From: Escherichia virus TH37
Sequence record: MT446409.1
Strand: one strand, 5' to 3'
Length of the DNA stretch: 53,453 nt
Of the stretch, positions 1 to 53,453 are shown one piece after another; positions within the stretch are counted from its first letter, which is position 1, and every line of letters begins with the position of its first letter. Under the pieces are notes generated by a model. That model was not told where the DNA came from. It saw only the letters and a program-made list of their open reading frames with translations, and searched no databases. The position numbers were made by a program, and so were the translations under genes.

Positions 1-543
1 AGATATTGAGTACCAGAATATTGAGCATCTAAGCAAAAGCCTAAACGAGTATCGCATTCACCCGTTGTCTCAACCTTTAACCAATCCAAAGCCAGACGAA
101 CATAAGTGAATGGCGTAGAAGGACGTTCAGCTTTAGGCATGTTCATCATGCGAGCAAGTGAACCAGCTGGATTCTGAGCAACATAAGTTAAACGCTTAGC
201 AGAAGTCCAGTCTCCACCGGAAATATCTTCCAGCTCTGCCATAAACATGTTGTATGCAATGGTAGTAGAACCATCTTCGTTAAACTTCTTAACGATGTTC
301 TCAACATTGTGAGAATACAAGCAACGAGCAAAGTCAGATGATTGTGGGTTAGGACCAGCACATGCTACATGGTACAGACGACCACGGTTATCAGCAAAGT
401 AGTCAGAGAACAGAGTGTCCTGACCAACCATTGCTACAGCATTGTTCCAAACATGGAGTTCAGTCTGGATTGCTTCTGGCATCTGCAAGCCACCATAAGT
501 ACGTTGTTCAATCATAGACTGGATGATGCGAACCATCTCAGTC
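1..543. repeat. Direct repeat of window end 52911-53453 (wrap-around of circular or terminally redundant genome)
   Basis: Positions 115-543 identical to 53025-53453; positions 1-114 differ at about 11 sites from 52911-53024. Confidence 0.9.
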
Positions 544-1217
544 TCCACATGGTACTCAGTATCTTGCAGGAATTCGATTGCAGCTTTCAGAGTCTTGGAT
601 GGCTTAACTTTGCCACCTTTAACGAAAGGCTTGCGACGAGATTCAGTTGTTACACGCTCAGTGAATGGAACTGAGGTATCTTTGGTTGTAACCAGTTCAA
701 CCCATGCGTCAGTCATCTGGAACGATTTGTCCTCGTTCATGGTGATGAAGCCAAAGTGCTTAGCTAAACCAATGAGGTTGATAGCTGGGTCAACATAGTG
801 CATTGACTTTAAGTCGTTGTTGTAACGGTTGGCATCAGCAATAGAAGAAGAAGCCAGCTCAACCATTGCAATGGCTGGGACAACATCATCACGAGTGAAT
901 GAGGTCATCATCTTGAAGATTGCGAGAGCAGCAATAGCACAGGTCTGAGGCTGCATATAGTTCTGTTTCTCTTTGGCACGGTATACCAGAGCCGTGATAG
1001 CAGGGACAACGGATTTGATAGTTTGAGTTGAGATAGTTGTCATTTTGCGAGTCTCCAAGTTAGTTTCGGTTTTAGTTTCGGATTGTGTAGCAGCAGTGAT
1101 TTCGTTAACCATTTGGTTGCAACGGTCCATCGTATCAAGCACGTCTTTCCAACCGTGGCCTTCTTCTTTTAAGCGAGCGCCATCAGCAGCCAGTGCACGA
1201 TATTCTTCATTAGTCAT
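1..1217 (-). CDS. T7-like single-subunit RNA polymerase, N-terminal part (gene runs off the window start; continues at 52013-53453 if the genome is circular)
   Basis: Minus-strand frame open from 1289 to 1; contains ...FADNRGRLYHVACAGPNPQ matching T7 RNAP FPYNMDWRGRVYAV; ATG at 1217 has GGAGA 5 nt upstream (alternative ATG at 1044); motif A-like LDAQYSGTQYL at window edge. Confidence 0.8.
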   Translation of the reverse strand, partial: MTNEEYRALAADGARLKEEGHGWKDVLDTMDRCNQMVNEITAATQSETKTETNLETRKMTTISTQTIKSVVPAITALVYRAKEKQNYMQPQTCAIAALAIFKMMTSFTRDDVVPAIAMVELASSSIADANRYNNDLKSMHYVDPAINLIGLAKHFGFITMNEDKSFQMTDAWVELVTTKDTSVPFTERVTTESRRKPFVKGGKVKPSKTLKAAIEFLQDTEYHVETEMVRIIQSMIEQRTYGGLQMPEAIQTELHVWNNAVAMVGQDTLFSDYFADNRGRLYHVACAGPNPQSSDFARCLYSHNVENIVKKFNEDGSTTIAYNMFMAELEDISGGDWTSAKRLTYVAQNPAGSLARMMNMPKAERPSTPFTYVRLALDWLKVETTGECDTRLGFCLDAQYSGTQY

Positions 1218-1279
1218 GATAGTCTCCAATTGATTATGATTTAACTGAAACGGATTAGACTTGCGTAGCCTATTCATAA

Positions 1280-1295
1280 TCACAACCAACTAATG
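1280..1295 (-). promoter_or_regulatory. Conserved phage promoter-like motif (gene-sense CATTAGTTGGTTGTGA), copy 1, 63 nt upstream of RNAP start
   Basis: One of 8 intergenic copies of a 16-mer, plus-strand consensus TCACATCCAACTAATG, all in the same orientation. Confidence 0.5.
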
Positions 1296-1824
1296 GTGAG
1301 ACTAGCTCATTACAACAGCGTGCTCTGATTGCCCTTGACCTTGACCCACTACCTAACTTGGTGTTGTTTGAAAGCCGATAGGCTGTAGAAAAAGTTGGGG
1401 TAGGGACCGTATTTAAGTCCGATAGGACGTTGGGCTTCCCCTCCCCGCCACCTCAAAAATAAAAAATAATATTAGGCGAACAAAGTGAGCAATTGCCACA
1501 ATTCTAGTCTCATTAATATTGTAGCAATTCGAGTCTCATTAATTCCGTAACAATATTTAAATTAAAAAAAAATTATATAAAAATTTTTATAACATAGTCG
1601 GACTTCTGTTCGAACAAATTCCGGCTAGATACAGCTGACCGACCATTTACCATTTGGTTTTGAACTTTACGCATTCCTAATATTACTCTAATATTGTAGC
1701 AATATTGGGAATAAGTAATATTGAAAACTTACTTATTTTATTCTAGCTCAAAGAGAAACGACGCTAACGCATCGAATCTCTTCTCACATATTAACTGACA
1801 AACGTCAGCCTTCACCATATCCAA

Positions 1825-2943
1825 TCATAATTCAAATCCACCCAGAGCATTGGTATCAACTTCGGAGTCAATTTGCCCAACCAGGTAGGAACTAATCTCC
1901 GTTTCCTGTGGAGCAACTTGTACAGCATCCGAATTCAACCATGCGTTAATCCATGGAATAGGATTCGTAGCACCTTTGAATGGGGCATCCAATCCAACTG
2001 CTTGCATACGAATATTCGTGATATATTCGACATATCCGCACAGAATTTGCTTGTTTAAGCCAATCATGGAGCCATCTTTGAACAGATAATCGGCCCAATC
2101 TTTCTCTTGTTGGGCAGCATCTTCGAACAATTTCTGGCATTCTTCGCGGCATTCTTGGGCAATTTCACCCATTTCTGGGTCATCTTTGCCACTCACCAGG
2201 ATATTCAACATGTGCTGAGTTCCAGTCAAATGGAGTGCTTCATCTCGTGCAATCAGTCGAATAATCTTGGCATTTCCTTCCATTAACTTGCGTTCAGCGA
2301 AGGCAAATGAGCAAGCAAAGCTAACATAGAAGCGAATTGCTTCAAGTGCGTTGATAGACATGAGGCATAAATAGAGCTTCTTCTTCAACTCACGAAGACT
2401 GATTTCATGACCAGCATGGTTCCCTTCTCCGAACAACTGCCATAATGCGGTTAGTTCTTGAAGCTCGTCATAATATTGGGAGATGCCAATTGCTCGTGCT
2501 TTGATATGCTCGTTAGTTACGATTTCATCAAAGATAATGCTTGGGTCTGTAACAATATTACGAATGATGTGGGTGTAAGAACGTGAATGGATAGTCTCGG
2601 AGAAAGACCAAGTTTCAATCCAAGTTTCAAGCTCAGGAATGCTCACAATTGGAAGCAAAACTGTGTTCGGTCCACGTCCTTGAATTGAGTCCAGAAGGAT
2701 TTGATATCGCAAATTACTGGTGAAAATGTGCTGTTCGTTTGCTGGAAGCTTCTGGTAATCAATACGGTCTTGTGAAACATCTACCTCTTCCGGTCTCCAG
2801 AAGAACGACAATTGTTTCTCAATCAACTTCTCAAATATGCCATACTTCTGCTGGTCATAGCGAGCAACGTTGACGTTCTGACCAAAGAACATTGGTTCTA
2901 ATAATTGGTTATTCTTGGTTTGTGAAAAGGTAGTGTAAGACAT
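1825..2943 (-). CDS. nrdB: Ribonucleotide reductase class Ia beta subunit (NrdB)
   Basis: 372 aa collinear with and near-identical to E. coli NrdB as recalled ([14 protein letters not shown]..., ...[21 protein letters not shown]). Confidence 0.95.
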
Positions 2944-2945
2944 TA

Positions 2946-3506
2946 TTATTTATTTCCTAAATACTTATAAAATTTATGTCCGCCATAAGTTCCTCTTCCA
3001 ACAACTCTTTTGAAATTACATTTCTCTGTAGCTGTGCAGAAGTGGGTGGCATCGGTTACATCCGGAGCATCCAACAATGCGAAGTTAATTGCTACATTCA
3101 TGGTGTCCCAAACCTGTTTTGATTCAGTCTTCCAATTTGTTTTAACTATGTTCTTCCATTGAGCATTCTTCTTCTTTGCTTCTCTTGTCCAAGCAAACTG
3201 GTTGCGTTGATAAACTACATCGCAAACGGTGTTAGCGAATGGCTTCCCGAATTTGATTCGATTACGGACGACATTAGCTACCAGAATCTTTCCATGTTTG
3301 CTTTCTCCACGAGCTTCAAACCAAATTACTTTGGCATAGCATTCTATATCTTTGCGTTGAGAAATAGATAGTTTCGGATTTCCATTTAAATAAGATTGAC
3401 TTGCAAATTCTGTAATAGTGGCGTTCACTGCCCCAGCCGAAGCTGGGACATTTGCGTGAAACAGACTCACCAACAGAAATGCAAGAACTTGTGCTGAGGG
3501 CATCAT
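2946..3506 (-). CDS. Endolysin, SleB/Hydrolase_2-type cell wall hydrolase with N-terminal signal or SAR sequence
   Basis: N-terminal hydrophobic leader [26 protein letters not shown]; WFEARGE and [13 protein letters not shown] motifs; adjacent to holin-like gene. Confidence 0.6.
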
Positions 3507-3521
3507 AGTTCCTTGTTTGCA

Positions 3522-3863
3522 TTATTTGGCCTTCTTAAACCAATTGAGTGGGTTGAGTTGTTTGATTGCAGCAGTGAAGCAATCTCGAATTGTGGTAATG
3601 ATTAGGTTAGCCCCAATCAAACCAATCACCATTGCGGCGATTGTGGCATAGCGCGGTTCATCTTTGAATATGTCCACGAAGCCTGGGAGGGAGAAAACGA
3701 ACGTACCAATGACCACACAAAGGAGGGCATCAAGAATAGCTTTCAGCAAGCCTTCCTTTTCATATGCCCCACGAATAAGTGCAGTCAATCCAGCCAGGAG
3801 TCCATGAAGAACTCCATACTGGTGCATTGCTTCCCAAACCATCTGGAAAGTTTGTCTATCCAT
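3522..3863 (-). CDS. Holin-like membrane protein (3 predicted TM segments, charged C-terminus)
   Basis: 113 aa, three hydrophobic stretches, C-terminal NWFKKAK, directly upstream of endolysin. Confidence 0.5.
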   Translation of the reverse strand: MDRQTFQMVWEAMHQYGVLHGLLAGLTALIRGAYEKEGLLKAILDALLCVVIGTFVFSLPGFVDIFKDEPRYATIAAMVIGLIGANLIITTIRDCFTAAIKQLNPLNWFKKAK

Positions 3864-4393
3864 TAGATTTCATTCCAGTCGATTGTTTTAGTTAAGTCCA
3901 TTCGAGACACAAGGATGCGCTTCTTCTTCAATTCAAGAAGAGCTTCTTCATCACCTTTCTCTTGCATCTTGAGTTCAAACACACTATCAAGCAGAGCAAT
4001 CTGTTCTGATAAACGAGAGATTACTTTACCCTGACGGAACTTGTTGAACAGTATGCGGTTCTCAGTGTGAGGTACAAACTTCTTACCATCAAACTTCCAG
4101 AAGTGCATTTCTTCTGCAACACCTTCTGGTAGGACATCCAATTCAACTATGTTTCCACCTAGCGGCGTAGCCACAGTGTCACCAGGTCCAAAGTCGATAT
4201 GACGAATAGAGCCATCATTCTCATACACGACCTTGGCAGTTCCATCTTTAAGACTCTTTCGAATCTTATACCAGCACTTACCATTCTCGTCACACCCGAA
4301 GATAATTTTGTGCTCATCCTTAAGCACTTGCTGGTTTTCAGTTAAGTTTGTGTTCTCAACAAACCCTTTATAGTTACACAGAATAGCTGTCAT
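3863..4393 (-). CDS. Putative tail fiber assembly protein/chaperone
   Basis: 176 aa ORF immediately downstream of tail fiber genes; positional inference only. Confidence 0.35.
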   Translation of the reverse strand: MTAILCNYKGFVENTNLTENQQVLKDEHKIIFGCDENGKCWYKIRKSLKDGTAKVVYENDGSIRHIDFGPGDTVATPLGGNIVELDVLPEGVAEEMHFWKFDGKKFVPHTENRILFNKFRQGKVISRLSEQIALLDSVFELKMQEKGDEEALLELKKKRILVSRMDLTKTIDWNEI

Positions 4394-5726
4394 ACCATGT
4401 TCCGTTCATATATTTCTGCAATTTACGACGACCAACGTAGTCAATAAATTCATCAGAAGTTGTGTTATAGCACGATGTAATGACCCAACCAGATTCATCG
4501 CGGTAGCCAGGGCCACGCCATGCAGCAGTTTCTTGGTAGGATGCTAAACGAATGTCACTCATGAAATAGGCATTGACCCAATTCTCTCGTGCAAATCGGA
4601 AAGGACCGCCATTACCAGTGTAGTCGATGTTACCATCAAGGCCGAACATCCAGTTATGCACTGCTCCGTCATCGCTTCGGCGTGAAATTACAGGACTTGA
4701 GAAGTCCGATGTTCTGGTGTATGCACCAAAGGAAATCCAAGAGCCGTACCCGTAACCAGTTGTGATTGTGTTCAGTGTTACGATTGGGACCCATGAGTCT
4801 GGTGCAACATTACAACTGTATACACCATAAGGGACGTTGCCATCTGCCTCCTGACCCCAACCACGACCCCAAGTTATGCCGCGATACTGCCCAAGCAAAT
4901 CAAGCTTAAAGTCCCGACCAGTGCCAAGTAACTTAAGTTGGTTGTGCCCTTCTGCGATAAGACGTGCAGTAAAATCCAAACCAGAGTTTGCATAGTGGAA
5001 GTCAATATATGGAAGGTTATTGTACAACTCTATTGCACCAACTTCTGTGATTCGGTCACGCTGATTAACTCGTGCAAGCTCTCTCCAGTTGGCCCAATTC
5101 TGCGAGGCATCTAGTGTACGACTTCGAACCCAAACGTTTCCGTAAATTGATGTATAACGTTGCTGAACATTGTATGCAGTTGGAAGAACTTCCAAAGTAC
5201 CAGCCGCTGCCGCAGGGTATCCACCAGCAGAGCCAGCAACAGTATCAGACTCTTGATAGTAGATACCAACATCTGATGCACTTGTAAGCGCATTAATGTT
5301 CATGGTTCCGGCATTCTTGCAAGTCATTACAGCATGTGCTATATACGACCTGCCACCAGATGGACCTTGCGAGTAGTACATAATCGGAGGTCGTGCTGCA
5401 TCACCATGCGATACTAGGATTGTCGCTTTGCTGATATCAGACACGCCAAGAACAGTAATGATTACATACGCACCGCTTATAGAAGATAAGTCCCACCTCT
5501 GTAACTCTGGGGGAATGTTGACAGCAGAACTCATTTCAACATACAGAACCTCACCGTTTACAAAAGTGTAGGTATTGAAGTTGAAGTTTCTTACAAATGC
5601 TGTGGTTGGAATCTGGGCATTCTTTTGTCCAACAGTGATTACCTCACCACGAGCAGTACCTGCATTTAAGAATGCAGCAGACTTTAAGGCGGCAACTAAG
5701 CCGCCAAATGACCAACCTTTAGCCAT
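4374..5726 (-). CDS. Tail fiber protein (distal/receptor-binding part)
   Basis: 450 aa, Gly/Tyr/Ser-rich, last of three consecutive fiber-like genes. Confidence 0.5.
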   Translation of the reverse strand: MAKGWSFGGLVAALKSAAFLNAGTARGEVITVGQKNAQIPTTAFVRNFNFNTYTFVNGEVLYVEMSSAVNIPPELQRWDLSSISGAYVIITVLGVSDISKATILVSHGDAARPPIMYYSQGPSGGRSYIAHAVMTCKNAGTMNINALTSASDVGIYYQESDTVAGSAGGYPAAAAGTLEVLPTAYNVQQRYTSIYGNVWVRSRTLDASQNWANWRELARVNQRDRITEVGAIELYNNLPYIDFHYANSGLDFTARLIAEGHNQLKLLGTGRDFKLDLLGQYRGITWGRGWGQEADGNVPYGVYSCNVAPDSWVPIVTLNTITTGYGYGSWISFGAYTRTSDFSSPVISRRSDDGAVHNWMFGLDGNIDYTGNGGPFRFARENWVNAYFMSDIRLASYQETAAWRGPGYRDESGWVITSCYNTTSDEFIDYVGRRKLQKYMNGTWYDSYSV

Positions 5727-5735
5727 TACATTACC

Positions 5736-7127
5736 TTATAAAGTGGATATTTGGTTTGGTGTCATCTTGAAATCCCAAACTCGGAAGTTACGAACCGCAT
5801 AGTTTCTTGATGATGGGCGATAGTGAATCTGTGGGTATCTGCCAACACATGCAGCAGCAGCATTCTGAGAAGTATCAGAAGCTACACGAACACCATCAAC
5901 ATAAATCTCAAGACCAGCGGTTGTGCTGAGGGTTGCAACAATGCGATACCAGCGATTCACCTGCCCAGGAAGGGTGTAGTAAATCCAGTCAGAACCAGCA
6001 GCAGAGCTTCGGCTAACTTGGAGTTGTCCATTGTTCTTCAAAAGTAAGTCTATGTTCTCGCCACTAACACCATTAAGCGAGAAGTAGATGCCAACACTGC
6101 CGTCGCTATCTGGTGCACGAGGTGTGTTAGAAAGAACATCAACACAGATTGTACAATCAGTAAATCCGTACCCAGCACCCTCGTACAGCACCTCCAAAAA
6201 GTCCGGGCCAGCAATTCGGTACAAAGCTCCACCATAAGCATTATTAAAATGCAAATCGTCAGAAGCATTAATTGCACCCTTTCCATAGTAGATGTTGAAG
6301 TCACCAATCAAATGCTGGCAGAAGTTTGGTTCTGGTACAGCATACTTTGGTTCTTCACGAGCCTTAACTTCTGCAAATGTTGCATCAGTAATGATTCGAG
6401 AGTTGGTGTTTGTTGAAGCCTTTCCAACAACTGGAACACCACTGGCATCCAGACCAATACGTGTATCACCAGACTGCATATAGAGGCCAGCAGGACCGAA
6501 TGACAACTTTGTGGTTCCACTTGCATCAAACAACATACCTTGCTGGAATGTAACAGGTCCGGTATAAGTGCCGCCAATGATAGGCACAGCACCTGCCTGA
6601 GCAGCAGTTACTTGATGGGGATTGTTTCGGTCGTTGGCATGACTTGCAACAAGAGCATTATATTGAGCAATCAACGAATCAATTTGTGCTTTGTTGTATG
6701 CACCAATCATGTTGGCTGTTAGTCTGTGTGGGTTAGAAGTAACATCTGCAATGTGTGCAGAAATCTTACTAACAATATCGTCGTAGTCATAACGAGATAC
6801 TTGAATCGCACTTGCAGCCCACTGCCCTAAGTTCTGGCTAGGGCGCAGAGTACGACTAGGAGAACCAACAGTTGCAACATAAACAGTTCGAGTTGCATCA
6901 TCCCACACAAGGGAACCAAGTCCGTACTGAACATCAGTTCCCCATTCGAAGACACCACGTTCAGCTAATGCCAGAAGAGTAGTGTCAACCTTATACTGCA
7001 AATAGTTAAGAACCTGGAAGGTTGGGATTTCTGCAATCCACCCTTGAAGATATTTAGCATCTCCTGGGTCACGCCGTAAGTTGGCGTTGTTCGAAGTCCA
7101 GACTCTATTAAGTTTTGGTCTTAACAT
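5736..7127 (-). CDS. Tail fiber protein
   Basis: 463 aa; NPHR/NPHQ and GGTYTGPVTF motifs typical of phage tail fibers. Confidence 0.6.
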   Translation of the reverse strand: MLRPKLNRVWTSNNANLRRDPGDAKYLQGWIAEIPTFQVLNYLQYKVDTTLLALAERGVFEWGTDVQYGLGSLVWDDATRTVYVATVGSPSRTLRPSQNLGQWAASAIQVSRYDYDDIVSKISAHIADVTSNPHRLTANMIGAYNKAQIDSLIAQYNALVASHANDRNNPHQVTAAQAGAVPIIGGTYTGPVTFQQGMLFDASGTTKLSFGPAGLYMQSGDTRIGLDASGVPVVGKASTNTNSRIITDATFAEVKAREEPKYAVPEPNFCQHLIGDFNIYYGKGAINASDDLHFNNAYGGALYRIAGPDFLEVLYEGAGYGFTDCTICVDVLSNTPRAPDSDGSVGIYFSLNGVSGENIDLLLKNNGQLQVSRSSAAGSDWIYYTLPGQVNRWYRIVATLSTTAGLEIYVDGVRVASDTSQNAAAACVGRYPQIHYRPSSRNYAVRNFRVWDFKMTPNQISTL

Positions 7128-8326
7128 TATCGTCTCGCAAGCATAGAGATTTGGTTGGCAGAAAGTCTTGGATATACGGCAAAGAATCTTAGAGCCATCA
7201 CAGTCTTGTCTGCAAATAAGTTATTATCAATGTAGTCTTTCAAATCGAGTCCGTCAGGAAAGTTGAAAGAATCTCCATTGGCAGTTCGCATGACCACGTC
7301 AACTTCATCGGTAGTAACTACAACAACCACAGTAGTAGGTATGTTCAGAATCGGACCAAAGAATTTCAACCCATTGTCGGAGATTTTAAATCCACCATAC
7401 CAAAACTCTGGGTCAATGGTTGTCTCGACAGTCCACAAACCAACAGACTCTGCGTCATTAATATCTTCATGAAAGTTGGCACGGAGCATTGGCACAGGAA
7501 GTGCAAACTGATTACCATACTTAATGTTGAAGCTATTGTAGTTTGCTTCCGTGATGATTTCAAAAGCACCCGCAGAGTTGATGAACCACGCGTGTCCACC
7601 ACTGTCCACACCTATTGCAGTGGTTCCGTTGACCAATTCAAATACACCAGTCGAATCATTTCGATGTGCATATTGTGAAACACCGCTACCAGCATATGCC
7701 TCTTCGATGAAAGTTATTGGCCCTGTGAAAGTTCCGCCAGATGTTGGAAGTGTTCCAAGTTGTTCTGGAGTTACCCTGTGAACAGATGCACCAGTTTTGG
7801 AGATGTGATACGGGATTGTTGTAACTCGTTCGTCACTGGCAAACCTGTCATACACATAATCTTGAAGGTATGTCCCATCAACAATTGTGTCTACAGTATC
7901 CTTGTGCGGGTTCTGTTCTGCCATGTGGGCATTGAACGTGTTCTTGAGATATTGGACCTTTTCATTATACTGAACGAGGTTAGTCTCAAGAACTTCCTGC
8001 CACCCACTTCCAGAGGTTGAAGGATTTATATTCCCAGGAATCTCTTCCCGCTTCTGATAAATCTTACCATCAACTAATGCAAAAGCACCGAGCGAGTATG
8101 TTACAGTGTCGCACCATTGAAGTATGCCACCAAGCAACATCTCTCGAATCTTGACGTCAGTGATTTGAGTTAAGAAGTTCTGCCATTGTTCAGGAGGCTT
8201 TTCAGCTTCCCAACCAACAGTGGCATATCGGTCTGGAATATATGATGGTGCAGTTGTATCCAAGTCGGGGTCAAGTGCTTCGCCATCCTGCGCCCAATAT
8301 TCTGGGTAATTCAAACGATTTGTCAT
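7127..8326 (-). CDS. Tail fiber protein (proximal)
   Basis: 399 aa; SGGTFTGPITF motif; follows baseplate genes. Confidence 0.55.
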   Translation of the reverse strand: MTNRLNYPEYWAQDGEALDPDLDTTAPSYIPDRYATVGWEAEKPPEQWQNFLTQITDVKIREMLLGGILQWCDTVTYSLGAFALVDGKIYQKREEIPGNINPSTSGSGWQEVLETNLVQYNEKVQYLKNTFNAHMAEQNPHKDTVDTIVDGTYLQDYVYDRFASDERVTTIPYHISKTGASVHRVTPEQLGTLPTSGGTFTGPITFIEEAYAGSGVSQYAHRNDSTGVFELVNGTTAIGVDSGGHAWFINSAGAFEIITEANYNSFNIKYGNQFALPVPMLRANFHEDINDAESVGLWTVETTIDPEFWYGGFKISDNGLKFFGPILNIPTTVVVVVTTDEVDVVMRTANGDSFNFPDGLDLKDYIDNNLFADKTVMALRFFAVYPRLSANQISMLARR

Positions 8327-8967
8327 TGGTTCTCCGGTGGATAAACTTTAGAGACGTATGGAAGGTCAATAGCACCACCATTGTCTGCAAGGGTTATGGA
8401 GATGCCAACAGGTTTAAAGTCTGGCAGCATGTAAGCTAACAAGACTTTCTCAGCAACTGACAAGGTATTATGAACCTGATAGTGTAACGTCTGGAACCCT
8501 TCAACAATTTCAAGATTCAAGTTACGACCAAGAACAAGGTCTACATAAACAATCAGTTCTTCGATTGTGCAGCTTCCGACAATCTTGCGAATACGAGCAC
8601 GTATTGCGTCTTTAAGCTGAGTGTCGGTACGAACAAAGTCACCAGAGTCCCGGTCACCATCTGACTTCAAGACACCACCAACGCCAGGATTATTGTCATC
8701 TCCAGCAGGGAATGCACTTGGGTCAGAATAGAAGCCGAAGTACCCAAGTGGTGCAGCACCATAGATAGTACGGCTGGCACCAACGAGATATGCAACATCA
8801 TCAACCATGACGCCGAATGAATCAGCAAGGTAGCGATATTTAACAGACTCTTCTTGAGCATTTTGAACGAGCTTTAACTCGTCCAAGAAAATCTGGATAT
8901 ATGCCCGTAAGTTTGGAGAATCGCTATACTGCATTAGCAGCATATCTAAACCAGATTTACCAGCCAT
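8323..8967 (-). CDS. Baseplate wedge protein (P2 gpI / Mu gp48-like)
   Basis: 214 aa directly downstream of baseplate J-like gene; positional plus weak similarity. Confidence 0.4.
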   Translation of the reverse strand: MAGKSGLDMLLMQYSDSPNLRAYIQIFLDELKLVQNAQEESVKYRYLADSFGVMVDDVAYLVGASRTIYGAAPLGYFGFYSDPSAFPAGDDNNPGVGGVLKSDGDRDSGDFVRTDTQLKDAIRARIRKIVGSCTIEELIVYVDLVLGRNLNLEIVEGFQTLHYQVHNTLSVAEKVLLAYMLPDFKPVGISITLADNGGAIDLPYVSKVYPPENQ

Positions 8968-8975
8968 GATTAACC

Positions 8976-10130
8976 TTATGGTGTTTCAGTGAAAATTACA
9001 GATGCAGTTGTGGCTTCTGCCTTCTTATCAATGTCCAGTTCGATTGTAGCAATTCCAGTAGGACTTGCAGAAGTACCAATGAACAATGAGTCAACCTGAA
9101 CACCGTTGGTAGCATCCATGATAGGTTTGAAACATTCTGACCAGATAACAGAATCACCTGGGTTCAGGGAGTTGATGTAATCCATCATAGCCGTTTGCAA
9201 CTGGCGTGCAGCATCGTTGGAACTAATGTTAGAACCAGGGCGACGCTTGAATGTACCAGTTGCATAAATGGTTGCACCTTCTGGACGGCTGAACTTAACT
9301 TCGTGCGGATAACCTTTACTATCATAGATAGACACAGATGTAGTCCCGTGAGTAGGAACGCCACCTGTTTTGGATGAATAGATTCGACGAGCAATTTCGT
9401 CTTCTGTTCCACCTTCTACGACAACAAAGACTGTACCCGAAGGCTGAGTCCCAATAGGAGCGCCGGTATCATTATCACGAATACGAAGGTAAGATAGATT
9501 AAGGTCAGCGAGTGCAGCGTAAATAGCTTCAACAAAGGCCGAACCGCTGTGCGCAGTAGTCCTGTCACGGCGAGTACGAAGTGCTGGGTCAGACTCATAA
9601 TCCACACCTGTTTGACCAATCTCTGGGTTGTTAACTGATTCCCAACCTGCGACTGGTGTATTGATTTTATTAACAGTGTCGGCAGCAATATAATATTCAC
9701 CAGTTTCTGTGGCTACTGCCGTAACAGTTCCTGGAATAATGCAGTCATATTGCGTCTTGAAATCCATTGTTCCATCACTGACAATAGAGCCAGCAGGAAC
9801 AAGAGTGCCAGCCTGACCAGCACAACGGACACCAACACGAGAAGGCCAGTTAACCAATCGTTTAGTGAAGGTCAGTTCACAGATGTTGTCCAAACCAATC
9901 TTCTGCATTGCACCAGGACGATAGGCATTGAATACCATTTCAGCCTGTTGCCAGCACTTAGAGATTTCTTCCGAAATGATTCCAATAACCTGACCATCTG
10001 GGCCTTCTGGACTAATGTCAAAGTTGGCACCAAACACGCTAAGGAATCTGCTATTAATGTGCGACACGATTTCTTGAACAGGCTTCTGTACGAACCCGTT
10101 TTCAGTCACGCCGTACTGGATTGTTGCCAT
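8976..10130 (-). CDS. Baseplate J-like protein (P2 gpJ / Mu gp47-like)
   Basis: 384 aa, position in Mu/P2-type baseplate gene order. Confidence 0.5.
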   Translation of the reverse strand: MATIQYGVTENGFVQKPVQEIVSHINSRFLSVFGANFDISPEGPDGQVIGIISEEISKCWQQAEMVFNAYRPGAMQKIGLDNICELTFTKRLVNWPSRVGVRCAGQAGTLVPAGSIVSDGTMDFKTQYDCIIPGTVTAVATETGEYYIAADTVNKINTPVAGWESVNNPEIGQTGVDYESDPALRTRRDRTTAHSGSAFVEAIYAALADLNLSYLRIRDNDTGAPIGTQPSGTVFVVVEGGTEDEIARRIYSSKTGGVPTHGTTSVSIYDSKGYPHEVKFSRPEGATIYATGTFKRRPGSNISSNDAARQLQTAMMDYINSLNPGDSVIWSECFKPIMDATNGVQVDSLFIGTSASPTGIATIELDIDKKAEATTASVIFTETP

Positions 10131-10477
10131 GTTAAGTAATCCTCAAGATTCCCGTAATCGGAGATAGCAATGAAAGAAATTCTCACTTCACGCTCACGGA
10201 AATCAGCATCAATGTTTATAGAGATAAGTTGTTGAACACCAGGAGTGCTTCGAATGATGTTGGCGATAGCCGCCTCAATGTCGGCAGTTCGAACAGTTTT
10301 AGTGAAGATTCCTTCAAACCAAGGAAGACCAGTGGTCGGGTCATGTTTCCATTCTCCGAACACCGTCAGTAATCTGCACTTAACTATTTGAGCAACTTCT
10401 TCTACACCACCAACCCTGGTTGCACCACGACCAATAATAATATCGTGGTTAGAATCTAATAGTAAGTTTCCAGCCAT
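10106..10477 (-). CDS. Baseplate wedge subunit (gpW / gp25-like)
   Basis: 123 aa between spike and J-like genes. Confidence 0.45.
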   Translation of the reverse strand: MAGNLLLDSNHDIIIGRGATRVGGVEEVAQIVKCRLLTVFGEWKHDPTTGLPWFEGIFTKTVRTADIEAAIANIIRSTPGVQQLISINIDADFREREVRISFIAISDYGNLEDYLTWQQSSTA

Positions 10478-11268
10478 TATTTCATCGGCCCTACATCGCC
10501 GCCTTCTGGGTTAGTGTGAGTGTGTTCGTTAACCGTGACCCCGTTAATGGTGAACGTACCCTGTTGAACCATGTTGCCTGTAATGGACATTGTTCCACCA
10601 CTGCCACCGGACACGGACATTCCACCAAGTACAGTGAGTGATTTGGTAACTGTTGTGTCGCCATCCAGAAGGATTTGCGGCGAGATAACAGACGCTTTCT
10701 CTGTCGCTTCAATTACTATCTCCGAATCTTTCGTGATTGTAATCTTTGCAGCACCAGTAATAAGTTCTACCTTTCCGTCACCATGAAGTGTCAGACGTTG
10801 GTCACGACTTGCATTTCGGAGTTCAGTAACTCCTGCATTAAATCCTGGTATTGCACCTGGAATTGGTTGTGTCCCAATAATACACACAGCAGAATTGTGA
10901 GAGAACAATTGGCTGAATGCTGGAGCAGGTCTTCCACCAATCATTCCAGCAGAGTCTTTATTCTCTGCCAGCCAATGTTCGATTCCACGTTGAGCAAAAT
11001 GAACATAGCAAGGAGTACCATCTGGGACTGGATGCGTTAAACTCCAGCCACCGCCCTGAATGAATTGTACGGGAACATTTCTGAGCCGCTTCTTCTTCTC
11101 CAGGGTGTAGGCATTGGTGTAGCCTGTGAACAGGTTTTCGATTGCAAGCTGCACCTCACATGTTTGAGTTACAGCATCGAAGTTATAAATATGGCCTGGG
11201 TATCCTGTGTTAACAGTTGCAGACTTTACATCGTTGTTATGACTCGCCATGTTCAAGCACACTCGCAT
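10477..11268 (-). CDS. Baseplate central spike (gpV/gp5-like) with C-terminal HTHTNPEGG apex motif
   Basis: 263 aa; beta-rich C-terminus with VNEHTHTNPEGGDVGP, like metal-binding spike tips. Confidence 0.55.
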   Translation of the reverse strand: MRVCLNMASHNNDVKSATVNTGYPGHIYNFDAVTQTCEVQLAIENLFTGYTNAYTLEKKKRLRNVPVQFIQGGGWSLTHPVPDGTPCYVHFAQRGIEHWLAENKDSAGMIGGRPAPAFSQLFSHNSAVCIIGTQPIPGAIPGFNAGVTELRNASRDQRLTLHGDGKVELITGAAKITITKDSEIVIEATEKASVISPQILLDGDTTVTKSLTVLGGMSVSGGSGGTMSITGNMVQQGTFTINGVTVNEHTHTNPEGGDVGPMK

Positions 11269-11599
11269 CTACGATGAAGAGAAACATTTGTCGCCAAGTG
11301 TAAACCTCTTCTCCTGGGCTTACAGTATTCGTAACGTACATATTCGGCAGTGGTGTACTGTATTGTTTAAGAATATCAATACCACCACGAATTGGGATTC
11401 CGTAAATCTTTTCAGATGCACCCCAAGCAAGGTCAAACATGTAACAGTTTAAATACTCGTTTAAATACAATGCAGACATTTTGACTGTGATTCCACGAAA
11501 CTCAAAAGATACATCCTTTGAAATATCGTATGGAACAGTCTTCACATATCCTGGAGGGAGTAGTGATAATATTTCTTGCAGTGCTTGTTGTTCTGTCAT
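11237..11599 (-). CDS. Hypothetical baseplate-associated protein
   Basis: 120 aa co-oriented ORF inside baseplate module. Confidence 0.3.
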   Translation of the reverse strand: MTEQQALQEILSLLPPGYVKTVPYDISKDVSFEFRGITVKMSALYLNEYLNCYMFDLAWGASEKIYGIPIRGGIDILKQYSTPLPNMYVTNTVSPGEEVYTWRQMFLFIVDASVLEHGES

Positions 11600-12546
11600 T
11601 TGAACAGCCTTCCTTTAACCGAGGACAGTGGAGATTCAAGTTTGGCAAGTTTGTCTTTCAACGTACCAAGTTGACTCACTGCCGTAGCACCTACTGCACC
11701 CAATCCAGGAAGAGAAATGCCAGCACCACCAAGAGCACCTATTCCAGCACTCTGTGCAATCTTTGCAAACTCTGAATAGTCTGTCATTGATTGCATTGCT
11801 TTTCGAGCTTCAATTGCGAGCGTATCTTCTCCGATAACTTGCAACTCTTCGACTGTGATTTCAACAGCCAATATTGCAGAAGTCATCTTGTCGGTTTTGG
11901 TTCGAATGCCTGTAACCACGCAATTCAAATAAGGTCCAACAATTGTAGAAATGTACAGCTTGGTTCCGTTTGCCCGAAAGCCATTAAACAATTCGTAGGT
12001 AGATTGGATTCGGTTGCTTGTTTCAAACGCAGAAGCAACAGCACCAGCAGCAGAGCCTAAGATTGGTATGATTGGGTTATTAAAGATTGCACCAGTTGCA
12101 ACAGATAGACCTTGTACCGATGCAGTCCACATGGCAGAGTTCTGCATGTTGGAAGCAACAGCAGTTAACTTAAGGACTCGGTTATGTTTGATGATGTGGT
12201 CACTGACTAAGAAGCCAGAGCTTACAGGAAACTTAGTAACTGTAGACTGCGCATCATGTTCTTCACTAACCATTGCATCAAACTTGAAAGAGTTAAAACT
12301 CTCTGGTGCATCTGTGGTGACAAGTGATTCCATTGCCTTGGATATTCCACCAAAGGCTTTGCCAAACAACCCTTCATCTTCCTTCTGTGCAACTGGCCCA
12401 TTAGACCACATAATTACGGACGGGTTGTGTCCATAACTAAAAGCCTTTGTTAGCGTGGAGATTCCATCGCCCAACAAACTTGTATCAATTAATGCCATTA
12501 GAAAGACTCCATCGACATTCCACTGTTTAAATACATTTGCTGCCAA
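11596..12546 (-). CDS. Putative baseplate hub protein (Mu gp44 / P2 gpD-like)
   Basis: 316 aa; position after tape measure and circulation-like gene. Confidence 0.35.
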   Translation of the reverse strand: MAANVFKQWNVDGVFLMALIDTSLLGDGISTLTKAFSYGHNPSVIMWSNGPVAQKEDEGLFGKAFGGISKAMESLVTTDAPESFNSFKFDAMVSEEHDAQSTVTKFPVSSGFLVSDHIIKHNRVLKLTAVASNMQNSAMWTASVQGLSVATGAIFNNPIIPILGSAAGAVASAFETSNRIQSTYELFNGFRANGTKLYISTIVGPYLNCVVTGIRTKTDKMTSAILAVEITVEELQVIGEDTLAIEARKAMQSMTDYSEFAKIAQSAGIGALGGAGISLPGLGAVGATAVSQLGTLKDKLAKLESPLSSVKGRLFK

Positions 12547-13604
12547 GCAGCTTCTTTACCACCCATAGCAGTATTGCCACCAAGCATTGCTGTGATGGTA
12601 GTCTGGAAGACAGTTTCATGGGTTGAGCCATGATGAACAACTTCTGTAATGAAGTATTTATCTTCCATAGCCCAGCGGAATACACTTTGGTCAGTGTTAA
12701 GAACAACACCCTTTCCGGTAACAGACGTTACACCATTTGCAAGCAGTTGCTCTCCCAACAATGGGGATACATCAAGAATCATTCCTGGTTGATAACTCGC
12801 ATTCAGAAATGTATTCAATGAATATGTTGCAATGCCAGCAATCGGGTTGCCTATAACTTGGTTAGCATCCAGTTTGATTGGTTCACGGTCTTTCGACATT
12901 CTGTCTACGGCATCTTTATTCCCGTAGGTATCTGGGAAGATTTGAATCTCACCAGTGGTTACTGAGAACAGAAGATTGTATTCACCAAGGAGGGTTCTGA
13001 ACTCTTCCAAGAATGTGTCATGAAATACACGACCAAGTTTAAGAACAGATTTGAAAACAGATTCATCAACACCAAAAGAAGAAATGGTTGAGAACCCATA
13101 GTCAGCACACATTGAACGAATGGCATCCTCAAGAGTTGCACCATTTGGAATGTCATTCATTTGAGTGAATTCTGTTGATGCACCATATGCTTTGGAAATG
13201 CAGAACAACTGTGTTACGTGTTCTGGTGGACGTCTGAACCCAACTGCGTTTGTAACTATGCCAGAAAAGATTGTCGGAAGTTTAGGACCAATTTCAATCC
13301 TTACTTCTGAATCAGCCTGTTCTGGACTTTGGTACTTACTATGACCAGCGTTTACTCCACGCTCGTCTTCGAAATATCCTGCACGAATTTCAATATACAT
13401 ATCACCATAGGTCTTGTCTTGAAGGAACTTCACTTCATCAACACCAAGGTTGTATAGAGTAATGTCGGCAGTGTCAGCAGGCCAACCAACAGTTGACCGG
13501 ATGGTGAAATCAATCTTGTGTGCTTTAAACACAGACTTTGTTTCAGGGTCATCCTTACGAGAGACAACTATCTCTATACCACGCATCCACGGCATGTTAT
13601 ACAC
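12498..13604 (-). CDS. Putative tail protein (DNA circulation-like, Mu gp43 position)
   Basis: 368 aa; first gene after tape measure gene. Confidence 0.35.
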   Translation of the reverse strand: MYNMPWMRGIEIVVSRKDDPETKSVFKAHKIDFTIRSTVGWPADTADITLYNLGVDEVKFLQDKTYGDMYIEIRAGYFEDERGVNAGHSKYQSPEQADSEVRIEIGPKLPTIFSGIVTNAVGFRRPPEHVTQLFCISKAYGASTEFTQMNDIPNGATLEDAIRSMCADYGFSTISSFGVDESVFKSVLKLGRVFHDTFLEEFRTLLGEYNLLFSVTTGEIQIFPDTYGNKDAVDRMSKDREPIKLDANQVIGNPIAGIATYSLNTFLNASYQPGMILDVSPLLGEQLLANGVTSVTGKGVVLNTDQSVFRWAMEDKYFITEVVHHGSTHETVFQTTITAMLGGNTAMGGKEAAWQQMYLNSGMSMESF

Positions 13605-13646
13605 CTATTGAAATTAATACATGTTCAAATAATATTAAAGAGGAAT

Positions 13647-13664
13647 GCCGAGATAAATCCCGGC
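13647..13664 (-). terminator. Terminator-like hairpin downstream of tape measure gene
   Basis: GCCGGGAT/ATCTCGGC stem (1 mismatch) followed by T-rich tract on minus strand. Confidence 0.3.
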
Positions 13665-13670
13665 ACTTTC

Positions 13671-16600
13671 TTATCTACGTTCCATTGCACCATTACCCAT
13701 GTTGATTGTTTGGGTAACAGTTTGACCGTTAGGAGTTGACACGGTTGCAGACGCTTGCTTGTTGTTCACAGTAGCTTTGACTTCAACGTTAACTACAGTG
13801 GCCTGGGTCTGACCATAAGACAGTCCATTTCTGGTGAAGCCAGTTGCACCTTCCGCAATAGAATCGCCCTGAGAAGCCCATTCACGGTACTTCTTGACGC
13901 GGTTCTGTGCCTGTAGAGGAACAGCATTGAGCCAGTCGGTTCCGTGTTTGTTGATAGCATCATCAACAGTTCCAGCACCATCCGTATACGCCGCCATAGC
14001 CTTCTCAGCGTCACCATTATAACGCTTGAGCATTGCATCGTAGTAGTCACGACCAACGCGAGCACGCTCTTCCAGAGAGTTATCACGGGCAGGTGTAACG
14101 CCAAATCCTGGGTCACGGGAAGTTGAATCAAGAACTTGCATACGACCTTTAGCACCAGTCGGTGATGTGACTACCGAACCGTCTGCGTTCAAATCGCGGT
14201 TCCCTGACTCTTCTCCTGCGATAAAGTCATAAACATTACGTTCTGCATCGGCTGCACCGTTGGAGGTCATACGCATCACTCTGGCTGCGTCACCGCCTGC
14301 CTCAATAAAGGTGCTGCCGTATGAGATTGCAGCTTGCGGAACAGCGTAACCAGGCAATACCCCAGCACGCTCCGTCTGCGCGATTCCTAGCTGTGCAACG
14401 CCTTCGGCATAGTTTGAGTCGGCCCCACGCTGAACGTTCTCCTGAGCCTCGCCCATGCTGTATTCTGTGCGGTCATAGGCACGAGCCATGCCGTCCAGTC
14501 CAGCCATTTGCATAGCGCCAGCGATACGCGCCTGACTCCAGCCCCGTTCCTGACCACGTTCACGCATTACCCGCGCTAAGGTCACAGGGTCGCCCTGTGC
14601 CTGCCTAATGTCGCCAATGGTGATAAGGCCACGGGTTCCCTGAACAATGTTCACAGCGCCGCTGGGGTCGCCATTTAGGAGGGTGTTATAGGCACTATGT
14701 GTGGTTTGATTCAGTCGGTTGGCTTGCTGGGAATTAAGTCCTAACATCTCCATGCCCTGTGACATAGAAGAGTATTCGTTAGGATTATTTACACCAGCAT
14801 CTAACGAATTGCCATAGAAGTCGTTCAGACCTTCCAGAGCTTCGTTACCAATTTGGGTAGCACCAATAGCCATACCAGCGACACGACCCCACGGAGTCAT
14901 CATCATGGCATTCATAGCGCCATTGGATAAAGAGCCAATACTGCCACCAGCTACGCCAGCAGCTAATGCCCCACCCATGCGACCGAAGTCATCGCCAAAA
15001 CTGCCACCAGCTTGCCACCCACGACGCCCACCACCGCCACCAGAACCACCACCGCTAATGCCATAGCTACTAGCATCAATGTTGTCCCAGAAGCCGCCTG
15101 AGCGCCCACCGTCGCCACCGCCGAAATCTGCATCCTGACCACGGAGCTTGTTTTCTTCCTGTGCTGCGAGGATACCTTTCTTAACTGACACTGCCATCAG
15201 GTCATTGCCAGTTGTGCTATCAGCGCCAACAGCAGAGGCTGTAGCAGCACCAACTCCAGCATCGGTACGGTTGCCTATGAATGGGTCATCAGGTGTGCCA
15301 GCAGCAGGAGAGTAGCCACGATTTGACCTCTGCTTAACATCCTTCCACAGGCCGTCACCAGTCATGGCAGCACGAGCACCCTTGATTAAATCATCATTGG
15401 ACAAGTCTGGATTAGCTTCAACAAACTCTCGACCAGCATTAAGACGACCAATAACAGAATCAATCTTATCTTTGTTGCGGTCGTACCATCCTTCATCCTT
15501 GTCAATCCACTCCGACTTCGTGGTATCGCCGATGGTTTGAGAAAACAATGCGCGCGAACGACCAGATACAAGCATCCCAAATTGAATTTGGTCCATGTAA
15601 TCTTTATGGTCACCCGCAGATAAGTTGGCAAACTTGCCAGCCCTTTGAGGGTTCTTGTGTTCCCAAATCGCGTCATCGCCGATAAGACCATCTGGGGAAT
15701 ACATGAACGACGGATAATTGTCATTTGTAATTGCGCCAGCTTGCTCAATGTCGAATCCAAATTCTTTGGCTACACGGTTACGAGCAATTTCTTCAGTTCG
15801 GTGACCAGCTTCGAACATTCTTTGGGTAAATTCGCTTGGTCCTTTTCCGCGTTGCAGGCCAACTTTATCAACCATTGCAGCCCAAGGTCTGGTATATTCG
15901 TTGTTGCCAAGGAATGAACCAACAGTTGAGCCTGTAATGTCATATTGTTTACGGAAGTCTAACCACTCCTGAGTACCCTGTTCCATATTATGAAACTTGA
16001 TTGGGCCTTGTTGTGGTTCAGGCTGAGGAACAGCGGAATCCAGGTTTGCGATTGCAATGCTCTCACGACGAGAGCGAGCAGAGTTCCAACTCGTTGGTGA
16101 ATCAAGCTGTGCAATAAACTCTGTAGATGGATTTAATTCAACAGGTCCAGTGTTTCTTAGACGTTCAGCAGGGTCGAAAGTCTTACTGATTTCAGCTTCA
16201 TTATATTGGTGAGCATTCTCAAGTACACCACGAATAGATGCACCAGAGTAACGAGGGTCATCACCAATATCTTTCTTTAGGTTGTCATAACCAGAACGAG
16301 CATCTGCAAGGTCTGTATAACGAGATGCAGAATCAAGAATCAAATCTCGGTCAGAAGATTGAGTGCGATATGCGTTCATCCCCCGTTCTGAACCACCAGC
16401 ATATACCTTAGCAGCAGATTTAACTACGCCAGATACATCTTGATATAAAGATTTACTTGCATCAGACCAACCTGGGGAGCCAGATAATGATGCAGATAAA
16501 GAATATTCAGCTTTAATGCCAGAACCCATAGAGCCTAAAGGTAGGCCAGATGCGTTAAGCGGTTGTCGGGGATGTTGAATATCACCAACAATAGATTCAG

Positions 16601-17345
16601 AACCAAGTTGAGGAAGAGAATCCATGTATGAAACTCTTGGCCCCGACTTATTACCTACATTCATTGCAGATACAGCAGCAACTTCACGGAAGTTTTGCGG
16701 CAATTCTGATTCTAAACGTTTGGCTACACGATAAACATCTCGTGCATAGCGGTCTGGGTCGTCATATTGTTGACGGTCAACATACATATGAGCAAGATAG
16801 CCCATAGATTTGGCAATATCTCCACGGTTTGTAGAGTATTCACCCATAATGTCACCAGCGTAATGACCAGGAAGTTCCGGCATTATATCTTGATGACCTG
16901 CCAGCGTATCACGCATGTACGCATTAAGCATTCCCCAATGACCTTCTGGTTTGTTTGGGTTTGCTTTAGGCATGTGCATCCACACATCATCGGTGGATAC
17001 ACCTAATTTCTCCATGTAGGCATGAACAGCTTCTACATGGTGACTTGGACCGTTCATTGCAGCATGGAATGTTTCAGTAAGCCCAGCACCAGAAATCATC
17101 TGTGCAACGTGAGCTGAGTCTGAAATCATGTCGGAAGTGCCATAAGAGATGCCATCATCTTCTGTATAGGTTTCTTCCATAAGCTGTGAATTTGTTTCCA
17201 TCCAACCAGAGGCAGCACTTGATTCAAGTTGCTGTGCCATATCTCGTTTGCGCATACCTGGATTGAATGACAGACCATATTGAGCACCTAAGCCAATCAA
17301 TTCGGCTTCGGACATTCTCATTAAATCTTTTATGTTATTAGCCAT
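13671..17345 (-). CDS. Tape-measure-like large tail protein with internal lambda-Exo/YqaJ nuclease domain, Gly-rich segment and C-terminal lytic transglycosylase domain
   Basis: 1224 aa between GT chaperone and baseplate genes; residues ~450-640 QGTQEWLDFRKQYDITGSTVGS...SPDGLIGDDAIWEHKNP...YMDQIQFGMLVSG collinear with lambda Exo; residues ~1040-1130 EESGNRDL...GAKGRMQV SLT-like. Confidence 0.6.
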   Translation of the reverse strand: MANNIKDLMRMSEAELIGLGAQYGLSFNPGMRKRDMAQQLESSAASGWMETNSQLMEETYTEDDGISYGTSDMISDSAHVAQMISGAGLTETFHAAMNGPSHHVEAVHAYMEKLGVSTDDVWMHMPKANPNKPEGHWGMLNAYMRDTLAGHQDIMPELPGHYAGDIMGEYSTNRGDIAKSMGYLAHMYVDRQQYDDPDRYARDVYRVAKRLESELPQNFREVAAVSAMNVGNKSGPRVSYMDSLPQLGSESIVGDIQHPRQPLNASGLPLGSMGSGIKAEYSLSASLSGSPGWSDASKSLYQDVSGVVKSAAKVYAGGSERGMNAYRTQSSDRDLILDSASRYTDLADARSGYDNLKKDIGDDPRYSGASIRGVLENAHQYNEAEISKTFDPAERLRNTGPVELNPSTEFIAQLDSPTSWNSARSRRESIAIANLDSAVPQPEPQQGPIKFHNMEQGTQEWLDFRKQYDITGSTVGSFLGNNEYTRPWAAMVDKVGLQRGKGPSEFTQRMFEAGHRTEEIARNRVAKEFGFDIEQAGAITNDNYPSFMYSPDGLIGDDAIWEHKNPQRAGKFANLSAGDHKDYMDQIQFGMLVSGRSRALFSQTIGDTTKSEWIDKDEGWYDRNKDKIDSVIGRLNAGREFVEANPDLSNDDLIKGARAAMTGDGLWKDVKQRSNRGYSPAAGTPDDPFIGNRTDAGVGAATASAVGADSTTGNDLMAVSVKKGILAAQEENKLRGQDADFGGGDGGRSGGFWDNIDASSYGISGGGSGGGGGRRGWQAGGSFGDDFGRMGGALAAGVAGGSIGSLSNGAMNAMMMTPWGRVAGMAIGATQIGNEALEGLNDFYGNSLDAGVNNPNEYSSMSQGMEMLGLNSQQANRLNQTTHSAYNTLLNGDPSGAVNIVQGTRGLITIGDIRQAQGDPVTLARVMRERGQERGWSQARIAGAMQMAGLDGMARAYDRTEYSMGEAQENVQRGADSNYAEGVAQLGIAQTERAGVLPGYAVPQAAISYGSTFIEAGGDAARVMRMTSNGAADAERNVYDFIAGEESGNRDLNADGSVVTSPTGAKGRMQVLDSTSRDPGFGVTPARDNSLEERARVGRDYYDAMLKRYNGDAEKAMAAYTDGAGTVDDAINKHGTDWLNAVPLQAQNRVKKYREWASQGDSIAEGATGFTRNGLSYGQTQATVVNVEVKATVNNKQASATVSTPNGQTVTQTINMGNGAMERR

Positions 17346-17972
17346 TGTCTTCTTCTTTAGGTTTTAATTCATTACGCAAATCAAGTATTGCGTGGAAGGT
17401 CAACAAATCCATAATAGAGTAGGTCCCATCTTGTAACTCTTTAAGAGAACAGAGTGAACTGTCCTCTATTACAGGACGGTGCAGGAAGTATTTTATTTCC
17501 GGGAACTTTGCAGTTAAATCGTTTCCGGACTCGAATTCTTCTGCTCGGCCATCTTGGATGCTTCCACCGCCTCCAATCGTCTGCGTTCGTTGAGTTCGAG
17601 CCCTTGCTTGAAAAAATCAAGGAAGTTCGATTCCAAAACAAATGCAAATACATGGTGCATGAGCATCAAGTTGCCGTTGTATTTCATCTGCATAGTGCGT
17701 GGAGTAACTTCGACACCATCAATGGTTGCCATACACACTACACGTTTAATTAATTCTGTTACTTCATTGCTCGTCCCACCTTGCTGCATTAAATAAATAA
17801 TGTCTGCAAAGTTATATTTATTCTCAACGAACGGGAAGATTGAAGTTCCGAGTTTCTGAACAAGCTCGACCTGGAGGTCAAGAGCCTGGCTGGCACCCAA
17901 TTGACGAGTACCAACCAAGACAACATCACCAGAGTCGGCTTGTAACTCGCGTTGACGAAGTTCACAAGCCAT
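17338..17972 (-). CDS. Tail assembly chaperone GT-like fusion made by programmed -1 frameshift at 17610-17616
   Basis: Heptamer T_TTT_TTC in the G frame; the -1 frame is open for 89 codons and its stop overlaps the tape measure ATG (17343-17345). Confidence 0.5.
17514..17972 (-). CDS. Tail assembly chaperone (gpG-like, short form)
   Basis: 152 aa between tube and tape measure genes; contains slippery TTTTTTC near 3' end. Confidence 0.5.
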   Translation of the reverse strand: MACELRQRELQADSGDVVLVGTRQLGASQALDLQVELVQKLGTSIFPFVENKYNFADIIYLMQQGGTSNEVTELIKRVVCMATIDGVEVTPRTMQMKYNGNLMLMHHVFAFVLESNFLDFFKQGLELNERRRLEAVEASKMAEQKNSSPETI

Positions 17973-17987
17973 GCTCTTACCTTAATG

Positions 17988-18443
17988 TTATACGCCGATT
18001 TCTGGATACTGACCAGTTACGATGGTGAGGCGCTCTACAAAGATAGCCCACATGTTGGATGTAAAGGTTACACCACGAACAATAGCAGGCTGTTGTAGGA
18101 TTGCACCGTTAACACCGTTAACCAATACGTCGCCCATCTTGTCAACCAATTGCAACTGCAAAGGTTCCCAGAGGGATTTGTTACCAGACAAACCAGTTGC
18201 ACGAGTAAGCTGTGCACGTTGGTAAAGGATTTCGTTCCAATCTGCCGTTTGCAGCAGTGGGAAAGTAATAACCCCAGACTGGTCAGCCGTGGTTGCTACA
18301 GCAAGTTTGCCGTAAGCATCCATAACAGGAACATGCTGTGGCACGTTGTAGCGTGCCGTAATTACAGATTGCCCTGCTTGAAAACCGTCTACACGAGCAC
18401 CGTCAATCAGGAGGTCTGTATTATAAAACGAATATTGCTTCAC
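17988..18443 (-). CDS. Tail tube protein
   Basis: 151 aa immediately downstream of sheath gene. Confidence 0.5.
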   Translation of the reverse strand: MKQYSFYNTDLLIDGARVDGFQAGQSVITARYNVPQHVPVMDAYGKLAVATTADQSGVITFPLLQTADWNEILYQRAQLTRATGLSGNKSLWEPLQLQLVDKMGDVLVNGVNGAILQQPAIVRGVTFTSNMWAIFVERLTIVTGQYPEIGV

Positions 18444-18452
18444 TGTTCACCC

Positions 18453-19901
18453 TTACTGAATGAAGTTGCCAGAGATTACAGCACCCTGGATTGCACCGGA
18501 ACCGATAGCAATAAAGGAAGTACCTTCCCAAATACGTTCACCCTTCTGCGACTGCAAGAGTTCTAACGGAGTCGAGATAACTTTGTAGCCTTCTGGATAG
18601 AAGGTGCCTTCGTTATCATAGCCAGGGGCAATGAGGCCGTTAGTCTTAGCGAGTTCGAGCGCCAGGGTTACTTGCTGGTTAACCATTGCTACACCAGTGT
18701 CCGTCCAAGGAATCTTGGTAGTGGAGGTGTAGAACAAGTTGAACACATTCAGTCGAACTTTCTGAGTCAGCCATTCAACACCCTGTACGGAGTCGAACCA
18801 CGTCCCATCAGCCATACGACCATTGAAGAACATGGTGTTACCAGCAACAGAAATGAATGCGTTACCGCCACAAGCCAGCAGTGCGCTTACCTGACCAGAA
18901 GACAAGTCAGCAGTGGAGATACCTGGACCTTTCTTGTATGCCAGAATGAGAACGGAGTTTGCAACGTTGAAGTTAACAGTCGATGCACGACCCAGGATAG
19001 AAATTTCCGGATACTCATCACCATTCGTAGAAGCATCGTAAACACACAGAGTGTTACGCAGGTTCTGGTTCTTAGCACGACGGAAGCTGTTATCAGTGCC
19101 GTTGACAAGAATGTTCTTGTCGTTATCACCCCAGCCAAATACTTTGCGGGATGCTTCACACCACTTCGCCACAGACATTTGGTTGTCTACTGGAGAGGTT
19201 TTGCCACGATACTGGCGGTCAAGGCCTACATAGAAGAAGTTGAATGGAGCATCTGCAATATTAGACAGGTCAGAAGAAATAGACAATTCGTTCTTACCAG
19301 CAACAATGACTGCGCTGTCAGAAGATTGCAGTTTCAGTACTTCACCAACTTTACCACCAACGTTGCTGATAGTTGCGTTGATGCCAGTTGCAGAAGTGGT
19401 CAGCTTGAACTTGCCAGCTTCCTGGGTAACAGTTACGCCAGCACCAACAGAGGACAGTGCGGTAGTTACCAAATTTGCAACTCCGTCGAAGTCTTCAGCA
19501 GAGGAGAAATCAATCGGGTCAGTAACATACTGAACACCGCTAACACTTAGCTGCAATGTTGCAGCAGTTTCCAGCTTAATCGTTGCCAGTACAGCAGCAG
19601 TTGCAGCAGTAATAGTGGCAGGAGTTGCTGGAGTCAGAGTATCATACTTGATAGCGCCGACCAGGAAAGTCTTCGGAGTTGGCTTCTGCGAGTACCAAGA
19701 GGTAGCAGCTTTAGCAATCTCACCACCAGGGAAGTCTGCAAGAACTTCTTTCAAGCTGGTGTAAGAGCGAACCGGATATACATCAACGGTCGGTACAAAC
19801 TCTTTGCTCAGGAAGAGCAACGGCCCAAAACCATCAGTCGCAATGGCGTTCGGGGAGATTGCGATATCAACCTGAACTAAGTCGGAAATTGGGATTGACA
19901 T
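18453..19901 (-). CDS. Contractile tail sheath protein
   Basis: 482 aa, size and position (sheath-tube-chaperone-tape measure order). Confidence 0.6.
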   Translation of the reverse strand: MSIPISDLVQVDIAISPNAIATDGFGPLLFLSKEFVPTVDVYPVRSYTSLKEVLADFPGGEIAKAATSWYSQKPTPKTFLVGAIKYDTLTPATPATITAATAAVLATIKLETAATLQLSVSGVQYVTDPIDFSSAEDFDGVANLVTTALSSVGAGVTVTQEAGKFKLTTSATGINATISNVGGKVGEVLKLQSSDSAVIVAGKNELSISSDLSNIADAPFNFFYVGLDRQYRGKTSPVDNQMSVAKWCEASRKVFGWGDNDKNILVNGTDNSFRRAKNQNLRNTLCVYDASTNGDEYPEISILGRASTVNFNVANSVLILAYKKGPGISTADLSSGQVSALLACGGNAFISVAGNTMFFNGRMADGTWFDSVQGVEWLTQKVRLNVFNLFYTSTTKIPWTDTGVAMVNQQVTLALELAKTNGLIAPGYDNEGTFYPEGYKVISTPLELLQSQKGERIWEGTSFIAIGSGAIQGAVISGNFIQ

Positions 19902-19903
19902 TA

Positions 19904-20422
19904 TTAAACCTTTTTGGTTGTGATAAGTGTATTACCATCATAGAAGTTGCCACCAACATATGCGCCAGACATGACTCCGATAGGACTCAAATCTTCACGA
20001 ATAATATTGAATTGCATTTTAACCGCTTGGCGAACTTCCCAATTGGTTTCCATTTGTATGGTGGCAAGATTTAAAGGTTCTTTACCAAGAGCAGCAAACT
20101 TCTCCTGCTTCAATTTGGCTTGAACATCGGGACGGTAAAACGAATTATCAAACTTGATAAATTCATCACCCTCACGAGAAAACAATATTGCAAATGTCAG
20201 AATACGAACACCACGAGTACGGAACATTTCTTCACCATCAATGGTTACTATCCTGTTCTCGTCAAAGCCTGGGTTGGTGCTTGATAAACATTTGATTGCG
20301 GCATACTCTCCATGGGGTCTGGGAGCATTGATTTGCATGTTGTAGGTAAACTGTGGAATACCTACACACACATCTACAATCTCTTTCATGGACTGTAGTT
20401 CTTCGAGTCGAATATCCATCAC
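19904..20422 (-). CDS. Hypothetical virion protein (tail completion/neck candidate)
   Basis: 172 aa co-oriented ORF between head and sheath genes. Confidence 0.3.
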   Translation of the reverse strand: MMDIRLEELQSMKEIVDVCVGIPQFTYNMQINAPRPHGEYAAIKCLSSTNPGFDENRIVTIDGEEMFRTRGVRILTFAILFSREGDEFIKFDNSFYRPDVQAKLKQEKFAALGKEPLNLATIQMETNWEVRQAVKMQFNIIREDLSPIGVMSGAYVGGNFYDGNTLITTKKV

Positions 20423-20835
20423 TTCTCCAATACACGAGCGGCAATTACAGAGAAGAATCCGGCATCTTCATAATCGTTTATTGCTATGACTTTATACTGA
20501 ATGCCATAAACAGTGATGATTGATTTCATCGGCATCTCAGTACGACTATGAATCTTCATGAATGATGGTTGACGCTCTCCAACATCTGTCGCTTTAAGCT
20601 GTTGACCAGCTACGCCAGAATCCCTGTCCCCATATGCAATAGGAGTACAGCGGAACTTCTTCGGAGGTTCCCAAGAATCTTCCACCCAATTATTAAGATT
20701 GTCGTAATGACCTTCTACATATACTGCAAGGGTAGGACGACCCGTGGTTGTGTATCTGTTGAAAGCTAAGCGTTGATTAATCAAAACTGGAACCCAGGAC
20801 TTACCCTCGGCCCAGCAAATGCCATGCGCCGCCAT
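20419..20835 (-). CDS. Hypothetical virion protein (head-tail joining candidate)
   Basis: 138 aa, overlaps neighbours by a few nt (translational coupling). Confidence 0.3.
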   Translation of the reverse strand: MAAHGICWAEGKSWVPVLINQRLAFNRYTTTGRPTLAVYVEGHYDNLNNWVEDSWEPPKKFRCTPIAYGDRDSGVAGQQLKATDVGERQPSFMKIHSRTEMPMKSIITVYGIQYKVIAINDYEDAGFFSVIAARVLEK

Positions 20836-21170
20836 TGCAAATAACGTTGACCGTACACGGTTGACATGAAATCAGCTTCGATATATGGAATAGTCGAAAT
20901 GATTCGGTCGCTGAACTCTACCTGTACATCGTCCACATCGGTACGACTTACAGGCATAGCTGGCATTGCGGCATCACCAGGCATTATGTCGTCAATTGTT
21001 GAAGACCAATGCGCGACAAGTGATGCCATAGCTGGGTCATAAAACCCACACCAACGCGATTCGATTGTACCCATAACAAGTTTTGCATCTTCAACTAAGA
21101 TATCAAAACGGCCTTGGGTCATGTCAGCCATAGCCGGATAACGTTTCACCAAATCGGTCAGTGTAATCAT
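20781..21170 (-). CDS. Hypothetical virion protein (head completion candidate)
   Basis: 129 aa co-oriented ORF. Confidence 0.3.
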   Translation of the reverse strand: MITLTDLVKRYPAMADMTQGRFDILVEDAKLVMGTIESRWCGFYDPAMASLVAHWSSTIDDIMPGDAAMPAMPVSRTDVDDVQVEFSDRIISTIPYIEADFMSTVYGQRYLQWRRMAFAGPRVSPGFQF

Positions 21171-21610
21171 TATGCCAACTTATCGTAGAGGGCCAGTTTA
21201 GCTTCTTCCGGCATATCTTTGATGTTCACGCCGTTAGCAACCAACACTTTATCAATGTCAGGCATACCAACTTTCACGCGTTCAACAATAGACAGGCTGC
21301 CAGCTTTGATAGCTTCTTTGACCAGGTTTACTTTACGAGTTTTACCCGTGGTGTAGTATTCCTTAATCACGAGTGCTTCTTTGCCAGACTTAACGTCAGC
21401 ACCGATGTTGGAGTCGTCCAGCTTAACTACTTCTTCACGCATCACTTCAACTTCAGTGACAGAAGAGGTAATTGCTTTATACACTTCATCATCAATTTCA
21501 ACAGTTGCACCGCCAGGAATGTGTACAAAATCCAGTACAGGTTTGCCAGATTTATCCTTCTTGTAGAAGAAGAATTGGAGGTTGCGAGTTTCGTTGTTCT
21601 TAAGCTGCAT
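21170..21610 (-). CDS. Hypothetical virion protein
   Basis: 146 aa directly after capsid gene. Confidence 0.3.
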   Translation of the reverse strand: MQLKNNETRNLQFFFYKKDKSGKPVLDFVHIPGGATVEIDDEVYKAITSSVTEVEVMREEVVKLDDSNIGADVKSGKEALVIKEYYTTGKTRKVNLVKEAIKAGSLSIVERVKVGMPDIDKVLVANGVNIKDMPEEAKLALYDKLA

Positions 21611-21628
21611 TACATTTCTCTTAAATTA

Positions 21629-21646
21629 GGCGAGATTTCTCCCGCC
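21629..21646 (-). terminator. Terminator-like hairpin just downstream of major capsid gene
   Basis: GGCGGGAGA-AA-TCTCGCC hairpin on minus strand followed by TAATTT. Confidence 0.35.
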
Positions 21647-21653
21647 ATCAGGA

Positions 21654-22661
21654 TTAAATACCGGAGTTGATGGAGATTGCTGCCGGATACATTGCCTGGA
21701 AGCCGGCGAAACGGCCACGACCAGGTACTTCATAAACCAGGCCATGCAGCTGAACTGGTTGCCAAGTTAACGGCAGCGGTTCACGCAGACGGAAGGTACG
21801 GTTGCCCATAGCTTCACGGCACACAACTACGAAGCAATCTGCACCAGAAGCACCGTGACCTTTGATTGCGTTCAGACCCTTGATTTTGTCGCGGGAGTTG
21901 ATGAACTGGTTGTTGTCAATGAAGAACTGACCGATAGTCTTGTCAGACTGCTCAGAACGTGCGGTGTTGAAGATGTACTGCTCATGCTCAACAGGCATCC
22001 AGATTTCAGAAGGACGCATGATTTTCAGAGTAGATGCGTACATTGCAGACACGGCAGTGGTCAGGTCAGCAATAACTTCGGTCGGAGTCTTCTCGTTCCA
22101 CTTAGTAGAATTGCTAGCACCCTGAGCAACAGTTGCTTTGGTAACGTCTGGGTTTTCGAAGAAGCCAACGAAGCCGTTAGCCTGGTCGCCGTACCATGCA
22201 GCGGAGTTAACATACTGCTCGTAACCACGAATCGCAGCATTTGCTTTACGAGTTTCCAGCGGCAGACCAGTTACAGCAGCAGATGCTACTTCATCAATGT
22301 CGTAGTCGAATGCAGTACCAACAGACTTAACTGTTACGCTGTATTCTTTACCAGAAATGCTGGACTTCGGCAGGTCGGTTGCACGGGCGTTGATTACCTG
22401 AGCTTTACCAACATGGTTGTATGAACGGTAGGTCAGCGTGTTAACACCAGCGCCGCCAGTAGTATCAACACCGAAAGCAGCACGAGCTTCCAGTTCAGGA
22501 TACAGGGTGTCGTAAGTTTGAGCTTCAATGAACTCAAGCTGACGTTGAAAGAACACTGCGTCGTCGTCATTCAAAACAACGGTGCCAGAGTCCTGGATAC
22601 GGGTGATGGCATCATTCAGTTCAAATTCAGAACCGTCGGCCAGTTTAATCATCTTTGGCAT
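21654..22661 (-). CDS. Major capsid protein
   Basis: 335 aa; position after scaffold and decoration-like genes, followed by hairpin; lambda gpE-like size. Confidence 0.6.
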   Translation of the reverse strand: MPKMIKLADGSEFELNDAITRIQDSGTVVLNDDDAVFFQRQLEFIEAQTYDTLYPELEARAAFGVDTTGGAGVNTLTYRSYNHVGKAQVINARATDLPKSSISGKEYSVTVKSVGTAFDYDIDEVASAAVTGLPLETRKANAAIRGYEQYVNSAAWYGDQANGFVGFFENPDVTKATVAQGASNSTKWNEKTPTEVIADLTTAVSAMYASTLKIMRPSEIWMPVEHEQYIFNTARSEQSDKTIGQFFIDNNQFINSRDKIKGLNAIKGHGASGADCFVVVCREAMGNRTFRLREPLPLTWQPVQLHGLVYEVPGRGRFAGFQAMYPAAISINSGI

Positions 22662-22705
22662 TAAATTTATTCCATTAGGCGCAGATTATTCTACGCCAAT
22701 TAAAC

Positions 22706-23472
22706 TTAAGGGTGCGTAATGGTGATTGCTTTAGTAGCAGTTACACCAGATGCAGTCTTATGAGTTGCTTTGATTGTTGCAGAGGTCGCAGTACCAATCG
22801 TCGCAGTTGCAACAGTTACAGTACCATTGGCCGCCACAGTTACTCCAGTGACCGCTGGGTCAACAGTGAAGTTGTAGTCACTTGCAACAGAGTTTGCAAA
22901 CGTAAACAGTTTATCAACAGTTACGGTAGCATTTGTAGTTGAAGCATCAGCAGTCACAGCCGCCGCTACCGCAGTAACGGTCGGTGTTGGAGGTGGCGTT
23001 ACGACTTTGGGACTACGTTAATCATGACCGGAACAACATCACCAGCAGCAGCCGGATAGCGAAGTGCAGTCAGGTTGGTTGCCTTAGTATAGCCAGCGCC
23101 AACACCACCAAATTGACCAGTGGCAGATACGCCAATGTCTTTATCGGTGATTGCAGTAACCAGTTTAACCATGATTGGGCCAGACAGCATAACACCCAGA
23201 GGCCAGCCAGCTTTGATTGCAACAGTGCCGTCACCAGGACGAGTTGCGGATTCGATGTTAATCTGGCGCATAGTAATGCCCAGAACAGTGCCGTCGGCTT
23301 CAATACCAGGCTTAACCTGATTAGAAGCAGTACCCTGAACAACAGCTAAACCAAAGTTAGCCATTTCAGTTTCAGCATTGAAAGTCAGGCGCTGAGAGTT
23401 AGTGGTAGCCAGGCCATATTGCTCACCCGCATATGCTGCACCAGTATTAATAGACCAATCTTGCTTTGGCAT
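22706..23472 (-). CDS. Frameshift-extended form of the decoration-like protein with C-terminal Ig-like (Big_2-type) domain, via -1 frameshift at 23002-23008
   Basis: C_CCA_AAG heptamer; -1 frame opens just after an in-frame TAA and runs ~98 Thr/Ala/Val-rich codons (TVTVDKLFTFANSVASDYNFTVDPAVTGVTV...) to 22706. Confidence 0.5.
22999..23472 (-). CDS. Putative head decoration/capsid accessory protein (short form)
   Basis: 157 aa immediately upstream of major capsid gene; ends ...VVPKS with CCCAAAG slippery site 2 codons before stop. Confidence 0.4.
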   Translation of the reverse strand: MPKQDWSINTGAAYAGEQYGLATTNSQRLTFNAETEMANFGLAVVQGTASNQVKPGIEADGTVLGITMRQINIESATRPGDGTVAIKAGWPLGVMLSGPIMVKLVTAITDKDIGVSATGQFGGVGAGYTKATNLTALRYPAAAGDVVPVMINVVPKS

Positions 23473-23481
23473 TGTCTTACC

Positions 23482-24432
23482 TTATAAAGAGTTGAAGCGT
23501 TCTAAACGACGTTTGTTAGCTTCTTCGGAAATAGAAACTTTAGGCTTACGAGCTTCTGAATCTTTCTGAGCAGTAAATTGCATAGATTGATTCAGGGCAT
23601 CGCCCAAAGTAATGGAATCACAATCTTCAAGTGCTGCATCGAAACGAGCGGAGATATAATCTTCACTCTTGTCGCTGAAATCCTTGTCATGCAATTTATT
23701 AACTACAGCCAACTTAACTTCCGAATCGGACTTGCCGGAGAAATCAAGACTGGAGAACTCGTCGCCAAGACGGGCCACATCAATGAGAAGTGCTGTACGA
23801 GCAACAACACGTTTGTCTACCTCAGCCTGAATGGCTTCATCGGATAGTCGTGCAGTTTCTGCATCAGCAAGTTTCTGCTCAAGGGTGTTAATCTTGTCAA
23901 GCGCTGCATCACGCTCTGCTTCAACAACATCAAAGGTTGCCTTATCAACAATGGAAATCTCTTCACCAGAGTCACCAATGCGAGTAGTCTGAGCACGACC
24001 ACGAACAACAATTGCAGCATGGTTAGGGATAATACGAACTTTGTCGAAGTCTGCATCAGCATCTTCTGCAACAGCCAATTCTGCATTATGGCCTAGGGAG
24101 ATTTGGTCAACACCAGAATCAACTAGTCGAATAGCTTGCTCGTCATTCAAAACGATTGATGCAGCCAAGAAAGAGCCGTCTGCAATTGGACGACCTTCAA
24201 TAAACCCTTTCTGGAGTTCTTTGTTGTTCTTGATATTGACGTCATCTTTTGGATGACCGATAGTAACCGGAATTGAACGACAACCTTCAATGGTTGCTTC
24301 ATCAAATAATACTTCCGGCTTGGTGCGAACACGGCAAATAGATTCTGGGTCCAGATGTTTTGCAATCTCACCAAGTTCTTTCGCTTTGTACAGCATAATG
24401 CCAGTACGAGCGATGGTGCATTCTGCAATCAT
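23482..24432 (-). CDS. Putative scaffold / prohead protease-like protein (start uncertain)
   Basis: Long acidic coiled-coil-like ORF between portal and capsid genes; the listed ORF start at 24720 overlaps portal by 205 nt, so an internal ATG at 24432 is proposed. Confidence 0.35.
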   Translation of the reverse strand: MIAECTIARTGIMLYKAKELGEIAKHLDPESICRVRTKPEVLFDEATIEGCRSIPVTIGHPKDDVNIKNNKELQKGFIEGRPIADGSFLAASIVLNDEQAIRLVDSGVDQISLGHNAELAVAEDADADFDKVRIIPNHAAIVVRGRAQTTRIGDSGEEISIVDKATFDVVEAERDAALDKINTLEQKLADAETARLSDEAIQAEVDKRVVARTALLIDVARLGDEFSSLDFSGKSDSEVKLAVVNKLHDKDFSDKSEDYISARFDAALEDCDSITLGDALNQSMQFTAQKDSEARKPKVSISEEANKRRLERFNSL

Positions 24433-24514
24433 TTCGCCAGAGTCACGTAAACGACGGGTCGTCAGAGTAGCTTTGTCGGTTAACAAAACTACTTCATTCA
24501 CGGTATCTTCGTCG

Positions 24515-25831
24515 TTAAGCTGAACCAGGTTTTGGCTTTGCTTCACTTGCGTTACCCTTTTGGATGTTAGGAGGTTTAGGATTTGGCTTTCCGAGGTCAC
24601 AAGTTCCGAACACGCCCGAATGGAACATGACTTCGTTTGCAACTTCTGTAGTAATGGTTCCATTGTTAACCAACAGGTCAACAGCGAATGCCAAATCTTT
24701 AGCTCGCTTCGCTTTCTCAACGTTGGATTCAGGGAAGATATCTAACCATTCATAGTCATATTCTTCAATGCCAAAGTGCGCCTGGACAATCTTATCTACC
24801 ACATCTAAACGTGGGTCAAAGACAGAAGTCTGCAAGCCTGTCAACAAGTCGATATAGTTTACGAGGTCAGATTCGCCCGTAGCATTCATACCGTCTGGAG
24901 ATGCAGAAAGGAAACGTGTAGCCGGAATACCAACTGCGGCAGCAACTATCTTTAAGTATTCCCAAATCAAATCTTTCACACCAGATAGTGCAATTGACTT
25001 GGTATCATACTTCTCAGTGTTGTCGAGAATTAAGACGTTGTAAATACTTTTAGCCAGCTTCATTAGTTTGAAGCGCTTCATCACAGCAGCTTCACCTTCC
25101 GGTGATGTAAGCAGAGATTGTAAGCCTTCTACAGTTACCACATCAATTGTGGCTTCTTGAGCAAGGCTGGCAGCAGCAGCAGCAGTTGTATAGAATTGGT
25201 CAATCGTTTTCAGCAGTGGAATAAGTACCGAATCGGAATACCACATGTTACGTTGGAATTCGAACAGCGGCAGTTCAGTACCCTCGAACCGAAGGAAACG
25301 AGTGTAGTGGATATAGCCGGGATACCCCGCCAAAGTGTAAAACTCTGGCAAACCATAATGAGGACTCAGAGGGTCCAACACCATAGTTCCTGCGGCAAAT
25401 AAGCGTGAGCGGTCAATAACTCTCATGGATTTAATACATCCAGTCTTCAAGTTATCCAGACGCAATGGTGTATCAAGTTTACCCGTCCCTTTTAGGTCGA
25501 GCAGAACAAACGAAGTCCCATACAATCTGGCCCATTGATACGCCTCACGGAACAGCTTACGAATACGAAGTTTCTTATCCGCTTTGCGTCCTTCTTCGGT
25601 ATCAATATGCCGCCACTTACGCGTCATATCTTGAGGAATAACGGTACACACTTTCTGTGCCACCCAATCCTCACGGAAGCGGTTCATAAGTTCGCGATAG
25701 TTCGCGTTCTTGTTTGAGAAAGTCCACTGGTTAAAAGTAGACTTATCTGCCTGACCGCCCAACCCCGTTACAAGGTTTTCTAACCCATCTGCAACTTTAA
25801 CAGAGAGATTATTTTTCTTCTTGGAAGTCAT
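24515..25831 (-). CDS. Portal protein
   Basis: 438 aa directly downstream of terminase large subunit; size and position. Confidence 0.55.
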   Translation of the reverse strand: MTSKKKNNLSVKVADGLENLVTGLGGQADKSTFNQWTFSNKNANYRELMNRFREDWVAQKVCTVIPQDMTRKWRHIDTEEGRKADKKLRIRKLFREAYQWARLYGTSFVLLDLKGTGKLDTPLRLDNLKTGCIKSMRVIDRSRLFAAGTMVLDPLSPHYGLPEFYTLAGYPGYIHYTRFLRFEGTELPLFEFQRNMWYSDSVLIPLLKTIDQFYTTAAAAASLAQEATIDVVTVEGLQSLLTSPEGEAAVMKRFKLMKLAKSIYNVLILDNTEKYDTKSIALSGVKDLIWEYLKIVAAAVGIPATRFLSASPDGMNATGESDLVNYIDLLTGLQTSVFDPRLDVVDKIVQAHFGIEEYDYEWLDIFPESNVEKAKRAKDLAFAVDLLVNNGTITTEVANEVMFHSGVFGTCDLGKPNPKPPNIQKGNASEAKPKPGSA

Positions 25832-26055
25832 TATTTCTTCCTTAGAACAGTTCCATTACCCTTAACAATTTGAATGTTGTCGGAGGTGTGGAGTCGCAGA
25901 TTTGACTCGTGTTTTAATTTAACACAGTCACTCTCTGTGGTAGAAACTGCCTCAATCACACACAAAATGTTCCCTTCCAAATCTTGAATCTGGAGGGAGT
26001 TGTTCTTGCGTGAGCGGGCATCTAAGCGAGTGATAACCGCCATATTTACATCCAT
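25831..26055 (-). CDS. Hypothetical protein
   Basis: 74 aa between terminase and portal genes. Confidence 0.3.
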   Translation of the reverse strand: MDVNMAVITRLDARSRKNNSLQIQDLEGNILCVIEAVSTTESDCVKLKHESNLRLHTSDNIQIVKGNGTVLRKK

Positions 26056-28091
26056 GCCGAGTAGTTGGCACTTGGGCCTGAGAATTCGATTGCAACCATA
26101 TCTGAAACGTTATCGACACAATCGTCGTGTCCAGTACCACTACCCAAAGAAGTGAATCCAAGTATTTCACGTCTAACGTGGTCAATGTGTTCATGACCAG
26201 CAGGGAAGAATATCCTCTTTTGGGAGAAATATGGGATTGCGTTAAGGAATCGAGTTACCTTGTCATTACCGTTAATGCCATCACGAGGCAGTGGTAAAAC
26301 TCGGACACTCCCATCTCTAATAAATTGTTGGTTTAAGAATTGTCCAGCAGACTTATCTTCCATGTACAAAGCACGAGGAATACAGCCTACAGATTTCAAA
26401 TCCAACTTGTTGCATTTGTTCCAGAAGTCGATGATAGCAGTCTTGAGTTCTGGAGTTTCAAACTTGCCGAGCATGATATCTAAACAATATACATCACGCT
26501 CTTTAGTCACGCCCCAATGCTTAAGGACCGAATAGTCAGAATAAGACTTGGCAGTTGATGCCGTGTCAGCAGTGATGAAACTTCTAACTATGCGACTTCT
26601 GTCGAAAGCGTCTGGCTCATACTCTTGCCACCAATCTTCTTTAACAAGGCCATGACCTTGAGCAGATGGGTCGCCAGCATACTGTGAATTGTATGTGTAT
26701 GGGTTCGACTCTTTCATTGCCTCCAGAGATTCTAAACTCTTACGTGAAGGCCACAATGCAGACTTCTCTTCTTTCCTGTTCAAATCATAGAGAATAGGGA
26801 TAGCATGAGTGTAGTTCTGCTTCTTAATTAATTTGTCGTACCACTGAGCACTGCCAACACCTTTCTCAATAATCGCTGGGATATTGAGATAATGGTATTT
26901 ATCGGAGGAACCACCACGGAGTATATAACCAACTAAATCTTGGTCATGAACTCGCTGCATGATGATAACCATTGGAGTACGTGAGCACTTGATTTGGTTT
27001 CCACGCGAATCGGTTATGCACCCATCATTGGCAAGACGGGACATAAAGGTGTTATCAAATCGGTCGTTGATTTCTGCTCGAACTGTGTCGGAGTAGGCAT
27101 CCTTCGGCTTGATAACGTCATCCACCACAAAGCAACCAGAGTAGTTTGCAACGAGAAGTCCAGCACCTTTACCAGTCAGCTTACCGCCAGTAGGTACTGC
27201 GTGCATAACTCCAGCTTTGGTCGTACCCCAGCGTTCAAGAGAACGTTTGTTTGGGTCGATTCTCACCTTCGGGAATATACGTTGGAACAGTGGGTCCATC
27301 ATCACAGCACGAATGTAACCACTCGATTCAAGAACAACGTCTTCTGCATACGAGGTGATAATGTTATGGCTTGATTCATTGTGGCAAAATGAATACAAGG
27401 GCAATGCAATACTCATAAGCTGGGTCTTAGAGTGTCGTGGGGGAATGGTCACTATTAAGCGGTCAATCTCGCCATCAACAACCTTCTGGCCAACACTGAA
27501 TATTACATCGTGAAAGTCTTGTGCTTGAAATGGAAATCCCATCTGAATATGGAACTGCCATTTACCAAAGGCTTCGAAACTTTTCATCAAGATTTTGCGA
27601 ACACGTTCTGCAACCTTGGCAGGGATTACAGTTGGGTCCACGTTATGTGGGTCATGCAGAATCTTGTCTACAAGTTCGTCGGTGTTATCATGTTCCGAGT
27701 TTGGCTCCTCCAATGTGGAACCTGCAACACGGTCAGTAACACCTGCTTGAATACCTTTCTTCAACTCGTCGGCATACGCAGTCGAGTCTTTCTTGTCGCC
27801 AGAGCGAAGACGCTCAAGTTGTGCTCTGAAAACGGAACGCAATACAGCATCGTTTTCAAGACCCTGGCCTTCTAACTCTGCTTGAATTTGTTCTTCATAG
27901 CTGTCAACTATCGCAGAGTTTTCTGAAATATATCGACGGAGCAATGGCAAAGATAGAATGCAGAATCTTTCTCTTGAGACTTTTAAAACGTCACCGTAGT
28001 GTTTGGCCAGATACGTGGCAATAGTATCGTCAAACTCGGGTCCAAGATTTTCAGTCTTTGACATTGATTCGTTCTCTTTGGTTTTAATCAC
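26046..28091 (-). CDS. Terminase large subunit
   Basis: 681 aa; deviant Walker A (PPRHSKTQ), Walker B-like CFVVDD, C-terminal acidic nuclease-like region; precedes portal. Confidence 0.6.
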   Translation of the reverse strand: MIKTKENESMSKTENLGPEFDDTIATYLAKHYGDVLKVSRERFCILSLPLLRRYISENSAIVDSYEEQIQAELEGQGLENDAVLRSVFRAQLERLRSGDKKDSTAYADELKKGIQAGVTDRVAGSTLEEPNSEHDNTDELVDKILHDPHNVDPTVIPAKVAERVRKILMKSFEAFGKWQFHIQMGFPFQAQDFHDVIFSVGQKVVDGEIDRLIVTIPPRHSKTQLMSIALPLYSFCHNESSHNIITSYAEDVVLESSGYIRAVMMDPLFQRIFPKVRIDPNKRSLERWGTTKAGVMHAVPTGGKLTGKGAGLLVANYSGCFVVDDVIKPKDAYSDTVRAEINDRFDNTFMSRLANDGCITDSRGNQIKCSRTPMVIIMQRVHDQDLVGYILRGGSSDKYHYLNIPAIIEKGVGSAQWYDKLIKKQNYTHAIPILYDLNRKEEKSALWPSRKSLESLEAMKESNPYTYNSQYAGDPSAQGHGLVKEDWWQEYEPDAFDRSRIVRSFITADTASTAKSYSDYSVLKHWGVTKERDVYCLDIMLGKFETPELKTAIIDFWNKCNKLDLKSVGCIPRALYMEDKSAGQFLNQQFIRDGSVRVLPLPRDGINGNDKVTRFLNAIPYFSQKRIFFPAGHEHIDHVRREILGFTSLGSGTGHDDCVDNVSDMVAIEFSGPSANYSAWM

Positions 28092-28269
28092 AATCCACTA
28101 ATGGCTGAGTTTGCACGGGATTGATGCGAATGATGTTGCCCAAACTAGAATCGGCCTTTAAATACAGGCGGTTTAGTGGCATGTATGAATCACAGATAGG
28201 ACATTGTTGGGTGATGAAATCATCCTCTGCCACTTCATAATGGCAGTTACTACATTGAATTGTGCGCAT
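28084..28269 (-). CDS. Small zinc-ribbon protein
   Basis: 61 aa with CSNC...CPIC. Confidence 0.35.
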   Translation of the reverse strand: MRTIQCSNCHYEVAEDDFITQQCPICDSYMPLNRLYLKADSSLGNIIRINPVQTQPLVDCD

Positions 28270-28323
28270 AAGCGACTCCGAATAAGATAGGAGGCCAGAT
28301 AGCCTCCCTATTATGCGTGCCGC

Positions 28324-28653
28324 TTAATATTTAATATCGCTCCAATCCATATCTTTAAAGAAGTCTTCAAGATATTGTTGGGTAGAACCAACAACCACCA
28401 CAACCTTAAATGGCAGTATTAGCGGCTTTACAGCCGACATTAAATCTTCGCGCCCACGCTTGATACGTTCGACGTTCTTGATTGTATTTTCACCACGAGG
28501 AAGCATGAAAACGATAACATCCGCACCTGTTTCATTGCGCGTTGCAAGTGCACGGGTGAGATAAGTACCACCGCCAGTTGAAGTGACGGTGGATTTCAAA
28601 TATGCAAACTTGACTTTGCGATTATTTACAACAACAGGTGAGGACAGTTTCAT
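28324..28653 (-). CDS. Hypothetical protein (possible Rossmann-like nucleotide-binding fold)
   Basis: 109 aa; next to dUTPase. Confidence 0.3.
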   Translation of the reverse strand: MKLSSPVVVNNRKVKFAYLKSTVTSTGGGTYLTRALATRNETGADVIVFMLPRGENTIKNVERIKRGREDLMSAVKPLILPFKVVVVVGSTQQYLEDFFKDMDWSDIKY

Positions 28654-28682
28654 TCAGATAGGTTCCAAATAGTTACTAATTA

Positions 28683-29135
28683 CTAAACTCGTCCAGTTGA
28701 ACCAAGCCCACCTTCACCACGAACAGTGGAATTTAAGTGGTCAACTTCAACGAAATGGTGTTGAGTAGCTTTACTAACTTGCACTTGACAAACACGTTCG
28801 CCTGGTTGAATAACAAAGGCTGTGTCCGAGTCGTTGTGCAGCTTAACCATAAGATTACCGCGATAGTCGGAATCCAGAATGCCTGTGCAGTTTGCAAGGC
28901 GAATACCAGACTTAAAGCCGTGACCAGAACGGCTATGCACTTTGAGTTCGTATCCAATTGGTACTTCGAACTGGAGGCCAGTATCGACAACAACAGAAGA
29001 GCCGGGATTGATAACAACAGTGGTATCGGATACAGTACAAACATCAGCAGCAGCAGCACCAGCAGTAGCGTACACAGGTAATTTCGCATTAGGATGCACT
29101 CGTTTAACTGCAACAACTTGGGTCATACAAGACAT
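28683..29135 (-). CDS. dut: dUTP pyrophosphatase (dUTPase)
   Basis: 150 aa collinear with E. coli Dut: PVYATAGAAAADV, GILDSDYRGNLMV, IQPGERVCQ, RGEGGLGSTG. Confidence 0.9.
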   Translation of the reverse strand: MSCMTQVVAVKRVHPNAKLPVYATAGAAAADVCTVSDTTVVINPGSSVVVDTGLQFEVPIGYELKVHSRSGHGFKSGIRLANCTGILDSDYRGNLMVKLHNDSDTAFVIQPGERVCQVQVSKATQHHFVEVDHLNSTVRGEGGLGSTGRV

Positions 29136-29137
29136 GA

Positions 29138-29779
29138 TTATTTCTCTACTTGATAAGTTACGCGTTCAATCCAGTTGAACACTTTGAATACAGAATCACC
29201 CACTTTACCATCAACTAAATGCTCGTCCACTGTTACGCGGGTAGGTGTGTCTGGGAGGTTGATGTATCTGCGAGAATCGCCCGTGAAATCAAAACCATCA
29301 CGATGCAAACGCACAATGAGGACAAAATCATAAGCAGACTCAATGGCAACGACTTCATCACCAAAACCGCCATCGGGATAAATGACATTAATAATGCCAC
29401 CCATACGCCCCGCGAGTTCTTCAACACAAGCAGCTTCAACCTTACCGAAGTAGTCTTGTCCGTGGCGAGGTTTATACACGTCTTCGCTAACGTGAATAAG
29501 AGCCTGACGAGGTGTTCTGCCACCAAGACCTGCAAGGGAGATAGAGTCTTTGAGGTCACGGTCCGAAGCGTAGTGAATAAACTTGTCCACATCAACTTGA
29601 AAGTGTTTGGCAGTATGCTCATACAGTGCATCCTTAAACTGGTGTTTAGTGAATCGGCGCTTACCGAGAAAGTATGATTCCTCAGCAGCAACTATCTTGT
29701 TGGCAATTGTATCTTTACCACAGCCAGGTGGGCCATTAAGAATGACAGCTAAACGCTTAATCAAAACTTTCCTCACTCT
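29138..29779 (-). CDS. P-loop nucleotide/deoxynucleotide kinase (start uncertain, likely GTG/TTG near 29767-29779)
   Basis: Walker A LNGPPGCGKDT; listed ORF start overlaps the ligase gene, so a near-cognate start is proposed. Confidence 0.55.
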   Translation of the reverse strand, partial: RVRKVLIKRLAVILNGPPGCGKDTIANKIVAAEESYFLGKRRFTKHQFKDALYEHTAKHFQVDVDKFIHYASDRDLKDSISLAGLGGRTPRQALIHVSEDVYKPRHGQDYFGKVEAACVEELAGRMGGIINVIYPDGGFGDEVVAIESAYDFVLIVRLHRDGFDFTGDSRRYINLPDTPTRVTVDEHLVDGKVGDSVFKVFNWIERVTYQVEK

Positions 29780-30512
29780 TGTCTGTGCGAAGACGTACCA
29801 AAGAAGGGAAGCGGAATTTGCCAGCTTCTGTCTTCTCACGATATCGAACTTGCATAATCGAACCAACTAGCTCGTTACGATGTTCCCACAACCACTTGCG
29901 GATTTCAGTGTTTGATTCTGGAATACCGTGGTCTGCCAGACAATCTTTCACCATTGAGCCAGCACTGCCGTAGTTAGAGGATATAGAGCCACACATACCT
30001 TTGAGAGCACCAGTACCTTCTTTCATACCAGTAATCTTCACATCGGCGTATTTGTATGGTACAATCTTCCACCACTTACCTTTTGCATCACGGACAATGA
30101 TACCTTCATGACCAAGCGCCAGATATTTATCCATCAATGCCTTAAGGTTTTCATTGCTTGGGTCTTTGCACCAGCCGATGTACAGGCGTGGGTCAACAGC
30201 ACCATCGCTCAACTCATACACATTGTCCTGGGTTAGAGGGATGCTTGGCGGGTCAATACGTCCGAGGATGCTAGAAGTCTCATTCCAACTATTACGGAAT
30301 ATCTCAGCATCTCTGAACTGTAAGTGGTCCAAATGAGGTAGGGGTTTGGAATTACGACTCCAGACACTACCTGATTTATTACGGATAGCTCGAATTCCGT
30401 CAATCTTGATGAAGAGTTCACAGCGCCCTTTGATTCGGCAGTCTGGGTCTTCCCAATCATGTGCGTGAGCCTTTGTGTATCTTGTACCATCATCGAGGAG
30501 CTTAATAGACAT
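29757..30512 (-). CDS. Minimal ATP-dependent DNA ligase
   Basis: 251 aa with adenylation motif I ELFIKIDGIRA (KxDG). Confidence 0.7.
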   Translation of the reverse strand: MSIKLLDDGTRYTKAHAHDWEDPDCRIKGRCELFIKIDGIRAIRNKSGSVWSRNSKPLPHLDHLQFRDAEIFRNSWNETSSILGRIDPPSIPLTQDNVYELSDGAVDPRLYIGWCKDPSNENLKALMDKYLALGHEGIIVRDAKGKWWKIVPYKYADVKITGMKEGTGALKGMCGSISSNYGSAGSMVKDCLADHGIPESNTEIRKWLWEHRNELVGSIMQVRYREKTEAGKFRFPSLVRLRTDKSEESFD

Positions 30513-31026
30513 TAAGATTCTTTCTCAGGTATTCTCGAACAGCATTCTTGCGTCCGATTTTGGTTTTAGGGATTGGGTCAATCTTGGCAAGTTTGCACTT
30601 AGCAATTTGCTCGTTATCCTTTAATTTGGCAAATGCAATACACTTCTTCTCTATGACTGCATCTCGACGAGATACTCCATATCGTTCCATGTATGTGATG
30701 ATGCCATGACAATCATGACACAACAGTTCCAAATCTTCTGGTTGAACCAATAAAAGGTTGTCCACAAAACGGTGAAGGTCTTCCAACTTAAGGAGGCCAC
30801 CAACCTGAACTTTGTGGTTTACTTCAATCTCTTTGAGCTTATACAACTTCTTGCAGTGGTAGCATTGAATGTGGAAGATTGGTTTCTTTGAGTCACCGAC
30901 CTTCAATGCAATGCGTCGAGATTGTATAAGCGCAAGTTTGCTTGGGTGTTTAGACCAAACACTTCGAATAGCAGATTGGAGCCAAGATACAAACTTGGCT
31001 TCCGTTCCACAATAACCGTAAGCCAT
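30502..31026 (-). CDS. HNH endonuclease
   Basis: 174 aa; EVNHKV ... CHDCHG motif. Confidence 0.55.
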   Translation of the reverse strand: MAYGYCGTEAKFVSWLQSAIRSVWSKHPSKLALIQSRRIALKVGDSKKPIFHIQCYHCKKLYKLKEIEVNHKVQVGGLLKLEDLHRFVDNLLLVQPEDLELLCHDCHGIITYMERYGVSRRDAVIEKKCIAFAKLKDNEQIAKCKLAKIDPIPKTKIGRKNAVREYLRKNLNVY

Positions 31027-31037
31027 TCCAACTCCAA

Positions 31038-32063
31038 TTATTTCTGGAGGTACTCTTCTTGAGTGAGGATACGATTCTCTTTAAGGTCAAAGTATTCGTT
31101 AATGTTCTTGTAATGCCACAGGCGAACACAATTTCCCTTTTCAACTTGATGGTGCATGTAAACAAGACGGCCTACTTTGAGTAGCTCTTGTTCCCAACCA
31201 TCTCCGAAGCGCATAATAAATGCACCAATAACTTTCTTCAAACCTTCTGCATAGGAGGTTGTACCATCCAGCATCTCGAATGAAGCAACTGCACCAACGC
31301 CATCACGACGGAAATAAGTTTCTCCGGCTTTGGCACCAGTTTTGTAAATCTTTTCTTCAAGAACTCCGCAACCCATAACGTTATCCGTTGAGTCACCAAT
31401 AAGCAATTGATGCAGGAAGAATTTAGGGCCATTGCCTTTAACTTCTTTCTTCTTAGATTTACCGTTGTCTTTGATAATTAATTTGAGTTCACCATAATCC
31501 TTCGGGATTACAATCTTCTCACCAATACCCTGAGATTCACGCTCCCATTGGTAATGTTTAATTACCGGACCAACACTACCGTTCTGCCCGATTTGTCGCA
31601 AGTCTTTGTCCAGCGACGCAATCCAGACTTCATCATATGTGCAAGGACCAATGCGCTTGAGGCTCTTAATCTCATTACGTTTGCCTGTTGTAATTTCGTA
31701 TTCATGGCGAGCGAATACGGCCAGAAGGTCATCTGCTTCCAGACCCTTCATCCAATACCCATTCCATGCAACGAGCAAGTGGGCCTTGGCATTCTTCAAA
31801 TTTTCTGGTCGCCACACGTTATCGCGATTGCCTTTATAATTTTCGGCAAACACGTTTCGCATTGTCTTAGAAGGAGATACGAAACCCATAACATGAGTTG
31901 CGCCAGAACGCTTCGACAAGAACTCCATCTTAGAGTCCATTGACATTTGAATCTTTGAGAAATTTATATCCTCTGGCTCTTTCCCAAATTCTTCTGCCGC
32001 ACAATGACTAAATGCCACCATATCAAAATCGACCAGCAAAAGAACTTTCTTCTTACTTGCCAT
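31038..32063 (-). CDS. 5'-3' exonuclease / flap endonuclease (T5 D15 / T7 gp6 family)
   Basis: 341 aa; VLLLVDFDMVAF, LEADDLLAV, IASLDKDL, LIGDSTDNVMG acidic clusters. Confidence 0.7.
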   Translation of the reverse strand: MASKKKVLLLVDFDMVAFSHCAAEEFGKEPEDINFSKIQMSMDSKMEFLSKRSGATHVMGFVSPSKTMRNVFAENYKGNRDNVWRPENLKNAKAHLLVAWNGYWMKGLEADDLLAVFARHEYEITTGKRNEIKSLKRIGPCTYDEVWIASLDKDLRQIGQNGSVGPVIKHYQWERESQGIGEKIVIPKDYGELKLIIKDNGKSKKKEVKGNGPKFFLHQLLIGDSTDNVMGCGVLEEKIYKTGAKAGETYFRRDGVGAVASFEMLDGTTSYAEGLKKVIGAFIMRFGDGWEQELLKVGRLVYMHHQVEKGNCVRLWHYKNINEYFDLKENRILTQEEYLQK

Positions 32064-32481
32064 TTAGTGCTTCTCCATTATCTCTGTGCCATTCAGCATG
32101 ATGCTTTCTGCACAGCCAACGTATAACCATTGGCTTGAGGTAATCGTCGTGGTGAGCAATCGCTGATAAGTTTCCACAGCACTCACAAGGTTGTTTTGAA
32201 ATCTTCCCTCTTCGCAGCGCATCATTCACCATGCGGTGTGCACGAATTTTGTTTGGGAAGCCATTACGATATGCAGCAGACGACGCATACTTGGTTTCTT
32301 TATTGCTTGCCAGGTAAGCCCGTTGATGCTCTTTTATCCTACTAGAGTTTAGATTGTAATGCTGTCTGCTTCTCACATTCTTGCAAGATTTGCACATAGT
32401 ATCATGACCATCCTTACTCTTCTTGGTGCAACCAAAGTCAGTAAGAGGTTTGGATTCACCACAAATGCGACAACACTTCAT
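32053..32481 (-). CDS. HNH endonuclease
   Basis: 142 aa; CRIC...CKSC zinc motif and AHHDDY...WLCRKHH HNH core. Confidence 0.6.
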   Translation of the reverse strand: MKCCRICGESKPLTDFGCTKKSKDGHDTMCKSCKNVRSRQHYNLNSSRIKEHQRAYLASNKETKYASSAAYRNGFPNKIRAHRMVNDALRRGKISKQPCECCGNLSAIAHHDDYLKPMVIRWLCRKHHAEWHRDNGEALNGK

Positions 32482-32522
32482 TTAAACTCCAAATTAAAGG
32501 CTCCCGAAGGAGCCAATTATAG

Positions 32523-33386
32523 TCAGAACGGCATACCATTGCCGCCAGCAGCACCACCTTCCGCTTCACGCTGTGCTTTTGCAGCAGCCTGTGCTTCCAG
32601 TTCAGCTTTCATTGCTGCATCAACTTCTTCATCAGAAGCCTGATTCGGAACAGAATCATCAGCAGGTTTACCGCCCAGCAGAGCAGACAGTTTGGTTTTG
32701 TAGAAGTCAACACCAGCAGTGATGCGGTTCTTGATTGCGTAAGGAGAATCGCCACCAGGCAGCTTGTTGAACACTTCTAAGTCTGGCTCAGACATGTCGA
32801 AGAATACAGTCGGGTTAACCAGAGCTTTGGCTTCTTTCTTCTCTTTGGACTTCATTGGGGAGAAGGTAGCAACCTTGTTCGCGACCTGACCAGCGTTCTT
32901 GCCAGACTGTTTGGTGTATTGAACAATGCCAACAACCAGAGGTTCGCCCAGCCAATCTGGCAGGTTCTTAGCAGGGTGGCCCTGAATACTTTGTTCCAGA
33001 TTCTGTTTAACTTCCAGAGCATCAATCGCCTTAGCGAATTTGTAGATGTGGGAGTTCTCACCCATGAAGCCATCAGCATTATAGGTAAACTCAAAGTCAA
33101 ACCAACGTGGCTTGTCTTCAAGATTCTTCGCCATCATGATGCCGTCATCTTCGTCCGGGTCTTGGACCATGACCATTTTGCCTTCGCCATCAACTTCTTT
33201 CATGTACTCGTCGAGCAGCTCGAAAGTTACGAGAAGTTTCAGGGATGGGTTTGGATATTTAGCAGAGCCTGGCTGTAAGCCCAGGTCGATAATACGGCAG
33301 ACACGAGCAGGATAACCACCCGCTTCCAGTAATGGTGCAGCAGAAGGAGTCTTGTTCGAGGCCAGAGTAGGAGCAGCAAATGCCAT
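32523..33386 (-). CDS. Putative ssDNA-binding/replisome accessory protein with Gly-rich C-terminus ending in Phe
   Basis: 287 aa between DNA polymerase and exonuclease genes; C-terminus ...EGGAAGGNGMPF. Confidence 0.3.
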   Translation of the reverse strand: MAFAAPTLASNKTPSAAPLLEAGGYPARVCRIIDLGLQPGSAKYPNPSLKLLVTFELLDEYMKEVDGEGKMVMVQDPDEDDGIMMAKNLEDKPRWFDFEFTYNADGFMGENSHIYKFAKAIDALEVKQNLEQSIQGHPAKNLPDWLGEPLVVGIVQYTKQSGKNAGQVANKVATFSPMKSKEKKEAKALVNPTVFFDMSEPDLEVFNKLPGGDSPYAIKNRITAGVDFYKTKLSALLGGKPADDSVPNQASDEEVDAAMKAELEAQAAAKAQREAEGGAAGGNGMPF

Positions 33387-33413
33387 TTTGAGTACCTTTA
33401 AGTTTCAGTTTGG

Positions 33414-33686
33414 TTAATCCACTTGCAACATTGCAAGGCGGAAGTCATATCCAACTAATGCTTCGGACAGCTCTTCAATTGAAGTTGTTGCCGAGATTAA
33501 AGTTTGGAGGTTTTTGAATGTCTCATCGTTAAATGCTTGAGACTGTGGGTCAGACGAAGCGAACACCTCGCCCTTAATCTTTTCAAGGAACGCCATTACG
33601 GCGTCCTTTGCTGGAACTTCGGAATCAGCAGCAAACATATGGTGCTCTAATTCCTGCATATCGAAAATAGAATATACAGTTTGCAT
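33414..33686 (-). CDS. Hypothetical protein
   Basis: 90 aa co-oriented ORF. Confidence 0.3.
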   Translation of the reverse strand: MQTVYSIFDMQELEHHMFAADSEVPAKDAVMAFLEKIKGEVFASSDPQSQAFNDETFKNLQTLISATTSIEELSEALVGYDFRLAMLQVD

Positions 33687-35620
33687 TAGTGAATCTCCGC
33701 GTAGTTATCACCGAACTGCACATCACATGCACAATCACGGTTAAGTTTGAGTTCTTTGTTGGTACGTTCCATTGCCTCATTAAGCAAGTCCGTCCACAAG
33801 TCACGGAAACCTTTCTTAACTTGGAGAATCAATTCATCGTGGAATTGTCCAGACAGAAGCGGGTCGCAGCCCCAACGTTCGTTACAAATTGCAATGATGT
33901 TGTTACACCAGATATCAAACACATATGCACCAGTACCCTGACACAATGTGGAGAATCGGTCTTTCTCTGTACGCAACGAATACCAGAATTTGTTTACTGG
34001 ATTCTGTTGCCACATCTGACCATCAATTGTTACAACTTTGGTGTTTGCAGCAATCTCTTTAATAGACCAGTTCAGGTCCCAATATGCTTTATGCAGACGT
34101 GCAGCAGTAGCCTGGTCACAGTCAGCAGAACGAGCAACAGTTGGAATACCAGCACCATACTGACAAGCATAGTTAGTGGTCTTAAACATTGGACGTTGTT
34201 TACACTTCTTAATTCCGTCCTTGTGGTCCTGAGATTCCTGTTCGGTGATAAATCCACCAATTACGCCGATTGCAAGGTGAGCATCATAGTCTGGTGCCAA
34301 CTGCTTCTTAACGTATTCAGGGTCATACATCCATTGGAAGTGGTGCTTACAGCGGTCTTCCAGTGAACACAAGTCAGAGCCTAACTGCTCGTAGTCTTCG
34401 CGCCACGCTTCCAACATTGAACGAAGCTCTTCACCGCCAAATACGCGAATAGAAGGGAGGTTAACAAGTTCGCGGTGTTTAAGACGTAAAGTATTGGTAA
34501 GACCACCGCATCTTGCAGTAAGGAATCCATCTTCATCGACGTCGCGAAGGAAACCATTAACAACAGACAGACGGTGTTTATACACGCCCATCCCAATAAG
34601 ATGTTGAATACCAGAGTCGGGGTTTCTTTCTGCCAGCTTATGCAAGCTCGGACAAATTTCGGGATTGCCATCTTCATCCTTGACCGTGATTTGAGGAATC
34701 TGGCGAGTCTCGCCTGTCTCTTTGTTACGGTCAAACTTAAATGTTTCTGGAACCCAGCCAAGGCTGAATAACCAATCTTTGATTTGTACGTGAGAACCAG
34801 CGTTAGGTTCTTTGTAACCCTTGAGCACCTTAATGTGCAAGTCTGGGTCTTTCCAGTCCAAACCGTTTGCATCACAGACAGCCTTCCACTTAATACCAGT
34901 TGCAGACAATTGTCCATTTAACTTGTGGCATTTGGCAGGACGCGACTTGATGACATATTCGGGAACACGAGGCATTGATGCTTCCAACGCATCCGTCTTC
35001 TCTTTAATCATTGGTTCCAGCTTCGCTTTAAATGCGTAAGCCTTCTCCATGTTCAGCTTCCAGCGAGTGCGTTGTTGAATAACTTGTTGACGTGCTTTGG
35101 TCATAAGGTATTCAATAAAGCGCTTAACTTCGCCAGGAGTTTTATAAATCTTGAGGAGTTGAATATATTGCTGTTCCCACAGCTTTAGCTGAATCTTACA
35201 GTCTTCCATCACACGATGGTTATATTCTTCCTGAGTTTGATTTTCCCAATCATCAATGACTGGTTTCGGCACACCAAACTCTTCTCCATAACCTTCTAAG
35301 CCGTGCTTAACACGACGAGGTTGCAGATACCAACTGATAAACAAAGTATCAATTAGTGTACATTTTGAAACGTCATAACCCAAGAACTTCAATGCTTCAA
35401 AGTCAAAGGTTGCGCCGTTGTGCATAATTAATGTTGGACCTGAGTCCAGGAATGCTTGAATGGATTTACGGTCAGTCCACTCTGTTACAACTTCTTCACG
35501 GGTTTGAACATCAATGTGTCCAATGTTGTGAAGACGTGGGGCAGCTTGTTTCCTCATCTGCTCCAACAAACCAGTTGTTTCAATGTCACTGGCATACATG
35601 TTATTCCAAGGATACAGCAC
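33686..35620 (-). CDS. Family A DNA polymerase (T7-like) with 3'-5' exonuclease domain
   Basis: 644 aa; Exo I motif SDIETTGL; motif B RPMFKTTNYACQYGAG; motif C LSGQFHDELIL. Confidence 0.85.
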   Translation of the reverse strand: MLYPWNNMYASDIETTGLLEQMRKQAAPRLHNIGHIDVQTREEVVTEWTDRKSIQAFLDSGPTLIMHNGATFDFEALKFLGYDVSKCTLIDTLFISWYLQPRRVKHGLEGYGEEFGVPKPVIDDWENQTQEEYNHRVMEDCKIQLKLWEQQYIQLLKIYKTPGEVKRFIEYLMTKARQQVIQQRTRWKLNMEKAYAFKAKLEPMIKEKTDALEASMPRVPEYVIKSRPAKCHKLNGQLSATGIKWKAVCDANGLDWKDPDLHIKVLKGYKEPNAGSHVQIKDWLFSLGWVPETFKFDRNKETGETRQIPQITVKDEDGNPEICPSLHKLAERNPDSGIQHLIGMGVYKHRLSVVNGFLRDVDEDGFLTARCGGLTNTLRLKHRELVNLPSIRVFGGEELRSMLEAWREDYEQLGSDLCSLEDRCKHHFQWMYDPEYVKKQLAPDYDAHLAIGVIGGFITEQESQDHKDGIKKCKQRPMFKTTNYACQYGAGIPTVARSADCDQATAARLHKAYWDLNWSIKEIAANTKVVTIDGQMWQQNPVNKFWYSLRTEKDRFSTLCQGTGAYVFDIWCNNIIAICNERWGCDPLLSGQFHDELILQVKKGFRDLWTDLLNEAMERTNKELKLNRDCACDVQFGDNYAEIH

Positions 35621-35686
35621 AGTATGGCTCCAATGGATTTGGTGAGGTCTACGCTGGTGGGCGAACCATGCAGCGTAGAAGCTCTG

Positions 35687-37450
35687 TTATTGATGTGGAC
35701 CGTTCTTCTTAGTAAGTTGAACAATCTCTTTGGTTTCGAACAAGGAGTCGTCCCAAGAACGTTGAATGATTCGACCAGAGTCTGAGTCATAATACGTCTT
35801 GAAGCCTTCTGTCTTACCACTCTTACGAGCTTTGATAGAACGAATGATTGAGCAGTTTGGGTCTACTGCCTGGCTATTACGCTCAAAGCCAAACATGCCA
35901 TGAGAATACTTAGCAGCAGCACGAGAGCCAGTAAAGTCTGACTTCTTGATTCGTCCACCATCTTCATGAGGTCGCTGACCTTTTGCCACAGGGTTAAGGT
36001 GCGACAAAATATTAACATGGAACTGATATTGGTCTGCCAGCTTAGTAATGTCTGCATACAGCTTGCCTAAGAAGTCGTTCTTCTCTGAGGCAGAAATCCC
36101 TTCCGATAAGTAGGTTAAGTTATCAAGAACAAACATATCAATGTCTGGACCAATCTGACGAAGAATCGTCTTTAACCCATCCCAAGTTTCATAAGGGTCT
36201 TCTCCAGCTTGCTTTCGGTCCCAAATCTCCATGTTACGAAGCATCTTCGCAGCAGTCTGACGGAACTTCGCTTCATCGTATCGAGGGTCTTCACGAGTAA
36301 ACGCAGGTTCCCAATACGGCAAGTTGTCGTTGAGGCCAGCCATACGGCGTAATGTTTCCGCAGGAGTTTCCTCCATGTATGCAGTAAACACTCCCCAATC
36401 ATGCTGAATGATGTTGTGATGCACAATCTGACGGGACAGGGTAGTTTTACCACCACCTTCTGCACCACCGATTGTAATAACTTCGGCTCGACGTTGACCA
36501 AACATTAAGTCGGTTAACTTGGGCCAAGGATAATCCACACCTTGTTCAACCTCATCATCAAGCTCTTCCATAAGAAGTTCTTTGTTGACAAGTGCTGTAG
36601 GTAGAGGACGGGCAGCACGGAATACAACAGCAGACTGAGTAGCTTTCAGTAAGCCACGTTTCAAACAGTCGTTGGCATCGTTGGCAGGAAGTGTGGCAAT
36701 CATTGCACCAGGCAGTAAACGACACGCTTCCTTTGCAGCTTTACGACCAGGTTCATCATCATCAAATACGATAACAACCTGCTCCCAACGTTGCTTGATT
36801 TCTTCTGCAACTGGTGACAAACATTTGTGTACGGAATCACTTCCATCACTCAAACTAATTACAGCAAAATCCAAATCTTCATATGCACCACCACGGTTCA
36901 TAGTTTTGAGGATTTGACGCAATGCGATACAGTCTTCTTCACCCTCTGTGATGAACAGAGTCTTACCGCCAATTGCTTTTGCAGCCAACCAATTGTAGGG
37001 TTCGTTGCCTTGTGTGTCACCAACCGACCACATAACTTTCTTGTTCAGAAGTTTAATCTTCCAGCGAACAAGTTTGCCATTCTTGGTATATCCATGGGCC
37101 AAGGCATTTGGAGTCTTGCCATCAAACTCTGAATAGAGTAGGCGAACACCAGCAGCTTTCCAGAACTCCGGTTCAATACTGCGATGGTCTAAATCAAATG
37201 GAGGGCACGAGGTTATTTCGTCAATTTCTTCCTGAATTTCTTCTGGAGTCTTGACTTTAATTTCCGGAATATTCTCCGGATTATTGCCGTACGGATTCGG
37301 AACGAGAACGCCACATGCAAAGCAGTAACCAGAGAAGTTCTTATTACCAGCTTCATCGACATTCAACCAAACCTGTAAAGACTTGCCAGATGTGGATTTA
37401 CAGTCTGGTACATCGTGCTTAATCTTGGCAACACATTGCTTGACGTTCAT
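35687..37450 (-). CDS. Primase-helicase (T7 gp4-like)
   Basis: 587 aa; N-terminal Cys4 zinc ribbon, TOPRIM-like middle, Walker A GGAEGGGKTT. Confidence 0.8.
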   Translation of the reverse strand: MNVKQCVAKIKHDVPDCKSTSGKSLQVWLNVDEAGNKNFSGYCFACGVLVPNPYGNNPENIPEIKVKTPEEIQEEIDEITSCPPFDLDHRSIEPEFWKAAGVRLLYSEFDGKTPNALAHGYTKNGKLVRWKIKLLNKKVMWSVGDTQGNEPYNWLAAKAIGGKTLFITEGEEDCIALRQILKTMNRGGAYEDLDFAVISLSDGSDSVHKCLSPVAEEIKQRWEQVVIVFDDDEPGRKAAKEACRLLPGAMIATLPANDANDCLKRGLLKATQSAVVFRAARPLPTALVNKELLMEELDDEVEQGVDYPWPKLTDLMFGQRRAEVITIGGAEGGGKTTLSRQIVHHNIIQHDWGVFTAYMEETPAETLRRMAGLNDNLPYWEPAFTREDPRYDEAKFRQTAAKMLRNMEIWDRKQAGEDPYETWDGLKTILRQIGPDIDMFVLDNLTYLSEGISASEKNDFLGKLYADITKLADQYQFHVNILSHLNPVAKGQRPHEDGGRIKKSDFTGSRAAAKYSHGMFGFERNSQAVDPNCSIIRSIKARKSGKTEGFKTYYDSDSGRIIQRSWDDSLFETKEIVQLTKKNGPHQ

Positions 37451-37455
37451 TTATA

Positions 37456-38106
37456 TTATTCCTGATTGGTCAAAGCCTTCCAGCAAATCGGAAACAGTTC
37501 TGACATAATTTTATTCACTTCTTCCGCAAACAGGCGAACTTCATATTGCGCATGTTCGGAGGAACGTTGATTGTACATGGATGCCCAGCCATAAAGGGAG
37601 CCAGTCCAAACCCACTCAGTCATCATGGATTGTGGCAACACCATGCGAGCTTGCTCTGGGGCAATCCCCAAACCAATTAACGTTTCATATTCTGCAATGC
37701 AAGCCTTGTTATGGCTTTCCATACGATAATGAATATCGTCGGCAAAATCTTGTGGCAACGGTTGTGCAGTCTGAGTCATCAACTTCTCAGGACGACCGAG
37801 TACAACATCTGGTACAAAGCATTCAATCGAGATTGCTTCACCATCTTTGTAACGACGGCTAACTTCATTCCAGCTAAAGCCGGTTTGATGTTTGCCAAGC
37901 TGACGTGCAATGAAGATTGGAGCTTTGCAACGCAATGTTACCTGTGAGTGGCGAAATGGTGTAATGTGCTTATGCTTTGCAAGAAACTCAATCAGCTTCT
38001 CGTCACGCAAGGACATTTCATGCGACTCTGCACCATAGGAAACTCGTGCAGCATTAACAGTTGTAAGGTCGCTTCCCATGCTATCTACTAGTGTGGCAGT
38101 AATCAT
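37456..38106 (-). CDS. thyX: ThyX-family flavin-dependent thymidylate synthase homolog with altered RHR motif
   Basis: 216 aa collinear with ThyX (VDSMGSDLTTVNAARVSY, HITPF, KAPIFIARQ, SRRY, SEHAQYE), but KHQ where the RHR motif is expected. Confidence 0.7.
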   Translation of the reverse strand: MITATLVDSMGSDLTTVNAARVSYGAESHEMSLRDEKLIEFLAKHKHITPFRHSQVTLRCKAPIFIARQLGKHQTGFSWNEVSRRYKDGEAISIECFVPDVVLGRPEKLMTQTAQPLPQDFADDIHYRMESHNKACIAEYETLIGLGIAPEQARMVLPQSMMTEWVWTGSLYGWASMYNQRSSEHAQYEVRLFAEEVNKIMSELFPICWKALTNQE

Positions 38107-38162
38107 TTGCTCTCCGGTTCATATGGTGGGAGATAAATTAGCTCCGCACCATGATAATGGTA

Positions 38163-38384
38163 TTATTTTAATGACGCCTGTAAAGACGCATTTAGTACAG
38201 AACGCTTTTCATATTCGCGCTGGTTGTACGTGTTTGTCAGTGCTTCCGCAGCTTCTATTGACAGAATTGCAAAACCACCAAAGGCGTTGCGAACTTCTTC
38301 AAGATTCAGATGCAGTACTTCACTGGTAATTTGGTTGGCTATTACAGCCTTGAAAATCTCTTCGGCAATTTCAGCAGTTTTCAT
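38163..38384 (-). CDS. Hypothetical protein
   Basis: 73 aa co-oriented ORF. Confidence 0.3.
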   Translation of the reverse strand: MKTAEIAEEIFKAVIANQITSEVLHLNLEEVRNAFGGFAILSIEAAEALTNTYNQREYEKRSVLNASLQASLK

Positions 38385-39170
38385 GTTTCTCTCCAGTTAA
38401 ATTTAAGTAAGTGCCCTGACGTGGACTATTACGAACATTACAATAAATTGGCTTAAATGGTGTTTCCACTGCGGCCAAGACACTTATTAAATTTGATTCG
38501 AACCGCCCAAGTGAATCAACCTTGTTTATGGGGACCATCGGGGAAAAGTATAAACCCGCTTAATGCTCGCATCATGTTTGAACATTAAGAACCCTGACTT
38601 GCATATTTCATGTGAATAGGAACATAGTCTGGATTTTGAATCCAGCTAACTTCGAGAAGAGGAGTAGCTCAAACGAAAGCCTGAACTTTCTTTCGACACA
38701 TCACAATCAGCGCAACTGAGCCGTATCGCTACGGTATGCCAGACGCTAACTTGAGCCTTTTGAACAGAGGCATAACTGTTGGAGGAATTCTGTGGCCTTT
38801 ACGCGGCCAACGTGCCATTAATGCTGGCAAGACAGGGCTACCGTTCCCAAGCTCCCTTATCGCGGTAAATACGGACACTGTTTTAGGAAGTGACCACCTG
38901 AACGTCTCGTGTTCATTACGTTGACTTTACGGAGTCATCGGAGCTTCGTTCTCAAGCACACCGTTTTCTTCTTTGGCCGGTGTCAAGCCGCAAGCCTTTG
39001 TTTCGGTGGACTAACCTTCTCACACTAACGATGTGTAGCGGGACGTTCCAATCCTAGGAGGCAGCAATTTCAATTGTTATGCCCAGAGCAATTGCAGGAA
39101 TTACACCTGCCATGCTACAAGTAGCTAGAGTCTCGTTATTTAAAGTCGCGCACTCCCTCGACTTGTTCAC

Positions 39171-39380
39171 TCACTGTCGGGTAAGTTTCGAACACTTTTG
39201 TGCCCACGTTTCATTGTGGACTAAAATCTGGGTTTTGGTTTCGCGTGACAAAACTTTCACTTCTGCAACATCCAAATAGATCGGTTGTGCAATCAAGCAA
39301 TAATCACTTACGAACCCACTTTGAGAGCAACTCACTATCGACATTGCTATCAGAACTGCTAGACACTTCTTTCTGAACAT
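39171..39380 (-). CDS. Putative o-spanin (Rz1-like outer membrane lipoprotein), overlapping i-spanin in another frame
   Basis: Internal start MFRKKCLAVLIAMSIVSC with lipobox-like IVSC; starts inside and extends past the Rz-like ORF; weak SD. Confidence 0.3.
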   Translation of the reverse strand: MFRKKCLAVLIAMSIVSCSQSGFVSDYCLIAQPIYLDVAEVKVLSRETKTQILVHNETWAQKCSKLTRQ

Positions 39381-39540
39381 GCGATTTAATCTCGATAGAT
39401 TCTTTAATGGAATCGAATTGCTTCTCTTTGGCTTCCTGACGCTCCTCGGCTTTGCCTGAGCTTTTGCCTTTGAGGAACACTGCAATAATAATACCCAATG
39501 CAGTAAGGACGCCAAGAATAATTGACTTAAGCTGTTGCAT
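39304..39540 (-). CDS. Putative i-spanin (Rz-like): N-terminal TM plus charged periplasmic segment
   Basis: 78 aa; TM SIILGVLTALGIIIAVFL; SD AAGGTG upstream. Confidence 0.4.
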   Translation of the reverse strand: MQQLKSIILGVLTALGIIIAVFLKGKSSGKAEERQEAKEKQFDSIKESIEIKSHVQKEVSSSSDSNVDSELLSKWVRK

Positions 39541-39548
39541 GAATCACC

Positions 39549-39689
39549 TTAGATGGCGCACGCACCACTTGAACAGTCGTTATCACCAGCACCAGGAACG
39601 ATTGCTTCTTCGTCCTGCTTCTTCTTCAGTTCTTCAATTGCTTCTTCGGCAGCACCGAAGTCTAAGTTATCAAGTGCATCAAAATCCAT
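39549..39689 (-). CDS. Mini-ORF whose C-terminus matches the class Ia RNR alpha (NrdA) C-terminal redox tail
   Basis: 46 aa MDFDALDNLDFGAAEEAIEELKKKQDEEAIVPGAGDNDCSSGACAI; last 17 residues ~10/17 identical to E. coli NrdA ...LVPSIQDDGCESGACKI as recalled; GGAG SD upstream. Confidence 0.35.
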   Translation of the reverse strand: MDFDALDNLDFGAAEEAIEELKKKQDEEAIVPGAGDNDCSSGACAI

Positions 39690-39719
39690 AAGGACTCCAG
39701 TGTTGCGGGTTATTAAAGC

Positions 39720-39815
39720 TGGTGGACAAGGTTGGATTCGAACCAACGACACATCTGTCGAACAGATTGCTCTACCTGACTAAGCTCTGGAGCAGACCTT
39801 CTGAGCTACTCGTCC
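39720..39815 (-). tRNA. tRNA-like element (anticodon-like loop UCG), atypical: ~21-nt extra segment between acceptor stem and D-arm
   Basis: Minus-sense GGACGAG-TA-...-GCTTAGTCAGGTAGAGC-...GTTGG-TTCGAAT-CCAAC-CTTGTCC-A-CCA: 7-bp acceptor stem, canonical T-arm, encoded CCA, but 96 nt long. Confidence 0.4.
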
Positions 39816-40652
39816 GAATAAGGTGGGTTTTGGTAACGCAGGTTTTCCCGAACTGCGAGGCTTGTAGCAAGACAGCCGCATTACTTTGCGAATGCCAGCA
39901 GGATTGATGGTCCGACCGTCTTTGCTTAGGCAACCTGATTTAATCTACCTTTGTAGATACCATCGGTTAGAGCAGTTTATTTCCATGCCCAGGGCAACTC
40001 ACTTTAGGGTGAATTAGGTTACGCAGTGTAGCTTCGAAGTCGCTGCCACAGGCTTGAGATTCCTGTGTGGAGGGAAATCCAGAGGAGCACTTCCTCAAGG
40101 AGTTACGTTTCACATTGGCATAGCTTCTCACACTAAACCAATTGAAGACATTCCAGTGTGCTCGTCCGTCCTCCGGAAATATCCAACTGCATAATTAAGT
40201 TTGTACTCTGTCACATCCTACACGCGCGCTCTTAGGACTTAAACTGGCTTGCATCGCAGAATACAAATTAATTATTGCTCCGATTTATTAATCACATCTC
40301 GAAGCCACAATGCGCCAAATTTGGTTACATGGGATTGGAAGACCACGGAGAGGACTTAAATTTAATTAAGCCGCAACTCGCATTTCAGAATCATTTGCAT
40401 TTATTTTAAATGAATAAAACAGTCGCAATAACTTCAGGCAGTTTAGGCCCGTCGTAAGACTCAGAAAACTACTTCAATTTGTACACAACAAATTTCCCAA
40501 CATTGACCTCCGTCGAAGTCTCATGCGATGGTGTTTGGGTTATGCACAAATTGAAGCCCACTCACTCGGAATGGGATTCAAGGCAGCACCGGAAATCTTC
40601 CAGTGCGTGCCAGATCGATTTAGCTTAGCTTCTCAAGTTTGCTCTTGGCAAC

Positions 40653-40991
40653 TTAGAATACCGGAGCTTCTTCAACAGCAGCTTCTGCTACTACAGCAGC
40701 AGCTTCTTCTTCGACCTTAACTTCTTTCGGAGTATCGAACGCAACACGTTCAACTTCCGGACAACCAGCTTCAACCCACGGCAGGTAGAATGCCAGGAAT
40801 GCAGCAGCGGTATTGGTCTGCATTGAGCGAGAACGGTCAATCAGCTTGTTGGTGTTTGCGAACGCTTCAACAGCAGCTTCAATTTTAGCGCCGTTTTCCA
40901 GTTTAAAATCGTGTGCGTTACACTCAGCTTCGCTCAGGAACAGGGAACCATCGTTAGCTTCGTACTGAGTTACGGTTACAATCTTAGCCAT
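40653..40991 (-). CDS. Hypothetical protein with acidic Ala/Glu-rich C-terminal tail ending in Phe
   Basis: 112 aa; C-terminus KVEEEAAAVVAEAAVEEAPVF; promoter motif 78 nt upstream. Confidence 0.4.
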   Translation of the reverse strand: MAKIVTVTQYEANDGSLFLSEAECNAHDFKLENGAKIEAAVEAFANTNKLIDRSRSMQTNTAAAFLAFYLPWVEAGCPEVERVAFDTPKEVKVEEEAAAVVAEAAVEEAPVF

Positions 40992-41068
40992 TTGTATATA
41001 CCTTATATTAAATAGTTTTGCACGCCACGGTGACGTGACTTAGATAAAATTAAAGAGCCTTTCTCTTT

Positions 41069-41084
41069 TCACATCCAATTAATG
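41069..41084 (-). promoter_or_regulatory. Conserved phage promoter-like motif, copy 2
   Basis: Plus TCACATCCAATTAATG. Confidence 0.5.
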
Positions 41085-41114
41085 TGTCAGGACTGCTCTG
41101 ATTTAACAAACAAC

Positions 41115-41789
41115 TCAATACATATTGAATCGTTCGATTGTTTTGATTACCAAATCCTTTGTCTCATCGACAGTGAGTTCAGTGATGATTGATTCGTCAT
41201 AACCCTCAATCTGGATTGCTACAAAACGCCCAACACCTGTTACGGTAAGTCGGTTAGTTCTGTCACGAACAACTACACCAGCTTCTTGCGCGACTGCTCG
41301 CAACAATTTCCAGCGTAAAGTTCGGTTTGGTACAGCAAAGCCCTTTGTCAAGAACAACTCTTTCATGAGTTCCCCGAGGCAAACAGCTTCAATGTTTTGT
41401 CCTCTTCCAACCAATTCTTGCAACAGGCACAGCGTCAACATTTCTAAATTGTTGAAGTGACCAGCGCGCTCCAAATTAAAGAACTCTGGAGGAACAGTTG
41501 AACGAGATTTAACAGCCTGCTTATATGCACGTTCTTCTTCCTGTGCAGCAAGCATTAGCATCTCTGGCTTAATGTACTTCATAGCAGAGAAGCCAGCGCG
41601 TGTGGCTTTAATTATGCGACAAGCCTCTTTCATCTTGTAGCGTTGCCACTCGCCGCGCTTCGATTCTGGATTAAAATGGACCCACATAATGATAACATCT
41701 TCCTTGGCAAGATAGACGGCATCATTATCATTGAGCCATTGCTTACACGTTGATAGTGCAATCTCTTTGTCATCATCATGATAAGACAT
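41115..41789 (-). CDS. Hypothetical protein
   Basis: 224 aa co-oriented ORF. Confidence 0.4.
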   Translation of the reverse strand: MSYHDDDKEIALSTCKQWLNDNDAVYLAKEDVIIMWVHFNPESKRGEWQRYKMKEACRIIKATRAGFSAMKYIKPEMLMLAAQEEERAYKQAVKSRSTVPPEFFNLERAGHFNNLEMLTLCLLQELVGRGQNIEAVCLGELMKELFLTKGFAVPNRTLRWKLLRAVAQEAGVVVRDRTNRLTVTGVGRFVAIQIEGYDESIITELTVDETKDLVIKTIERFNMY

Positions 41790-41790
41790 T

Positions 41791-42081
41791 TTAGTGGCCT
41801 CTTAGGATTCGATTATTTGCAGTTTCTGCATCAATTCCCAAATCAACTAATGTAACCAAGCACTGCGAAATCCGCTCTTGCGCAGCTTTCTCAATGATTT
41901 GGTATTTTTCGTTGTCAACGCCTAACACATTCTTGGCATGAATGAGTGTAGCCATTAGGCCATGACCCAAAGCAACAGCTTGCATTGCCTGGAGTTCAAA
42001 GTTGATTGTGATACCAGCGAGTTCGTGCTCTTTCTGGATAATCTCAATCAACTCTTCTTTGGATTTATCTTGTAAGTTCAA
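41791..42081 (-). CDS. Hypothetical protein
   Basis: 96 aa. Confidence 0.35.
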   Translation of the reverse strand: MNLQDKSKEELIEIIQKEHELAGITINFELQAMQAVALGHGLMATLIHAKNVLGVDNEKYQIIEKAAQERISQCLVTLVDLGIDAETANNRILRGH

Positions 42082-42386
42082 AATGAAACTCCATAAACTT
42101 CTTGGTTAGTTGTCCACTCGCGAGTTGCAATTTGCATGGACTTGTTTGGGCCGTGGTAGAAGGCGTTTTTAATTCGTTCTAGCGTAAGTGGGAAGCTGGT
42201 TTTAAGAATATCATTAACACCAAAATTGGTCCAAAACCCACTCTCGGTTGCTGGTGAAAAGGCCATATTGGATGAACCATTATAGTACCACATACCACCA
42301 ATAAGGACAAAGTGTCTGGAAATCACCCTGTCCCCATCAACCACATTTCTCAACGTCAAAACTTTAGCAGAATGCTTGCGAATCAT
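42078..42386 (-). CDS. Hypothetical protein
   Basis: 102 aa, 4-nt overlap with neighbours. Confidence 0.35.
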   Translation of the reverse strand: MIRKHSAKVLTLRNVVDGDRVISRHFVLIGGMWYYNGSSNMAFSPATESGFWTNFGVNDILKTSFPLTLERIKNAFYHGPNKSMQIATREWTTNQEVYGVSF

Positions 42387-42586
42387 TTCTGCAACTCCTT
42401 AATTTTGGCAATCAAGTCGCGCATGATTTTAGGACCAATAGCTAAGTCACCAGTCATATCATAAAGGTCACTGCCTATTGCTTCTGCATTATTCTCCCAA
42501 CCTTCAACAAGTTCTAACAATTCTTCAATTGTGTAGCCCTTAAACTGAAAGTTTTTGTGATTAATTGCACCGTATTTTTGAACCAT
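42383..42586 (-). CDS. Hypothetical protein
   Basis: 67 aa. Confidence 0.35.
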   Translation of the reverse strand: MVQKYGAINHKNFQFKGYTIEELLELVEGWENNAEAIGSDLYDMTGDLAIGPKIMRDLIAKIKELQK

Positions 42587-42660
42587 AGGAACTCTCCAAT
42601 TTTCGATTCAGTGTTTGTGACTTCTCTTCTCATCTTTTGGCCCAGGAAACAGGCCACAGG

Positions 42661-42688
42661 GTTGCGAAAATGGCCCTATTTTTAGGGC
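42661..42688 (-). terminator. Rho-independent terminator-like hairpin
   Basis: Perfect 7-bp GC-rich stem GGCCCTA/TAGGGCC with 4-nt loop, followed on minus strand by ATTTTCGC. Confidence 0.45.
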
Positions 42689-43237
42689 CGTAGCCCAACC
42701 GTTTGTGTCAATTCTGGATAACTGCATTGGCGAAGGGTTACTCCCGTTAGGGTGCGACCTGCGTATCATAACTGCGCCGCAGCCTGGCAAGCTACGGAGG
42801 TCACAGAGGCTTTGTAACCCTTCCCAATACATTCACCCAAATCCCAGCGTTGGCATAGCTGGTGGCTTGGTTTTGTGCGGATTATGCCACTCTAAGCCCT
42901 GTTTGTCCGACTTCCTCGGAGCACCAGCAGCTTGTGGCACAAACCTATTTTCGAATGACAAGCATACAGATGAGTCTGCCGCATCACGGCTCCTGCTGTT
43001 CTATTGGCCCCAAAAGCCTCAGTATCTTGTACCAATTCATCCCAATACATACACAACTATATACAATAGCGAACTATCTGCGAATAAGTATTCTGGCCCT
43101 ATGGCCTAAGTTAAAGTTAATAGTGTGTGATGGAAACATTCCATCGAAAATAACTTTGTAGAATGAGTCGAACATTCTCGCACGATGCGGCCGCAACGGT
43201 CTACCGAGTTACAAAGTTATTATCTGATGTTGTTTCT

Positions 43238-43253
43238 TCAATTCCAACTAATG
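43238..43253 (-). promoter_or_regulatory. Conserved phage promoter-like motif, copy 3
   Basis: Plus TCAATTCCAACTAATG. Confidence 0.45.
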
Positions 43254-43323
43254 TTTCAGAATTATTCCAATATTCCAAACAAAAAGAATAATAAGAATAA
43301 ATTAAAATAAATGAAGAAAGTGC

Positions 43324-43353
43324 TTGACACCCATTTGGCGATAGGTGTATAAT
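43324..43353 (+). promoter_or_regulatory. Near-consensus sigma70-type promoter on the antisense (plus) strand
   Basis: TTGACA at 43324-43329, 18-nt spacer, TATAAT at 43348-43353. Confidence 0.4.
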
Positions 43354-43378
43354 GCCTTTCTTCCCTAAGTGGTCAGAA

Positions 43379-43394
43379 TCAAATCCCACTAATG
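43379..43394 (-). promoter_or_regulatory. Conserved phage promoter-like motif, copy 4
   Basis: Plus TCAAATCCCACTAATG. Confidence 0.45.
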
Positions 43395-43464
43395 TTTCAG
43401 ACTAAAGCCGAAGGCCAATGCGAGTACAAAACCCGCTTGGCACTTCGAAGAAACCCGCCTGGAA

Positions 43465-43701
43465 CTACAGTGCTTTCCAATCTGAGTCAAACAGTTCCTT
43501 TGGTCTTGAATAAATTATCGAATCAACACCAAAGAAGGTATGACTTCCATACTTCTTAACTTCCTGGTACGCAAACCCATCCACCCAATTACCGCAGTGG
43601 GTTTTAATCTTTGTAGCAAACAGGATTCGATAGTAGTGGCCGCGTGGCTGGTGGAAGAGAATATCTTCTGGCTTGATTGAGTTAATATTTAAATCACACA
43701 T
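43465..43701 (-). CDS. Hypothetical small protein
   Basis: 78 aa co-oriented ORF. Confidence 0.35.
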   Translation of the reverse strand: MCDLNINSIKPEDILFHQPRGHYYRILFATKIKTHCGNWVDGFAYQEVKKYGSHTFFGVDSIIYSRPKELFDSDWKAL

Positions 43702-44251
43702 TTAAGAACAATACCCCTTCGGAGAAGATGTAGTCACTGCCGAAGTCTTTTACAACTGCTTCCCAATCAATATATGGTCTGAGATTATCTGGAACCTCAA
43801 ACACATCATCTTGCTTTAAGTAGTCTGCAATTGAATCACAACGAGTAATGAACATGTTGTTCAAGTCGTCAACAGTGAAAATGTCAATTTCATCGCTACG
43901 GAATGCAGCAAGAATTATATCCAAGTCAGTGTCAGTAAGTAGTTCGTTGAACTTATCATACTTGCGAATGCTGAATAGGCCATTGGCAAAGCAAACTTCT
44001 GTTACATCTGCCTCACTTGATTCAATTACGTCATATGCACCAGCTTCTGGGTATTCGATGCCGTATTCCTCATGCAAATACTCCCGCATATTGAAGTCAT
44101 ACAGTCGCCAGGCCAGGCCATCAATCCAAGCATCTTCATACTCGGAATTGTTTTCGCCTGTGTAGAAACGAACCAATAAGGTTTCATCTCTACGCCAGGA
44201 CTTAAGTTGTTCTACTGCTTGAATAATTAAGTTTTTCATCGGATGCTCCAT
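43694..44251 (-). CDS. ArdA-like antirestriction protein (acidic DNA mimic) candidate
   Basis: 185 aa, highly acidic; C-terminal VPDNLRPYIDWEAVVKDFGSDYIFSEG resembles ArdA C-terminal region as recalled. Confidence 0.45.
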   Translation of the reverse strand: MEHPMKNLIIQAVEQLKSWRRDETLLVRFYTGENNSEYEDAWIDGLAWRLYDFNMREYLHEEYGIEYPEAGAYDVIESSEADVTEVCFANGLFSIRKYDKFNELLTDTDLDIILAAFRSDEIDIFTVDDLNNMFITRCDSIADYLKQDDVFEVPDNLRPYIDWEAVVKDFGSDYIFSEGVLFLNV

Positions 44252-44254
44252 TGA

Positions 44255-44764
44255 CTAGATTTTGTTTATGTATGCAAACTCGCCATGATACCTGAGTGCA
44301 GCAGCATTGTACGCCCTTGCCGCATCTTCTGGAGTATTGAAAGTGCCAAGGCATCTTCTTACACCATTCTCGGATATTCTGGCAACGTACTTGCCTCTAC
44401 TGCTTTTGTGGACACCTTTGTATCCAGAGGTGTTGGAGGTCGACACTCCTACGTTCATCAAGTTTTGTTTTGCAGACACATCACGAAGATTCTCAATTCT
44501 GTTGTTAAGGATATTCCTATCAACATGGTCTATAATCTTTGGGATATACCCATGATGTAGCCAGAATACTATCTGGTGAGCTTTCCATTTTGTACCTTCG
44601 ACAGATACTCTTAAGTACCCATCACTACACACATACCCAGCAACGTCTCCCGTACGAGCTTTTGGGCTAGTGGTTTGGGTTCGAATAAGGTTGCCCGTTT
44701 CTGGGCAATACCTTAAATATTTATCGAACCTTGGATTATTTCGGGAGTTCGAAATGAGGTGCAT
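44255..44764 (-). CDS. HNH-AP2 homing endonuclease
   Basis: 169 aa; HNH_3-like GYLRV...HQIVFWLHHG...IDHVDRN and AP2-like GYKGVHK...GKYVARI...GTFNTPEDAARAYN. Confidence 0.65.
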   Translation of the reverse strand: MHLISNSRNNPRFDKYLRYCPETGNLIRTQTTSPKARTGDVAGYVCSDGYLRVSVEGTKWKAHQIVFWLHHGYIPKIIDHVDRNILNNRIENLRDVSAKQNLMNVGVSTSNTSGYKGVHKSSRGKYVARISENGVRRCLGTFNTPEDAARAYNAAALRYHGEFAYINKI

Positions 44765-45131
44765 CCAAGAATTTAGCCCATTTAATAGGTTCTTCGTAGT
44801 GGGATAGCCACGTCGCCCCCCACCGTATAGTAATTCCCAATTCCTGTGCTGCCGAAAACATATGTTTAGCTAAAATTCTAAACCGTTCGAGGTCATTCCA
44901 GTCAATTGGATATGGTGCAATGTCCAAAGCGTTGCCTGACATGTGTCGGCTAACAGAAACTTTGGTTGCACCCTGCTTTAAAAGCTCTTGTTGACGTTCA
45001 TAAGAGCGTAAACCTTCCAGAACAGTTACATCAAAAGGCATGGTTTCACATGCCCGTTTGAAAACTGCCACTAATGAAGGATTTACTCCCTTAAGTCGGT
45101 CTAAAGAACGTTGGCCGAGCTTAACATTCAT
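44736..45131 (-). CDS. Peptidase M15 / LAS-family zinc peptidoglycan peptidase
   Basis: 131 aa; SRHMSGNALDIAP and DAPHFEL zinc-binding motifs. Confidence 0.55.
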   Translation of the reverse strand: MNVKLGQRSLDRLKGVNPSLVAVFKRACETMPFDVTVLEGLRSYERQQELLKQGATKVSVSRHMSGNALDIAPYPIDWNDLERFRILAKHMFSAAQELGITIRWGATWLSHYEEPIKWAKFLDAPHFELPK

Positions 45132-45406
45132 TATTTGCCCTTTAACGCATCGTTTAAAGTGTTGTTTAACAGTGTGTTGAGGTTATCAAGTTCATCAAAT
45201 GCTGCCTGAGCCTTGGTAACTTCATCAACAAGTAATGCTCGAAGAACTGCATGCTCAACAAGCACCCATCCGTCGATACAGTCAATGAAAACTTTAACTT
45301 TATCAACTGGAGCATTTAAATCAAAGGCAGATAAGTCGGATTTGGCATTATCCAGCTTACCTTTTGCCTTACTTAGTTCAACTGGAACTTGGTCTATCGA
45401 AATCAT
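45131..45406 (-). CDS. Hypothetical protein
   Basis: 91 aa. Confidence 0.3.
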   Translation of the reverse strand: MISIDQVPVELSKAKGKLDNAKSDLSAFDLNAPVDKVKVFIDCIDGWVLVEHAVLRALLVDEVTKAQAAFDELDNLNTLLNNTLNDALKGK

Positions 45407-45636
45407 TGAAAATTATTTCCACTAGGGTGAATGGTTAATTTGAAGGATACTAATTCCTTATTGATTGAGGTTGTTCCTAGAACTGTTGCCTCAAACAACA
45501 TGGATTTGGAAGTTTCCTTACCCACACGTTCCAAGTATTTTACAACTCGGTCGTGAATTACTGCCCATTGGCGATATTCGCAATCAGATTCCAGCAGGTA
45601 TTGAACTCCATCAATAATAAATTCGGTTGAAATCAT
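45403..45636 (-). CDS. Hypothetical protein
   Basis: 77 aa. Confidence 0.3.
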   Translation of the reverse strand: MISTEFIIDGVQYLLESDCEYRQWAVIHDRVVKYLERVGKETSKSMLFEATVLGTTSINKELVSFKLTIHPSGNNFQ

Positions 45637-45992
45637 TTCTTCTCCGTACAGCTGGTGGATAAAACAGGATAGTTTGCTTTAAGGAAGTCTCCATCACGGA
45701 AAATCTGAAGTACAAGTTTGTCTTCATGATTTATAAACAGTGCAGCAAACCTGCTATCTTTAATGTTGTAGAACAAAACTGTTGCAGGATTTGGTTCATT
45801 GGAAGGAACCTCTATCCAAACACCAGCTTCAGGAATTATTGATGCAATCAGAGGTTGGCTATCCCCAATATTATCAATTGTAAGAGTGTATGCTCCACAT
45901 TTGAAATTCTTTGTTGATGCTTTAGACTCAAAGCTGAAGAACGCCAAAACAATTAATGCCAGAGTATAAATAATGATGTATTTAAGTTTCAT
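45633..45992 (-). CDS. Hypothetical secreted/periplasmic protein
   Basis: 119 aa with N-terminal signal-peptide-like MKLKYIIIYTLALIVLAFFSFESKAS. Confidence 0.4.
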   Translation of the reverse strand: MKLKYIIIYTLALIVLAFFSFESKASTKNFKCGAYTLTIDNIGDSQPLIASIIPEAGVWIEVPSNEPNPATVLFYNIKDSRFAALFINHEDKLVLQIFRDGDFLKANYPVLSTSCTEKK

Positions 45993-46044
45993 AATTCCTC
46001 CAATAATTAATCGAGGCCACTCGAAGTGGAATGACCTCTGTTAA

Positions 46045-46749
46045 TTACAGCTTCTTAATAAGCTCTGCTGATTTGCTTGCGGCAGCTTTCATCTCATCGC
46101 GTGCGGCTTTAACTATTGATGCCTTGTCCACGCGAATGTTGCAGTTTCCGATTGCAATCTTGCCATCTTCTGTTGGTGCAAGTTGCTGTAGGTCCAGCAT
46201 TTGCTCCAGCTTTTGCAGAAGAATACGTTGTGCTTCGATTGCATTTTGGATATTTAATGTTTCCATGTTATTCTCCACAGGAAGGAATACTGGATTTGCT
46301 ATTGGAGTTATTTGGTTGGAAAACTCAATTGTTGGAGTTTCCTGTGCTGGTGGCGTATTAACAATGTGGACTATGCGGTTAGGTGAAAAGTCAAAGTATC
46401 CTGTTACATGGGTTAATCGAACCACATTTTCAGGTATTTCCCCAAGGTCTTTAACTTCCTTTATCTCAAAGAATCTGATTCCGTAAGATAAGATGTTTCC
46501 AGGTCGTACTTCATGCGCCAATACTGCACGGGTTGTGGTAGGCTTTATAAAAGATTCTGTAGTGGGACGTTTTTCCAATACTCTGACTATACGGCCCAAC
46601 TCAAAATTAAAGAATCCGCCAGCGTGTTGTAGCTGAACTACGTCACTAAGTCTGTTGATGTGTACAATCGGATACCCTCTACCATCATGAAATACAACAT
46701 CGCCAGTTTTGACCAAATTTGCAGGTATTTCAACAGCATTAATTGCCAT
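46045..46749 (-). CDS. Hypothetical protein with two tandem repeat domains and C-terminal coiled coil
   Basis: Internal duplication (...RIVRVLE / ...RIVHIVN segments); ATG at 46749 has GAGG SD. Confidence 0.4.
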   Translation of the reverse strand: MAINAVEIPANLVKTGDVVFHDGRGYPIVHINRLSDVVQLQHAGGFFNFELGRIVRVLEKRPTTESFIKPTTTRAVLAHEVRPGNILSYGIRFFEIKEVKDLGEIPENVVRLTHVTGYFDFSPNRIVHIVNTPPAQETPTIEFSNQITPIANPVFLPVENNMETLNIQNAIEAQRILLQKLEQMLDLQQLAPTEDGKIAIGNCNIRVDKASIVKAARDEMKAAASKSAELIKKL

Positions 46750-46871
46750 TATATTCCTCACGCATTGCTGAACAGTGCTTACACACCCAAAAGGTTACAT
46801 AATCGTTTGTATGAGAAATCTCCCAATTATGTAGCCCTATAAAACATAAAATTTTCATAGGGCATCTCCAA

Positions 46872-47243
46872 TTAGAATGGAATGTCGTCGTCGAAGTCTT
46901 TCGGCTCGTTCGGGTTATAATTGCTCTGCTGTTGTTGAGCAGGAGCTTGCTGTTGTGCAGAAGGTTGCTGGCGTTGCTGTTGCTGTTGAGCGGCAGCTTG
47001 AGGTTGAGCTTTGGCTTTAGCTTTCTCTTCACGCTTACGCATCATTTCATCAACCTGCTCTTGAGTCATGATGGTGAGTGCCAGTGAGGTAAATTCATTA
47101 TCGTTGGCTTGCTTGTTCCAACCAGACACCCAATACCAGATTCCGTCAACGTTAATACGTCCACGAATGTCAGGATGTTTTGGGTCTTTCTTGAAGCCGT
47201 TAGGACCGATAATGCCAGTGTTTACATCTGAATATTGTGCCAT
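46872..47243 (-). CDS. Small Gln-rich protein ending in the bacterial SSB C-terminal tip DFDDDIPF
   Basis: 123 aa; last 8 residues identical to the E. coli SSB tip as recalled; low-complexity Q/A-rich linker; short N-terminal domain. Confidence 0.5.
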   Translation of the reverse strand: MAQYSDVNTGIIGPNGFKKDPKHPDIRGRINVDGIWYWVSGWNKQANDNEFTSLALTIMTQEQVDEMMRKREEKAKAKAQPQAAAQQQQQRQQPSAQQQAPAQQQQSNYNPNEPKDFDDDIPF

Positions 47244-47315
47244 GATTAAGATTCTCTTAAGTTAATTACAGTTTAAGTTTCAGTGACATTGCTAACCACG
47301 GAATAGCTTTGTCTC

Positions 47316-47331
47316 TCACATCCAACTAATT
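47316..47331 (-). promoter_or_regulatory. Conserved phage promoter-like motif, copy 5
   Basis: Plus TCACATCCAACTAATT. Confidence 0.5.
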
Positions 47332-47368
47332 GGATTATTCGGGTACACTCGTAAATGCACCCTGATAA

Positions 47369-47821
47369 TCATTTACAGATAAATACCGGAATATCCATCT
47401 GGTTTAAATACTTAAGCATAAGTGGACGTACTTGTGTTGCATAGTCCAGCTGCCCATTTCCACAACCAAGTGGGGTTATTGCAAGTGAGGTTATTCCACA
47501 GCGTTTGTAGGTTTCCACCAACTTAACAAGGCCCTGTTCAATCCACCCAAGTTGAGAAGGATTTTGCCAATGTTGTTTTGTTGGGAAACATAGCCCAAGA
47601 CGGCCATCATTAAGACGCTGCAACAGCAATTGCCCAATCTTGAATCCACGGTTGCACGCAGTTCTGTAGTTCTTAAATGCTTCTGGATAGCGGCGTTTAT
47701 ACTCTTTTGCAACACCAGCACCCATTACGCCAACAAGATTCACAGTACAAGTTACAGTTTGCGCATCCACAGTAAATACGTTGGCCTTACCTTCAAATAC
47801 GATTGGCATAATCTTCTCCAA
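47369..47821 (-). CDS. Macrodomain protein (ADP-ribose binding/processing)
   Basis: 150 aa; VNLVGVMGAGVAKEYKRRYPE and ITSLAITPLGCGNGQLDY match macrodomain signatures. Confidence 0.65.
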   Translation of the reverse strand: MEKIMPIVFEGKANVFTVDAQTVTCTVNLVGVMGAGVAKEYKRRYPEAFKNYRTACNRGFKIGQLLLQRLNDGRLGLCFPTKQHWQNPSQLGWIEQGLVKLVETYKRCGITSLAITPLGCGNGQLDYATQVRPLMLKYLNQMDIPVFICK

Positions 47822-47831
47822 AAGTTGTTAT

Positions 47832-47847
47832 TCACATTCAACTAATG
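47832..47847 (-). promoter_or_regulatory. Conserved phage promoter-like motif, copy 6
   Basis: Plus TCACATTCAACTAATG, ~15 nt upstream of macrodomain gene SD. Confidence 0.5.
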
Positions 47848-47888
47848 TTAGATTAATCAGGAACACTCAATGAATGCTCCTTGTTAAT

Positions 47889-48086
47889 TTAACAGGATTT
47901 ACAATCGTTTATGAACTTTCTACGCAATTTGCGCACTTGCTTTTTGGTCGGCTTCGCTGGAAAGAATTTGCATTCGACGTTGTGCCAAGGACTGCATTCT
48001 TCACCAACAAACCACAGAGTCCATCCAGCAAATATGTTCATAGGACTGTGGCTTTTGTGGCTATACAAATGTGTATTTACACGCAT
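47889..48086 (-). CDS. Hypothetical small protein
   Basis: 65 aa co-oriented ORF. Confidence 0.25.
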   Translation of the reverse strand: MRVNTHLYSHKSHSPMNIFAGWTLWFVGEECSPWHNVECKFFPAKPTKKQVRKLRRKFINDCKSC

Positions 48087-48373
48087 TACATCACCTTTGA
48101 AATAGGAATCGGGTCGATATTTGATTCAGGTTTATACCAACTTACTTCACCAGAATCTTCCACAAGCTCCCACAAATTGGAGAATGTACGATAGAGTAGA
48201 ACATTGTTATCATCAATAACGACAAAACCCAAAGGAGACTGAATATACGCACCTAATGTACCACTGTTTCGAGGAACTCCGTCACCACGACCTGCGACGA
48301 TTTTGTACTTCTTACCTTTGGTAAAGCTGGAATTAGTTTCACCAACATACTTAACGATTGAATTCTTGTTCAT
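48086..48373 (-). CDS. Hypothetical protein
   Basis: 95 aa. Confidence 0.35.
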   Translation of the reverse strand: MNKNSIVKYVGETNSSFTKGKKYKIVAGRGDGVPRNSGTLGAYIQSPLGFVVIDDNNVLLYRTFSNLWELVEDSGEVSWYKPESNIDPIPISKVM

Positions 48374-48657
48374 TTCTTAATTTTCTCCCATTTAGACAAA
48401 CCACCCTCAAGACTGAATACGCGGTTACAACCAGATTCATCTTTAATGGCAAATTGAGTTCCTGTCAGTTGAATTGGCTCAAGCGAACCAAACAACACCT
48501 TAGGTTTTGACAAGCTGGTGGCAAGAACCACATAAACTTTGCTTGGGCAAATATCAAAAGCAAAGTCACGAGTGTAAACTAAGTCACCAACCTTCAAATA
48601 TGCTGGTAAGAAGCGACCTGTGGCTGGGTCACGTTGTAGACGAGTACGCTGTTTCAT
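48370..48657 (-). CDS. Hypothetical protein
   Basis: 95 aa. Confidence 0.35.
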   Translation of the reverse strand: MKQRTRLQRDPATGRFLPAYLKVGDLVYTRDFAFDICPSKVYVVLATSLSKPKVLFGSLEPIQLTGTQFAIKDESGCNRVFSLEGGLSKWEKIKK

Positions 48658-48687
48658 AAATGCTCCGAGTTAATTAATAATATTCAG

Positions 48688-48714
48688 CAACCACTCTCAT
48701 TACAAAAGTGGTTG
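48688..48714 (-). terminator. Terminator-like hairpin
   Basis: Perfect 8-bp stem CAACCACT/AGTGGTTG with 11-nt loop between two early genes. Confidence 0.3.
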
Positions 48715-48720
48715 AGGAAA

Positions 48721-48951
48721 TTATTCAATTTCTTCCCAGGACCAGACGCTACCTTCCAAGGGAACACTCTCTCCCGCAGGCCAATATGGGGTGCCATAGT
48801 AAGTTCTGCGGTCACTGTCTTCTGTGATGTTTATGCGAGTCTGCACTCCATCCTCGTCTTTAATAGTTACAAGCTCTCCCTCAATAATATCTCCAACCTT
48901 CGGAGAATACTCAGATGAAGAAGAAGATTCTACACATTTAAATTTAGCCAT
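48721..48951 (-). CDS. Hypothetical small acidic protein (paralog A)
   Basis: 76 aa starting MAKFKCVESS. Confidence 0.35.
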   Translation of the reverse strand: MAKFKCVESSSSSEYSPKVGDIIEGELVTIKDEDGVQTRINITEDSDRRTYYGTPYWPAGESVPLEGSVWSWEEIE

Positions 48952-49178
48952 TATTGAAGTACACCTTGTTCACAAATATCTGCAAATTCTGCACGATGGT
49001 CACGCTGCCATGTCCAGAATGCACCATTCATAGGAACGACAGCACCTTTACGAAATGCTGGAGAAATGCTTTCAGCAGATTTGGTTACTTTAAATTCCAA
49101 AGGCGAAATAGCTTCACCTTCAATGATTAAGCCAACTGGAACGTAGTCTTTGTTGGAAGCAACACATTTAAATTTCAT
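48951..49178 (-). CDS. Hypothetical small protein (paralog B)
   Basis: 75 aa starting MKFKCVASN. Confidence 0.35.
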   Translation of the reverse strand: MKFKCVASNKDYVPVGLIIEGEAISPLEFKVTKSAESISPAFRKGAVVPMNGAFWTWQRDHRAEFADICEQGVLQ

Positions 49179-49180
49179 GG

Positions 49181-49363
49181 TTATCCTCTTGGTGGAATAT
49201 TTCCACTGTTATCTATAAGTTTACCGCGATAAATATTTAAACCACAATCTACACAGAATGCGTTATCCAGAACTACGGGACCATACATTCCTACAGCTTC
49301 ATGAGCCACATGGTCTACATTATTGCTGCCACACTTTGGGCAAACAACATCATCCTCATTCAT
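49181..49363 (-). CDS. Zinc-ribbon protein
   Basis: 60 aa; CPKCG ... CVDCG. Confidence 0.4.
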   Translation of the reverse strand: MNEDDVVCPKCGSNNVDHVAHEAVGMYGPVVLDNAFCVDCGLNIYRGKLIDNSGNIPPRG

Positions 49364-49616
49364 GGTATAAAACTCCTAATTCAGATTCTAATTTAAATTC
49401 ACGGAAGAAATCCATTGTTACAAATCGGACTTTACCTTCGTCATCAACTACGTTACAGGAAATGTCGGAGTGGACCATACGGCCCAACTTCAAAGCAACT
49501 CCTGACAGGTTTGCTTCGCCAGTGCCAGAAATCACTTCATAGATTTTATATGGTGTAAAGCCGCTTAAAGAGTTATTACGGCTTGGGACAATCATCATGC
49601 CTGTTTTAGTAGCCAT
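49356..49616 (-). CDS. Hypothetical protein
   Basis: Likely starts at internal MATKTG of the 103-aa ORF. Confidence 0.3.
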   Translation of the reverse strand: MATKTGMMIVPSRNNSLSGFTPYKIYEVISGTGEANLSGVALKLGRMVHSDISCNVVDDEGKVRFVTMDFFREFKLESELGVLYHE

Positions 49617-50055
49617 AATAACTCCAATATTAAAAGTACATGAATGCGCCAATAGTAAGTAGCACAAGTGGGAACATCAGAATACAGAATACTAATTTCT
49701 TTACGATATCCATTATTTCACCAGGAAGTAGAGAACAAGTGCAACACCAACACATGCAATGATTGTTGGCATATAATTATCAATTTTACGATATTTACGT
49801 TCGACTGGCTTCTTGCCTTCGATGGCATTCATCAGTTCTTGATGATTAATCTGCTGCATTAATGTGTTGAATTGCTGGTCGTTCATTTTCCACTCCGAGC
49901 AGCATCAAGCTGTTCTTCAAGAAGATTAATGTGTTGGCCCAAGAATAAGACCATTTCACGAGAAATTACAACAGATTCGATTTTCGGATTCTCTGCAATT
50001 TGCTTAACATCTTGCATGAAACTCCAAAGGCTTACAACTTCGTCTTTGAATTGGC

Positions 50056-50244
50056 TCACTTTGCCTCCAGAATTTGATTTAAAGAGCTGAACACGATTTC
50101 TTCATGTTCATCAGGTGTACATGCGTTGATGTAGTCAAAGTCATAACCAACAAACTTCTCCGCCCACTGCTGTAAACGAAGTAAAGAATTGAAGTACAAA
50201 CTTTGCTCTACACCATTTAATTTAAAGTAGACGATGAAGTCCAT
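50056..50244 (-). CDS. Hypothetical protein
   Basis: 62 aa. Confidence 0.3.
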   Translation of the reverse strand: MDFIVYFKLNGVEQSLYFNSLLRLQQWAEKFVGYDFDYINACTPDEHEEIVFSSLNQILEAK

Positions 50245-50246
50245 TG

Positions 50247-50489
50247 TTAACCCCTTACTTTCAGGAAATCTGGATGTGCGGCAGTTGCCACAACTTTGTG
50301 ATGTTTGTCATTCTGGATTGCTTGCCAAACATATTCAGGATATGCGGCATTATTCCACACCAGCTTGTTTTCGTAAATTGATGTATAAGATATTAAGTCT
50401 GCCAACATTATTGCTCTGGTTTCAGTATTAACCAAAGCATGAGAAACAACACCATCACGATTGGTATATTGATACAGTGCATAATTCAT
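50247..50489 (-). CDS. Hypothetical protein
   Basis: 80 aa. Confidence 0.3.
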   Translation of the reverse strand: MNYALYQYTNRDGVVSHALVNTETRAIMLADLISYTSIYENKLVWNNAAYPEYVWQAIQNDKHHKVVATAAHPDFLKVRG

Positions 50490-50750
50490 TTAGAATCCCT
50501 CATTATATCCAGCAGTGTTACGAAGAGTCACTTCAACATCTTCGTCATCAGGAATTAATTCGACTTCAATATTGACAACAATATTGTCACTAAAAGTACA
50601 TGCTTTACTTGAATCAAAGAACTTTACAGCATTATATTTATCTGATTCATCTACTTTAATCCACTTCACAGAACGAACAGTGAAGATTTGACCATCTTGT
50701 AGGTCTTTGAAACAAGCAGCTTTAATCACAGTATCCATTTTATTCTCCAA
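50490..50750 (-). CDS. Hypothetical acidic protein (first gene of early array)
   Basis: 86 aa. Confidence 0.35.
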   Translation of the reverse strand: MENKMDTVIKAACFKDLQDGQIFTVRSVKWIKVDESDKYNAVKFFDSSKACTFSDNIVVNIEVELIPDDEDVEVTLRNTAGYNEGF

Positions 50751-50761
50751 AGTTAAAAGAA

Positions 50762-50827
50762 AACTCCCTACAGAACGGTTGTGGAGGTCTTGTATTACCT
50801 TAATCCACCTTAAAGTTGTAGGGAGTT
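50762..50827. repeat. Perfect 11-bp inverted repeat flanking a 44-nt spacer
   Basis: AACTCCCTACA at 50762-50772 and TGTAGGGAGTT at 50817-50827. Confidence 0.6.
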
Positions 50828-51029
50828 ATATAGTATTCCTGTGTGTGCCGCCATCATGGACTTCCTAGTCTGGTGGGCGCGTTGCAATCCAGCAATAAAC
50901 CACACGTTTTTCACAGGCTATATATGTGACACATAAAGTGCCGAAAACTACAATGATTAGCTTGGAGACATAATCTCTCTAAAATCTGTCACAGAATTTC
51001 AGCAGAATTTACAGAGATTTGGTCTTATT

Positions 51030-51045
51030 CACATGCAACTAATGA
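51030..51045 (-). promoter_or_regulatory. Conserved phage promoter-like motif, copy 7
   Basis: Plus TCACATGCAACTAATG. Confidence 0.5.
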
Positions 51046-51229
51046 TAAATGGACATGCTTAATTGCAACCAATTCATCTGCCAAATAGACGAATTTAGTC
51101 ACAATCAAACATGCTCATTAATTACAGGTTTGCTCCTATCTTGGAATGTATTTGGCACATCAAGAAGTGGCGCAATAGGTACGGAAAACCGACCATGTAC
51201 AGCATAATAAAACTAATTAAATAAAGGGT

Positions 51230-51950
51230 TTTATCCCAATATTGTCACAATATTTACATGCGATGATAAAGCCTTCGCTTGGCTGGAAGCCAGTATTCAT
51301 GCGGGTTGCAAGAATATTGGGTGAATATTGATACATTTATTACATGCGAAATTGGCACAAATACTGTTACAAAATTAACATGCCAGATTGGTAGACGATT
51401 GTATCTTCGAGGTGATTAGTCCTCTAACAATTCTGCCACATTCTAACATGCCAATTTGTAGCAATATTTACATGCCATACTGTAGCAATATTGCCACAAT
51501 ATTTGTTGCTCAAAATCGGGGCGGCTTCTGCGTGAAAACGAGAGGCTTTGCTCCGACTCTTCTCTTCTTTCGAATTCTGATTGAAAGAAAGAAGCATGTC
51601 CAAAAGTTCCAATATTACAAAAGTTATCTCCCGGCTTGTGGGTGGGCCTTTATAATAGGAGATGAAGCAATATTGTCGCAATTGAACATGCTTTAGTTGA
51701 AGAACAGTTTCGAATGATAATCCTACTTCACACATGGTTGCTGGAACTTTGTCCGGCCAAAGACAGGGAGTTCAATGATTGCCACATCATTACAACGCTG
51801 TGTGTTTAGTTGACATGCTGAAATGTTTCTAGAATGATTTCAACATGACATGCGGAAGACTTCTCCGTATTCTGTTACTTCACATCCAACTAATGTCGAA
51901 TATTGAAACAATATTACATGCAGCAATATTGCTTGAATATTGGGAATTAA
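51230..51950. repeat. Dense array of short repeats (palindromic CAATATTG / GCAATATTGC and TTACATGC units) in non-coding region
   Basis: About 12 ACATGC copies and at least 10 AATATTG copies within ~900 bp. Confidence 0.6.
51881..51896 (-). promoter_or_regulatory. Conserved phage promoter-like motif, copy 8
   Basis: Plus TCACATCCAACTAATG (consensus copy). Confidence 0.5.
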
Positions 51951-52012
51951 AGGATTTAATTAATAAAGAATAAAGAAAGGGCCATCACCTTTCGATGACA
52001 GCCCTGTTTCTC

Positions 52013-53453
52013 TTATTGACAGAAGTAGTAAGCGTGTTCGCTCATCAGAAGCTCTTCAGTAACAATGTTCTCATGGTACATGTTGATGCCACCAAGTTGC
52101 TTAGACAGAGATTCAAACTGATTATTGTGAACAAAGATTTCAACATAAGCAGAACGAATTACTTCCATCATTTTAGGAGCATCAGCTAAGCAGCAACGGA
52201 AACAATCGTGAATTGAAGTAAAGCCACGAAGACCAGCTTCTTTAGCTTTGACTGCAACAGTACGAGCAACCAATGCGTCAATACCTTGAATGTAGTTAAC
52301 AACGAAGGTACGCTTGAATTCTTCTTTAGTTGGGTTGGACTCACGAATGGTCCAAGGCTTATTCTCCTGAATCTGACCAAAGATAACACGAGTTTGAGAG
52401 TCAACACGAATGCTGAATGCCTCACAGATTTCACGAGATGGGAAGCAAGGCTTCATTACAACCTGACCATCAGTGTGACGATATGTGATGTACTCTTTAC
52501 CAAGTTCAACACAACGATTGTATGCAGCATCAGCAGCTTTCTCGATGAACATGTTAATCTTAGCACCCAATGCGTTATGGATTGCTTCTACACAAAGTTC
52601 AGCAAATGCTTCTGCTTTCTCAACAGGAATCTGGAGAGATGCTGTCATGTATGCAATGAAGTCAGAAGAACCAGTTAATGCAGCTTTACCACCACCATAT
52701 TGGATAGCCATGTATGGAGTTTTGATAAACTTACGACCAGCTTTCGGATTCAAGAATTCATCCATGATTTCAGCAGATGGTTTCATTGAAGAACGGTCAA
52801 GCAACTTCAACAGTTCACGAAGAGATAACTGGTATGGGTCAGATGCTTTAGTTGATGAATCAACCAGACCTGTTGCACGAGCCATCTCCATGTTACCAGC
52901 AATGAATGCCAGATATTGAGTACCAGAACATTTAGCATCTAAGCCAAAGCCTACACGAGAATCGCATTCACCTGTAGTCTCAAACTTGAACCAATCCAGA
53001 GCCAGACGAACATAAGTGAATGGCTTAGAAGGACGTTCAGCTTTAGGCATGTTCATCATGCGAGCAAGTGAACCAGCTGGATTCTGAGCAACATAAGTTA
53101 AACGCTTAGCAGAAGTCCAGTCTCCACCGGAAATATCTTCCAGCTCTGCCATAAACATGTTGTATGCAATGGTAGTAGAACCATCTTCGTTAAACTTCTT
53201 AACGATGTTCTCAACATTGTGAGAATACAAGCAACGAGCAAAGTCAGATGATTGTGGGTTAGGACCAGCACATGCTACATGGTACAGACGACCACGGTTA
53301 TCAGCAAAGTAGTCAGAGAACAGAGTGTCCTGACCAACCATTGCTACAGCATTGTTCCAAACATGGAGTTCAGTCTGGATTGCTTCTGGCATCTGCAAGC
53401 CACCATAAGTACGTTGTTCAATCATAGACTGGATGATGCGAACCATCTCAGTC
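52013..53453 (-). CDS. T7-like single-subunit RNA polymerase, C-terminal part (N-terminus beyond the window end; matches 1-1217 across the repeat)
   Basis: DNRGRLYHV, motif A-like GLDAKCSGTQYLAF, motif B-like KTPYMAIQYGGGK, motif C IHDCFRCC collinear with T7 RNAP DWRGRVYAV / DGSCSGIQHF / MTLAYGS / IHDSFGT. Confidence 0.85.
   Translation of the reverse strand, partial: TEMVRIIQSMIEQRTYGGLQMPEAIQTELHVWNNAVAMVGQDTLFSDYFADNRGRLYHVACAGPNPQSSDFARCLYSHNVENIVKKFNEDGSTTIAYNMFMAELEDISGGDWTSAKRLTYVAQNPAGSLARMMNMPKAERPSKPFTYVRLALDWFKFETTGECDSRVGFGLDAKCSGTQYLAFIAGNMEMARATGLVDSSTKASDPYQLSLRELLKLLDRSSMKPSAEIMDEFLNPKAGRKFIKTPYMAIQYGGGKAALTGSSDFIAYMTASLQIPVEKAEAFAELCVEAIHNALGAKINMFIEKAADAAYNRCVELGKEYITYRHTDGQVVMKPCFPSREICEAFSIRVDSQTRVIFGQIQENKPWTIRESNPTKEEFKRTFVVNYIQGIDALVARTVAVKAKEAGLRGFTSIHDCFRCCLADAPKMMEVIRSAYVEIFVHNNQFESLSKQLGGINMYHENIVTEELLMSEHAYYFCQ

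Follow-up and report, generated by a model that had tools for sequence, protein, structure and literature searches.

A conserved slippery site predicted to append an Ig-like domain to the capsid cement protein of Escherichia virus TH37 by -1 frameshifting

Phage Ig-like domains were reportedly defined as a class by Fraser et al. in 2006. Their addition to the C-termini of capsid proteins by translational frameshifting is an established phage strategy (reviewed in PMC5009743), and the members of the class include T3 gene 10A/10B, the major head protein of Lactobacillus phage A2, Listeria phages A118 and A500, which rely on a -1 shift, and PSA, which relies on a +1 shift. In these systems a major short product is accompanied by a minor, C-terminally extended one in which an Ig-like domain is joined through a linker, the shift site lies at the very end of the 0-frame open reading frame (ORF), and the domains look horizontally mobile. 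A low-level -1 shift also sets the ratio between lambda gpG and gpGT, at about 30:1 (PMC5009743); the lambda site, G_GGA_AAG, is an X_XXA_AAG motif near the end of the upstream ORF, and the two products are chaperones and not virion components. A second background is offered by the beta-tulip cement set, to which Pam3 gp6, E217 gp24, the decoration proteins of T1 and FCWL1 and the phi29 gp8.5 head-fibre base belong. Cement trimers are known from the three-fold and quasi-three-fold capsid axes of Pam3 and E217 (PMC9942802, PMC10329688), and in Pam3, whose genome has 54.5 kb, 140 such trimers are bound to these axes via an N-terminal arm (PMC9942802). The structural papers on Pam3 and E217 describe no trans-frame extension of the cement protein. 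The C-terminal domains found in the beta-tulip set are encoded in frame and are carried by every subunit. We know of no trans-frame extension in the cement or decoration proteins of T1, FCWL1 and phi29. Finally, the Ig-like domains that T4 Hoc exposes on the head surface are not required for assembly, and weak glycan adhesion has been proposed as their role; Hoc is the product of a separate gene, has a capsid-binding domain of its own and reaches full occupancy, with one copy per hexamer.

Here we describe a locus of Escherichia virus TH37 that brings these themes together. The window, i.e. the whole stretch of DNA analysed (53,453 nt, record MT446409.1), shares 98.8% DNA identity with Escherichia virus TH25 and ~91% with phiEcoM-GJ1, and on this evidence is a phiEcoM-GJ1-like coliphage (Chaseviridae, Cleopatravirinae). 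Its cement gene very probably gives rise to two proteins from one mRNA by a conserved -1 slip at CCCAAAG, a minority of the product carrying an Ig-like domain. As in the frameshift-appended class, a major short form would thus be made next to a minor form with a linker-joined Ig-like domain, from a site at the very end of the 0-frame ORF and with a domain that looks horizontally mobile. Unlike in that class, the domain would be carried not by the major capsid protein but by a beta-tulip cement protein (PF22758) whose own gene lies between those for the protease and the capsid protein, and at least five unrelated cassettes occupy the same site across the clade of TH37. The likeness to lambda lies in the X_XXA_AAG motif near the end of the upstream ORF, and one relative (L041) has exactly G_GGA_AAG; the two TH37 products, unlike the lambda chaperones, are both expected to be structural, with the extension as a display domain. 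The window also contains a chaperone-type site, T_TTT_TTC, at 17616-17610. Although the general strategy is known, the present case is unannotated in all 16 related Chaseviridae records inspected: none joins the two ORFs, and the Ig part is either split off in fragments of 43-142 aa or left unannotated. Our literature search returned the general class and no prior description of a frameshift in a chasevirus cement gene, and the ST32 and PP101 papers contain no virion mass spectrometry. The relevant features are the following.

23482..24720, minus strand: upstream DUF2213 head protease/scaffold gene (PF09979, E 1.2e-30)
22999..23472, minus strand: cement (decoration) protein gene in the 0 frame, 157 aa, 16.1 kDa (PF22758 Phage_cement)
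23018..23020, minus strand: TAA of the -1 frame, two codons 5' of the CCC, which shuts the -1 frame upstream
23005..23011, minus strand: slippery heptamer C_CCA_AAG in X_XXY_YYZ register, at Pro155-Lys156 of the 0 frame; proposed -1 shift site
22999..23001, minus strand: 0-frame stop TAA, one codon past the heptamer
22706..23005, minus strand: -1 frame extension, 99 sense codons from GTC (23005), with its TAA at 22708-22706
22976..23005, minus strand: Pro-rich linker that begins the extension, VVTPPPTPTV in translation
22709..22957, minus strand: predicted Ig-like beta-sandwich domain, the same stretch as the program-listed 83-aa GTG ORF
21654..22661, minus strand: major capsid protein gene (PF09950, E 4.9e-47), right-hand boundary of the exchangeable cassette

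Read on the minus strand, the 157-aa ORF (22999-23472) ends in ...GTA GTC CCA AAG TCG TAA, so that C_CCA_AAG does fall in the X_XXY_YYZ register proposed in an earlier note on this DNA; the coordinates given there, 23002-23008, were 3 nt off, and the heptamer actually occupies 23011-23005. The same note had the -1 frame opening right after its own stop two codons earlier, and this stop is indeed found as TAA at 23020-23018. Because it closes the -1 frame, any change of frame is confined to 16 nt, 23017-23002, and within this permissible window C_CCA_AAG is the sole slippery motif. The -1 run had been put at about 98 codons down to 22706; the endpoint stands, while the exact count is 99 codons, and the Thr/Ala/Val-rich composition that had been noticed amounts to 61 of 99 residues. 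The predicted fusion, made of residues 1-156 and the extension, would have 255 aa and 25.7 kDa, as compared with 157 aa and 16.1 kDa for the short form. Its junction reads ...VVPK-VVTPPPTPTV... in translation, just as had been foreseen, and the predicted peptides of the fusion are the tryptic VVTPPPTPTVTAVAAAVTADASTTNATVTVDK, which lies within the first 16 extension residues and starts upstream of every possible start codon, and the Asp-N junction peptide DVVPVMINVVPKVVTPPPTPTVTAVAAAVTA. Taken alone, the heptamer is not above chance in the window (8 copies of CCCAAAG against 6.8 expected), and its significance comes from conservation in relatives and not from window-wide abundance; among the eight copies, only that at 23011-23005 both closes a long ORF in the correct register and is followed by a long -1 ORF.

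What had been called a capsid-associated protein can now be named more precisely as a beta-tulip cement protein. Residues 4-152 match PF22758 over profile positions 4-146 of 146 (E 1.1e-16; 61.7 bits against a gathering cut-off of 27), and the AF2 model (pLDDT 84.2) has as its best Foldseek match the Pam3 cement protein gp6 (8hdt_G; TMq 0.71, E 3.3e-6), with further matches to HFTV1, T1 and FCWL1 capsid chains at E 1e-5 to 6e-4. The cement profile found no match among PDB sequences and the kinship is seen by fold only, so that the solved cement relatives are remote in sequence. In Pfam family, fold and gene order the TH37 protein is like the rest of the beta-tulip set, within which phi29 gp8.5 illustrates that the base fold can bear an outward projection; the difference is that the TH37 domain would be added via recoding. 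As for the upstream neighbour, the start of the program-listed ORF 23482..24720 is probably too early, judging from relatives, which annotate about 354 aa.

Conservation was followed in 42 distinct related loci from GenBank phages, IMG/VR, JGI metagenomes and Logan/ENA assemblies; the IMG/VR scan contributed only 5 near-identical loci, and the informative variation was supplied by GenBank phages, by scanning JGI metagenomes and by looking up exact proteins. In 30 of the 42, an N_NNA_AAR motif is found in frame, 0-1 codon ahead of the 0-frame stop, and a -1 ORF of 92-191 codons follows it. One metagenomic locus (L027) has kept the heptamer and a linker stub and has lost the Ig domain, and the other 11 have neither motif nor domain, the -1 frame simply entering the capsid gene in two of them. 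An extension without the motif occurs in none of the 42 loci. CCCAAAG is found exactly in 24 of them (23 of the 30 extension loci, plus L027) amid divergent flanks, and next to the shift site nothing is conserved except the 0-frame stop, which in every extension-bearing locus follows the motif at a distance of 0 or 1 codon. The codons of the site are also constrained: the preceding codon is NNC in 20/20, the next is CCA in 20/20 and the last is AAG in 19/20, as compared with 24%, 35% and 32% for the same choices elsewhere in the cement and capsid genes, although these counts come from non-independent lineages and any codon-usage probabilities are illustrative only. In particular, the residue before the proline varies (V, G, I, L, A), and its codon always ends in C. 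The same frame offset recurs in more than 30 independently sequenced genomes of at least six genera. The domain is missing in the subfamily Nefertitivirinae and in several metagenomic relatives, and tblastn with the extension, whose first 30 residues were lost to the low-complexity filter, matched only chaseviruses.

Based on these data, we propose that most ribosomes would read ...GTC CCA AAG TCG and then stop, releasing the 157-aa cement protein as the major product, which, by homology with Pam3 gp6 and E217 gp24, would form trimers on the three-fold and quasi-three-fold axes. A minority of ribosomes would slip back by one nucleotide on C_CCA_AAG, with tRNA-Pro leaving CCA to re-pair with CCC and tRNA-Lys leaving AAG to re-pair with AAA, and would then translate the Pro-rich linker and the Ig-like beta-sandwich of the -1 frame into the 255-aa fusion. 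The fusion would co-assemble into the virion through its cement moiety and may display the Ig-like domain on the head exterior, possibly for adhesion.

The tandem nature of this slip is the part on which the relatives speak with two voices. All seven nucleotides are invariant in the window and 23 other loci, including the C that ends the variable preceding codon, and this points to selection on P-site re-pairing, i.e. to tandem slippage; moreover, G_GGA_AAG (L041) and C_CCA_AAA (L030) are canonical heptamers as well. The latter is the heptamer used by phage A2. In distant relatives, on the other hand, only the A_AAG core is retained, as G_GTA_AAG (L038, L039, L042), G_TTA_AAG (L040) and G_GCA_AAG (Myduc), and yet -1 Ig ORFs of 93-110 codons follow, so that strict tandem slippage is not the whole story for the family. 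A single tRNA-Lys could slip on A_AAG, whether it occupies the A site or sits in the P site during slow decoding of the stop, which is always 0-1 codon past the motif, and CCC would then only aid P-site re-pairing in this lineage. Such tetramers are shift-prone in E. coli by themselves (PMC4066793; PMC5009743). Given the invariant heptamer, we regard this single-tRNA route as unlikely.

The tandem slip would lead into a frame that evolves as a coding one. The extension has a median dN/dS of 0.12 over 54 pairs, which indicates purifying selection in the -1 frame, variable sites are distributed 45/37/92 over the three positions of 95 codons, and no stop interrupts 92-191 codons despite a dS of about 1-2, i.e. 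saturated synonymous divergence. This coding capacity might also be expressed as a free Ig-like protein, either from a small gene with its own start (GTG 22957, 83 aa) or by termination-reinitiation, and ORF finders as well as several GenBank records do treat it as a separate CDS (ST32 gp56; Y2 gp67, 'Ig domain containing protein'). However, that GTG is internal to the -1 frame, and the lack of an independent start signal, already remarked for TH37, extends to the relatives: no ATG occurs in the extensions except a mid-domain one in Myduc, no Shine-Dalgarno sequence was found before the candidate starts, and no GTG or TTG is conserved. The first of these codons is scattered from codon 9 to codon 80, and in seven relatives (4HA13, phiA050, Fifi451, Aioli, L029, L030 and flopper) it falls at codon 51-80, in mid-domain, where initiation would truncate the domain. 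Annotated starts vary from record to record, the gene callers having picked six different N-termini. The Pro-rich linker, which precedes all candidate starts, is conserved and under coding constraint in the -1 frame. A free Ig domain of 8 kDa would also have no evident way to attach to the virion, and its separate synthesis appears highly improbable.

The extension that the frameshift would deliver is predicted to be Ig-like, as the earlier note had suggested. Its AF2 model has nine strands (pLDDT 83.6, pTM 0.72); the cement and Ig parts were modelled separately because a combined alignment misplaced Ig-only sequences onto the cement domain. The top Foldseek matches of the Ig model are to pb6, the tail tube protein of T5, and to gp8, the prohead capsid protein of phi29, whose aligned ~100 residues we take to be their Ig-like domains, and Ig domains of NCAM, Sidekick and Robo are also matched; the scores combine a probability of about 1.0 and a TMq of 0.55-0.65 with modest E-values, from 7.7e-3 (best) to 0.1. 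An Ig profile search, which had been suggested as a check, gave a divided answer: in Pfam the window's own extension hits only GBD_Hemicentin, at E 0.02 and below the cut-off, and no Ig family, whereas sister cassettes at the same site match Ig_2, Ig_3 and I-set. A profile of the window's own domain finds tandem repeats of it (up to 35) in giant proteins; it also finds the domain C-terminally in tail tube proteins and beside Big_2 domains, one such case being a tail tube-like protein (P0112).

In the predicted fusion, the domain is joined through a Pro-rich linker to the C-terminus of a cement protein, a virion structural protein by family, and the position is one at which domains are traded. 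At least five unrelated cassettes, of one or two domains each, have been exchanged precisely between the shift site and the capsid gene, all in the -1 frame, and Pro/Ala-rich linkers equivalent to VVTPPPTPTV precede all cassette types. When Y2 is compared with Berlingot, or Aioli with Fifi451, the flanks are ~75-100% identical and the stretch from the heptamer to the capsid gene only 22-52%; Y2 and Berlingot belong to one species, so that cassettes are swapped even at this level. All 106 cement homologue clusters are 145-177 aa long, and an in-frame cement-Ig fusion was found neither among these 106 with the cement profile nor among 89 clusters with the 255-aa fusion as query. These observations bear on the idea that the arrangement is the remnant of an in-frame fusion decayed by a 1-nt indel, or a sequencing or assembly error, with nothing made from it. 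The loss of the domain in L027, where heptamer and linker stub persist, and its absence from Nefertitivirinae and several metagenomic relatives could be read in this way; an identical offset in so many independently sequenced genomes, a low dN/dS with saturated dS over an uninterrupted frame, the gain of unrelated cassettes in the same -1 frame and the missing ancestor-like in-frame fusion make decay or error barely credible.

Productive slippage by a polymerase is not known to occur on A/T runs shorter than about 7-9 nt. With homopolymer runs of only 3 nt, and with a conserved pattern that keeps codon register (X_XXY_YYZ, AAG over AAA, NNC) and so matters for tRNA re-pairing and not for a polymerase, it is scarcely conceivable that some transcripts gain or lose a nucleotide because the T7-like polymerase of the phage, or that of the host, slips at CCC or AAA, even if chaseviruses encode a single-subunit RNA polymerase (PMC12842549) and transcriptional slippage is a known alternative path to trans-frame products (PMC5009743).

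The programmed -1 frameshift put forward in the earlier note is thus supported at the level of sequence, as every computational prediction open to test held. A downstream pseudoknot or hairpin, which the note had advised looking for, was sought in 15 phages by folding the 45, 70 and 100 nt that follow the site, with dinucleotide shuffles as the control, and by running RNAalifold on 11 type-A sequences. One candidate was considered.

22960..22984, minus strand: weak local hairpin of 5-7 bp, 20-23 nt 3' of the heptamer (20 nt in the window); candidate only

The window hairpin has an RNAfold energy of -15.9 kcal/mol and a z of -2.3, z in the relatives ranges from +1.3 to -2.8, and the RNAalifold consensus reaches -5.9 kcal/mol with a covariation term of +0.31 and one pair with compensatory changes. 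A classical stimulator starts 5-8 nt downstream of the shift site (PMC4066793). Owing to inconsistent z, missing covariation support and too long a spacing, the hairpin at 22960-22984 was rejected as a stimulator, and the search yielded no conserved stimulatory structure in the phages examined. An SD-like sequence 10-14 nt upstream of the heptamer is likewise absent from the aligned flanks. Phage A2, in contrast, has a stimulatory stem-loop. The signal therefore appears to consist of the slippery site itself and a 0-frame stop 0-1 codon downstream, without conserved RNA structure. Among the -1 heptamers measured in E. coli, C_CC.A_AA.G ranks first in efficiency (PMC4066793; PMC5009743): 54% of ribosomes shift when the IS3 pseudoknot is present and about 0.3% on the heptamer by itself, and values of up to 3.7% are reached in some 3' contexts (PMC4066793). 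In the absence of a conserved structure the yield is therefore probably low, by analogy with these measurements about 0.3-4%, which would correspond to a few to about 15 of ~420 subunits, and the fusion may be rare.

Each of the at least five cassettes lies in the -1 frame, and none is fused in frame (0/106 clusters). Together with the lack of an RNA stimulator, this suggests a further reading, which we advance tentatively as a real possibility that falls a little short of probable. The shift site may be a conserved and selected, dose-limiting "socket" and not just a historical accident; the selected trait would be the sub-stoichiometric display of an adhesin on a ~420-copy lattice on which full occupancy would be deleterious, with the dose set by the slippery site and the adjacent stop. 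The comparison with T4 Hoc is instructive in this regard. The proposed TH37 display resembles Hoc in that head-surface Ig-like domains would be dispensable for assembly and may serve in weak adhesion to glycans, and the domain loss that occurred naturally in L027 fits with a TH37-type domain being dispensable. Unlike Hoc, with its own gene, its own capsid-binding domain and its full occupancy, the TH37 domain would ride on a cement subunit at a dose proposed to be set by recoding.

As a practical consequence, a ribosomal_slippage join should be annotated in the cement gene throughout the Cleopatravirinae-like clade, and for engineering the shift site is an existing position for low-copy display on a cement protein. 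The clade also represents a natural series for studying low-level frameshift efficiency without RNA structure, and for asking why frameshifting is such a frequent route for adding Ig domains; this series spans six heptamers, a stop at +0 or +1 codon, at least five cassette types, two-domain duplications and one deletion. Phages of this clade are candidates for therapy and biocontrol, their targets being E. coli, Yersinia, Erwinia amylovora and Pectobacterium, and a displayed, fast-exchanged Ig-like adhesin could affect their adsorption, their retention on mucus or plant surfaces and their immunogenicity.

The stretch 21600-24800 of the window shows 98.8% identity to Escherichia virus TH25 and ~91% to phiEcoM-GJ1; in all, 64 records of phages of Escherichia, Yersinia, Erwinia, Pectobacterium and other hosts match it. 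The annotated records inspected are classified in Chaseviridae, subfamily Cleopatravirinae, with ST32, phiEcoM-GJ1, Mangalitsa and flopper in the genus Carltongylesvirus. The record PP952070.1 ('Staphylococcus phage Pel53', recorded host Staphylococcus hyicus) is 91.5% identical over the head genes to this Gram-negative coliphage group, and its host assignment looks doubtful. The head genes and the elements of the putative shift site are arranged as follows:

24515-25831, minus strand: portal gene (PF06381)
23482-24720, minus strand: DUF2213 head protease/scaffold gene, upstream of the 157-aa ORF
22999-23472, minus strand: 157-aa ORF, cement protein (Pfam Phage_cement, PF22758)
23020-23018, minus strand: TAA stop of the -1 frame, upstream of the heptamer
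23011-23005, minus strand: heptamer C_CCA_AAG
GTC at 23005 to TAA at 22708-22706, minus strand: -1 frame extension, 99 sense codons
between the 157-aa ORF and the major capsid gene, minus strand: gap of ~340 nt
21654-22661, minus strand: major capsid gene (PF09950)

The DUF2213 gene, listed as a 412-aa ORF with a TTG start, overlaps the portal gene on the same strand by ~200 nt; its true start is probably further downstream, since relatives annotate ~354 aa.

The cement 3' end reads ...ATT AAC GTA GTC CCA AAG TCG TAA on the minus strand, and C_CCA_AAG lies in the X_XXY_YYZ register, as the earlier note had recognised while placing it 3 nt off, at 23002-23008. The -1 frame indeed opens behind its own stop and runs to 22706, as proposed there, with 99 instead of ~98 sense codons, 61 of them for Thr, Ala or Val. 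With the -1 frame closed by that stop and open behind it, a frame change could take place only within 16 nt (23017-23002), and these hold no slippery motif other than the heptamer. The predicted fusion, with the junction ...MINVVPK followed by VVTPPPTPTVTAVAAAVTADAS..., would have 255 aa and 25.7 kDa, the short form having 16.1 kDa. CCCAAAG is not over-represented in the window (8 copies, 6.8 expected), and the cement copy is the only one of the 8 to combine the correct register, at the 3' end of a long ORF, with a long -1 ORF downstream. Another in-register C_CCA_AAG (44537-44543, minus strand), internal to a 169-aa ORF (44255-44764), is probably incidental; a slip there would give only a truncated product because the -1 frame shuts after 7 codons.

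Related loci were drawn from GenBank phages, IMG/VR, JGI metagenomes and Logan, ENA and NCBI assemblies, giving a comparative set of 42 distinct sequences. In 30 of them an in-frame N_NNA_AAR, with its Lys codon last or penultimate, is followed by a -1 ORF of 92-191 codons, while 11 have neither motif nor domain and none of the 42 has the domain without the motif. The 11 comprise the Nefertitivirinae Spp001, pAh6-C, BUCT696 and VPs20 and seven metagenomic relatives, whose in-frame tails and intergenic gap are both short; in two of the 11 the -1 frame merely enters the capsid gene. The remaining locus, L027 (OGVK01000246.1, about 1960-2012), is a naturally occurring deletion: it retains CCCAAAG, the 0-frame stop and a few initial linker codons (PKAVTPPAPAPT...) but lacks the Ig domain, and the capsid gene lies directly behind the linker stub, which suggests that the domain is dispensable.

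CCCAAAG is unchanged in 24 loci despite diverged flanks, and synonymous divergence between genera has reached saturation (dS 1-2). The residue preceding Pro may be V, G, I, L or A, with a codon that ends in C every time; the Pro codon is CCA throughout, and the Lys codon AAG in 19/20. In the rest of the cement and capsid genes the corresponding frequencies are 24% (C-ending codons), 35% (CCA) and 32% (AAG), a comparison that carries no formal probability as the lineages are not independent. Selection on tRNA re-pairing would be expected to produce such a codon pattern. Transcriptional slippage, for which the heptamer offers runs of only 3 nt, is unlikely, and it gives no account of conservation in codon register.

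Independent initiation of the -1 ORF is contradicted by its start codons. Extensions contain no ATG, save one mid-domain in Myduc; the position of the first GTG or TTG ranges from codon 9 to codon 80 (mid-domain in seven phages), and no Shine-Dalgarno-like sequence was found ahead of it. The 83-aa ORF had indeed been described earlier as devoid of an independent start signal, which agrees with these data. As the extension has no consistent start codon or Shine-Dalgarno-like sequence, gene callers and annotators have picked six different N-termini, with products of 43, 70-72, 83, 87, 90 or 142 aa, or none; a joined CDS is present in none of the 16 records inspected.

A pseudogene or sequencing error is likewise contradicted, given conservation in more than 30 genomes, purifying selection in the -1 frame and the fact that new cassettes have repeatedly been acquired in that frame. 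In particular, 11 window-type sequences from five genera gave a median -1 frame dN/dS of 0.12 (Nei-Gojobori), with 45, 37 and 92 variable sites at codon positions 1, 2 and 3 of 95 codons. At least five unrelated extension types occur behind the common site:

Window type: Carltongylesvirus, 4HA13, Faunus, Y2, Navette, phiA050
I-set-like type: Berlingot, L026, L028, L038-L042
Fifi451/L029 type: Fifi451, L029
PM1/Aioli/L030 type: PM1, Aioli, L030
Myduc type: Myduc

Y2 and Berlingot belong to one species, and Aioli and Fifi451 to one genus. Within each pair the cement and capsid genes are ~75-100% identical, whereas the stretch from the heptamer to the capsid gene start is only 22-52% identical; therefore, the exchange unit is exactly the stretch read in the -1 frame. 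The extension reaches 191 codons in flopper (L007/L035) and L025, where the window-type domain is duplicated in tandem, and in L041, with two I-set-like domains behind G_GGA_AAG.

The AlphaFold2 model of the 99-residue extension is all-beta with nine strands (pLDDT 83.6, pTM 0.72). In the PDB, Foldseek matches it best to T5 tail tube protein pb6 and the phi29 capsid protein, presumably through their Ig-like domains, and next to the DT57C baseplate chain 8hqz_p and many Ig domains of NCAM, Sidekick and Robo (probability ~1, TMq 0.55-0.65, best E only 7.7e-3). At the level of the modelled fold, the term 'Ig-like' used in the earlier note is thus supported. As to the profile search it had suggested, sister cassettes at the same site match Pfam Ig_3, Ig_2, I-set and Big_2, but the window's own domain is not recognised by Pfam, and its sequence family is linked only indirectly to any named Ig family there. 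Against 1.8 billion representatives, a profile of this domain matched tandem repeats in giant proteins (35 in one 5070-aa protein) and proteins that also carry Big_2 domains; in one of the latter, P0112, the extension-type domain is C-terminal and sub-threshold matches to tail tube families occur. The protein P0103 (155 aa, on an 845-nt ENA contig) matches 38% of the extension at 82% identity and bears a precomputed Pfam match to PF02511, possibly as the result of a chimera or of a wrongly called ORF.

The 0-frame product matches Phage_cement ('E217 gp24/Pam3 gp6') well over the gathering score (E 1.1e-16). Its AlphaFold2 model, built from 35 homologues (pLDDT 84.2), is closest in the PDB to the cyanophage Pam3 cement chain 8hdt_G (TMq 0.71, E 3.3e-6), followed by capsid chains of HFTV1, T1 and FCWL1 and the base of the phi29 head fibre gp8.5. 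In Pam3 (54.5-kb genome), 140 cement trimers occupy the three-fold and quasi-three-fold axes, with an N-terminal arm holding the capsid (PMC9942802), and E217 gp24 shows the same placement and behaviour (PMC10329688). Lengths in the 106 cement homologue clusters span only 145-177 aa, and none can therefore carry the domain in frame; 72 end in PK or PKx, and reading the listed C-termini by eye adds ~15 that end in xK or xKx. The cement C-terminus could project outward, an idea supported by the common fold of the phi29 head-fibre base.

Of the -1 heptamers measured in E. coli, C_CC.A_AA.G shifts most efficiently, at 54% in the presence of the IS3 pseudoknot, ~0.3% without a stimulator and up to ~3.7% depending on 3' context (PMC4066793); it was also rated highly shift-prone in a 2016 recoding review (PMC5009743). 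On the window's C_CCA_AAG, tRNA-Pro and tRNA-Lys would most likely slip in tandem. No conserved stimulator was found downstream or upstream of the site, nor is an SD-like element visible in the aligned upstream flanks. The downstream pseudoknot or hairpin envisaged earlier did not emerge: folding energies are unremarkable in many relatives (z +1.3 to -2.8), the RNAalifold consensus is a 5-bp hairpin (-5.9 kcal/mol, covariation term +0.31), and the window's weak hairpin (22984-22960) begins 20 nt past the heptamer, the usual distance being 5-8 nt. Two synonymous differences from phiEcoM-GJ1 at 22964-22982 (minus strand; ACC/ACA and GCG/GCT) are mutually compensatory in this hairpin, turning a C-G pair into A-U, a single event and not enough for a claim of functional structure. 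X_XXA_AAG sites operate without strong stimulators in lambda G/GT. Around the site, conservation is limited to the 0-frame stop, which follows after 0-1 codon.

More distant relatives carry G_GGA_AAG (the lambda G-T heptamer), C_CCA_AAA, G_GTA_AAG, G_GCA_AAG or G_TTA_AAG, which leaves A_AAG as the core common to the family (A_AAA in L030). The non-canonical G_GCA_AAG, G_GTA_AAG and G_TTA_AAG, found ahead of equally long -1 Ig ORFs in Proteus phage Myduc (L017), L038-L040 and L042, make canonical P-site tRNA re-pairing impossible; a single-tRNA slip, perhaps helped by the adjacent stop, must be considered there. With regard to efficiency, virion incorporation and function of the fusion, we infer that shifting likely amounts to a few per cent or less and would place a few to ~15 Ig domains on each virion, given a T=7 head with ~420 copies of the cement protein (a number derived from Pam3 and the ~62-nm head of PP101).

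A second -1 frameshift is probable in the window, judging from the following arrangement:

17988-18443, minus strand: tail tube gene (identity assumed from size and position)
17514-17972, minus strand: 152-aa ORF with in-register T_TTT_TTC (17616-17610) where the -1 frame opens
13671-17345, minus strand: 1224-aa tape-measure gene (identity assumed from size and position)

The 152-aa ORF sits between the two presumed tail genes, and its -1 frame goes 58 codons beyond the 0-frame stop, to 17338; the region 17338-17972 looks like canonical tail assembly chaperone (G/GT-type) recoding.

C-terminal Ig-like domains appended by frameshifting to phage structural proteins form a known class, including T3 10B, Lactobacillus phage A2 and Listeria phages A118, A500 and PSA (Fraser et al. 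2006, as reviewed in PMC5009743). The carrier here differs, being a beta-tulip cement protein and not a capsid or tail tube protein, and the case is absent from the annotations inspected and from the literature searched. The cement-Ig frameshift would represent a further case of this established class, and what is particular to it is the clade-wide conservation, with a perfect association of motif and domain, and the exchange of cassettes precisely behind the shift site.

Follow-up and report, generated by a model that had tools for sequence, protein, structure and literature searches.

Escherichia virus TH37 (MT446409.1) carries three HNH endonuclease genes among its replication and early genes, here called HNH1, HNH2, and HNH3. 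The question this raises is whether all three are free-standing homing endonuclease genes (HEGs) that mark hotspots of mosaicism, as the original prediction held. Our analysis of the window (the whole stretch of DNA, 53,453 nt) points to two unrelated kinds of HNH gene in this phage: HNH2 and HNH3 are probably free-standing homing endonuclease genes, while HNH1 appears to be a non-mobile core nuclease. We put the probability of this reading at roughly 75%. Earlier papers have reported HNH gene polymorphism in these phages: GJ1 and ST32 are known to differ in the presence of an HNH ORF (PMC6266442), and there are descriptions both of homing endonuclease genes located where recombination breaks fall and of HNH-AP2 genes of the homing type (PMC10055350).

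The three HNH genes and their surroundings

The phage is a phiEcoM-GJ1-like coliphage (Chaseviridae) with 90-95% identity to 43 GJ1-like records in a megablast search. The presence or absence of HNH2 and HNH3 was judged over 31 distinct GenBank relatives, and 17 exonuclease-region loci were typed gene by gene. Outgroup loci from three genera (L008, L011, and L012) were also typed; IMG/VR yielded 10 related exonuclease loci, and GenBank records were added one by one. All three HNH ORFs are encoded by the minus strand, and their coordinates agree exactly with those described earlier (Table 1), and the 5'-3' exonuclease gene is indeed flanked by two of them, HNH2 upstream and HNH1 downstream. The ligase gene and the 3' end of HNH1 overlap by 11 nt (ATGTCTATTAA). 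Rfam and tRNA scans gave no match for a conserved non-coding stretch near 43250-43450.

Table 1. Features of the exonuclease and endolysin regions, with positions in the window
Feature	Position	Strand	Evidence
ATP-dependent DNA ligase gene	29757..30512	-	ORF, domain and PHROG searches
HNH1, 174 aa	30502..31026	-	phrog_1985, 3e-59
5'-3' (FEN-like) exonuclease gene	31038..32063	-	Pfam 5_3_exonuc_N, 5e-6 (under the curated cut-off); phrog_107, 2e-56
Exonuclease 5' divergent patch, goes along with HNH2	31700..32063	-	Identity comparison of relatives
HNH2, 142 aa	32053..32481	-	ORF, phrog_2340, motifs, AlphaFold model, polymorphism
HNH2 3' end with GGAG and exonuclease ATG	32053..32076	-	Junction alignment
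Terminator-like hairpin, T-rich tail, GGAG	32487..32514	-	Same in HNH2-plus and empty-site phages
Anti-restriction (ArdA-like) gene	43694..44251	-	phrog_14321, 2e-53; junction alignment
HNH3, 169 aa	44255..44764	-	Pfam HNH_3, AP2
Zero-substitution tract versus Yersinia phage PYps23T	44246..45019	-	Pairwise alignment
Endolysin (M15 peptidase) gene	44736..45131	-	Pfam Peptidase_M15_4

HNH2 and HNH3 at polymorphic sites

Single-sequence and profile searches found no match for HNH2 in Pfam, NCBIfam, or the PDB. Its HNH label comes from its PHROG families (phrog_2340 "endonuclease" at 9e-35, with "HNH" and "endonuclease VII" families also matched), from its invariant motifs (C4xxC7, C30xxC33, C99xxC102, H110-H111, W122, C124, H128, and H132), and from an AlphaFold model (pLDDT 94.5) with a beta-beta-alpha element at residues 108-135. 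The layout is that of an N-terminal CxxC...CxxC zinc ribbon followed by a C-terminal HH...WLC...H beta-beta-alpha motif, and the best PDB matches in Foldseek, weak at E about 1, are the HNH enzymes PacI, T5 SciA, and Cap5. The family is spread patchily over 508 phage records of many kinds, and the dN/dS of HNH2 is 0.07-0.12.

At the HNH2 site, 23 of the 31 relatives are empty, three have the same allele as TH37 (allele A; SKA49, PYps23T, and PYps16N were the only carriers found by blastn), and five have an allele B that is 41-43% identical. The insertion point lies between the ribosome-binding site and the start codon of the exonuclease gene, and alleles A and B, together with a metagenomic allele of 64% identity, have identical junctions, including an 11-nt overlap with the exonuclease gene (ATGGCAAGTAA). 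The exonuclease gene of empty-site phages starts with GTG after GGAGCTTACCAAA; the 3' end of HNH2 carries a GGAG (32073-32076) and the exonuclease ATG (32061-32063). Upstream of HNH2 there is a hairpin, GGCTCCTTCGGGAGCC (32499-32514), with a T-rich tail and another GGAG (32487-32490), and this element does not differ between phages with HNH2 and those with an empty site. From these alignments, the upstream GGAG is the original ribosome-binding site of the exonuclease gene, now serving HNH2, and the Shine-Dalgarno (SD) sequence and ATG of the exonuclease are newly supplied by the 3' end of HNH2. An inserted gene can thus keep its host viable by providing its neighbor's translation start. The site is empty in all three outgroup genera, and empty is therefore taken as the ancestral state.

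A patch of ~350 nt at the 5' end of the exonuclease gene goes along with HNH2. Its identity is 67-76% to all empty-site phages and 86-99% to allele-A carriers, against a backbone of ~91-95%. Compared with SKA49, there are 13 mismatches over 31825-32490, a tract of 98% identity with ~10% divergence outside it; allele A of SKA49 is 97.9% identical to HNH2 here, while the backbones are 92.6% identical. In the phage TH26 the site is empty, but the exonuclease gene is of the HNH2-linked type at its 5' end, starting at about codon 9, and so the patch and the gene are separable. We believe that the patch is probably a hitch-hiking or co-conversion tract of HNH2. Alleles of the HNH2 family, with identities of 41-98%, were found in this slot in a number of Chaseviridae lineages, among them Erwinia phage Papaline and a metagenomic phage similar to 4HA13, and in 4HA13 and L118 the slot is filled by a 182-aa RyR-domain gene.

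Domain searches support the identification of HNH3 as an HNH-AP2 gene. It matches Pfam HNH_3 (PF13392) at residues 61-102 with 50.9 bits against a cut-off of 24.8, and phrog_99 at 6e-61, and most of its homologs have a precomputed assignment to AP2 (PF00847), for which HNH3 itself scores 30.3 bits (E 5e-7), just under the cut-off of 33.3. HNH3 is thus securely predicted to be an HNH protein, with a probable AP2 domain. Its site has three states among the 31 relatives: five are empty, 25 have an insert of ~270-290 nt (judged by span, with a 96-aa ORF confirmed in 10 typed relatives), and one, PYps23T, has HNH3 at 99.8% identity. A tract of 774 nt, made up of HNH3 and 255 nt of the endolysin gene, has zero substitutions relative to PYps23T and a single 1-nt indel at 44715, while its flanks are 52-88% identical, a pattern that probably marks a recent transfer. 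The last ~150 nt of the endolysin gene (44750-44900) are only 60-80% identical to every other typed relative, compared with 84-100% at 44900-45100, which suggests that the divergent 3' patch is linked to HNH3; the alignment shows distinct haplotypes of the endolysin C-terminus among the relatives. The start codon of HNH3 is uncertain because its first ~10 codons are the 3' end of the endolysin gene in another frame, and in PYps23T the tblastn match begins at residue 17 and the annotated CDS is shortened. On the other side, the stop codon is 3 nt from the anti-restriction gene, with a right-hand junction of TAG-TCA-ATGGAGCATCCGATG. Metagenomic HNH3 alleles occur in the same site (96% and 74% amino acid identity), and paralogs (37-40% identical) were found between genes at three further places in the genomes of relatives. 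With 3474 places in 2206 records, the family is multi-copy, and its closest database members outside this site are <50% identical to HNH3. HNH3 is also under purifying selection, and dN/dS failed here as a discriminator between mobile and core genes, as all three HNH genes are under purifying selection.

Because HNH2 and HNH3 are polymorphic at precise sites and lie beside sharp identity breaks, we consider them to be of the homing type. Each would fill a precise intergenic slot beside an essential or conserved gene and leave the expression of its neighbors undisturbed: HNH2 would do so by capturing the exonuclease ribosome-binding site and giving back, in its 3' end, another SD and an ATG for the exonuclease gene, and HNH3 by beginning in the endolysin 3' end and ending just short of the anti-restriction gene. 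During co-infection with an empty-site relative, the nuclease may cut the allele that lacks the gene, in the slot or close to it, and repair off the HNH-bearing genome would then copy the gene with a few hundred bases of flank. Such copied flanks would account for the linked patches, at the 5' end of the exonuclease gene and at the 3' end of the endolysin gene, with mosaic boundaries there. The divergent flanks could also be donor DNA that came in through ordinary recombination. Haplotype switches are found all along the ligase gene, HNH1, and the exonuclease and polymerase genes and not at HNH sites alone. At the dnap-prihel site, the adjacent 200 nt are again divergent, in exactly the HEG-bearing phages.

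The pervasive mosaicism of the region also bears on a broader alternative, in which HNH2 and HNH3 would be accessory ("moron") genes of the ordinary sort, such as superinfection-exclusion, anti-defense, or nicking nucleases, which are shuffled by general homologous recombination while their own nuclease activity is irrelevant to their spread. Purifying selection on both genes fits such a phage-beneficial function, and the non-nuclease genes found at sites 2 and 3 (the RyR-domain gene and the 96-aa ORF) show that the slots accept cargo without a nuclease. We nevertheless regard this explanation as unlikely: both families are large, patchy over unrelated phages, and often found beside replication genes, HNH_3-AP2 is a recognized homing endonuclease architecture (PMC10055350), paralogs of both families occur in at least four further intergenic sites of relatives, including the dnap-prihel site with its divergent flank, and at least two very different HNH2 alleles have exactly the same junctions. 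HNH2 and HNH3 pinpoint sites that tolerate foreign DNA beside essential genes, and the p862-exo and lys-ardA slots have at least three alternative occupants each.

HNH1 as a fixed gene beside the exonuclease

HNH1 also lacks a direct sequence match in Pfam, NCBIfam, and the PDB in single-sequence and profile searches. It is called HNH because of its PHROG family (phrog_1985, "HNH endonuclease"), a motif that is invariant in 23 sequences (C55xxC58...N70-H71...N90...C103xxC106-H107), an AlphaFold model (pLDDT 90.6) containing a beta-beta-alpha element, remote relatives within the family that score above the cut-off of 21.4 bits for Pfam HNH, PF01844 (P0275 with 33.8 bits and P0210 with 23.8 bits; both were retrieved with the HNH1 profile, so that the link is transitive), and structural neighbors in BFVD that bear the name HNH or HNHc (TM 0.74-0.87, E as low as 3e-14). 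There is no detectable relationship between HNH1 and HNH2 by hhalign (1.2%). The best PDB fold match in Foldseek is T4 endonuclease VII, which is weak (E 0.14, TM 0.26-0.28). The name endonuclease VII was rejected for HNH1: a profile comparison with T4 gp49, whose query sequence was confirmed against PDB 1en7/1e7d, gave a probability of 0.9% with an off-register alignment, and a Pfam search found no match to Endonuclease_7. Several GenBank records name HNH1 "endonuclease VII".

The synteny comparison proposed alongside the original prediction gave presence/absence polymorphism for HNH2 and HNH3, but HNH1 is present in 31/31 GJ1-like relatives, always between the exonuclease and the ligase. The order exo-HNH1-lig was found in 17/17 of the exonuclease-region loci typed. 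By blastn, HNH1 occurs in 80 phage records covering all Cleopatravirinae genera sampled and adjoins the ligase wherever features are annotated; in Nefertitivirinae it is directly 3' of the exonuclease gene, but the ligase is not adjacent. An HNH1-less allele was absent from the 31 close relatives and from the other genera and the other subfamily sampled, and comparisons among relatives revealed no identity tract centered on HNH1 and no insertion signature. Its amino acid identity to the outgroups (67-84%) matches or tops that of neighboring essential genes, and its dN/dS of 0.07-0.09 is comparable to that of dnap, exo, and lig. Synonymous divergence is saturated and equal to that of the flanks, and we therefore attribute HNH1 to vertical descent. 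On this comparative evidence, HNH1 is a core, vertically inherited putative nuclease of the replication/recombination module and not a mobile gene. An HNH gene held at the identical position in all relatives is what speaks against a homing endonuclease, and the claim of three such genes consequently stands for HNH2 and HNH3 only. The same division applies to mosaicism hotspots: sharp identity breaks adjoin HNH2 and HNH3, no identity tract is centered on HNH1, and haplotype switches occur elsewhere as well. "HNH" is not a synonym of "homing", and the core HNH1 is unfit as a marker of mosaicism.

It is nonetheless conceivable that all three are homing endonuclease genes, and that HNH1 swept to fixation and is still homing or was so recently, its position being set by a recognition site in the exonuclease gene. 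Judged by its domain, the ICP1 homolog of HNH1, gp179, has been placed among the Mob-like HNH homing genes (PMC10055350), the BFVD neighbors of HNH1 include the "Homing endonuclease HNH" of phage phiPMW, and the overlap of HNH1 with the ligase has the same geometry as that of HNH2 with the exonuclease. Homing genes follow their target genes across lineages, and the constant adjacency of HNH1 to the exonuclease could reflect the target-site fidelity of an old homing lineage. We consider it improbable that HNH1 still homes or did so recently, given the absence of any HNH1-less allele or centered identity tract and the signs of vertical descent. A fixed selfish gene without empty targets would be expected to decay, whereas the low dN/dS of HNH1 is kept in every lineage, and it is strictly single-copy, unlike the HNH3 family. 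The idea that HNH2 was ancestral at its site and lost many times, for which its presence in several lineages suggests long residence, is very hard to sustain, as the 23 empty sites all look alike, a clean GGAGCTTACCAAA-GTG without remnants, the three outgroup genera typed are empty, each loss would need to rebuild an SD and start codon for the exonuclease gene, and allele A of SKA49 is closer to HNH2 here than the backbones are.

A core role for HNH1 leads to the question of its function. Its family comprises 614 records with exactly one copy each, and in PAK_P3, alia, ICP1, R16F, phiAbaA1, LA93P1, and one metagenomic contig the family member is found downstream of an exonuclease gene, at a distance of 0-4 genes. 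The exonuclease-linked lineages, at least seven in number, are Chaseviridae, Nankokuvirus, Justusliebigvirus, ICP1, Saclayvirus, a Vibrio jumbo-type phage, and a metagenomic phage. From this neighborhood, we infer that HNH1 may pair up, as an endonuclease, with the 5'-3' exonuclease encoded next to it; HNH1 would nick or cut host DNA or branched replication intermediates, and the exonuclease would then process the products. HNH1 may also be a domesticated form of an anciently fixed Mob-like homing gene. Tentatively, and with somewhat less than even confidence, we suggest that HNH1 represents a widespread, unrecognized class of housekeeping phage nuclease, single-copy and exonuclease-coupled in at least seven unrelated lineages, that acts with the exonuclease in host-DNA breakdown or branched-DNA processing and, as a domesticated Mob-like gene, is still counted as a homing endonuclease by annotation and at least one paper. 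The recurrent linkage offers a testable clue to what this conserved family of phage nucleases, with its 614 members in GenBank, does.

Comparison with known phage nucleases

HNH2 and HNH3 resemble MobA-E of the T-even phages, of which mobE has been characterized, in being small HNH genes between conserved genes of DNA metabolism. As in T-even free-standing and intronless homing, they are present or absent among close relatives, and their flanks appear co-inherited, leading to mosaic boundaries (PMC2790892, PMC2988022). HNH2 differs from the T-even genes in that it has no detectable relation to Pfam HNH families and additionally gives an SD and start codon to a downstream essential gene. HNH3 is similar to the HNH-AP2 homing endonucleases in belonging to a multi-copy family that is patchy in phages and in its location at a boundary of genetic exchange (PMC10055350), although the AP2 score of HNH3 falls just short and its nearest off-site relatives are distant. 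HNH3 matches the canonical Pfam HNH_3 directly, which the IPA-HNH class of ICP1-like phages does not.

For HNH1, T4 endonuclease VII (gp49) offers a parallel as a small zinc-binding (CxxC...CxxC) beta-beta-alpha nuclease, with HNH1 as a candidate, and T7 offers another in its endonuclease I (gp3) and gp6 exonuclease, as HNH1 lies in the replication/recombination module right by the 5'-3' exonuclease; the likeness to T4 endonuclease VII and to the T7 pair extends only to position and inferred role. HNH1 also resembles the terminase-assisting HNH proteins of the HK97 gp74 type in that it is conserved, does not move, and would do housekeeping work for the phage, but its place is in the replication module, 2.4 kb away from terL with five genes in between. 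A terminase-helper role was rejected on the grounds of this distance and of the genome type, as Chaseviridae genomes have terminal repeats of ~3 kb rather than cos ends (PMC12842549). The GenBank names given to the mobile HNH2 and HNH3 vary between "baseplate wedge protein", "endonuclease VII", and "homing endonuclease".

The three HNH genes and the genomes compared

The three HNH-type open reading frames of the original prediction (HNH1, HNH2 and HNH3) match exactly the coordinates assigned to them, and two of them flank a 5'-3' exonuclease gene as it had described. All genes of this region are encoded on the minus strand.

Genes under study and slots that are vacant in the window
Feature	Position	Strand	Product	Context
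HNH1	30502-31026	minus	174 aa	downstream neighbour: ligase gene
5'-3' exonuclease gene	31038-32063	minus		between HNH1 and HNH2
HNH2	32053-32481	minus	142 aa	
HNH3	44255-44764	minus	169 aa	flanked by M15 endolysin gene and ArdA-like anti-restriction gene
terL/p61 slot	28084-28091			vacant
dnap/prihel slot	35621-35686			vacant
prihel/thyX slot	37451-37455			vacant

HNH3 was expected to be an HNH-AP2 gene, and in Pfam it scored 50.9 bits for HNH_3 and 30.3 bits for AP2, the latter slightly below its cut-off. HNH1 and HNH2 had no direct match in Pfam, NCBIfam or PDB, but both strongly matched PHROG nuclease families and contain invariant Cys/His motifs, and confident structure models predict a beta-beta-alpha element in each. 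From 1.8 billion representatives, a profile recovered 772 clusters of the HNH1 family, some of which pass Pfam HNH, and the structural neighbours of HNH1 in BFVD are named HNH or HNHc (TM 0.74-0.87). An 11-nt overlap of the form ATGnnnnnTAA is found in both HNH1/ligase (30502-30512) and HNH2/exonuclease (32053-32063), and that of HNH1/ligase is not kept in other genera. Annotation errors for these genes have propagated across GenBank records MW147598, OL741059, MW147599 and PP952070, where HNH1 is named “deoxynucleoside monophosphate kinase”, HNH2 “baseplate wedge protein”, the endolysin “imidazoleglycerol phosphate synthase”, and ardA, the anti-restriction gene, “tail fiber protein”.

A megablast search with window positions 28000-36000 recovered 43 records at 90-95% identity, all of them phiEcoM-GJ1-like phages of Escherichia and Yersinia (Chaseviridae, Cleopatravirinae, Carltongylesvirus-type), while the hosts of more distant relatives are Erwinia, Pectobacterium, Proteus, Pantoea and Aeromonas. 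One phage labeled “Staphylococcus phage Pel53” is ~93% identical to these coliphages, making its host label doubtful. With RefSeq duplicates removed, 31 distinct close relatives were available. We mapped the neighbouring genes of both regions in sequences fetched from 16 relatives and five outgroup loci, called site states in the 31 relatives from the span of junction-crossing queries (15 of the 31 by alignment span only), and searched each HNH gene against 50,697 phage records with blastn. The original prediction regarded all three genes as free-standing homing endonucleases, to be checked by synteny with related phages. This comparison, run by blastn and site typing, showed HNH2 and HNH3 to be polymorphic, with patchy presence and divergent flanks, but HNH1 to be universal, single-copy and constant in position. 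The observation is confirmed, and its reading is right for two of the genes and wrong for one.

HNH2 and HNH3 as probable free-standing homing genes

In the blastn search, matches to HNH2 were limited to SKA49 (97.9%) and to PYps23T and PYps16N (91.1%). The slot that it occupies, between the gene p862 and the exonuclease gene, is empty in 23 of the 31 relatives and in the three outgroup genera typed (loci L008, L011 and L012). In its empty form the p862 stop is followed by ~42-48 nt that include GGCTCCTTCGGGAGCC, a terminator-like hairpin that is conserved, and TTTAATTT; after these comes GGAGCTTACCAAA-GTG, where GTG is the exonuclease start. The GGAG of the empty site precedes the HNH2 ATG in the window, and the 3' end of HNH2, GGAGAAGCACTAAATGGCAAGTAA, brings a new SD and ATG to the exonuclease gene with the 11-nt overlap. 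Three relatives carry the allele of the window (94-98% amino acid identity), and the remaining five (Mangalitsa, Bp10 and PYps3T/4T/16T) have a 142-aa allele that is only 41-43% identical, with exactly the same junctions. A 64% identical allele that keeps the 11-nt overlap was also found in this slot in a 4HA13-like metagenomic phage. In 4HA13 itself the slot holds an unrelated 182-aa gene with an RyR domain (PF02026; L007 4412-4960), which is also present in a related metagenomic phage (L118 1933-2481), there beside an HNH2-like gene.

Directly downstream of HNH2, the exonuclease gene begins with ~350 nt (31700-32063) that are 67-76% identical to phages with an empty site and 86-99% identical to carriers of the window's allele; identity on the p862 side is 91-97% in all phages compared. 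Against SKA49, the window has 13 mismatches in 31825-32490 and ~10% divergence on both sides. TH26 is an informative recombinant, as its site is empty yet its exonuclease sequence is of the carrier type from ~codon 9 on.

The sole blastn match to HNH3 was in PYps23T, at 99.8% in a local backbone of 87.6% identity. When the slot between the endolysin gene (lys) and ardA is empty, the endolysin TAA is followed by CTTCATCA and then by ATGGAGCATCCGATG, the ardA start; in the window the endolysin stop and ardA are 484 nt apart, with the HNH3 stop 3 nt upstream of ardA. The first ATG of the HNH3 reading frame lies 29 nt within the endolysin gene in another frame, and its true start is therefore uncertain. 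Among the 31 relatives the slot is empty in five, holds HNH3 in one, and has an insert of ~270-290 nt in 25; in the ten relatives typed directly this insert is a 96-aa ORF (MEHPMEYQEIP...; e.g., L094 28584-28868). This ORF, between lys and ardA (window 44252-44254), takes over the start region of ardA, whose start is then new.

Across 44246-45019 (774 nt) there are no substitutions between the window and PYps23T, the sole difference being a 1-nt indel in a T-run that frameshifts the PYps23T copy of HNH3. Beyond this tract mismatches restart 6 nt into ardA and are dense past 45100. The extra T of the PYps23T copy (window 44715; L002 ~3210) shifts the frame after ~codon 16, its annotated CDS is shortened to 378 nt, and the copy could be decaying or contain a sequencing error. 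Over its final ~150 nt the endolysin gene shows 60-80% identity to every other typed relative, compared to 84-100% for the preceding 200 nt; in the protein, this divergent patch forms a distinct C-terminal haplotype. Metagenomic contigs supplied further HNH3 alleles in the slot. One has 96% protein identity and shares the endolysin patch; another (L106-L108) is 74% identical, and its DNA identity is 90-100% in the HNH half and 62-80% in the AP2 half, suggesting that the DNA-binding module has been shuffled at the domain level.

Paralogues from both families also occupy other intergenic slots in the relatives. HNH3-like genes are found at terL/p61 (GJ1 and PYps16N), dnap/prihel (TH26) and prihel/thyX (PYps3T), and an HNH2-like gene is found at dnap/prihel in PYps23T and PYps16N. 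Over 200 nt at its 5' end (35400-35620), the polymerase gene drops to 69-74% identity in PYps23T and PYps16N; in TH26 the figure is 70-85%, and these three phages with a divergent polymerase 5' end are those with a dnap/prihel insert. Both families are scattered patchily across hundreds of unrelated phages, the HNH3 family often in multiple copies per phage, and among carriers both genes of the window evolve under purifying selection (dN/dS 0.07-0.22). As judged from sequence, these patterns appear to be the classic signatures that T4 and ICP1 have provided for intronless homing and for free-standing homing endonuclease genes (PMC2988022, PMC2790892, PMC10055350). The phenomenon is well known, and HNH2 and HNH3 are probably new members of it, in phages for which it had been described before: presence/absence of HNH ORFs was reported between GJ1 and ST32 (PMC6266442), and homing endonucleases are drawn on the family genome map of the ICTV profile (PMC12842549). 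The donation of a start codon by HNH2 is worth keeping.

HNH1 and its pairing with the exonuclease gene

HNH1 was matched in 80 records, at 89-94% in every close relative and 70-77% in other genera, and adjoins the ligase gene wherever the overlapped features are annotated. The order exonuclease-HNH1-ligase was present in all 17 exonuclease-region loci typed. The original prediction would itself be refuted by conservation at identical positions in all relatives with no insertion signatures, and by this standard HNH1 does not count as a free-standing mobile gene. Its amino acid identity in other genera (67-84%) equals or exceeds that of the exonuclease (54-74%), and its dN/dS against them (0.07-0.09, with dS saturated) is indistinguishable from that of the polymerase, exonuclease and ligase genes. 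In the Nefertitivirinae, another subfamily, HNH1 directly follows the exonuclease gene at 43% identity. By tblastn, the family occurs in 614 phage records, always at one place per record. In seven sampled cases among unrelated lineages (LA93P1, PAK_P3, alia, ICP1, R16F, phiAbaA1 and a metagenomic contig; loci L103 and L111-L116), the family member is located downstream of an exonuclease gene at a distance of 0-4 genes, and homology of this exonuclease to that of the window was confirmed in five of the seven. The HNH1 family and the 5'-3' exonuclease are a conserved gene pair in at least seven unrelated lineages, and this recurrent pairing across many phage lineages also merits attention.

The genome encodes T7-like transcription and replication genes and ends in terminal repeats rather than cos (PMC12842549, PMC8472413), and the neighbourhood of HNH1 includes ligase, exonuclease, dNMP kinase, dUTPase and ThyX genes. 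We therefore favour a role for HNH1 as an endonuclease acting with the 5'-3' exonuclease. The substrate of the two enzymes may be host DNA or branched intermediates of replication, and T7 gp3 with gp6 or T4 endonuclease VII would be possible analogues. HNH1 was also tested for membership of the endonuclease VII family and fell outside it. In one paper the ICP1 homologue is counted among the Mob-like homing genes because of its domains, which would fit an old homing lineage that became fixed beside its target gene; however, HNH1 is universally present and single-copy, and selection on it has been sustained, so we consider this origin improbable.

Mosaicism and other variable stretches

The HNH genes had also been proposed as marks of likely hotspots of mosaicism. 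They mark some mosaic boundaries, but not all, as haplotype switches occur throughout the region, even inside HNH1 and the ligase gene, and the slots of HNH2 and HNH3 also take non-nuclease cargo. The 90-aa gene at 33414-33686 (phrog_24945) is replaced by an unrelated ~81-aa gene in roughly half of the relatives, including PYps23T, SKA49, TH23-25, MLP1 and PO103-1, and is another allelic-replacement hotspot, one without a nuclease gene.

Two perfect copies of CTGAAACATTAGTNGGA are located on the minus strand at 43243-43259 and 43384-43400, 141 nt apart. The stretch holding both has no ORF of at least 60 aa and no Rfam match, and the window contains no tRNA. In almost all relatives this stretch is conserved at 92-100%, and the copies may be promoters for a phage RNA polymerase. 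Within a tail-fibre-like gene (13671-17345, 1224 aa), GC content reaches 0.49-0.54 at 14001-16000, compared to ~0.44 elsewhere.

Follow-up and report, generated by a model that had tools for sequence, protein, structure and literature searches.

The two genes lying at positions 39171..39540 on the minus strand of the window (the 53,453 nucleotides of the Escherichia virus TH37 record MT446409.1, analysed over their full length) very probably encode a two-component spanin of the compact family PHROG 1026 and 1275. The spanin pair is correct, ordinary and already known. An overlapped spanin can be recognised from the sequence alone, and the Rz/Rz1-type reading had been proposed in an earlier note on this DNA; it was borne out by the matches to the PHROG profiles, by the gene context of homologues in other phages and by the conservation of the overlap between the two genes. 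The pair was judged by the properties used by Summer 2007 and Kongari 2018 to define two-component spanins, among them a single N-terminal transmembrane segment in the i-spanin, a lipoprotein signal and periplasmic cysteines in the o-spanin, and adjacency of the genes.

The phage phiEcoM-GJ1 is present among the overlapped two-component spanins of the 2018 SpaninDB (Kongari et al. 2018, PMC6139136). In Table S4 of that study its i-spanin is placed at 14724-14961 and its o-spanin at 14884-15094, with an overlap of 77 and frame +1, and tables S2 and S3 give lengths of 78 and 69 aa, together with a predicted periplasmic domain of 55 aa, 64% helix and one coiled coil at residues 26-58 (PMC6139136). 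The comparison with spanin databases, suggested in the earlier note as a check, retrieved the pair there, the lengths, overlap and frame given for phiEcoM-GJ1 being equal to those of the window (PMC6139136). The phiEcoM-GJ1 pair (gp31 and an o-spanin that is unannotated in RefSeq) and the Mangalitsa gp37/gp38 pair are orthologues of the window pair, with 91-100% amino-acid identity. They share with it the lengths, the 77-nt overlap, the +1 frame and the genomic position, and differ from it by few amino-acid substitutions and structurally not at all. Both genes are annotated as 'Rz-like spanin' in the Mangalitsa RefSeq record, BSBP01 and 2KOFFS, and as i-/o-spanin in 4HA13.

The i-spanin gene (39304..39540, minus strand, from the ATG at 39540 to the stop at 39304) encodes a protein of 78 aa and was recognised as an ORF, by its match to phrog_1026, by hydropathy, by an AlphaFold2 model and through SpaninDB. 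Its Shine-Dalgarno sequence AAGGTG (39545..39550, minus strand), read directly from the sequence, overlaps the stop codon of an upstream 46-aa ORF, and the ATG follows 5 nt beyond. The protein begins with MQQLKSIILGVLTALGIIIAVFLKGKSSGK, and its residues 6-23 form an uncharged hydrophobic core, with a Kyte-Doolittle maximum of 2.96, followed by a conserved KGKSSGK motif and a serine- and charge-rich tail. Its parts are a membrane anchor, the KGKSSGK motif, a helical, charged and putatively periplasmic domain, and a conserved C-terminal D..EL..W.R. In a single-sequence AlphaFold2 model (mean pLDDT 75.8) helices are found at 3-26 (transmembrane), 31-60 (long) and 67-77. Core and model agree on a single N-terminal transmembrane segment, as had been claimed for this 78-aa protein. 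The phrog_1026 'Rz-like spanin' profile was matched with E = 6.1e-20, residues 1-78 aligning to profile positions 4-84 of 85. The protein contains no cysteine. By a simple rule its charge-difference count is 0, which favours neither orientation, as it also is for lambda Rz; the count is +2 to +3, favouring C-in, for the i-spanins of AF, mEp390, PdC23 and Shewanella 1/40.

Across 45 related records the i-spanin is 91-100% identical in all but one and 82% identical in the remaining one. A tblastn search brought up relatives with 31-37% identity in four further phages of the Chaseviridae type as well as in AF, the AF match being weak (31%). The i-spanins of mEp390, PdC23 and Shewanella 1/40 resemble it by eye only, in the transmembrane helix, a G+SSGK-like motif and the C-terminal D.EL..W.R. 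The transmembrane helix, the KG+SSGK motif and the D.EL..W.R terminus are the common features of the i-spanin family.

The o-spanin gene (39171..39380, minus strand, from the ATG at 39380 to the stop at 39171) encodes a precursor of 69 aa and a mature protein of 52 aa, and was recognised as an ORF, by its lipobox, by its match to phrog_1275 and by tblastn. The start codon is preceded by a weak Shine-Dalgarno sequence, GAG. The precursor begins with MFRKKCLAVLIAMSIVSC, followed by SQSG. The signal MFRKKCLAVLIAMSIVS before Cys18 comprises a basic n-region, an uncharged h-region and the lipobox IVSC, with Ser at position +2. The lipoprotein signal was judged by rule: the sequence matches both the [LVI][ASTVI][GAS]C pattern and the CPT pattern and has no Asp at +2. 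The mature protein contains two further cysteines, Cys11 and Cys46, both predicted to be periplasmic. These and the lipobox cysteine are invariant in all 11 aligned homologues, which represent several phage groups as well as two uncultivated viral contigs and which share a PI...Q(I/V)..(H)N/D..W...C pattern. Since the i-spanin lacks cysteine, any disulfide links would join o-spanin homodimers, as in T4. An AlphaFold2 model of the o-spanin alone (pLDDT 52) was uninformative.

The phrog_1275 'Rz-like spanin' profile was matched with E = 2e-18, residues 1-67 aligning to profile positions 4-73 of 81. A tblastn search with the o-spanin gave matches in 78 phage records, including the lysis cassettes of mEp390, AF and PdC23. 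The protein is 95-100% identical within the genus (45 records), and is better conserved than the i-spanin; in other genera and in unrelated phages the identity is 30-51%. In all homologues that could be extracted, a start codon yields a signal peptide ending in the lipobox cysteine.

The spanin function was assigned because of the gene context in other phages. The pairs gp51/gp52 of mEp390, gp21/gp22 of AF and gp29/gp30 of PdC23 belong to the same two protein families, with o-spanins 36-39% identical to that of the window and with overlapping or adjacent genes. In the lambdoid coliphage mEp390 the gene order is holin, holin, endolysin, i-spanin homologue and o-spanin homologue, in Pseudomonas phage AF endolysin, i-spanin and o-spanin, and in Pantoea phage PdC23 holin, i-spanin and o-spanin. 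These three pairs lie in a canonical lysis cassette, right after the endolysin or holin, whereas the window pair is about 35 kb away. Scans against Pfam and NCBIfam gave no relevant family for either protein (for Pfam, no spanin-related family at E <= 1). The pair falls outside the sequence families of lambda Rz/Rz1 (Phage_lysis and Rz1 in Pfam).

That homologues directly follow an endolysin or holin gene in the unrelated phages mEp390, AF and PdC23 also bears on a different reading of the pair, as an envelope-modifying or superinfection-exclusion module rather than a lysis device. In the superinfection-exclusion version an early lipoprotein would act with an inner-membrane partner, like T5 Llp or the Cor-type lipoproteins. 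The early/middle genome location of the genes, a long way from the holin, would suit such a role, and no published experiments on any member of this spanin family were found in the literature. In Mangalitsa, moreover, the same island contains, about 500 nt upstream, a T4 Imm-like gene ('immunity to superinfection'), but this gene is absent from the window, and its linkage with the spanins is therefore not conserved. Overlapping genes for a transmembrane protein and a lipoprotein are, on the other hand, the spanin signature. The phage has a holin, two endolysins and a Gram-negative host, yet offers no other spanin candidate: no rival was found near the holin, and the o-spanin is the only ORF with a lipoprotein signal on the coding strand. 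We consider an exclusion module very improbable.

The spanin pair follows the same logic as P2 LysB/LysC and lambda Rz/Rz1, namely a type II inner-membrane protein combined with a lipoprotein of the outer membrane, the latter encoded in the +1 frame, and the P2 pair is 'overlapped' like that of the window (PMC6139136). The P2 and lambda spanins have no detectable sequence similarity to the window proteins, which are much shorter. Lambda Rz has 153 aa, compared with 78 aa for the window i-spanin. Lambda Rz1 is fully embedded and proline-rich, whereas the window o-spanin lacks any proline-rich stretch, its mature chain containing only one Pro, and has two conserved cysteines. In T4 the spanin genes PseT.3/PseT.2 have no linkage to the genes of the holin (t) and endolysin (e), as in the window, and periplasmic cysteines, conserved and needed, occur in the o-spanin only, which is also where the window pair has them (PMC6139136). 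The T4 genes are 'separated' and belong to other sequence families, while those of the window overlap.

Functional statements on the pair are made by analogy with lambda Rz/Rz1, the model for which is summarised in PMC6139136, and it is in this way that we infer i-spanin topology, lipidation, complex formation, membrane fusion and the timing of expression. With its N-terminal helix the 78-aa i-spanin would be held in the inner membrane, while a mostly helical domain of about 54 residues would extend into the periplasm. The 69-aa precursor would be lipidated at Cys18 and then cleaved by signal peptidase II, and the mature o-spanin would be sorted to the outer membrane because its +2 residue is Ser and not Asp. 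The C-terminal regions of the two proteins may then pair up through the peptidoglycan mesh, and the complexes would build up harmlessly during infection. After the holin has fired and an endolysin has removed the peptidoglycan, they would oligomerise and bring about fusion of the inner with the outer membrane, so that the last barrier to release would be gone. Lambda spanins are inert until the cell wall is degraded. If the same holds here, the spanins would therefore need neither co-location nor co-timing with the holin and endolysin.

The predicted periplasmic parts of the two proteins together comprise about 106 residues, toward the short end of the range of 62-300 reported for spanins (PMC6139136). 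This short length, and the presence of two different endolysins, one of them with an export signal, could also be expected if the genes were spanin-derived but dispensable, the outer membrane being broken otherwise, for instance through the membrane-active tail of an endolysin or through a disruptin-like peptide. Throughout the genus and the family, however, the two genes show purifying selection, and the genomic position is kept across at least four genera. Dispensable spanins appear to us even slightly less probable than an exclusion module. As functional spanins, the compact pair (78 + 52 residues, KG+SSGK, cysteines only in the o-spanin) would make a convenient minimal model of membrane fusion, an idea that is not new.

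The o-spanin gene starts 160 nt into the i-spanin gene, in the +1 frame, and runs 133 nt past its end. The zone coding in both frames (39304..39380, minus strand, 77 nt) specifies the i-spanin's C-terminus together with the signal peptide of the o-spanin, and was characterised by substitution counts and by comparison with Table S4. The earlier note had described an embedded out-of-frame lipoprotein ORF with the lipobox IVSC. The lipobox and the frame were confirmed; the arrangement is 'overlapped' in the spanin nomenclature rather than 'embedded', because the second gene shares 77 nt with the first and then extends 133 nt beyond it. Within the spanin family the length of the overlap varies from 4 nt (4HA13 and Faunus) to the 77 nt of the window. 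Among seven distinct genomes of the genus, 39 variable sites were counted in the 370-nt locus, 24 in the part coding for the i-spanin only and 15, mostly third codon positions, in the part coding for the o-spanin only. None fell into the 77-nt overlap, where the density of the 293 flanking nt predicts about 10. This absence of substitutions fits a simultaneous constraint on both frames.

A rule-based scan for lipoboxes in all six frames gave one candidate on the coding strand, the o-spanin, and four weak ones on the other strand. Since shuffled genomes contain about 2.6 candidates each, the lipobox alone does not go beyond chance; the spanin pair does go beyond chance, because of its homology and conservation. 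The reading in which the 78-aa gene alone is real and the lipoprotein ORF a chance frame, to which these shuffled counts, the weak Shine-Dalgarno sequence and the missing annotation of the second ORF in several public records (including the GJ1 RefSeq) would lend some colour, is refuted by the comparative data and keeps next to no probability, as the 69-aa product exceeds the i-spanin in conservation over the 45 records, its homologues in other phage groups retain the same signal, the lipobox cysteine and the two further cysteines at 30-51% identity, they persist where the genes barely overlap (the 4 nt of 4HA13 and Faunus), and both the PHROG match (E = 2e-18) and the substitution-free overlap speak for a real gene. 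Many public Chaseviridae records miss or mislabel the spanins: several omit the o-spanin, and several name the i-spanin 'endolysin'.

Over the 1.1 kb around the spanin locus, the window shares 92-97% identity with about 47 phage records that belong to the phiEcoM-GJ1 group (Chaseviridae, Carltongylesvirus), whose genomes measure 51-56 kb. Because of this match the window is essentially a whole genome of that group, presented in reverse complement relative to the usual orientation. All its long ORFs lie on the minus strand. The spanin pair has the early genes on one side and the replication genes on the other, and is about 35 kb from the holin. The same detached position, at a short distance upstream of thyX and the primase-helicase gene, was found in the genera Sabourvirus, Suwonvirus and Faunusvirus, as exemplified by the phages 4HA13, PM1 and Faunus, and is kept in at least four genera. 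The distance of the spanins from the other lysis genes is normal in Chaseviridae. A scan for sigma-70 promoters and intrinsic terminators around the spanin genes gave no excess over shuffled sequences, and a position weight matrix derived from the nine phage promoters annotated in GJ1 had no match directly before them. The nearest matches to this matrix lie at 41087-41068 upstream and at 33463 downstream of the spanins, from which it can be deduced that the pair is probably co-transcribed with the replication genes.

Four statements of the earlier note on the genome layout could be compared with these results and with the Pfam and PHROG searches. It had placed the pair about 35 kb from the holin and endolysin, had pointed out an M15 peptidase in the early region as a second peptidoglycan hydrolase, and had concluded that the lysis functions are split over three loci; all of this was confirmed, the M15 gene being on the minus strand and the three loci being those of the holin with a SleB-like endolysin, of the spanins, and of a T5-type M15 endolysin. 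It had also located the pair in a mid-genome non-coding island. The region at about 38385-40650 is indeed poor in ORFs, but it is not empty, as it contains conserved RNA elements.

The holin (113 aa; 3522..3863, minus strand) has two strongly hydrophobic segments and matched Pfam Phage_holin_3_1 (E = 3.7e-9) and the holin/anti-holin profile phrog_126 (E = 2.8e-19). It is adjoined by the first endolysin (186 aa; 2946..3506, minus strand), a SleB-type hydrolase (Pfam Hydrolase_2, E = 1.2e-15; phrog_938 endolysin) with a signal- or SAR-like segment at its N-terminus. Its orthologues Mangalitsa gp80 and ST32 ORF78 are annotated as endolysin. The second endolysin (131 aa; 44736..45131, minus strand), situated in the early region, is an M15 L-alanyl-D-glutamate peptidase of the T5 type (Peptidase_M15_4, E = 1.5e-7; phrog_465 endolysin, E = 1.7e-52), and inspection of its N-terminus revealed no export signal. 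Its orthologues Mangalitsa gp22, GJ1 gp21 and ST32 ORF24 are also annotated as endolysin, and that of GJ1 has been aligned with the T5 and RB49 enzymes (PMC10487532). In the annotation of Mangalitsa all three loci can be found, as gp22 (T5-like endolysin), gp37/gp38 (spanins) and gp79 holin/gp80 endolysin; in that of ST32 the lysis genes are ORF24, ORF77 and ORF78. The three-locus layout is real and already annotated, and T4 is its classic precedent.

The flanks of the spanin genes within the ORF-poor island are 91-95% identical to GJ1 and Mangalitsa, with no reading frame kept, and the GJ1 'gp30' is interrupted by stop codons in the window. Between 4HA13 and the window the flanks have 88-90% nucleotide identity, compared with 35-45% amino-acid identity for the spanins; the island flanks are far more conserved between genera than the spanin proteins. 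The 961-nt stretch upstream of the spanins folds much better than its shuffles (z = -6.2, 20 shuffles), whereas the fold of the downstream flank (38390-39170, minus strand) is no better than those of its shuffles (z = -1.15).

An unannotated, structured, tmRNA-like RNA was noticed about 750 nt upstream of the spanins, and a tRNA-like element and the 46-aa ORF sit between the two. The tRNA-like element (39716-39812, minus strand), with an encoded CCA and an A3-U70 pair, corresponds to the GJ1 feature 'tRNA-Arg, may contain an intron'; ARAGORN called it Leu in GJ1 and made no call in the window. The 46-aa ORF upstream of the i-spanin is acidic and is conserved, with a C-terminal NDCxxxC.I, in Faunus and in Aeromonas phage phiA050. 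A tblastn search with this ORF found it within the genus only, and an IMG/VR scan with a three-sequence alignment found it in GJ1 and Mangalitsa only.

The tmRNA-like RNA (40263-40466, minus strand) has a conserved core of about 150 nt at about 40276-40410, with a tag frame ANDSEMRVAA. The core contains AUAAAU, followed by GCA AAU GAU UCU GAA AUG CGA GUU GCG GCU UAA, and resembles the mRNA-like domain of a tmRNA in its GCA resume-type codon, 10-codon tag and UAA stop. The E. coli tmRNA tag is ANDENYALAA. Copies of the core with 70-87% identity occur in further Chaseviridae genera as well as in unrelated phages (Ackermannviridae, N4-like Schitoviridae, a Klebsiella phage and an Acinetobacter phage), and no record inspected had an annotated feature there. 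A two-part exact pattern of the core was present in at least 120 IMG/VR contigs, and the 10-codon frame, AN[DE]......A ending in AA, VA or AVA, was intact in all 134 extracted elements (82 distinct cores). That the IMG/VR matches could be host ssrA genes at prophage borders was considered and rejected, since ARAGORN found no tmRNA there and lytic phages carry the element. With the copy of Klebsiella phage VLCpiS13b as the blastn query, 781 phage records were matched, Felixounavirus and Kuttervirus-type phages among them.

A hand-drawn structure, in which a helix surrounds the stop codon and two pseudoknots covary, was 93% paired on an alignment of 21 sequences, compared with 25-48% in slid controls. 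Compensatory changes were found in 15 of its 23 pairs, and none of 500 shuffles reached the observed score. Over the tag region, Rfam gave sub-threshold matches only, to the permuted, alpha and beta tmRNA models, and ARAGORN made no tmRNA call in the window or in 30 sampled loci. When the region from -400 to +800 nt of 138 elements was searched for a tRNA-like domain with G3.U70 and CCA, the FelixO1-like phage wV8 was the only case in which one was detected beside the element, and there an 82-nt domain (CGGGGCG...CGCCUCG-A-CCA), with G3.U70 and ACCA, lies 47 nt downstream; no tRNA-like domain with alanine identity was detected for the RNA of the window. The element is probably a tmRNA derivative, which in the window has no recognisable acceptor domain.

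In the literature consulted, phage ssrA genes are listed only for mycobacteriophages, Bacillus phage G and DS6A (PMC4131195), and one detected by ARAGORN was reported in the genome announcement of the FelixO1-like Citrobacter phage Moogle (PMC4319497). In view of the Moogle report and of the tRNA-like domain in wV8, part of the present finding is perhaps already known. We tentatively propose, with rather less than even confidence, that the spanin island is an RNA-gene island and that the tmRNA-like RNA serves or subverts trans-translation through an undescribed architecture. If so, it might be a two-piece molecule, a differently permuted one or a decoy, and hundreds of well-studied enterobacterial phages would carry an unannotated ribosome-rescue element. 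The tmRNA-like RNA may matter more than the spanin pair and merits a separate look. By reading of the sequences, several of its copies have a good sigma-70 promoter just upstream.

About 750 nt upstream of the spanin genes, the minus strand of the window carries an unannotated structured RNA (40263-40466) that resembles the mRNA-like domain of tmRNA. It includes a tag frame on the same strand, running from a resume-type GCA at 40398 to the TAA at 40366, whose 10 codons specify ANDSEMRVAA and are followed by UAA. The structure, composed of a stop-codon helix and two pseudoknots, is backed by covariation, with 93% pairing and compensatory changes at 15 of the 23 pairs; none of 500 shuffles matched its score. 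Neither ARAGORN nor Rfam called this RNA in the window, and a search of the window for an acceptor domain with a G3.U70 pair found none.

DNA similar to the tmRNA-like element was present in 781 phage records, including Ackermannviridae, Felixounavirus, N4-like phages and Chaseviridae, as well as in at least 120 IMG/VR contigs. A 10-codon frame of the form AN[DE]......A was kept in all 134 copies examined. The copy in Escherichia phage wV8, a FelixO1-like phage (locus L151, NC_012749.1, positions 1204-1320), encodes the tag ANDNVFLAVA and is preceded by a sigma-70-like promoter. It is followed, after 47 nt, by an 82-nt tRNA-like domain (1365-1446 of the same locus) with G3.U70, A73 and an encoded CCA, which was not reported by ARAGORN. 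Taken together, the wV8 element and this domain resemble a tmRNA in which the acceptor domain forms a contiguous 3' module. An ssrA gene has been reported in a related phage, Moogle (PMC4319497).

The window also contains a tRNA-like element on the minus strand (39716-39812), with an encoded CCA, a good T-arm and a D-arm region longer by approximately 20 nt. The anticodon loop is short, positions 3 and 70 form an A-U pair, and the Rfam tRNA score of 27.9 bits lies slightly below the 29-bit threshold. The counterpart in phiEcoM-GJ1 (GJ1) is annotated as 'tRNA-Arg, may contain an intron'; ARAGORN designated the counterparts in GJ1 and ST32 as Leu(CAG) and made no call for the element in the window or in Mangalitsa. 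In other phages and prophages (comparison loci L024, L026, L029, L032-L037 and others), repeated modules were observed downstream and upstream of the tmRNA-like element, each consisting of a long helix, CACAACAGGUAAGAGCAUUG ... CAGUGCUCUUUCCGUUGUG, around a variable insert. The T-arm-like motif GGUUCGAnUCC is present in some of them. The modules have the appearance of tRNA-like units in which the acceptor stem is extended.

On either side of the spanin genes, the ORF-free flanks (38385-39170 and 39813-40650) share 91-95% identity with GJ1 and Mangalitsa and 75-90% with other genera (4HA13, Faunus), a conservation much higher than that of the spanin proteins, which are only 35-50% identical at the amino-acid level. 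The ORFs annotated by relatives within these flanks are not conserved. The 961 nt upstream of the spanin genes gave a folding z-score of -6.2, whereas the downstream flank showed no such signal (z = -1.15). Immediately upstream of the tmRNA-like element lies an 18-bp inverted repeat (40472-40556), 89% complementary with a 49-nt loop and a local fold z-score of approximately -4 on the minus strand, and equivalent long hairpins also precede the element in other Chaseviridae. In a comparison of the window at approximately 39930-40120 with locus L001 at 3535-3789, the island of Mangalitsa was seen to contain an 'immunity to superinfection' gene resembling T4 Imm, whereas the corresponding site in the window and in GJ1 is occupied by unrelated, ORF-free sequence; the island is therefore mosaic.

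A 46-aa acidic ORF on the minus strand (39549-39689; MDFDALDNLDFGAAEEAIEELKKKQDEEAIVPGAGDNDCSSGACAI), the stop codon of which overlaps the i-spanin Shine-Dalgarno sequence, is 93-100% identical across all 45 records of the genus and had no match in Pfam, PHROG or NCBIfam. Diverged copies, retaining the C-terminal NDCxxxC[KA]I, lie immediately 5' of the i-spanin gene in Erwinia phage Faunus and Aeromonas phage phiA050; none was seen in 4HA13 or PM1.

The window encodes two endolysins of different type, both on the minus strand: a SleB-type hydrolase (2946-3506), which adjoins the holin gene and has a signal- or SAR-like N-terminus, and a T5-type M15 peptidase without export signal in the early region (44736-45131).

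Annotation problems were noted in the records of PYps3T/4T/16T/16N/23T, PO103-1, Pel53, GJ1, SA91KD and others. The i-spanin is mislabelled 'endolysin' or 'L-alanyl-D-glutamate peptidase' in several public records, the o-spanin lacks annotation in many, including the GJ1 RefSeq, and in the PM1 RefSeq the annotated o-spanin start falls within the signal peptide. PP952070, 'Staphylococcus phage Pel53', is a Carltongylesvirus-like genome with spanin genes, the presence of which makes no sense for its stated Gram-positive host, S. hyicus.

Follow-up and report, generated by a model that had tools for sequence, protein, structure and literature searches.

A small gene in the genome of Escherichia virus TH37, a phiEcoM-GJ1-like myophage (Chaseviridae, Carltongylesvirus), encodes a 46-residue acidic protein whose C-terminus copies the two-cysteine tail through which the large subunit of bacterial class Ia ribonucleotide reductase (RNR), NrdA, receives electrons. 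The protein belongs to an uncharacterised family found in unrelated phages, and none of the four complete carrier genomes that we checked has nrdA. It most likely acts, therefore, on the host's enzyme, although everything about its activity is inferred from sequence alone. The stretch of DNA analysed here, called the window, is 53,453 nucleotides long and is essentially a whole genome.

The gene and its NrdA-like end

The ORF lies at 39549..39689 on the minus strand, with the ATG at 39689-39687 and the stop codon TAA at 39551-39549, and its 46 codons specify MDFDALDNLDFGAAEEAIEELKKKQDEEAIVPGAGDNDCSSGACAI. A Shine-Dalgarno sequence, GGAG, is present at 39698-39695 (39695..39698, minus strand), 5 nt before the ATG. 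An earlier note, made from the sequence alone, had described a 46-codon ORF with a GGAG ribosome-binding site, ending in a tail about 10/17 identical to the extreme C-terminus of E. coli NrdA with both shuttle cysteines, and lying about 36 kb from an orphan nrdB. That observation is confirmed, with one correction. When E. coli K-12 nrdA was translated from NC_000913.3 (C-terminus ...DLVPSIQDDGCESGACKI; in longer form, ...TLYYQNTRDGAEDAQDDLVPSIQDDGCESGACKI), the identity over the last 17 residues was 9/17, not 10/17. Both cysteines (equivalents of C754/C759) are in register, and both sequences end at the stop codon.

The match is the best tblastn hit of NrdA anywhere in the window, and is anchored at both ends. 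A permutation test, which the note had set as a condition for doubting the similarity, came out in its favour: the end-anchored BLOSUM62 score of the tail is 51, whereas the next best of 927 ORF ends in the window scores 12, and the maximum over 209,828 ORF ends from 200 shuffled genomes is 36. The gene for the beta subunit, nrdB, is at 1825..2943 on the minus strand (PF00268, E = 4.8e-50), 36.6 kb away in window coordinates. Since the window ends overlap, repeating part of the T7-like RNA polymerase gene, the genome is permuted and the shorter path between the two genes is about 15 kb. No nrdA is present in the window.

The note offered two readings, an nrdA remnant or a tail mimic competing for thioredoxin or glutaredoxin, and these are supported only in part: the remnant is rejected, the mimicry is supported at the sequence level, and the competition remains a conjecture. 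The ORF is not the NrdA protein itself, as it has no Pfam hit (PF02867/PF00317, the RNR catalytic barrel with the active-site cysteines and the Y730/Y731 pathway), and a tblastn search of the window with NrdA finds only the 17-residue tail. Neither does it behave as a remnant. It has its own start codon and Shine-Dalgarno sequence directly after a tRNA gene, and nothing NrdA-like flanks it. The peptide is 93.5-100% identical in 45 phage records. In an alignment of 8 relatives, 13 of the 18 variable positions of the ORF are third codon positions and only two changes alter an amino acid (F3I and A34E), indicating purifying selection. TGGAGTCCT, containing the Shine-Dalgarno sequence, is conserved in all 8, while the spacer upstream of it varies. 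The ORF is annotated as a hypothetical protein in phage Bp10 (QEM42538.1) and is unannotated in phiEcoM-GJ1 itself.

The protein appears to have two parts. Residues 1-28 (39606..39689, minus strand) form an acidic N-terminal module carrying the family motif D-F-D...L-D-F-x-A-x-E, followed by a helix. Residues 29-46 (39552..39605, minus strand) form the NrdA-like tail AIVPGAGDNDCSSGACAI, with Cys39 encoded at 39573-39575 and Cys44 at 39558-39560. AlphaFold2, run with the family alignment, predicts helices at residues 4-7 and 11-28 followed by coil, at moderate confidence (mean pLDDT 65).

A family of small acidic proteins

Searches with the single sequence were nearly blind. A phmmer search of PDB with the 46-mer does not find NrdA, and a word-indexed protein search finds only near-identical relatives. 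The family appeared only when an exhaustive phmmer scan of 1.84 billion representatives found a 57-aa homologue, here called P0005 (...NNFDDVLGGLDLEASEKKVEEMRDGGGEAIVAGKGDNDCTSGACAI), at E = 1.4e-4 and 57% identity over residues 4-46. A tblastn search with P0005 in turn hits the Carltongylesvirus genes at E = 1e-5, and it revealed small ORFs in many jumbo phages of Erwinia, Dickeya, Klebsiella and Serratia, together with an unannotated ORF in the N4-like coliphage G7C. Examples are those of AD1 (...VEAMRDGGGEVVDDKDADGCESGACKI), Miami (MSDMFDVDQLNNLNLEAVEEKVESLRDGGGEVVEASDECEGGACKI), PCH45 (...DDFDIDALANVDFDAVDKRVEEMQAGGGEVLEPSNKCESGACEI) and G7C (MEFDDLDFEAIE...NAKGNNDCTSGGCTI).

A profile search of 5.8 billion proteins returned 81 proteins of 41-97 aa, of which eighty have no Pfam domain and the remaining one is an NrdA C-terminal fragment with PF02867. 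In all, the family has more than 80 sequence clusters, in jumbo, N4-like, Carltongylesvirus and lambdoid phages of Enterobacterales, plus chromosomal copies in marine gammaproteobacteria. The members include a Klebsiella lambdoid prophage gene between the Q antiterminator and the holin, and genes in bacterial chromosomal contexts, namely one lineage next to a MYG1-family gene, and Thalassolituus MAGs. A separate scan of bacterial genomes was swamped by genuine NrdA C-termini and confirmed at least two Thalassolituus loci.

The architecture, seen in three family alignments, is that of a strongly acidic protein with a conserved N-terminal motif and helix, a flexible linker and an end of the form C-x(2-4)-C-x-[IL]-stop. 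All 54 aligned members have exactly two cysteines, and the second is always third from the C-terminus. The spacing is CX4C in 50 members, CX3C in 3 and CX2C in 1, which is the behaviour expected of a redox dithiol rather than of a rigid structural motif. The net charge ranges from -8 to -13. The window protein conforms, with 46 aa, 13 D+E against 3 K+R (net charge -10), the sequence MDFDALDNLDFGAAEE and the ending CSSGACAI.

The family has escaped description. Pfam, NCBIfam and Rfam gave nothing for the ORF. Several members match phage ortholog groups (phrog_10239, 24014, 38753, 14561), so that clustering pipelines have already seen the sequences, but these groups carry no function or description and the window's own protein matches none of them convincingly (best E = 0.061). 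Full-text literature searches for the motif strings, for phage proteins that bind NrdA and for orphan nrdB found nothing relevant.

The tail is that of the RNR alpha subunit

Several members end in CESGACKI exactly as E. coli NrdA does, and the last ten residues of the AD1 protein, DGCESGACKI, are identical to those of E. coli NrdA. The NrdA C-terminal fragment picked up by the profile (...TLYYHNTRDGSGEDLAEDDGCESGACKI; aligned part ...YYHNTRDGSGEDLAEDDGCESGACKI) aligns without gaps to the family's MRDGGGEVVEASDECEGGACKI at 14/22. The resemblance therefore starts right after the conserved YY of the radical pathway and covers the whole disordered tail. As an unbiased test, a profile of the 54 sequences was searched against all 177,635 distinct PDB sequences. 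Its top 13 hits are class Ia RNR alpha C-termini, all end-anchored, including E. coli NrdA and 1qfn_B, the R1 25-mer solved bound to glutaredoxin-1; the tails of a class II RNR and of another class I alpha also appear. A smaller profile gave the same picture. The E-values for NrdA in this search are marginal (0.03-0.05), as the shared segment is only about 12-27 residues, and the family profile aligns only to NrdA 735-761. By hhalign, the family matches NrdA 750-761 at E = 7.6e-5. The case thus rests on end-anchoring, on the identical octapeptides and decapeptide, on the RNR alpha tails being the top-scoring PDB hits and on family-wide conservation.

The N-terminal module has no counterpart in NrdA. 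We considered that it might mimic the C-terminal tail of NrdB, which binds alpha, or the tip of SSB, since MDFDALDNLDF (motif D-x-D-x-L-x-N-hydrophobic) resembles DTDDLSNFQL of NrdB and MDFDDDIPF of SSB. Family-wide best ungapped scores against the NrdB tail are no better than those of shuffled tails (z = 1.3-1.5; about 8-11% of shuffles reach the observed score), and the SSB tip scores no better. By hhalign, the alignment to NrdB has E = 0.59 and is not at the tail. The idea is therefore rejected.

What the carrier genomes encode

Four complete carrier genomes were searched with E. coli NrdA, NrdB, TrxA and GrxA. In the window, nrdA is absent, nrdB is present as an orphan and no E. coli-like trx or grx is found. 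The same holds for the Serratia jumbo phage PCH45 (212,807 bp). In the Dickeya jumbo phage AD1 (261,658 bp), nrdA and nrdB are both absent, as are E. coli-like trx and grx. In G7C (72,917 bp), nrdA and E. coli-like trx and grx are absent, and nrdB is absent apart from a stop-containing antisense fragment.

The NrdB of the window (79.8% identical to E. coli NrdB) and that of PCH45 are each about 80% identical to the E. coli protein but only 73.7% identical to each other, and both keep every iron ligand, Y122, W48, Y356 and a host-like alpha-binding tail. Because each is closer to E. coli NrdB than to the other, independent capture of host-type beta subunits is the likeliest origin, with both expected to pair with host NrdA. 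The published description of the related phage ST32 and of phiEcoM-GJ1 likewise lists a beta subunit gene and no alpha subunit gene (PMC6266442). It should be stressed that co-occurrence with nrdB is not a general rule: it holds for this genus and PCH45 but not for AD1 or G7C, and other phages with host-like NrdB (the Ea35-70 group, OBP, pEt-SU) were not among the listed hits to the family. Nor is the absence of nrdA in 4 of 4 carriers a statistically meaningful anticorrelation, since most phages lack nrdA anyway and about 9% of phage records carry NrdB. It does mean that the tail protein cannot be serving a phage NrdA in these genomes.

The genomic context often involves nucleotide metabolism. 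ThyX lies 1.4 kb downstream in the window, and dCMP deaminase or thymidylate synthase is found near the gene in AD1, JA13 and Y3. AD1 encodes dCMP deaminase, thymidylate synthase, dTMP kinase and dUTPase, and the small gene lies between the deaminase and the synthase genes. No conserved neighbouring partner emerged, however, as the upstream and downstream genes differ between lineages and have no Pfam domains.

Possible role in the host RNR relay

In E. coli, the CX4C tail of NrdA is reduced by thioredoxin or glutaredoxin and then swings into the active site to reduce the C225-C462 disulfide formed at each turnover, and this re-reduction limits steady-state turnover. In yeast, the tail of one protomer can reportedly act on the other, and Sml1 is reported to inhibit by competing with it (Zhang et al., 2007, cited in PMC4078304). 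The simplest reading of a conserved, separately encoded tail with an invariant cysteine pair and a putative docking helix is that it enters this relay. The carriers lack nrdA and so would depend on host NrdA, which fits that reading, and the target must be host-encoded.

We prefer the view that the protein is a shuttle acting in trans: host Trx1/Grx1 would reduce it, and it would deliver electrons to host NrdA. In this phage it would work alongside the phage's own NrdB, so that both the radical generator and an extra electron-delivery tail are supplied to the host catalytic subunit. What the analysis establishes is that the gene is real, that its tail is homologous to or mimics that of NrdA, that the protein belongs to a family, and that the phage has an intact orphan nrdB but no nrdA; redox activity, interaction with NrdA, Trx or Grx, the functional partnership with NrdB and the stimulatory direction are inferences. 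The only indirect support for reduction of the dithiol by thioredoxin or glutaredoxin is that the family profile matches 1qfn_B, the R1 peptide solved in complex with glutaredoxin-1. A role somewhere in the RNR/redoxin relay is about as likely as not, perhaps slightly more, whereas stimulation in particular is a tentative choice that no result here constrains. There are also difficulties. NrdA's own tail is tethered to the enzyme, so that a free tail would add flux only if the N-terminal helix docked it tightly. Pairing with nrdB holds in only 2 of the 4 genomes, the gene sits next to lysis genes in this phage and in the Klebsiella prophage, and some members lie in bacterial chromosomes. A role outside RNR is therefore not excluded.

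It is possible, though we hold this only tentatively, that phages lacking nrdA take over the host's class Ia RNR by supplying detachable modules, one being a free alpha-tail shuttle that docks on host NrdA through its N-terminal helix and either speeds the rate-limiting re-reduction or uncouples it from host control, accompanied in at least two unrelated lineages by a phage-made beta2 radical subunit. The flexible tail of an enzyme would then be working as an independent, mobile protein, a previously unknown kind of RNR accessory factor that also occurs in some bacteria. This would matter because RNR is the only de novo source of dNTPs, and re-reduction of its large subunit is hard to study as the disordered tail is invisible in structures; a natural, separately encoded tail would be a ready-made probe of that step. 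It would also explain how phages with an orphan nrdB, or with no RNR genes at all, manipulate host dNTP supply.

Alternative explanations

The main rival, which we consider unlikely, is that the protein inhibits the relay, the free tail competing with NrdA's own tail for the active site or docking surface, or for reduced Trx/Grx, and so slowing re-reduction. This is close to the competitor proposed in the earlier note. The tail evidence serves this reading equally, and there is a precedent in small disordered proteins that reportedly regulate RNR by interfering with tail-mediated regeneration, such as yeast Sml1, which is reported to compete with the Rnr1 C-terminal CX2C domain (Zhang et al., 2007, PNAS, ref. 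16 of PMC4078304). However, all four carriers checked lack nrdA and two also lack nrdB, so that they appear to depend on host NrdA for de novo dNTPs, and two even add a functional-looking NrdB. Inhibiting NrdA would work against that. By inference, a newly made cytoplasmic peptide would also be reduced, and could not drain Trx/Grx without an oxidant. A helper role is thus at least as likely as a competitor role.

Less likely still is a thiol-redoxin bait or adaptor unrelated to RNR, in which the tail is only a handle recognised by thioredoxin or glutaredoxin, and the N-terminal helix takes the redoxin to another target (a phage replication protein, a lysis component or a host defence system) or sequesters it. 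In favour of this, the N-terminal module is conserved but matches neither NrdA nor NrdB, members occur in phages with no RNR genes at all, and the gene lies next to spanin or lysis genes here and in a lambdoid prophage, in a cargo-gene position beside an Acb2/Tad1-like gene. On the other hand, no partner gene recurs across contexts, the context in jumbo phages is nucleotide metabolism, and no transmembrane segment or export signal is apparent, so that the protein is presumably cytoplasmic and a periplasmic lysis role is unlikely.

An exported or modified peptide (a bacteriocin- or RiPP-like precursor) is essentially excluded: the acidic FD..LD segment plus GGG run ('DFD..LDxE...MRDGGG|E...') superficially resembles FNLD/double-glycine leaders and the two cysteines could form a disulfide, but the window's own protein lacks the GGG run, the supposed core is identical to the NrdA tail in several members, the whole protein is strongly acidic, and no modification enzyme, peptidase-containing ABC transporter or immunity gene was found nearby in about 15 contexts (the window, 9 GenBank phages, a prophage, bacterial loci and metagenomic contigs). 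A decaying nrdA or a chance ORF, suggested by resemblance to only the last ~20-27 residues of NrdA in a genome with nrdB but no nrdA, is contradicted by the codon-position pattern, the translation signals, the score far beyond chance and the homologous small ORFs with a shared non-NrdA module in unrelated phages and bacteria.

Relation to other systems

The closest known element is the tail of class Ia RNR alpha itself (E. coli NrdA residues ~735-761). The motif, D-x-C-x-S-G-A-C-x-I-COOH, is at the same position relative to the C-terminus, the CX4C spacing, the acidic flanks and the preceding R-D-G-x-x-E segment match, and the segment is predicted to be flexible. What is new is its use as a separate polypeptide, attached to no RNR catalytic domain, with an unrelated N-terminal helix. 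The eukaryotic regulators Sml1, Spd1, Hug1 and Dif1 offer a functional analogy only: they too are small and largely disordered, and the phage protein plausibly acts on the large subunit at the step where the C-terminal dithiol regenerates the active site. Sml1 does not carry the redox cysteine pair, and these proteins are inhibitors encoded by the cell, whereas the carrier here is a virus that appears to need the host enzyme.

Dedicated reductants that accompany RNR genes, such as T4 NrdC thioredoxin, NrdH-redoxin and the glutaredoxin domain fused to NrdB in Facklamia ignava (PMC6187632), follow the same logic of an extra module that improves electron delivery and travels with RNR genes or is fused to them. 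Those are thioredoxin-fold proteins that reduce the tail, whereas the present protein copies the tail, the substrate of the redoxins. R2 C-terminal peptide mimics (HSV YAGAVVNDL; E. coli NrdB C-terminal peptides) are short copies of a subunit tail that act in trans on the partner subunit and block subunit association, but they copy the beta tail, and the element copied here is the alpha tail.

Setting of the gene in the genome

The 1.9 kb around the gene is 90-95% identical to 48 phage records from Escherichia, Yersinia and Shigella hosts. Nearly all ORFs of at least 120 aa in the window lie on the minus strand, and in the close relative ST32 all 79 ORFs share one orientation, in the order RNA polymerase, early genes, a tRNA-Arg, replication genes, structural genes, holin, endolysin and finally the RNR beta subunit gene (PMC6266442). 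The tRNA-Arg(UCG)-like gene directly upstream of the small gene (39720..39815, minus strand) is on the same strand and probably in the same transcript. It was read by hand from the sequence; its Rfam tRNA match is 27.9 bits, just under the threshold of 29, and it is annotated as tRNA-Arg in phiEcoM-GJ1 and ST32. Downstream, an Rz-like i-spanin gene (39304..39540, minus strand; annotated as Rz-like spanin in NC_010106), whose product has an N-terminal transmembrane segment, starts 9 nt after the small gene's stop, and its Shine-Dalgarno sequence overlaps that stop codon (junction TAAGGTGATTCATG). The nearest upstream phage-promoter-like core, ATTAATTGGA (consensus from the GJ1 promoter annotations, ATTAGTTGGA), is at 41074..41083 on the minus strand; the window has 13 such matches against 4.3 expected, 12 of them on the gene strand.

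Genomic surroundings of the mini-gene

Directly upstream of the mini-gene lies a tRNA-Arg(UCG)-like gene (39720-39815, minus strand). It has a good 7-bp acceptor stem, anticodon arm and T arm, but about 21 extra nucleotides are present in the D-loop, which brings the total length to ~95 nt. The gene is missed by ARAGORN, and Rfam scores it at 27.9 bits, just under the 29-bit threshold. The inserted segment differs between related phages (GGTCTGCTCCAGAGCTTAG vs. GGTTTGCATT-GTGCTCAG). GenBank notes that it "may contain an intron," whereas the ST32 paper says there is no intron.

The block comprising the tRNA gene, the mini-gene and the spanin genes is flanked by two stretches of about 0.9 kb (38385-39303 and 39816-40650) that have no convincing ORFs. 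These stretches align to relatives only in 4-6 pieces, and some relatives carry an HNH endonuclease or other genes there. Weak tmRNA-like Rfam matches were obtained at 40311-40473 on the minus strand (E = 0.05-0.14), but they are probably due to chance.

The spanin pair consists of Rz (39304-39540, minus strand), which has an N-terminal transmembrane segment, and an overlapping Rz1 lipoprotein read in another frame (39171-39380, minus strand; signal MFRKKCLAVLIAMSIVSC). The pair is translationally juxtaposed to the mini-gene. It sits in the early/middle DNA-metabolism region, about 36 kb in window coordinates from the endolysin gene (2946-3506, PF07486). In the relatives ST32 and phiEcoM-GJ1 the holin gene sits just before the endolysin gene.

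Directly after the endolysin gene comes the orphan nrdB (1825-2943, minus strand), the last gene of the genome. Its product is 79.8% identical to E. coli NrdB, with all catalytic residues intact. A host-like NrdB (65-80% identity to the E. coli protein) occurs in 111 phage records, and Serratia jumbo phage PCH45 likewise has nrdB but no nrdA. The two ends of the window (1-560 and 52900-53453) encode the same part of the T7-like RNA polymerase but differ at several residues (e.g., RPSTPFTYVRLALDWLKVETT vs. RPSKPFTYVRLALDWFKFETT). This suggests a circularly permuted assembly that joins two variants, rather than an exact terminal repeat.

Family members in other genomes

In phage G7C (HQ259105.1; locus L023), the mini-gene (35677-35826, plus strand) is unannotated and sits between rho-independent terminators at the end of the rightward early/middle genes. 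About 1.4 kb upstream, on the opposite strand, is a 51-aa NrdB-like fragment that contains a stop codon (34079-34231, minus strand; 29% identity, E = 1e-4). The fragment could be a relic, or the similarity could be due to chance.

Family members also lie in bacterial chromosomal contexts that are apparently not prophage (5953-6108 in L024, a locus from a Thalassolituus MAG, and 10001-10144 in a second bacterial locus, L021). One lineage sits 2 nt after a MYG1-family (PF03690) gene near RND efflux genes. Another sits between a 354-aa gene of unassigned function and genes that look like ABC-transporter components. Finally, the Klebsiella lambdoid prophage that carries a family member just after the Q antiterminator gene (locus L020) also carries an Acb2/Tad1-like (anti-CBASS/Thoeris sponge) gene just after its lysis cassette (11855-12091 in L020), and the mini-gene therefore occupies a typical late-operon cargo position.

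Follow-up and report, generated by a model that had tools for sequence, protein, structure and literature searches.

Species 1 and species 2 of phage T4 (rnaC/rnaD) are phage-encoded stable RNAs related to tRNAs, and they have no assigned function and are not known to act as decoders. In addition, the C4 RNA of P1 and P7 and the M3 RNA of phi80 are phage RNAs processed by RNase P. Meanwhile, the mascRNA of MALAT1 is a tRNA-like processing module of the same general type as the t-elements of plant mitochondria. The t-elements are tRNA-shaped modules that lie in longer transcripts, and they have an intact acceptor stem and T-arm and a degenerate anticodon region (PMC1920247).

In this study, we analyzed a stretch of 53,453 nt from Escherichia virus TH37 (MT446409.1), which is called the window below. 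Its minus strand carries a tRNA-like element of 96 nt (39720..39815, with G1 at 39815 and the A of CCA at 39720), as indicated by a local Rfam match and by the annotation of homologues. Like the t-elements, it is a tRNA-shaped module that probably lies in a longer transcript, its acceptor stem and T-arm are intact, and its anticodon region is degenerate and not conserved. However, the element has no sequence relationship to the t-elements or to mascRNA. The resemblance is one of possible mode and not of membership, and the cleavage of the element is putative. As for the T4 species 1 and 2, they are longer RNAs from within a cluster of tRNA genes. No homology of the element to them was seen, and the search for its relatives returned members of one genus only.

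The locus and its annotation in related phages

The phage of the window belongs to the Carltongylesvirus group (phiEcoM-GJ1-like, Chaseviridae), and its region shares 92-99% identity with phages of this group such as phiEcoM-GJ1, Mangalitsa, and ST32. For the 181 nt that include the element and its flanks, the identity among Carltongylesvirus records carrying the element was 86.6-98.9%. This locus has already been annotated, and thus the existence of the element is not new. For instance, tRNAscan-SE-based tRNA-Arg annotations are found at the orthologous locus of GJ1, ST32, SKA49, Ecp_YSF, Pel53, and Tiny, and the tRNA part is the same sequence. The RefSeq record of GJ1 (NC_010106) gives the 95-nt orthologue (phiEcoMGJ1_gt01) as a tRNA-Arg with the note "may contain an intron". 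The records of Ecp_YSF and Pel53 hold 71-nt tRNAscan-SE calls, which start inside the insert described below.

The annotation of the locus is inconsistent between phage records and papers. A tRNA-Arg of 95 bp was described for ST32 (PMC6266442) and one of 92 bp for SKA49 (PMC10282059). Another study described an "arginine or leucine" tRNA, and PYps3T, 4T, and 16T were said to "lack exactly" that tRNA (PMC8762354). Meanwhile, the authors of Mangalitsa, which is 98.9% identical to the window at the element region, found 0 tRNAs with ARAGORN (PMC6753284). Overall, dozens of papers on phage genomes give the locus as a usual tRNA-Arg or Arg/Leu tRNA and base an argument for codon supplementation on it, and other papers give no tRNA for the same sequence. 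Our literature search found no published analysis of the structure of the element and no published expression, cleavage, or aminoacylation data on it. Whereas the above records describe an ordinary or intron-bearing tRNA-Arg, or an Arg/Leu tRNA, the anticodon arm found here is truncated, its loop is unconstrained, and the allele of the window is not called by default. What goes beyond the annotation is an anticodon-less, selectively maintained tRNA-like gene, the expansion of its D-loop, and the natural alleles in which the element is present, absent, or replaced.

Structure of the element

With default settings, ARAGORN found 0 genes and no tmRNA in the whole window, and Rfam at gathering scores gave no match there either, tmRNA included. 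Under permissive thresholds, the Rfam tRNA model (RF00005, gathering score 29) gave a local match of 27.9 bits (E = 6.6e-4) that covered model positions 9-63 only. The earlier note had described an atypical tRNA-like element with an insertion, and it named the lack of any tRNA model above threshold as a ground for giving up this view. Default ARAGORN and Rfam indeed gave no such model, but homology and conservation still show that the element is real. The local Rfam match, the ARAGORN call on the insert-free sequence, and the standard helix pairs in all distinct alleles (both described below) make it more than chance. The description itself was right, and the element is tRNA-derived and annotated as tRNA-Arg in relatives.

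When the 21 extra nt were removed in silico, ARAGORN called a 75-nt tRNA-Arg(tcg), regardless of which repeat copy was kept. The insert-free sequence showed 74-81% identity, near full length, to canonical class-I phage tRNAs (Phe, Asn, Arg, Lys), for example the tRNA-Arg of cyanophage P-TIM40, the tRNA-Asn of phage JS10, and the tRNA-Phe of Bacillus phage Izhevsk. The class-I phage tRNAs and the element have in common a D-arm with TAGCTCAG...GGTAGAGCA, a variable loop of 5 nt, and a T-loop with GGTTCGAATCC, and unlike these tRNAs the element is without a conserved anticodon. In a multiple alignment with the P-TIM40 tRNA-Arg and the JS10 tRNA-Asn, differences were seen at two places only. First, the element has 20-23 extra nt directly after G15. 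Second, its anticodon arm is 2 nt shorter.

The minus strand from 39815 to 39720 reads GGACGAG-TA-GCTC-AG-AAGGTCTGCTCCAGAGCTTAG-TCAGGTA-GAGC-A-ATCTG-TTCGA-CAGAT-GTGTC-GTTGG-TTCGAAT-CCAAC-CTTGTCC-A-CCA. The 5′ strand of the acceptor stem (GGACGAG, 39809..39815) is invariant in 14 alleles and pairs with 39724-39730, and pair 5:68 is G-U or G-C. Positions 8-15 (TAGCTCAG, 39801..39808) are also invariant and align to positions 8-15 of canonical phage tRNAs; they include U8, A9, GCTC as the first of two copies of the 5′ D-stem strand, A14, and G15. The 21-nt insertion AAGGTCTGCTCCAGAGCTTAG (39780..39800) follows, which is not found in canonical tRNAs and holds the imperfect hairpin AAG.GUCUG-CUC-CAGA.G.CUU and the second GCTYAG copy. 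The 3′ part of the D-loop, TCAGGTA (G18, G19, U20, A21), and the 3′ strand of the D-stem, GAGC, occupy 39769..39779, where GGTAGAGC is invariant. Next to them is the shortened "anticodon" arm ATCTG-TTCGA-CAGAT (39753..39767). This arm has 15 nt versus the usual 17 and is a closed hairpin with a hypervariable loop. The variable loop GTGTC (39748..39752) is invariant and of the class-I type with 5 nt, and in the T-arm GTTGG-TTCGAAT-CCAAC (39731..39747) the sole variable site is T-loop position 60 (T/C). Finally, the acceptor stem's 3′ strand CTTGTCC, the discriminator A, and the encoded CCA lie at 39720..39730; in relatives, the discriminator is A or G, and positions 74-76 read CCA, CCC, or CT. 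All of these parts are on the minus strand.

Thus, the 7-bp acceptor stem and the 5-bp T-stem with its 7-nt GTTCRANYC loop are of the canonical form, and their pairs are 100% standard in the 14 alleles. A canonical D-arm has 3-4 bp and a loop of about 7-11 nt; the element has A14, G18G19, and A21, but its loop is about 30 nt. Most parts named in the earlier note were found again, including the 7-bp acceptor stem GGACGAG/CTTGTCC, in which one pair is G-U, a T-arm of canonical form, the encoded CCA (which only some alleles have among the relatives), the D-arm-like helix GCTT/GAGC, and the 21 extra nt with the small hairpin TCTG-CTC-CAGA, which is limited to one haplotype. The same note had also pointed to a second T-loop near 38500. 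The 10-mer GATTCGAACC is present at 38495-38504, but neither a T-stem around it nor an Rfam match was found, and it does not look like a tRNA remnant. We treated it as a chance occurrence.

Because the insert lies between two copies of a direct repeat, GCTCAG...GCTYAG (GCTTAG in the window), the sequence itself does not distinguish a position after G15 from one between positions 9 and 10. In the alignment, the best position for the insertion is after G15, within the D-loop. This placement is favored because the invariant TAGCTCAG directly adjoins the acceptor stem, and because SA91KD, in which TAGTCA of the second copy is missing, can still fold with a D-stem made from the first copy. The extra nucleotides that the earlier note had put between position 9 and the D-stem do exist, but the alignment moves them into the D-loop. 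There are two insert haplotypes, AAGGTCTGCTCCAGAGCTTAG and AAGGTTTGCATTGTGCTCAG, which differ at about 8/21 positions, and the insert hairpin forms in haplotype a alone. The insert has 21, 20, or 15 nt depending on the allele, and the TCA of the D-loop 3′ part is absent in SA91KD only.

In the fold with acceptor stem, hairpin, and T-arm enforced, the cloverleaf of the window allele lies within 1 kcal/mol of the minimum free energy (MFE), and the insert forms an imperfect hairpin in the D-loop. For the GJ1 haplotype, the insert hairpin is absent and the second repeat copy is preferred. The MFE structure of the insert-free sequence is a cloverleaf, and its anticodon arm has 6 bp and a triloop. 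The four cloverleaf helices comprise 22 pairs, each of which is a standard pair in 14/14 distinct alleles. There was no covariation and no compensatory change in the cloverleaf among the 14 alleles, because the stems hardly vary. In addition, our search for more distant homologues in IMG/VR and metagenomes returned the same genus only, apart from two unrelated tRNA-array contigs, and compensatory changes are unavailable since the homologues are confined to the genus. The proposed structure is thus built on canonical features and homology, not on covariation. We also considered an origin from the host or from other bacteria. However, there was no match in 5,426 E. coli genomes, and the gapped pattern was absent from 185,579 bacterial species genomes.

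The form of the insert also bears on the two readings that have entered the records, namely, an intron-containing tRNA (as in the note of NC_010106) and a class-II tRNA-Leu(CAG). For the latter, ARAGORN did call tRNA-Leu(cag) on GJ1 and L031, and "arginine or leucine" stands in the literature (PMC8762354). Nevertheless, both readings are very improbable. The insert has only 20-21 nt and is located in the D-loop, its two haplotypes have no common structure, and it matched no intron family of Rfam. By comparison, the known introns of bacterial tRNA genes are self-splicing, belong to group I, are a few hundred nt long, and interrupt the anticodon loop, and E. coli is not known to have a splicing endonuclease. 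As for tRNA-Leu, the body can be aligned with class-I tRNAs over its whole length, and ARAGORN gave Ser, Thr, or "???" on the other alleles. Furthermore, the Leu fold has a D-stem of one Watson-Crick and one G-U pair and leaves GTGTC (5 nt) between its "variable arm" and the T-stem, while the long variable arm of class-II tRNA-Leu is joined to the T-stem by 1-2 nt. This artefactual Leu call of ARAGORN explains why "Arg or Leu" is found in the literature.

The "anticodon" arm and sequence variation among genomes

Canonical tRNAs consistently have an anticodon stem of 5 bp and a loop of 7 nt (PMC7609411), which makes 17 nt. The arm of the element has 15 nt, and it was fitted as 5 bp and a 5-nt loop in the cmscan alignment, as 6 bp and a 3-nt loop in the MFE structure, and by ARAGORN only as 4 bp plus an A.G mismatch with position 26 missing. 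We compared 25 genomes or contigs with the element, which hold 14 distinct element alleles, together with alleles that lack it. The loop has four alleles in the 25 genomes, TTCGA in 19, TAAGA in 3, TTAGG in 2, and TCGAA in 1. The TAAGA loop was seen on three different flanking backgrounds, and the TCGAA loop (TH29) is an exact inversion, the reverse complement of the common hairpin. In every allele, the outermost bases of the loop can pair with each other (U-A or U-G). The earlier note had read this arm as UCG on a 4-bp stem. The majority allele can be written as a 7-nt loop with U33, UCG, and A37, but this requires unpaired G32 and C38 in an arm of 15 nt that folds with 5-6 bp, and UCG is not conserved over the four alleles.

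To estimate the constraint on the element, the codon positions of the adjacent 46-aa ORF were used as neutral and constrained benchmarks. In the tRNA body (64 nt), 3/64 sites were segregating (positions 60, 68, and 73; pi 0.017), close to the first and second codon positions of the ORF (4/92, pi 0.014) and far below its third codon positions (23/46, pi 0.152; Fisher test of body vs third positions, p = 3e-8). Meanwhile, 4/5 sites of the 5-nt "anticodon" loop were segregating (pi 0.184). The loop differed from the body (p = 2e-4) and was indistinguishable from the synonymous sites (loop vs third positions, p = 0.35). The spacers that flank the element are hypervariable, and within the element the variation falls only in the loop, in the insert, and at the 3′ end. 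This pattern indicates that the body is under purifying selection and that the "anticodon" loop and the insert are not.

We do not need diversifying selection to account for the loop, since its diversity is no higher than that of synonymous sites. A protein-coding cause of the conservation was rejected as well. All three codon phases are equally invariant, and any reading frame would be shifted by the insert, which has 21, 20, or 15 nt in different alleles. Another candidate was a class II pause/termination signal of the T7 type, ATCTGTT, in the stem of the hairpin. This motif occurs 9 times in the window vs 11 expected, and it is broken by two loop alleles.

These data allow two views of the gene to be weighed. 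One is that the element is an inert relic, that is, a decaying tRNA pseudogene without function in a young, recombining genus. In its favor, the insert and the short arm are two lesions of a disabling kind, the element is missing or replaced in some isolates and lacks a part (TAGTCA) in SA91KD, and in most genomes, Mangalitsa among them, it is missed by the standard tools. However, the body is as constrained as non-synonymous sites, which argues against an inert pseudogene, and it is kept between spacers that are hypervariable on both sides, with its variation found only in the loop, the insert, and the 3′ end. We therefore regard a functionless relic as quite unlikely.

The other view is that the element is a functional and tolerant tRNA-Arg(UCG), in which the D-loop expansion would loop out at the elbow, the arm would open to 4 bp and GUUCGAC, and CGA/CGG decoding would be supplemented. 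The variant loops would then be loss-of-function alleles of a dispensable gene. The tRNA-Arg annotations in the six related phages, the tRNA-Arg(tcg) call after removal of the insert, the TTCGA loop in 19/25 genomes, and the selection on the body all agree with this view. In addition, CGA is used at 6.8 per 1000 codons in the phage, which is about twice the E. coli level, and makes up 14% of the Arg codons in the window. Nevertheless, a decoding tRNA is unlikely here. In a decoder, the anticodon loop should be the best conserved part, but it is the least conserved part of the element, with a diversity at the synonymous level, and the arm is 2 nt short. The G32-C38 pair would shut the loop, as in the MFE structure with 6 bp and a triloop, and the D-loop would have about 30 nt. 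Furthermore, the other loop alleles (UAG, AAG, and CGA, if they are taken as anticodons) sit on fully intact bodies.

The identity set of E. coli ArgRS consists of A20 (the major element), C35, and G/U36. In the D-loop of the element (...GGTA-GAGC), position 20 is U, whereas the P-TIM40 tRNA-Arg, the closest canonical phage tRNA-Arg, has GGATA. C35 and G/U36 are present in the TTCGA allele only when the loop is opened to 7 nt, and C35 is gone in TTAGG and TAAGA. The encoded CCA is not conserved among the alleles, and the variable discriminator (A/G) and 3′ end (CCA, CCC, CT) argue against a strict requirement for aminoacylation. Since the comparative data point to selection on the body but not on the "anticodon", the tRNA-Arg annotation probably misleads, and we regard the gene as a candidate for a tRNA-like RNA that does not decode.

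Transcript context and possible function

The genes of the window are all on one strand. We derived a consensus from the 9 promoters annotated in GJ1 and scanned it across the window. The nearest match upstream of the element is a phage-RNA-polymerase promoter match (ACACATTAATTGGATGTGAA, 41068..41087, minus strand), which is 1.27 kb from the element, and the next motif is at 33463. Transcription through the element probably originates from the match at 41068..41087. We found no sigma70-like promoter or terminator adjoining the element. With no promoter or terminator of its own and a phage motif upstream, the element would lie inside a polycistronic message. An acidic ORF of 46 aa, which is conserved and genus-restricted, starts about 30 nt downstream of the element (39549..39689, minus strand). 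Its GGAG ribosome site is 20-30 nt past the element, with its first base at about 23 nt, and the spanin genes are also downstream.

Our favored explanation, which we hold tentatively and with somewhat less than even confidence, is that a tRNA-derived gene has been kept as a tRNA-shaped, non-decoding RNA that is excised from the phage message, and that this excision, by RNase P and 3′ processing, is its function. The transcription, the RNase P cleavage, and the biological role of the element are what we infer here. The element would be transcribed in a long polycistronic transcript of the phage RNA polymerase, with no promoter of its own. The intact acceptor/T-arm minihelix and the D/T elbow would make it a substrate of the host tRNA-processing enzymes. 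RNase P would cut at G1, and RNase E or exonucleases together with the CCA-adding enzyme would then act at the A/U-rich 3′ trailer. The message would thereby be cut just 5′ of the 46-aa ORF and the spanin genes, and a tRNA-like RNA of about 93 nt would be released. The hairpin in place of the anticodon arm could not present an anticodon, and its loop would be free to drift. Under this explanation, the most likely function would be an effect in cis, such as transcript punctuation and end formation.

The junction itself varies between isolates, and the element is a discrete cassette. In PYps3T, the slot is empty, and the breakpoints are within a few nt of the element ends. In BSBP01 and 2KOFFS, the slot is occupied by a long, stable, terminator-like hairpin with a T-run behind it (-23.7 kcal/mol, z = -4.7). 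In TH23, TH28, and TH33, a second and unrelated cloverleaf follows the first one; its "anticodon" arm has 6 bp and a tetraloop, and ARAGORN gave it as "tRNA-???" with a 2-nt anticodon. An end-forming hairpin in the same slot of two phages and a second anticodon-less cloverleaf in three others fit the view of punctuation. However, the hairpin allele of BSBP01 and 2KOFFS could be a terminator moron of unrelated origin.

For RNase P, the acceptor/T-arm and the elbow are sufficient, and thus processing in cis alone leaves the invariance of the two strands of the closed hairpin and of the variable loop (GTGTC) unexplained. Another view is that the excised RNA acts in trans as a stable, anticodon-less tRNA mimic, which would bind or titrate a tRNA-recognizing factor as a decoy or regulator. 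The candidate targets are a host defence nuclease or toxin directed at tRNA, a modification or processing enzyme, and EF-Tu. In agreement with such a role, the sequence is invariant over the whole L-shape, including the D-arm, the stem of the closed hairpin, and the variable loop, which is beyond the needs of RNase P recognition, and a second anticodon-less cloverleaf is adjacent in TH23, TH28, and TH33. In addition, phage tRNAs that act against tRNA-targeting defences are known (PMC10264068, PMC12673091). However, these known countermeasures are decoding tRNAs with intact anticodon loops, no tRNA-related phage enzyme is annotated in GJ1, and viable isolates exist in which the element is absent or replaced. 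We consider the action in trans improbable on the present evidence.

A broader proposal can also be made, although it is rather doubtful. Carltongylesviruses may keep a selected anticodon-less tRNA mimic, in some phages two in tandem. It would be the first case of a "t-element" in a bacterial virus, with punctuation of a phage-polymerase transcript by the host RNase P, or else a free tRNA decoy for a tRNA-recognizing host factor. The D-loop expansion and the closed hairpin would then be a functional design and not damage. If RNase P-dependent excision is true, the locus would offer a small and genetically accessible example of how tRNA punctuation or mimicry works in a virulent coliphage. Some isolates do without the element, and the natural alleles (empty, hairpin, and doubled) are controls to hand.

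Alleles and relatives of the tRNA-like element

The comparison of homologous loci showed that the tRNA-like cassette (window 39720-39815, minus strand) was swapped, breakpoint for breakpoint, for a hairpin followed by a T-run in BSBP01 (L026, a collected locus sequence, about 540-600) and 2KOFFS (L035, 1-65). This hairpin is stable (-23.7 kcal/mol, z = -4.7), and together with the T-run it resembles either a terminator or a site for RNase III. In addition, the homologue of the shortened 'anticodon' arm (window 39753-39767, minus strand) was changed in phage TH29 (L021), where ATCTGTCGAACAGAT stands for the hairpin ATCTGTTCGACAGAT and is its exact reverse complement. This change is a small inversion of the loop between inverted repeats.

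Furthermore, we found a second tRNA-like cloverleaf directly 3' of the first element in phage TH23 (L025, 647-716), with identical copies in TH28 and TH33, and it was limited to these three genomes. Its T-loop is TTCGACT, its 'anticodon' arm consists of 6 bp and a tetraloop, and ARAGORN reported it as 'tRNA-???' with the anticodon (ac).

Meanwhile, two metagenome contigs with tRNA arrays included tRNA-like sequences (L028, 626-690, minus strand; L029, 459-524, plus strand) that matched the phage element in their first 15 nt (GGACGAGTAGCTCAG) and in the T-arm. In both contigs, the tRNA-like sequence is preceded by GTTATCGCCCACCAAC, the 3' acceptor strands (CTTACAC, CTTCAAC) are unpaired with GGACGAG, and ARAGORN made no call on either sequence.

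A second structured element

Another structured element was found in the window at 43140-43222 (minus strand), about 15 nt 3' of a phage-promoter motif (43256-43237). It is a T-arm-like hairpin abutted by a long closing stem, with the layout AATAACTTTGTA-[32 nt]-GAATG-TTCGACT-CATTC-TACAAAGTTATT. The homologue in phiEcoM-GJ1 (GJ1) carries three double compensatory changes within the closing stem and the T-arm-like hairpin. In addition, the slot is filled by a different hairpin in two contigs (L030 and L006). The MFE z-score of the element was not significant, and the Rfam search gave no match to it.

The downstream region

An acidic ORF of 46 aa (MDFDALDNLDFGAAEEAIEELKKKQDEEAIVPGAGDNDCSSGACAI) lies at window 39549-39689 (minus strand) and is not annotated in the GJ1 record. 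Its identity was at least 93.5% in all of the matching records (45/45). The ORF was confined to Carltongylesvirus, and it is under strong purifying selection.

Farther downstream, a stretch of about 1.1 kb (window about 38160-39300, minus strand), the counterpart of phiEcoM-GJ1 14961-16028 where no gene is annotated, contained only short ORFs and a chance match to GATTCGAACC (38495-38504), which the earlier note had taken for a second weak T-loop-like sequence.

One of the collected loci comes from a Carltongylesvirus released as 'Staphylococcus phage Pel53' (L013, PP952070.1), which shares 93% identity with this region of the coliphage. Its record gives Staphylococcus hyicus as the host, an assignment that looks doubtful.
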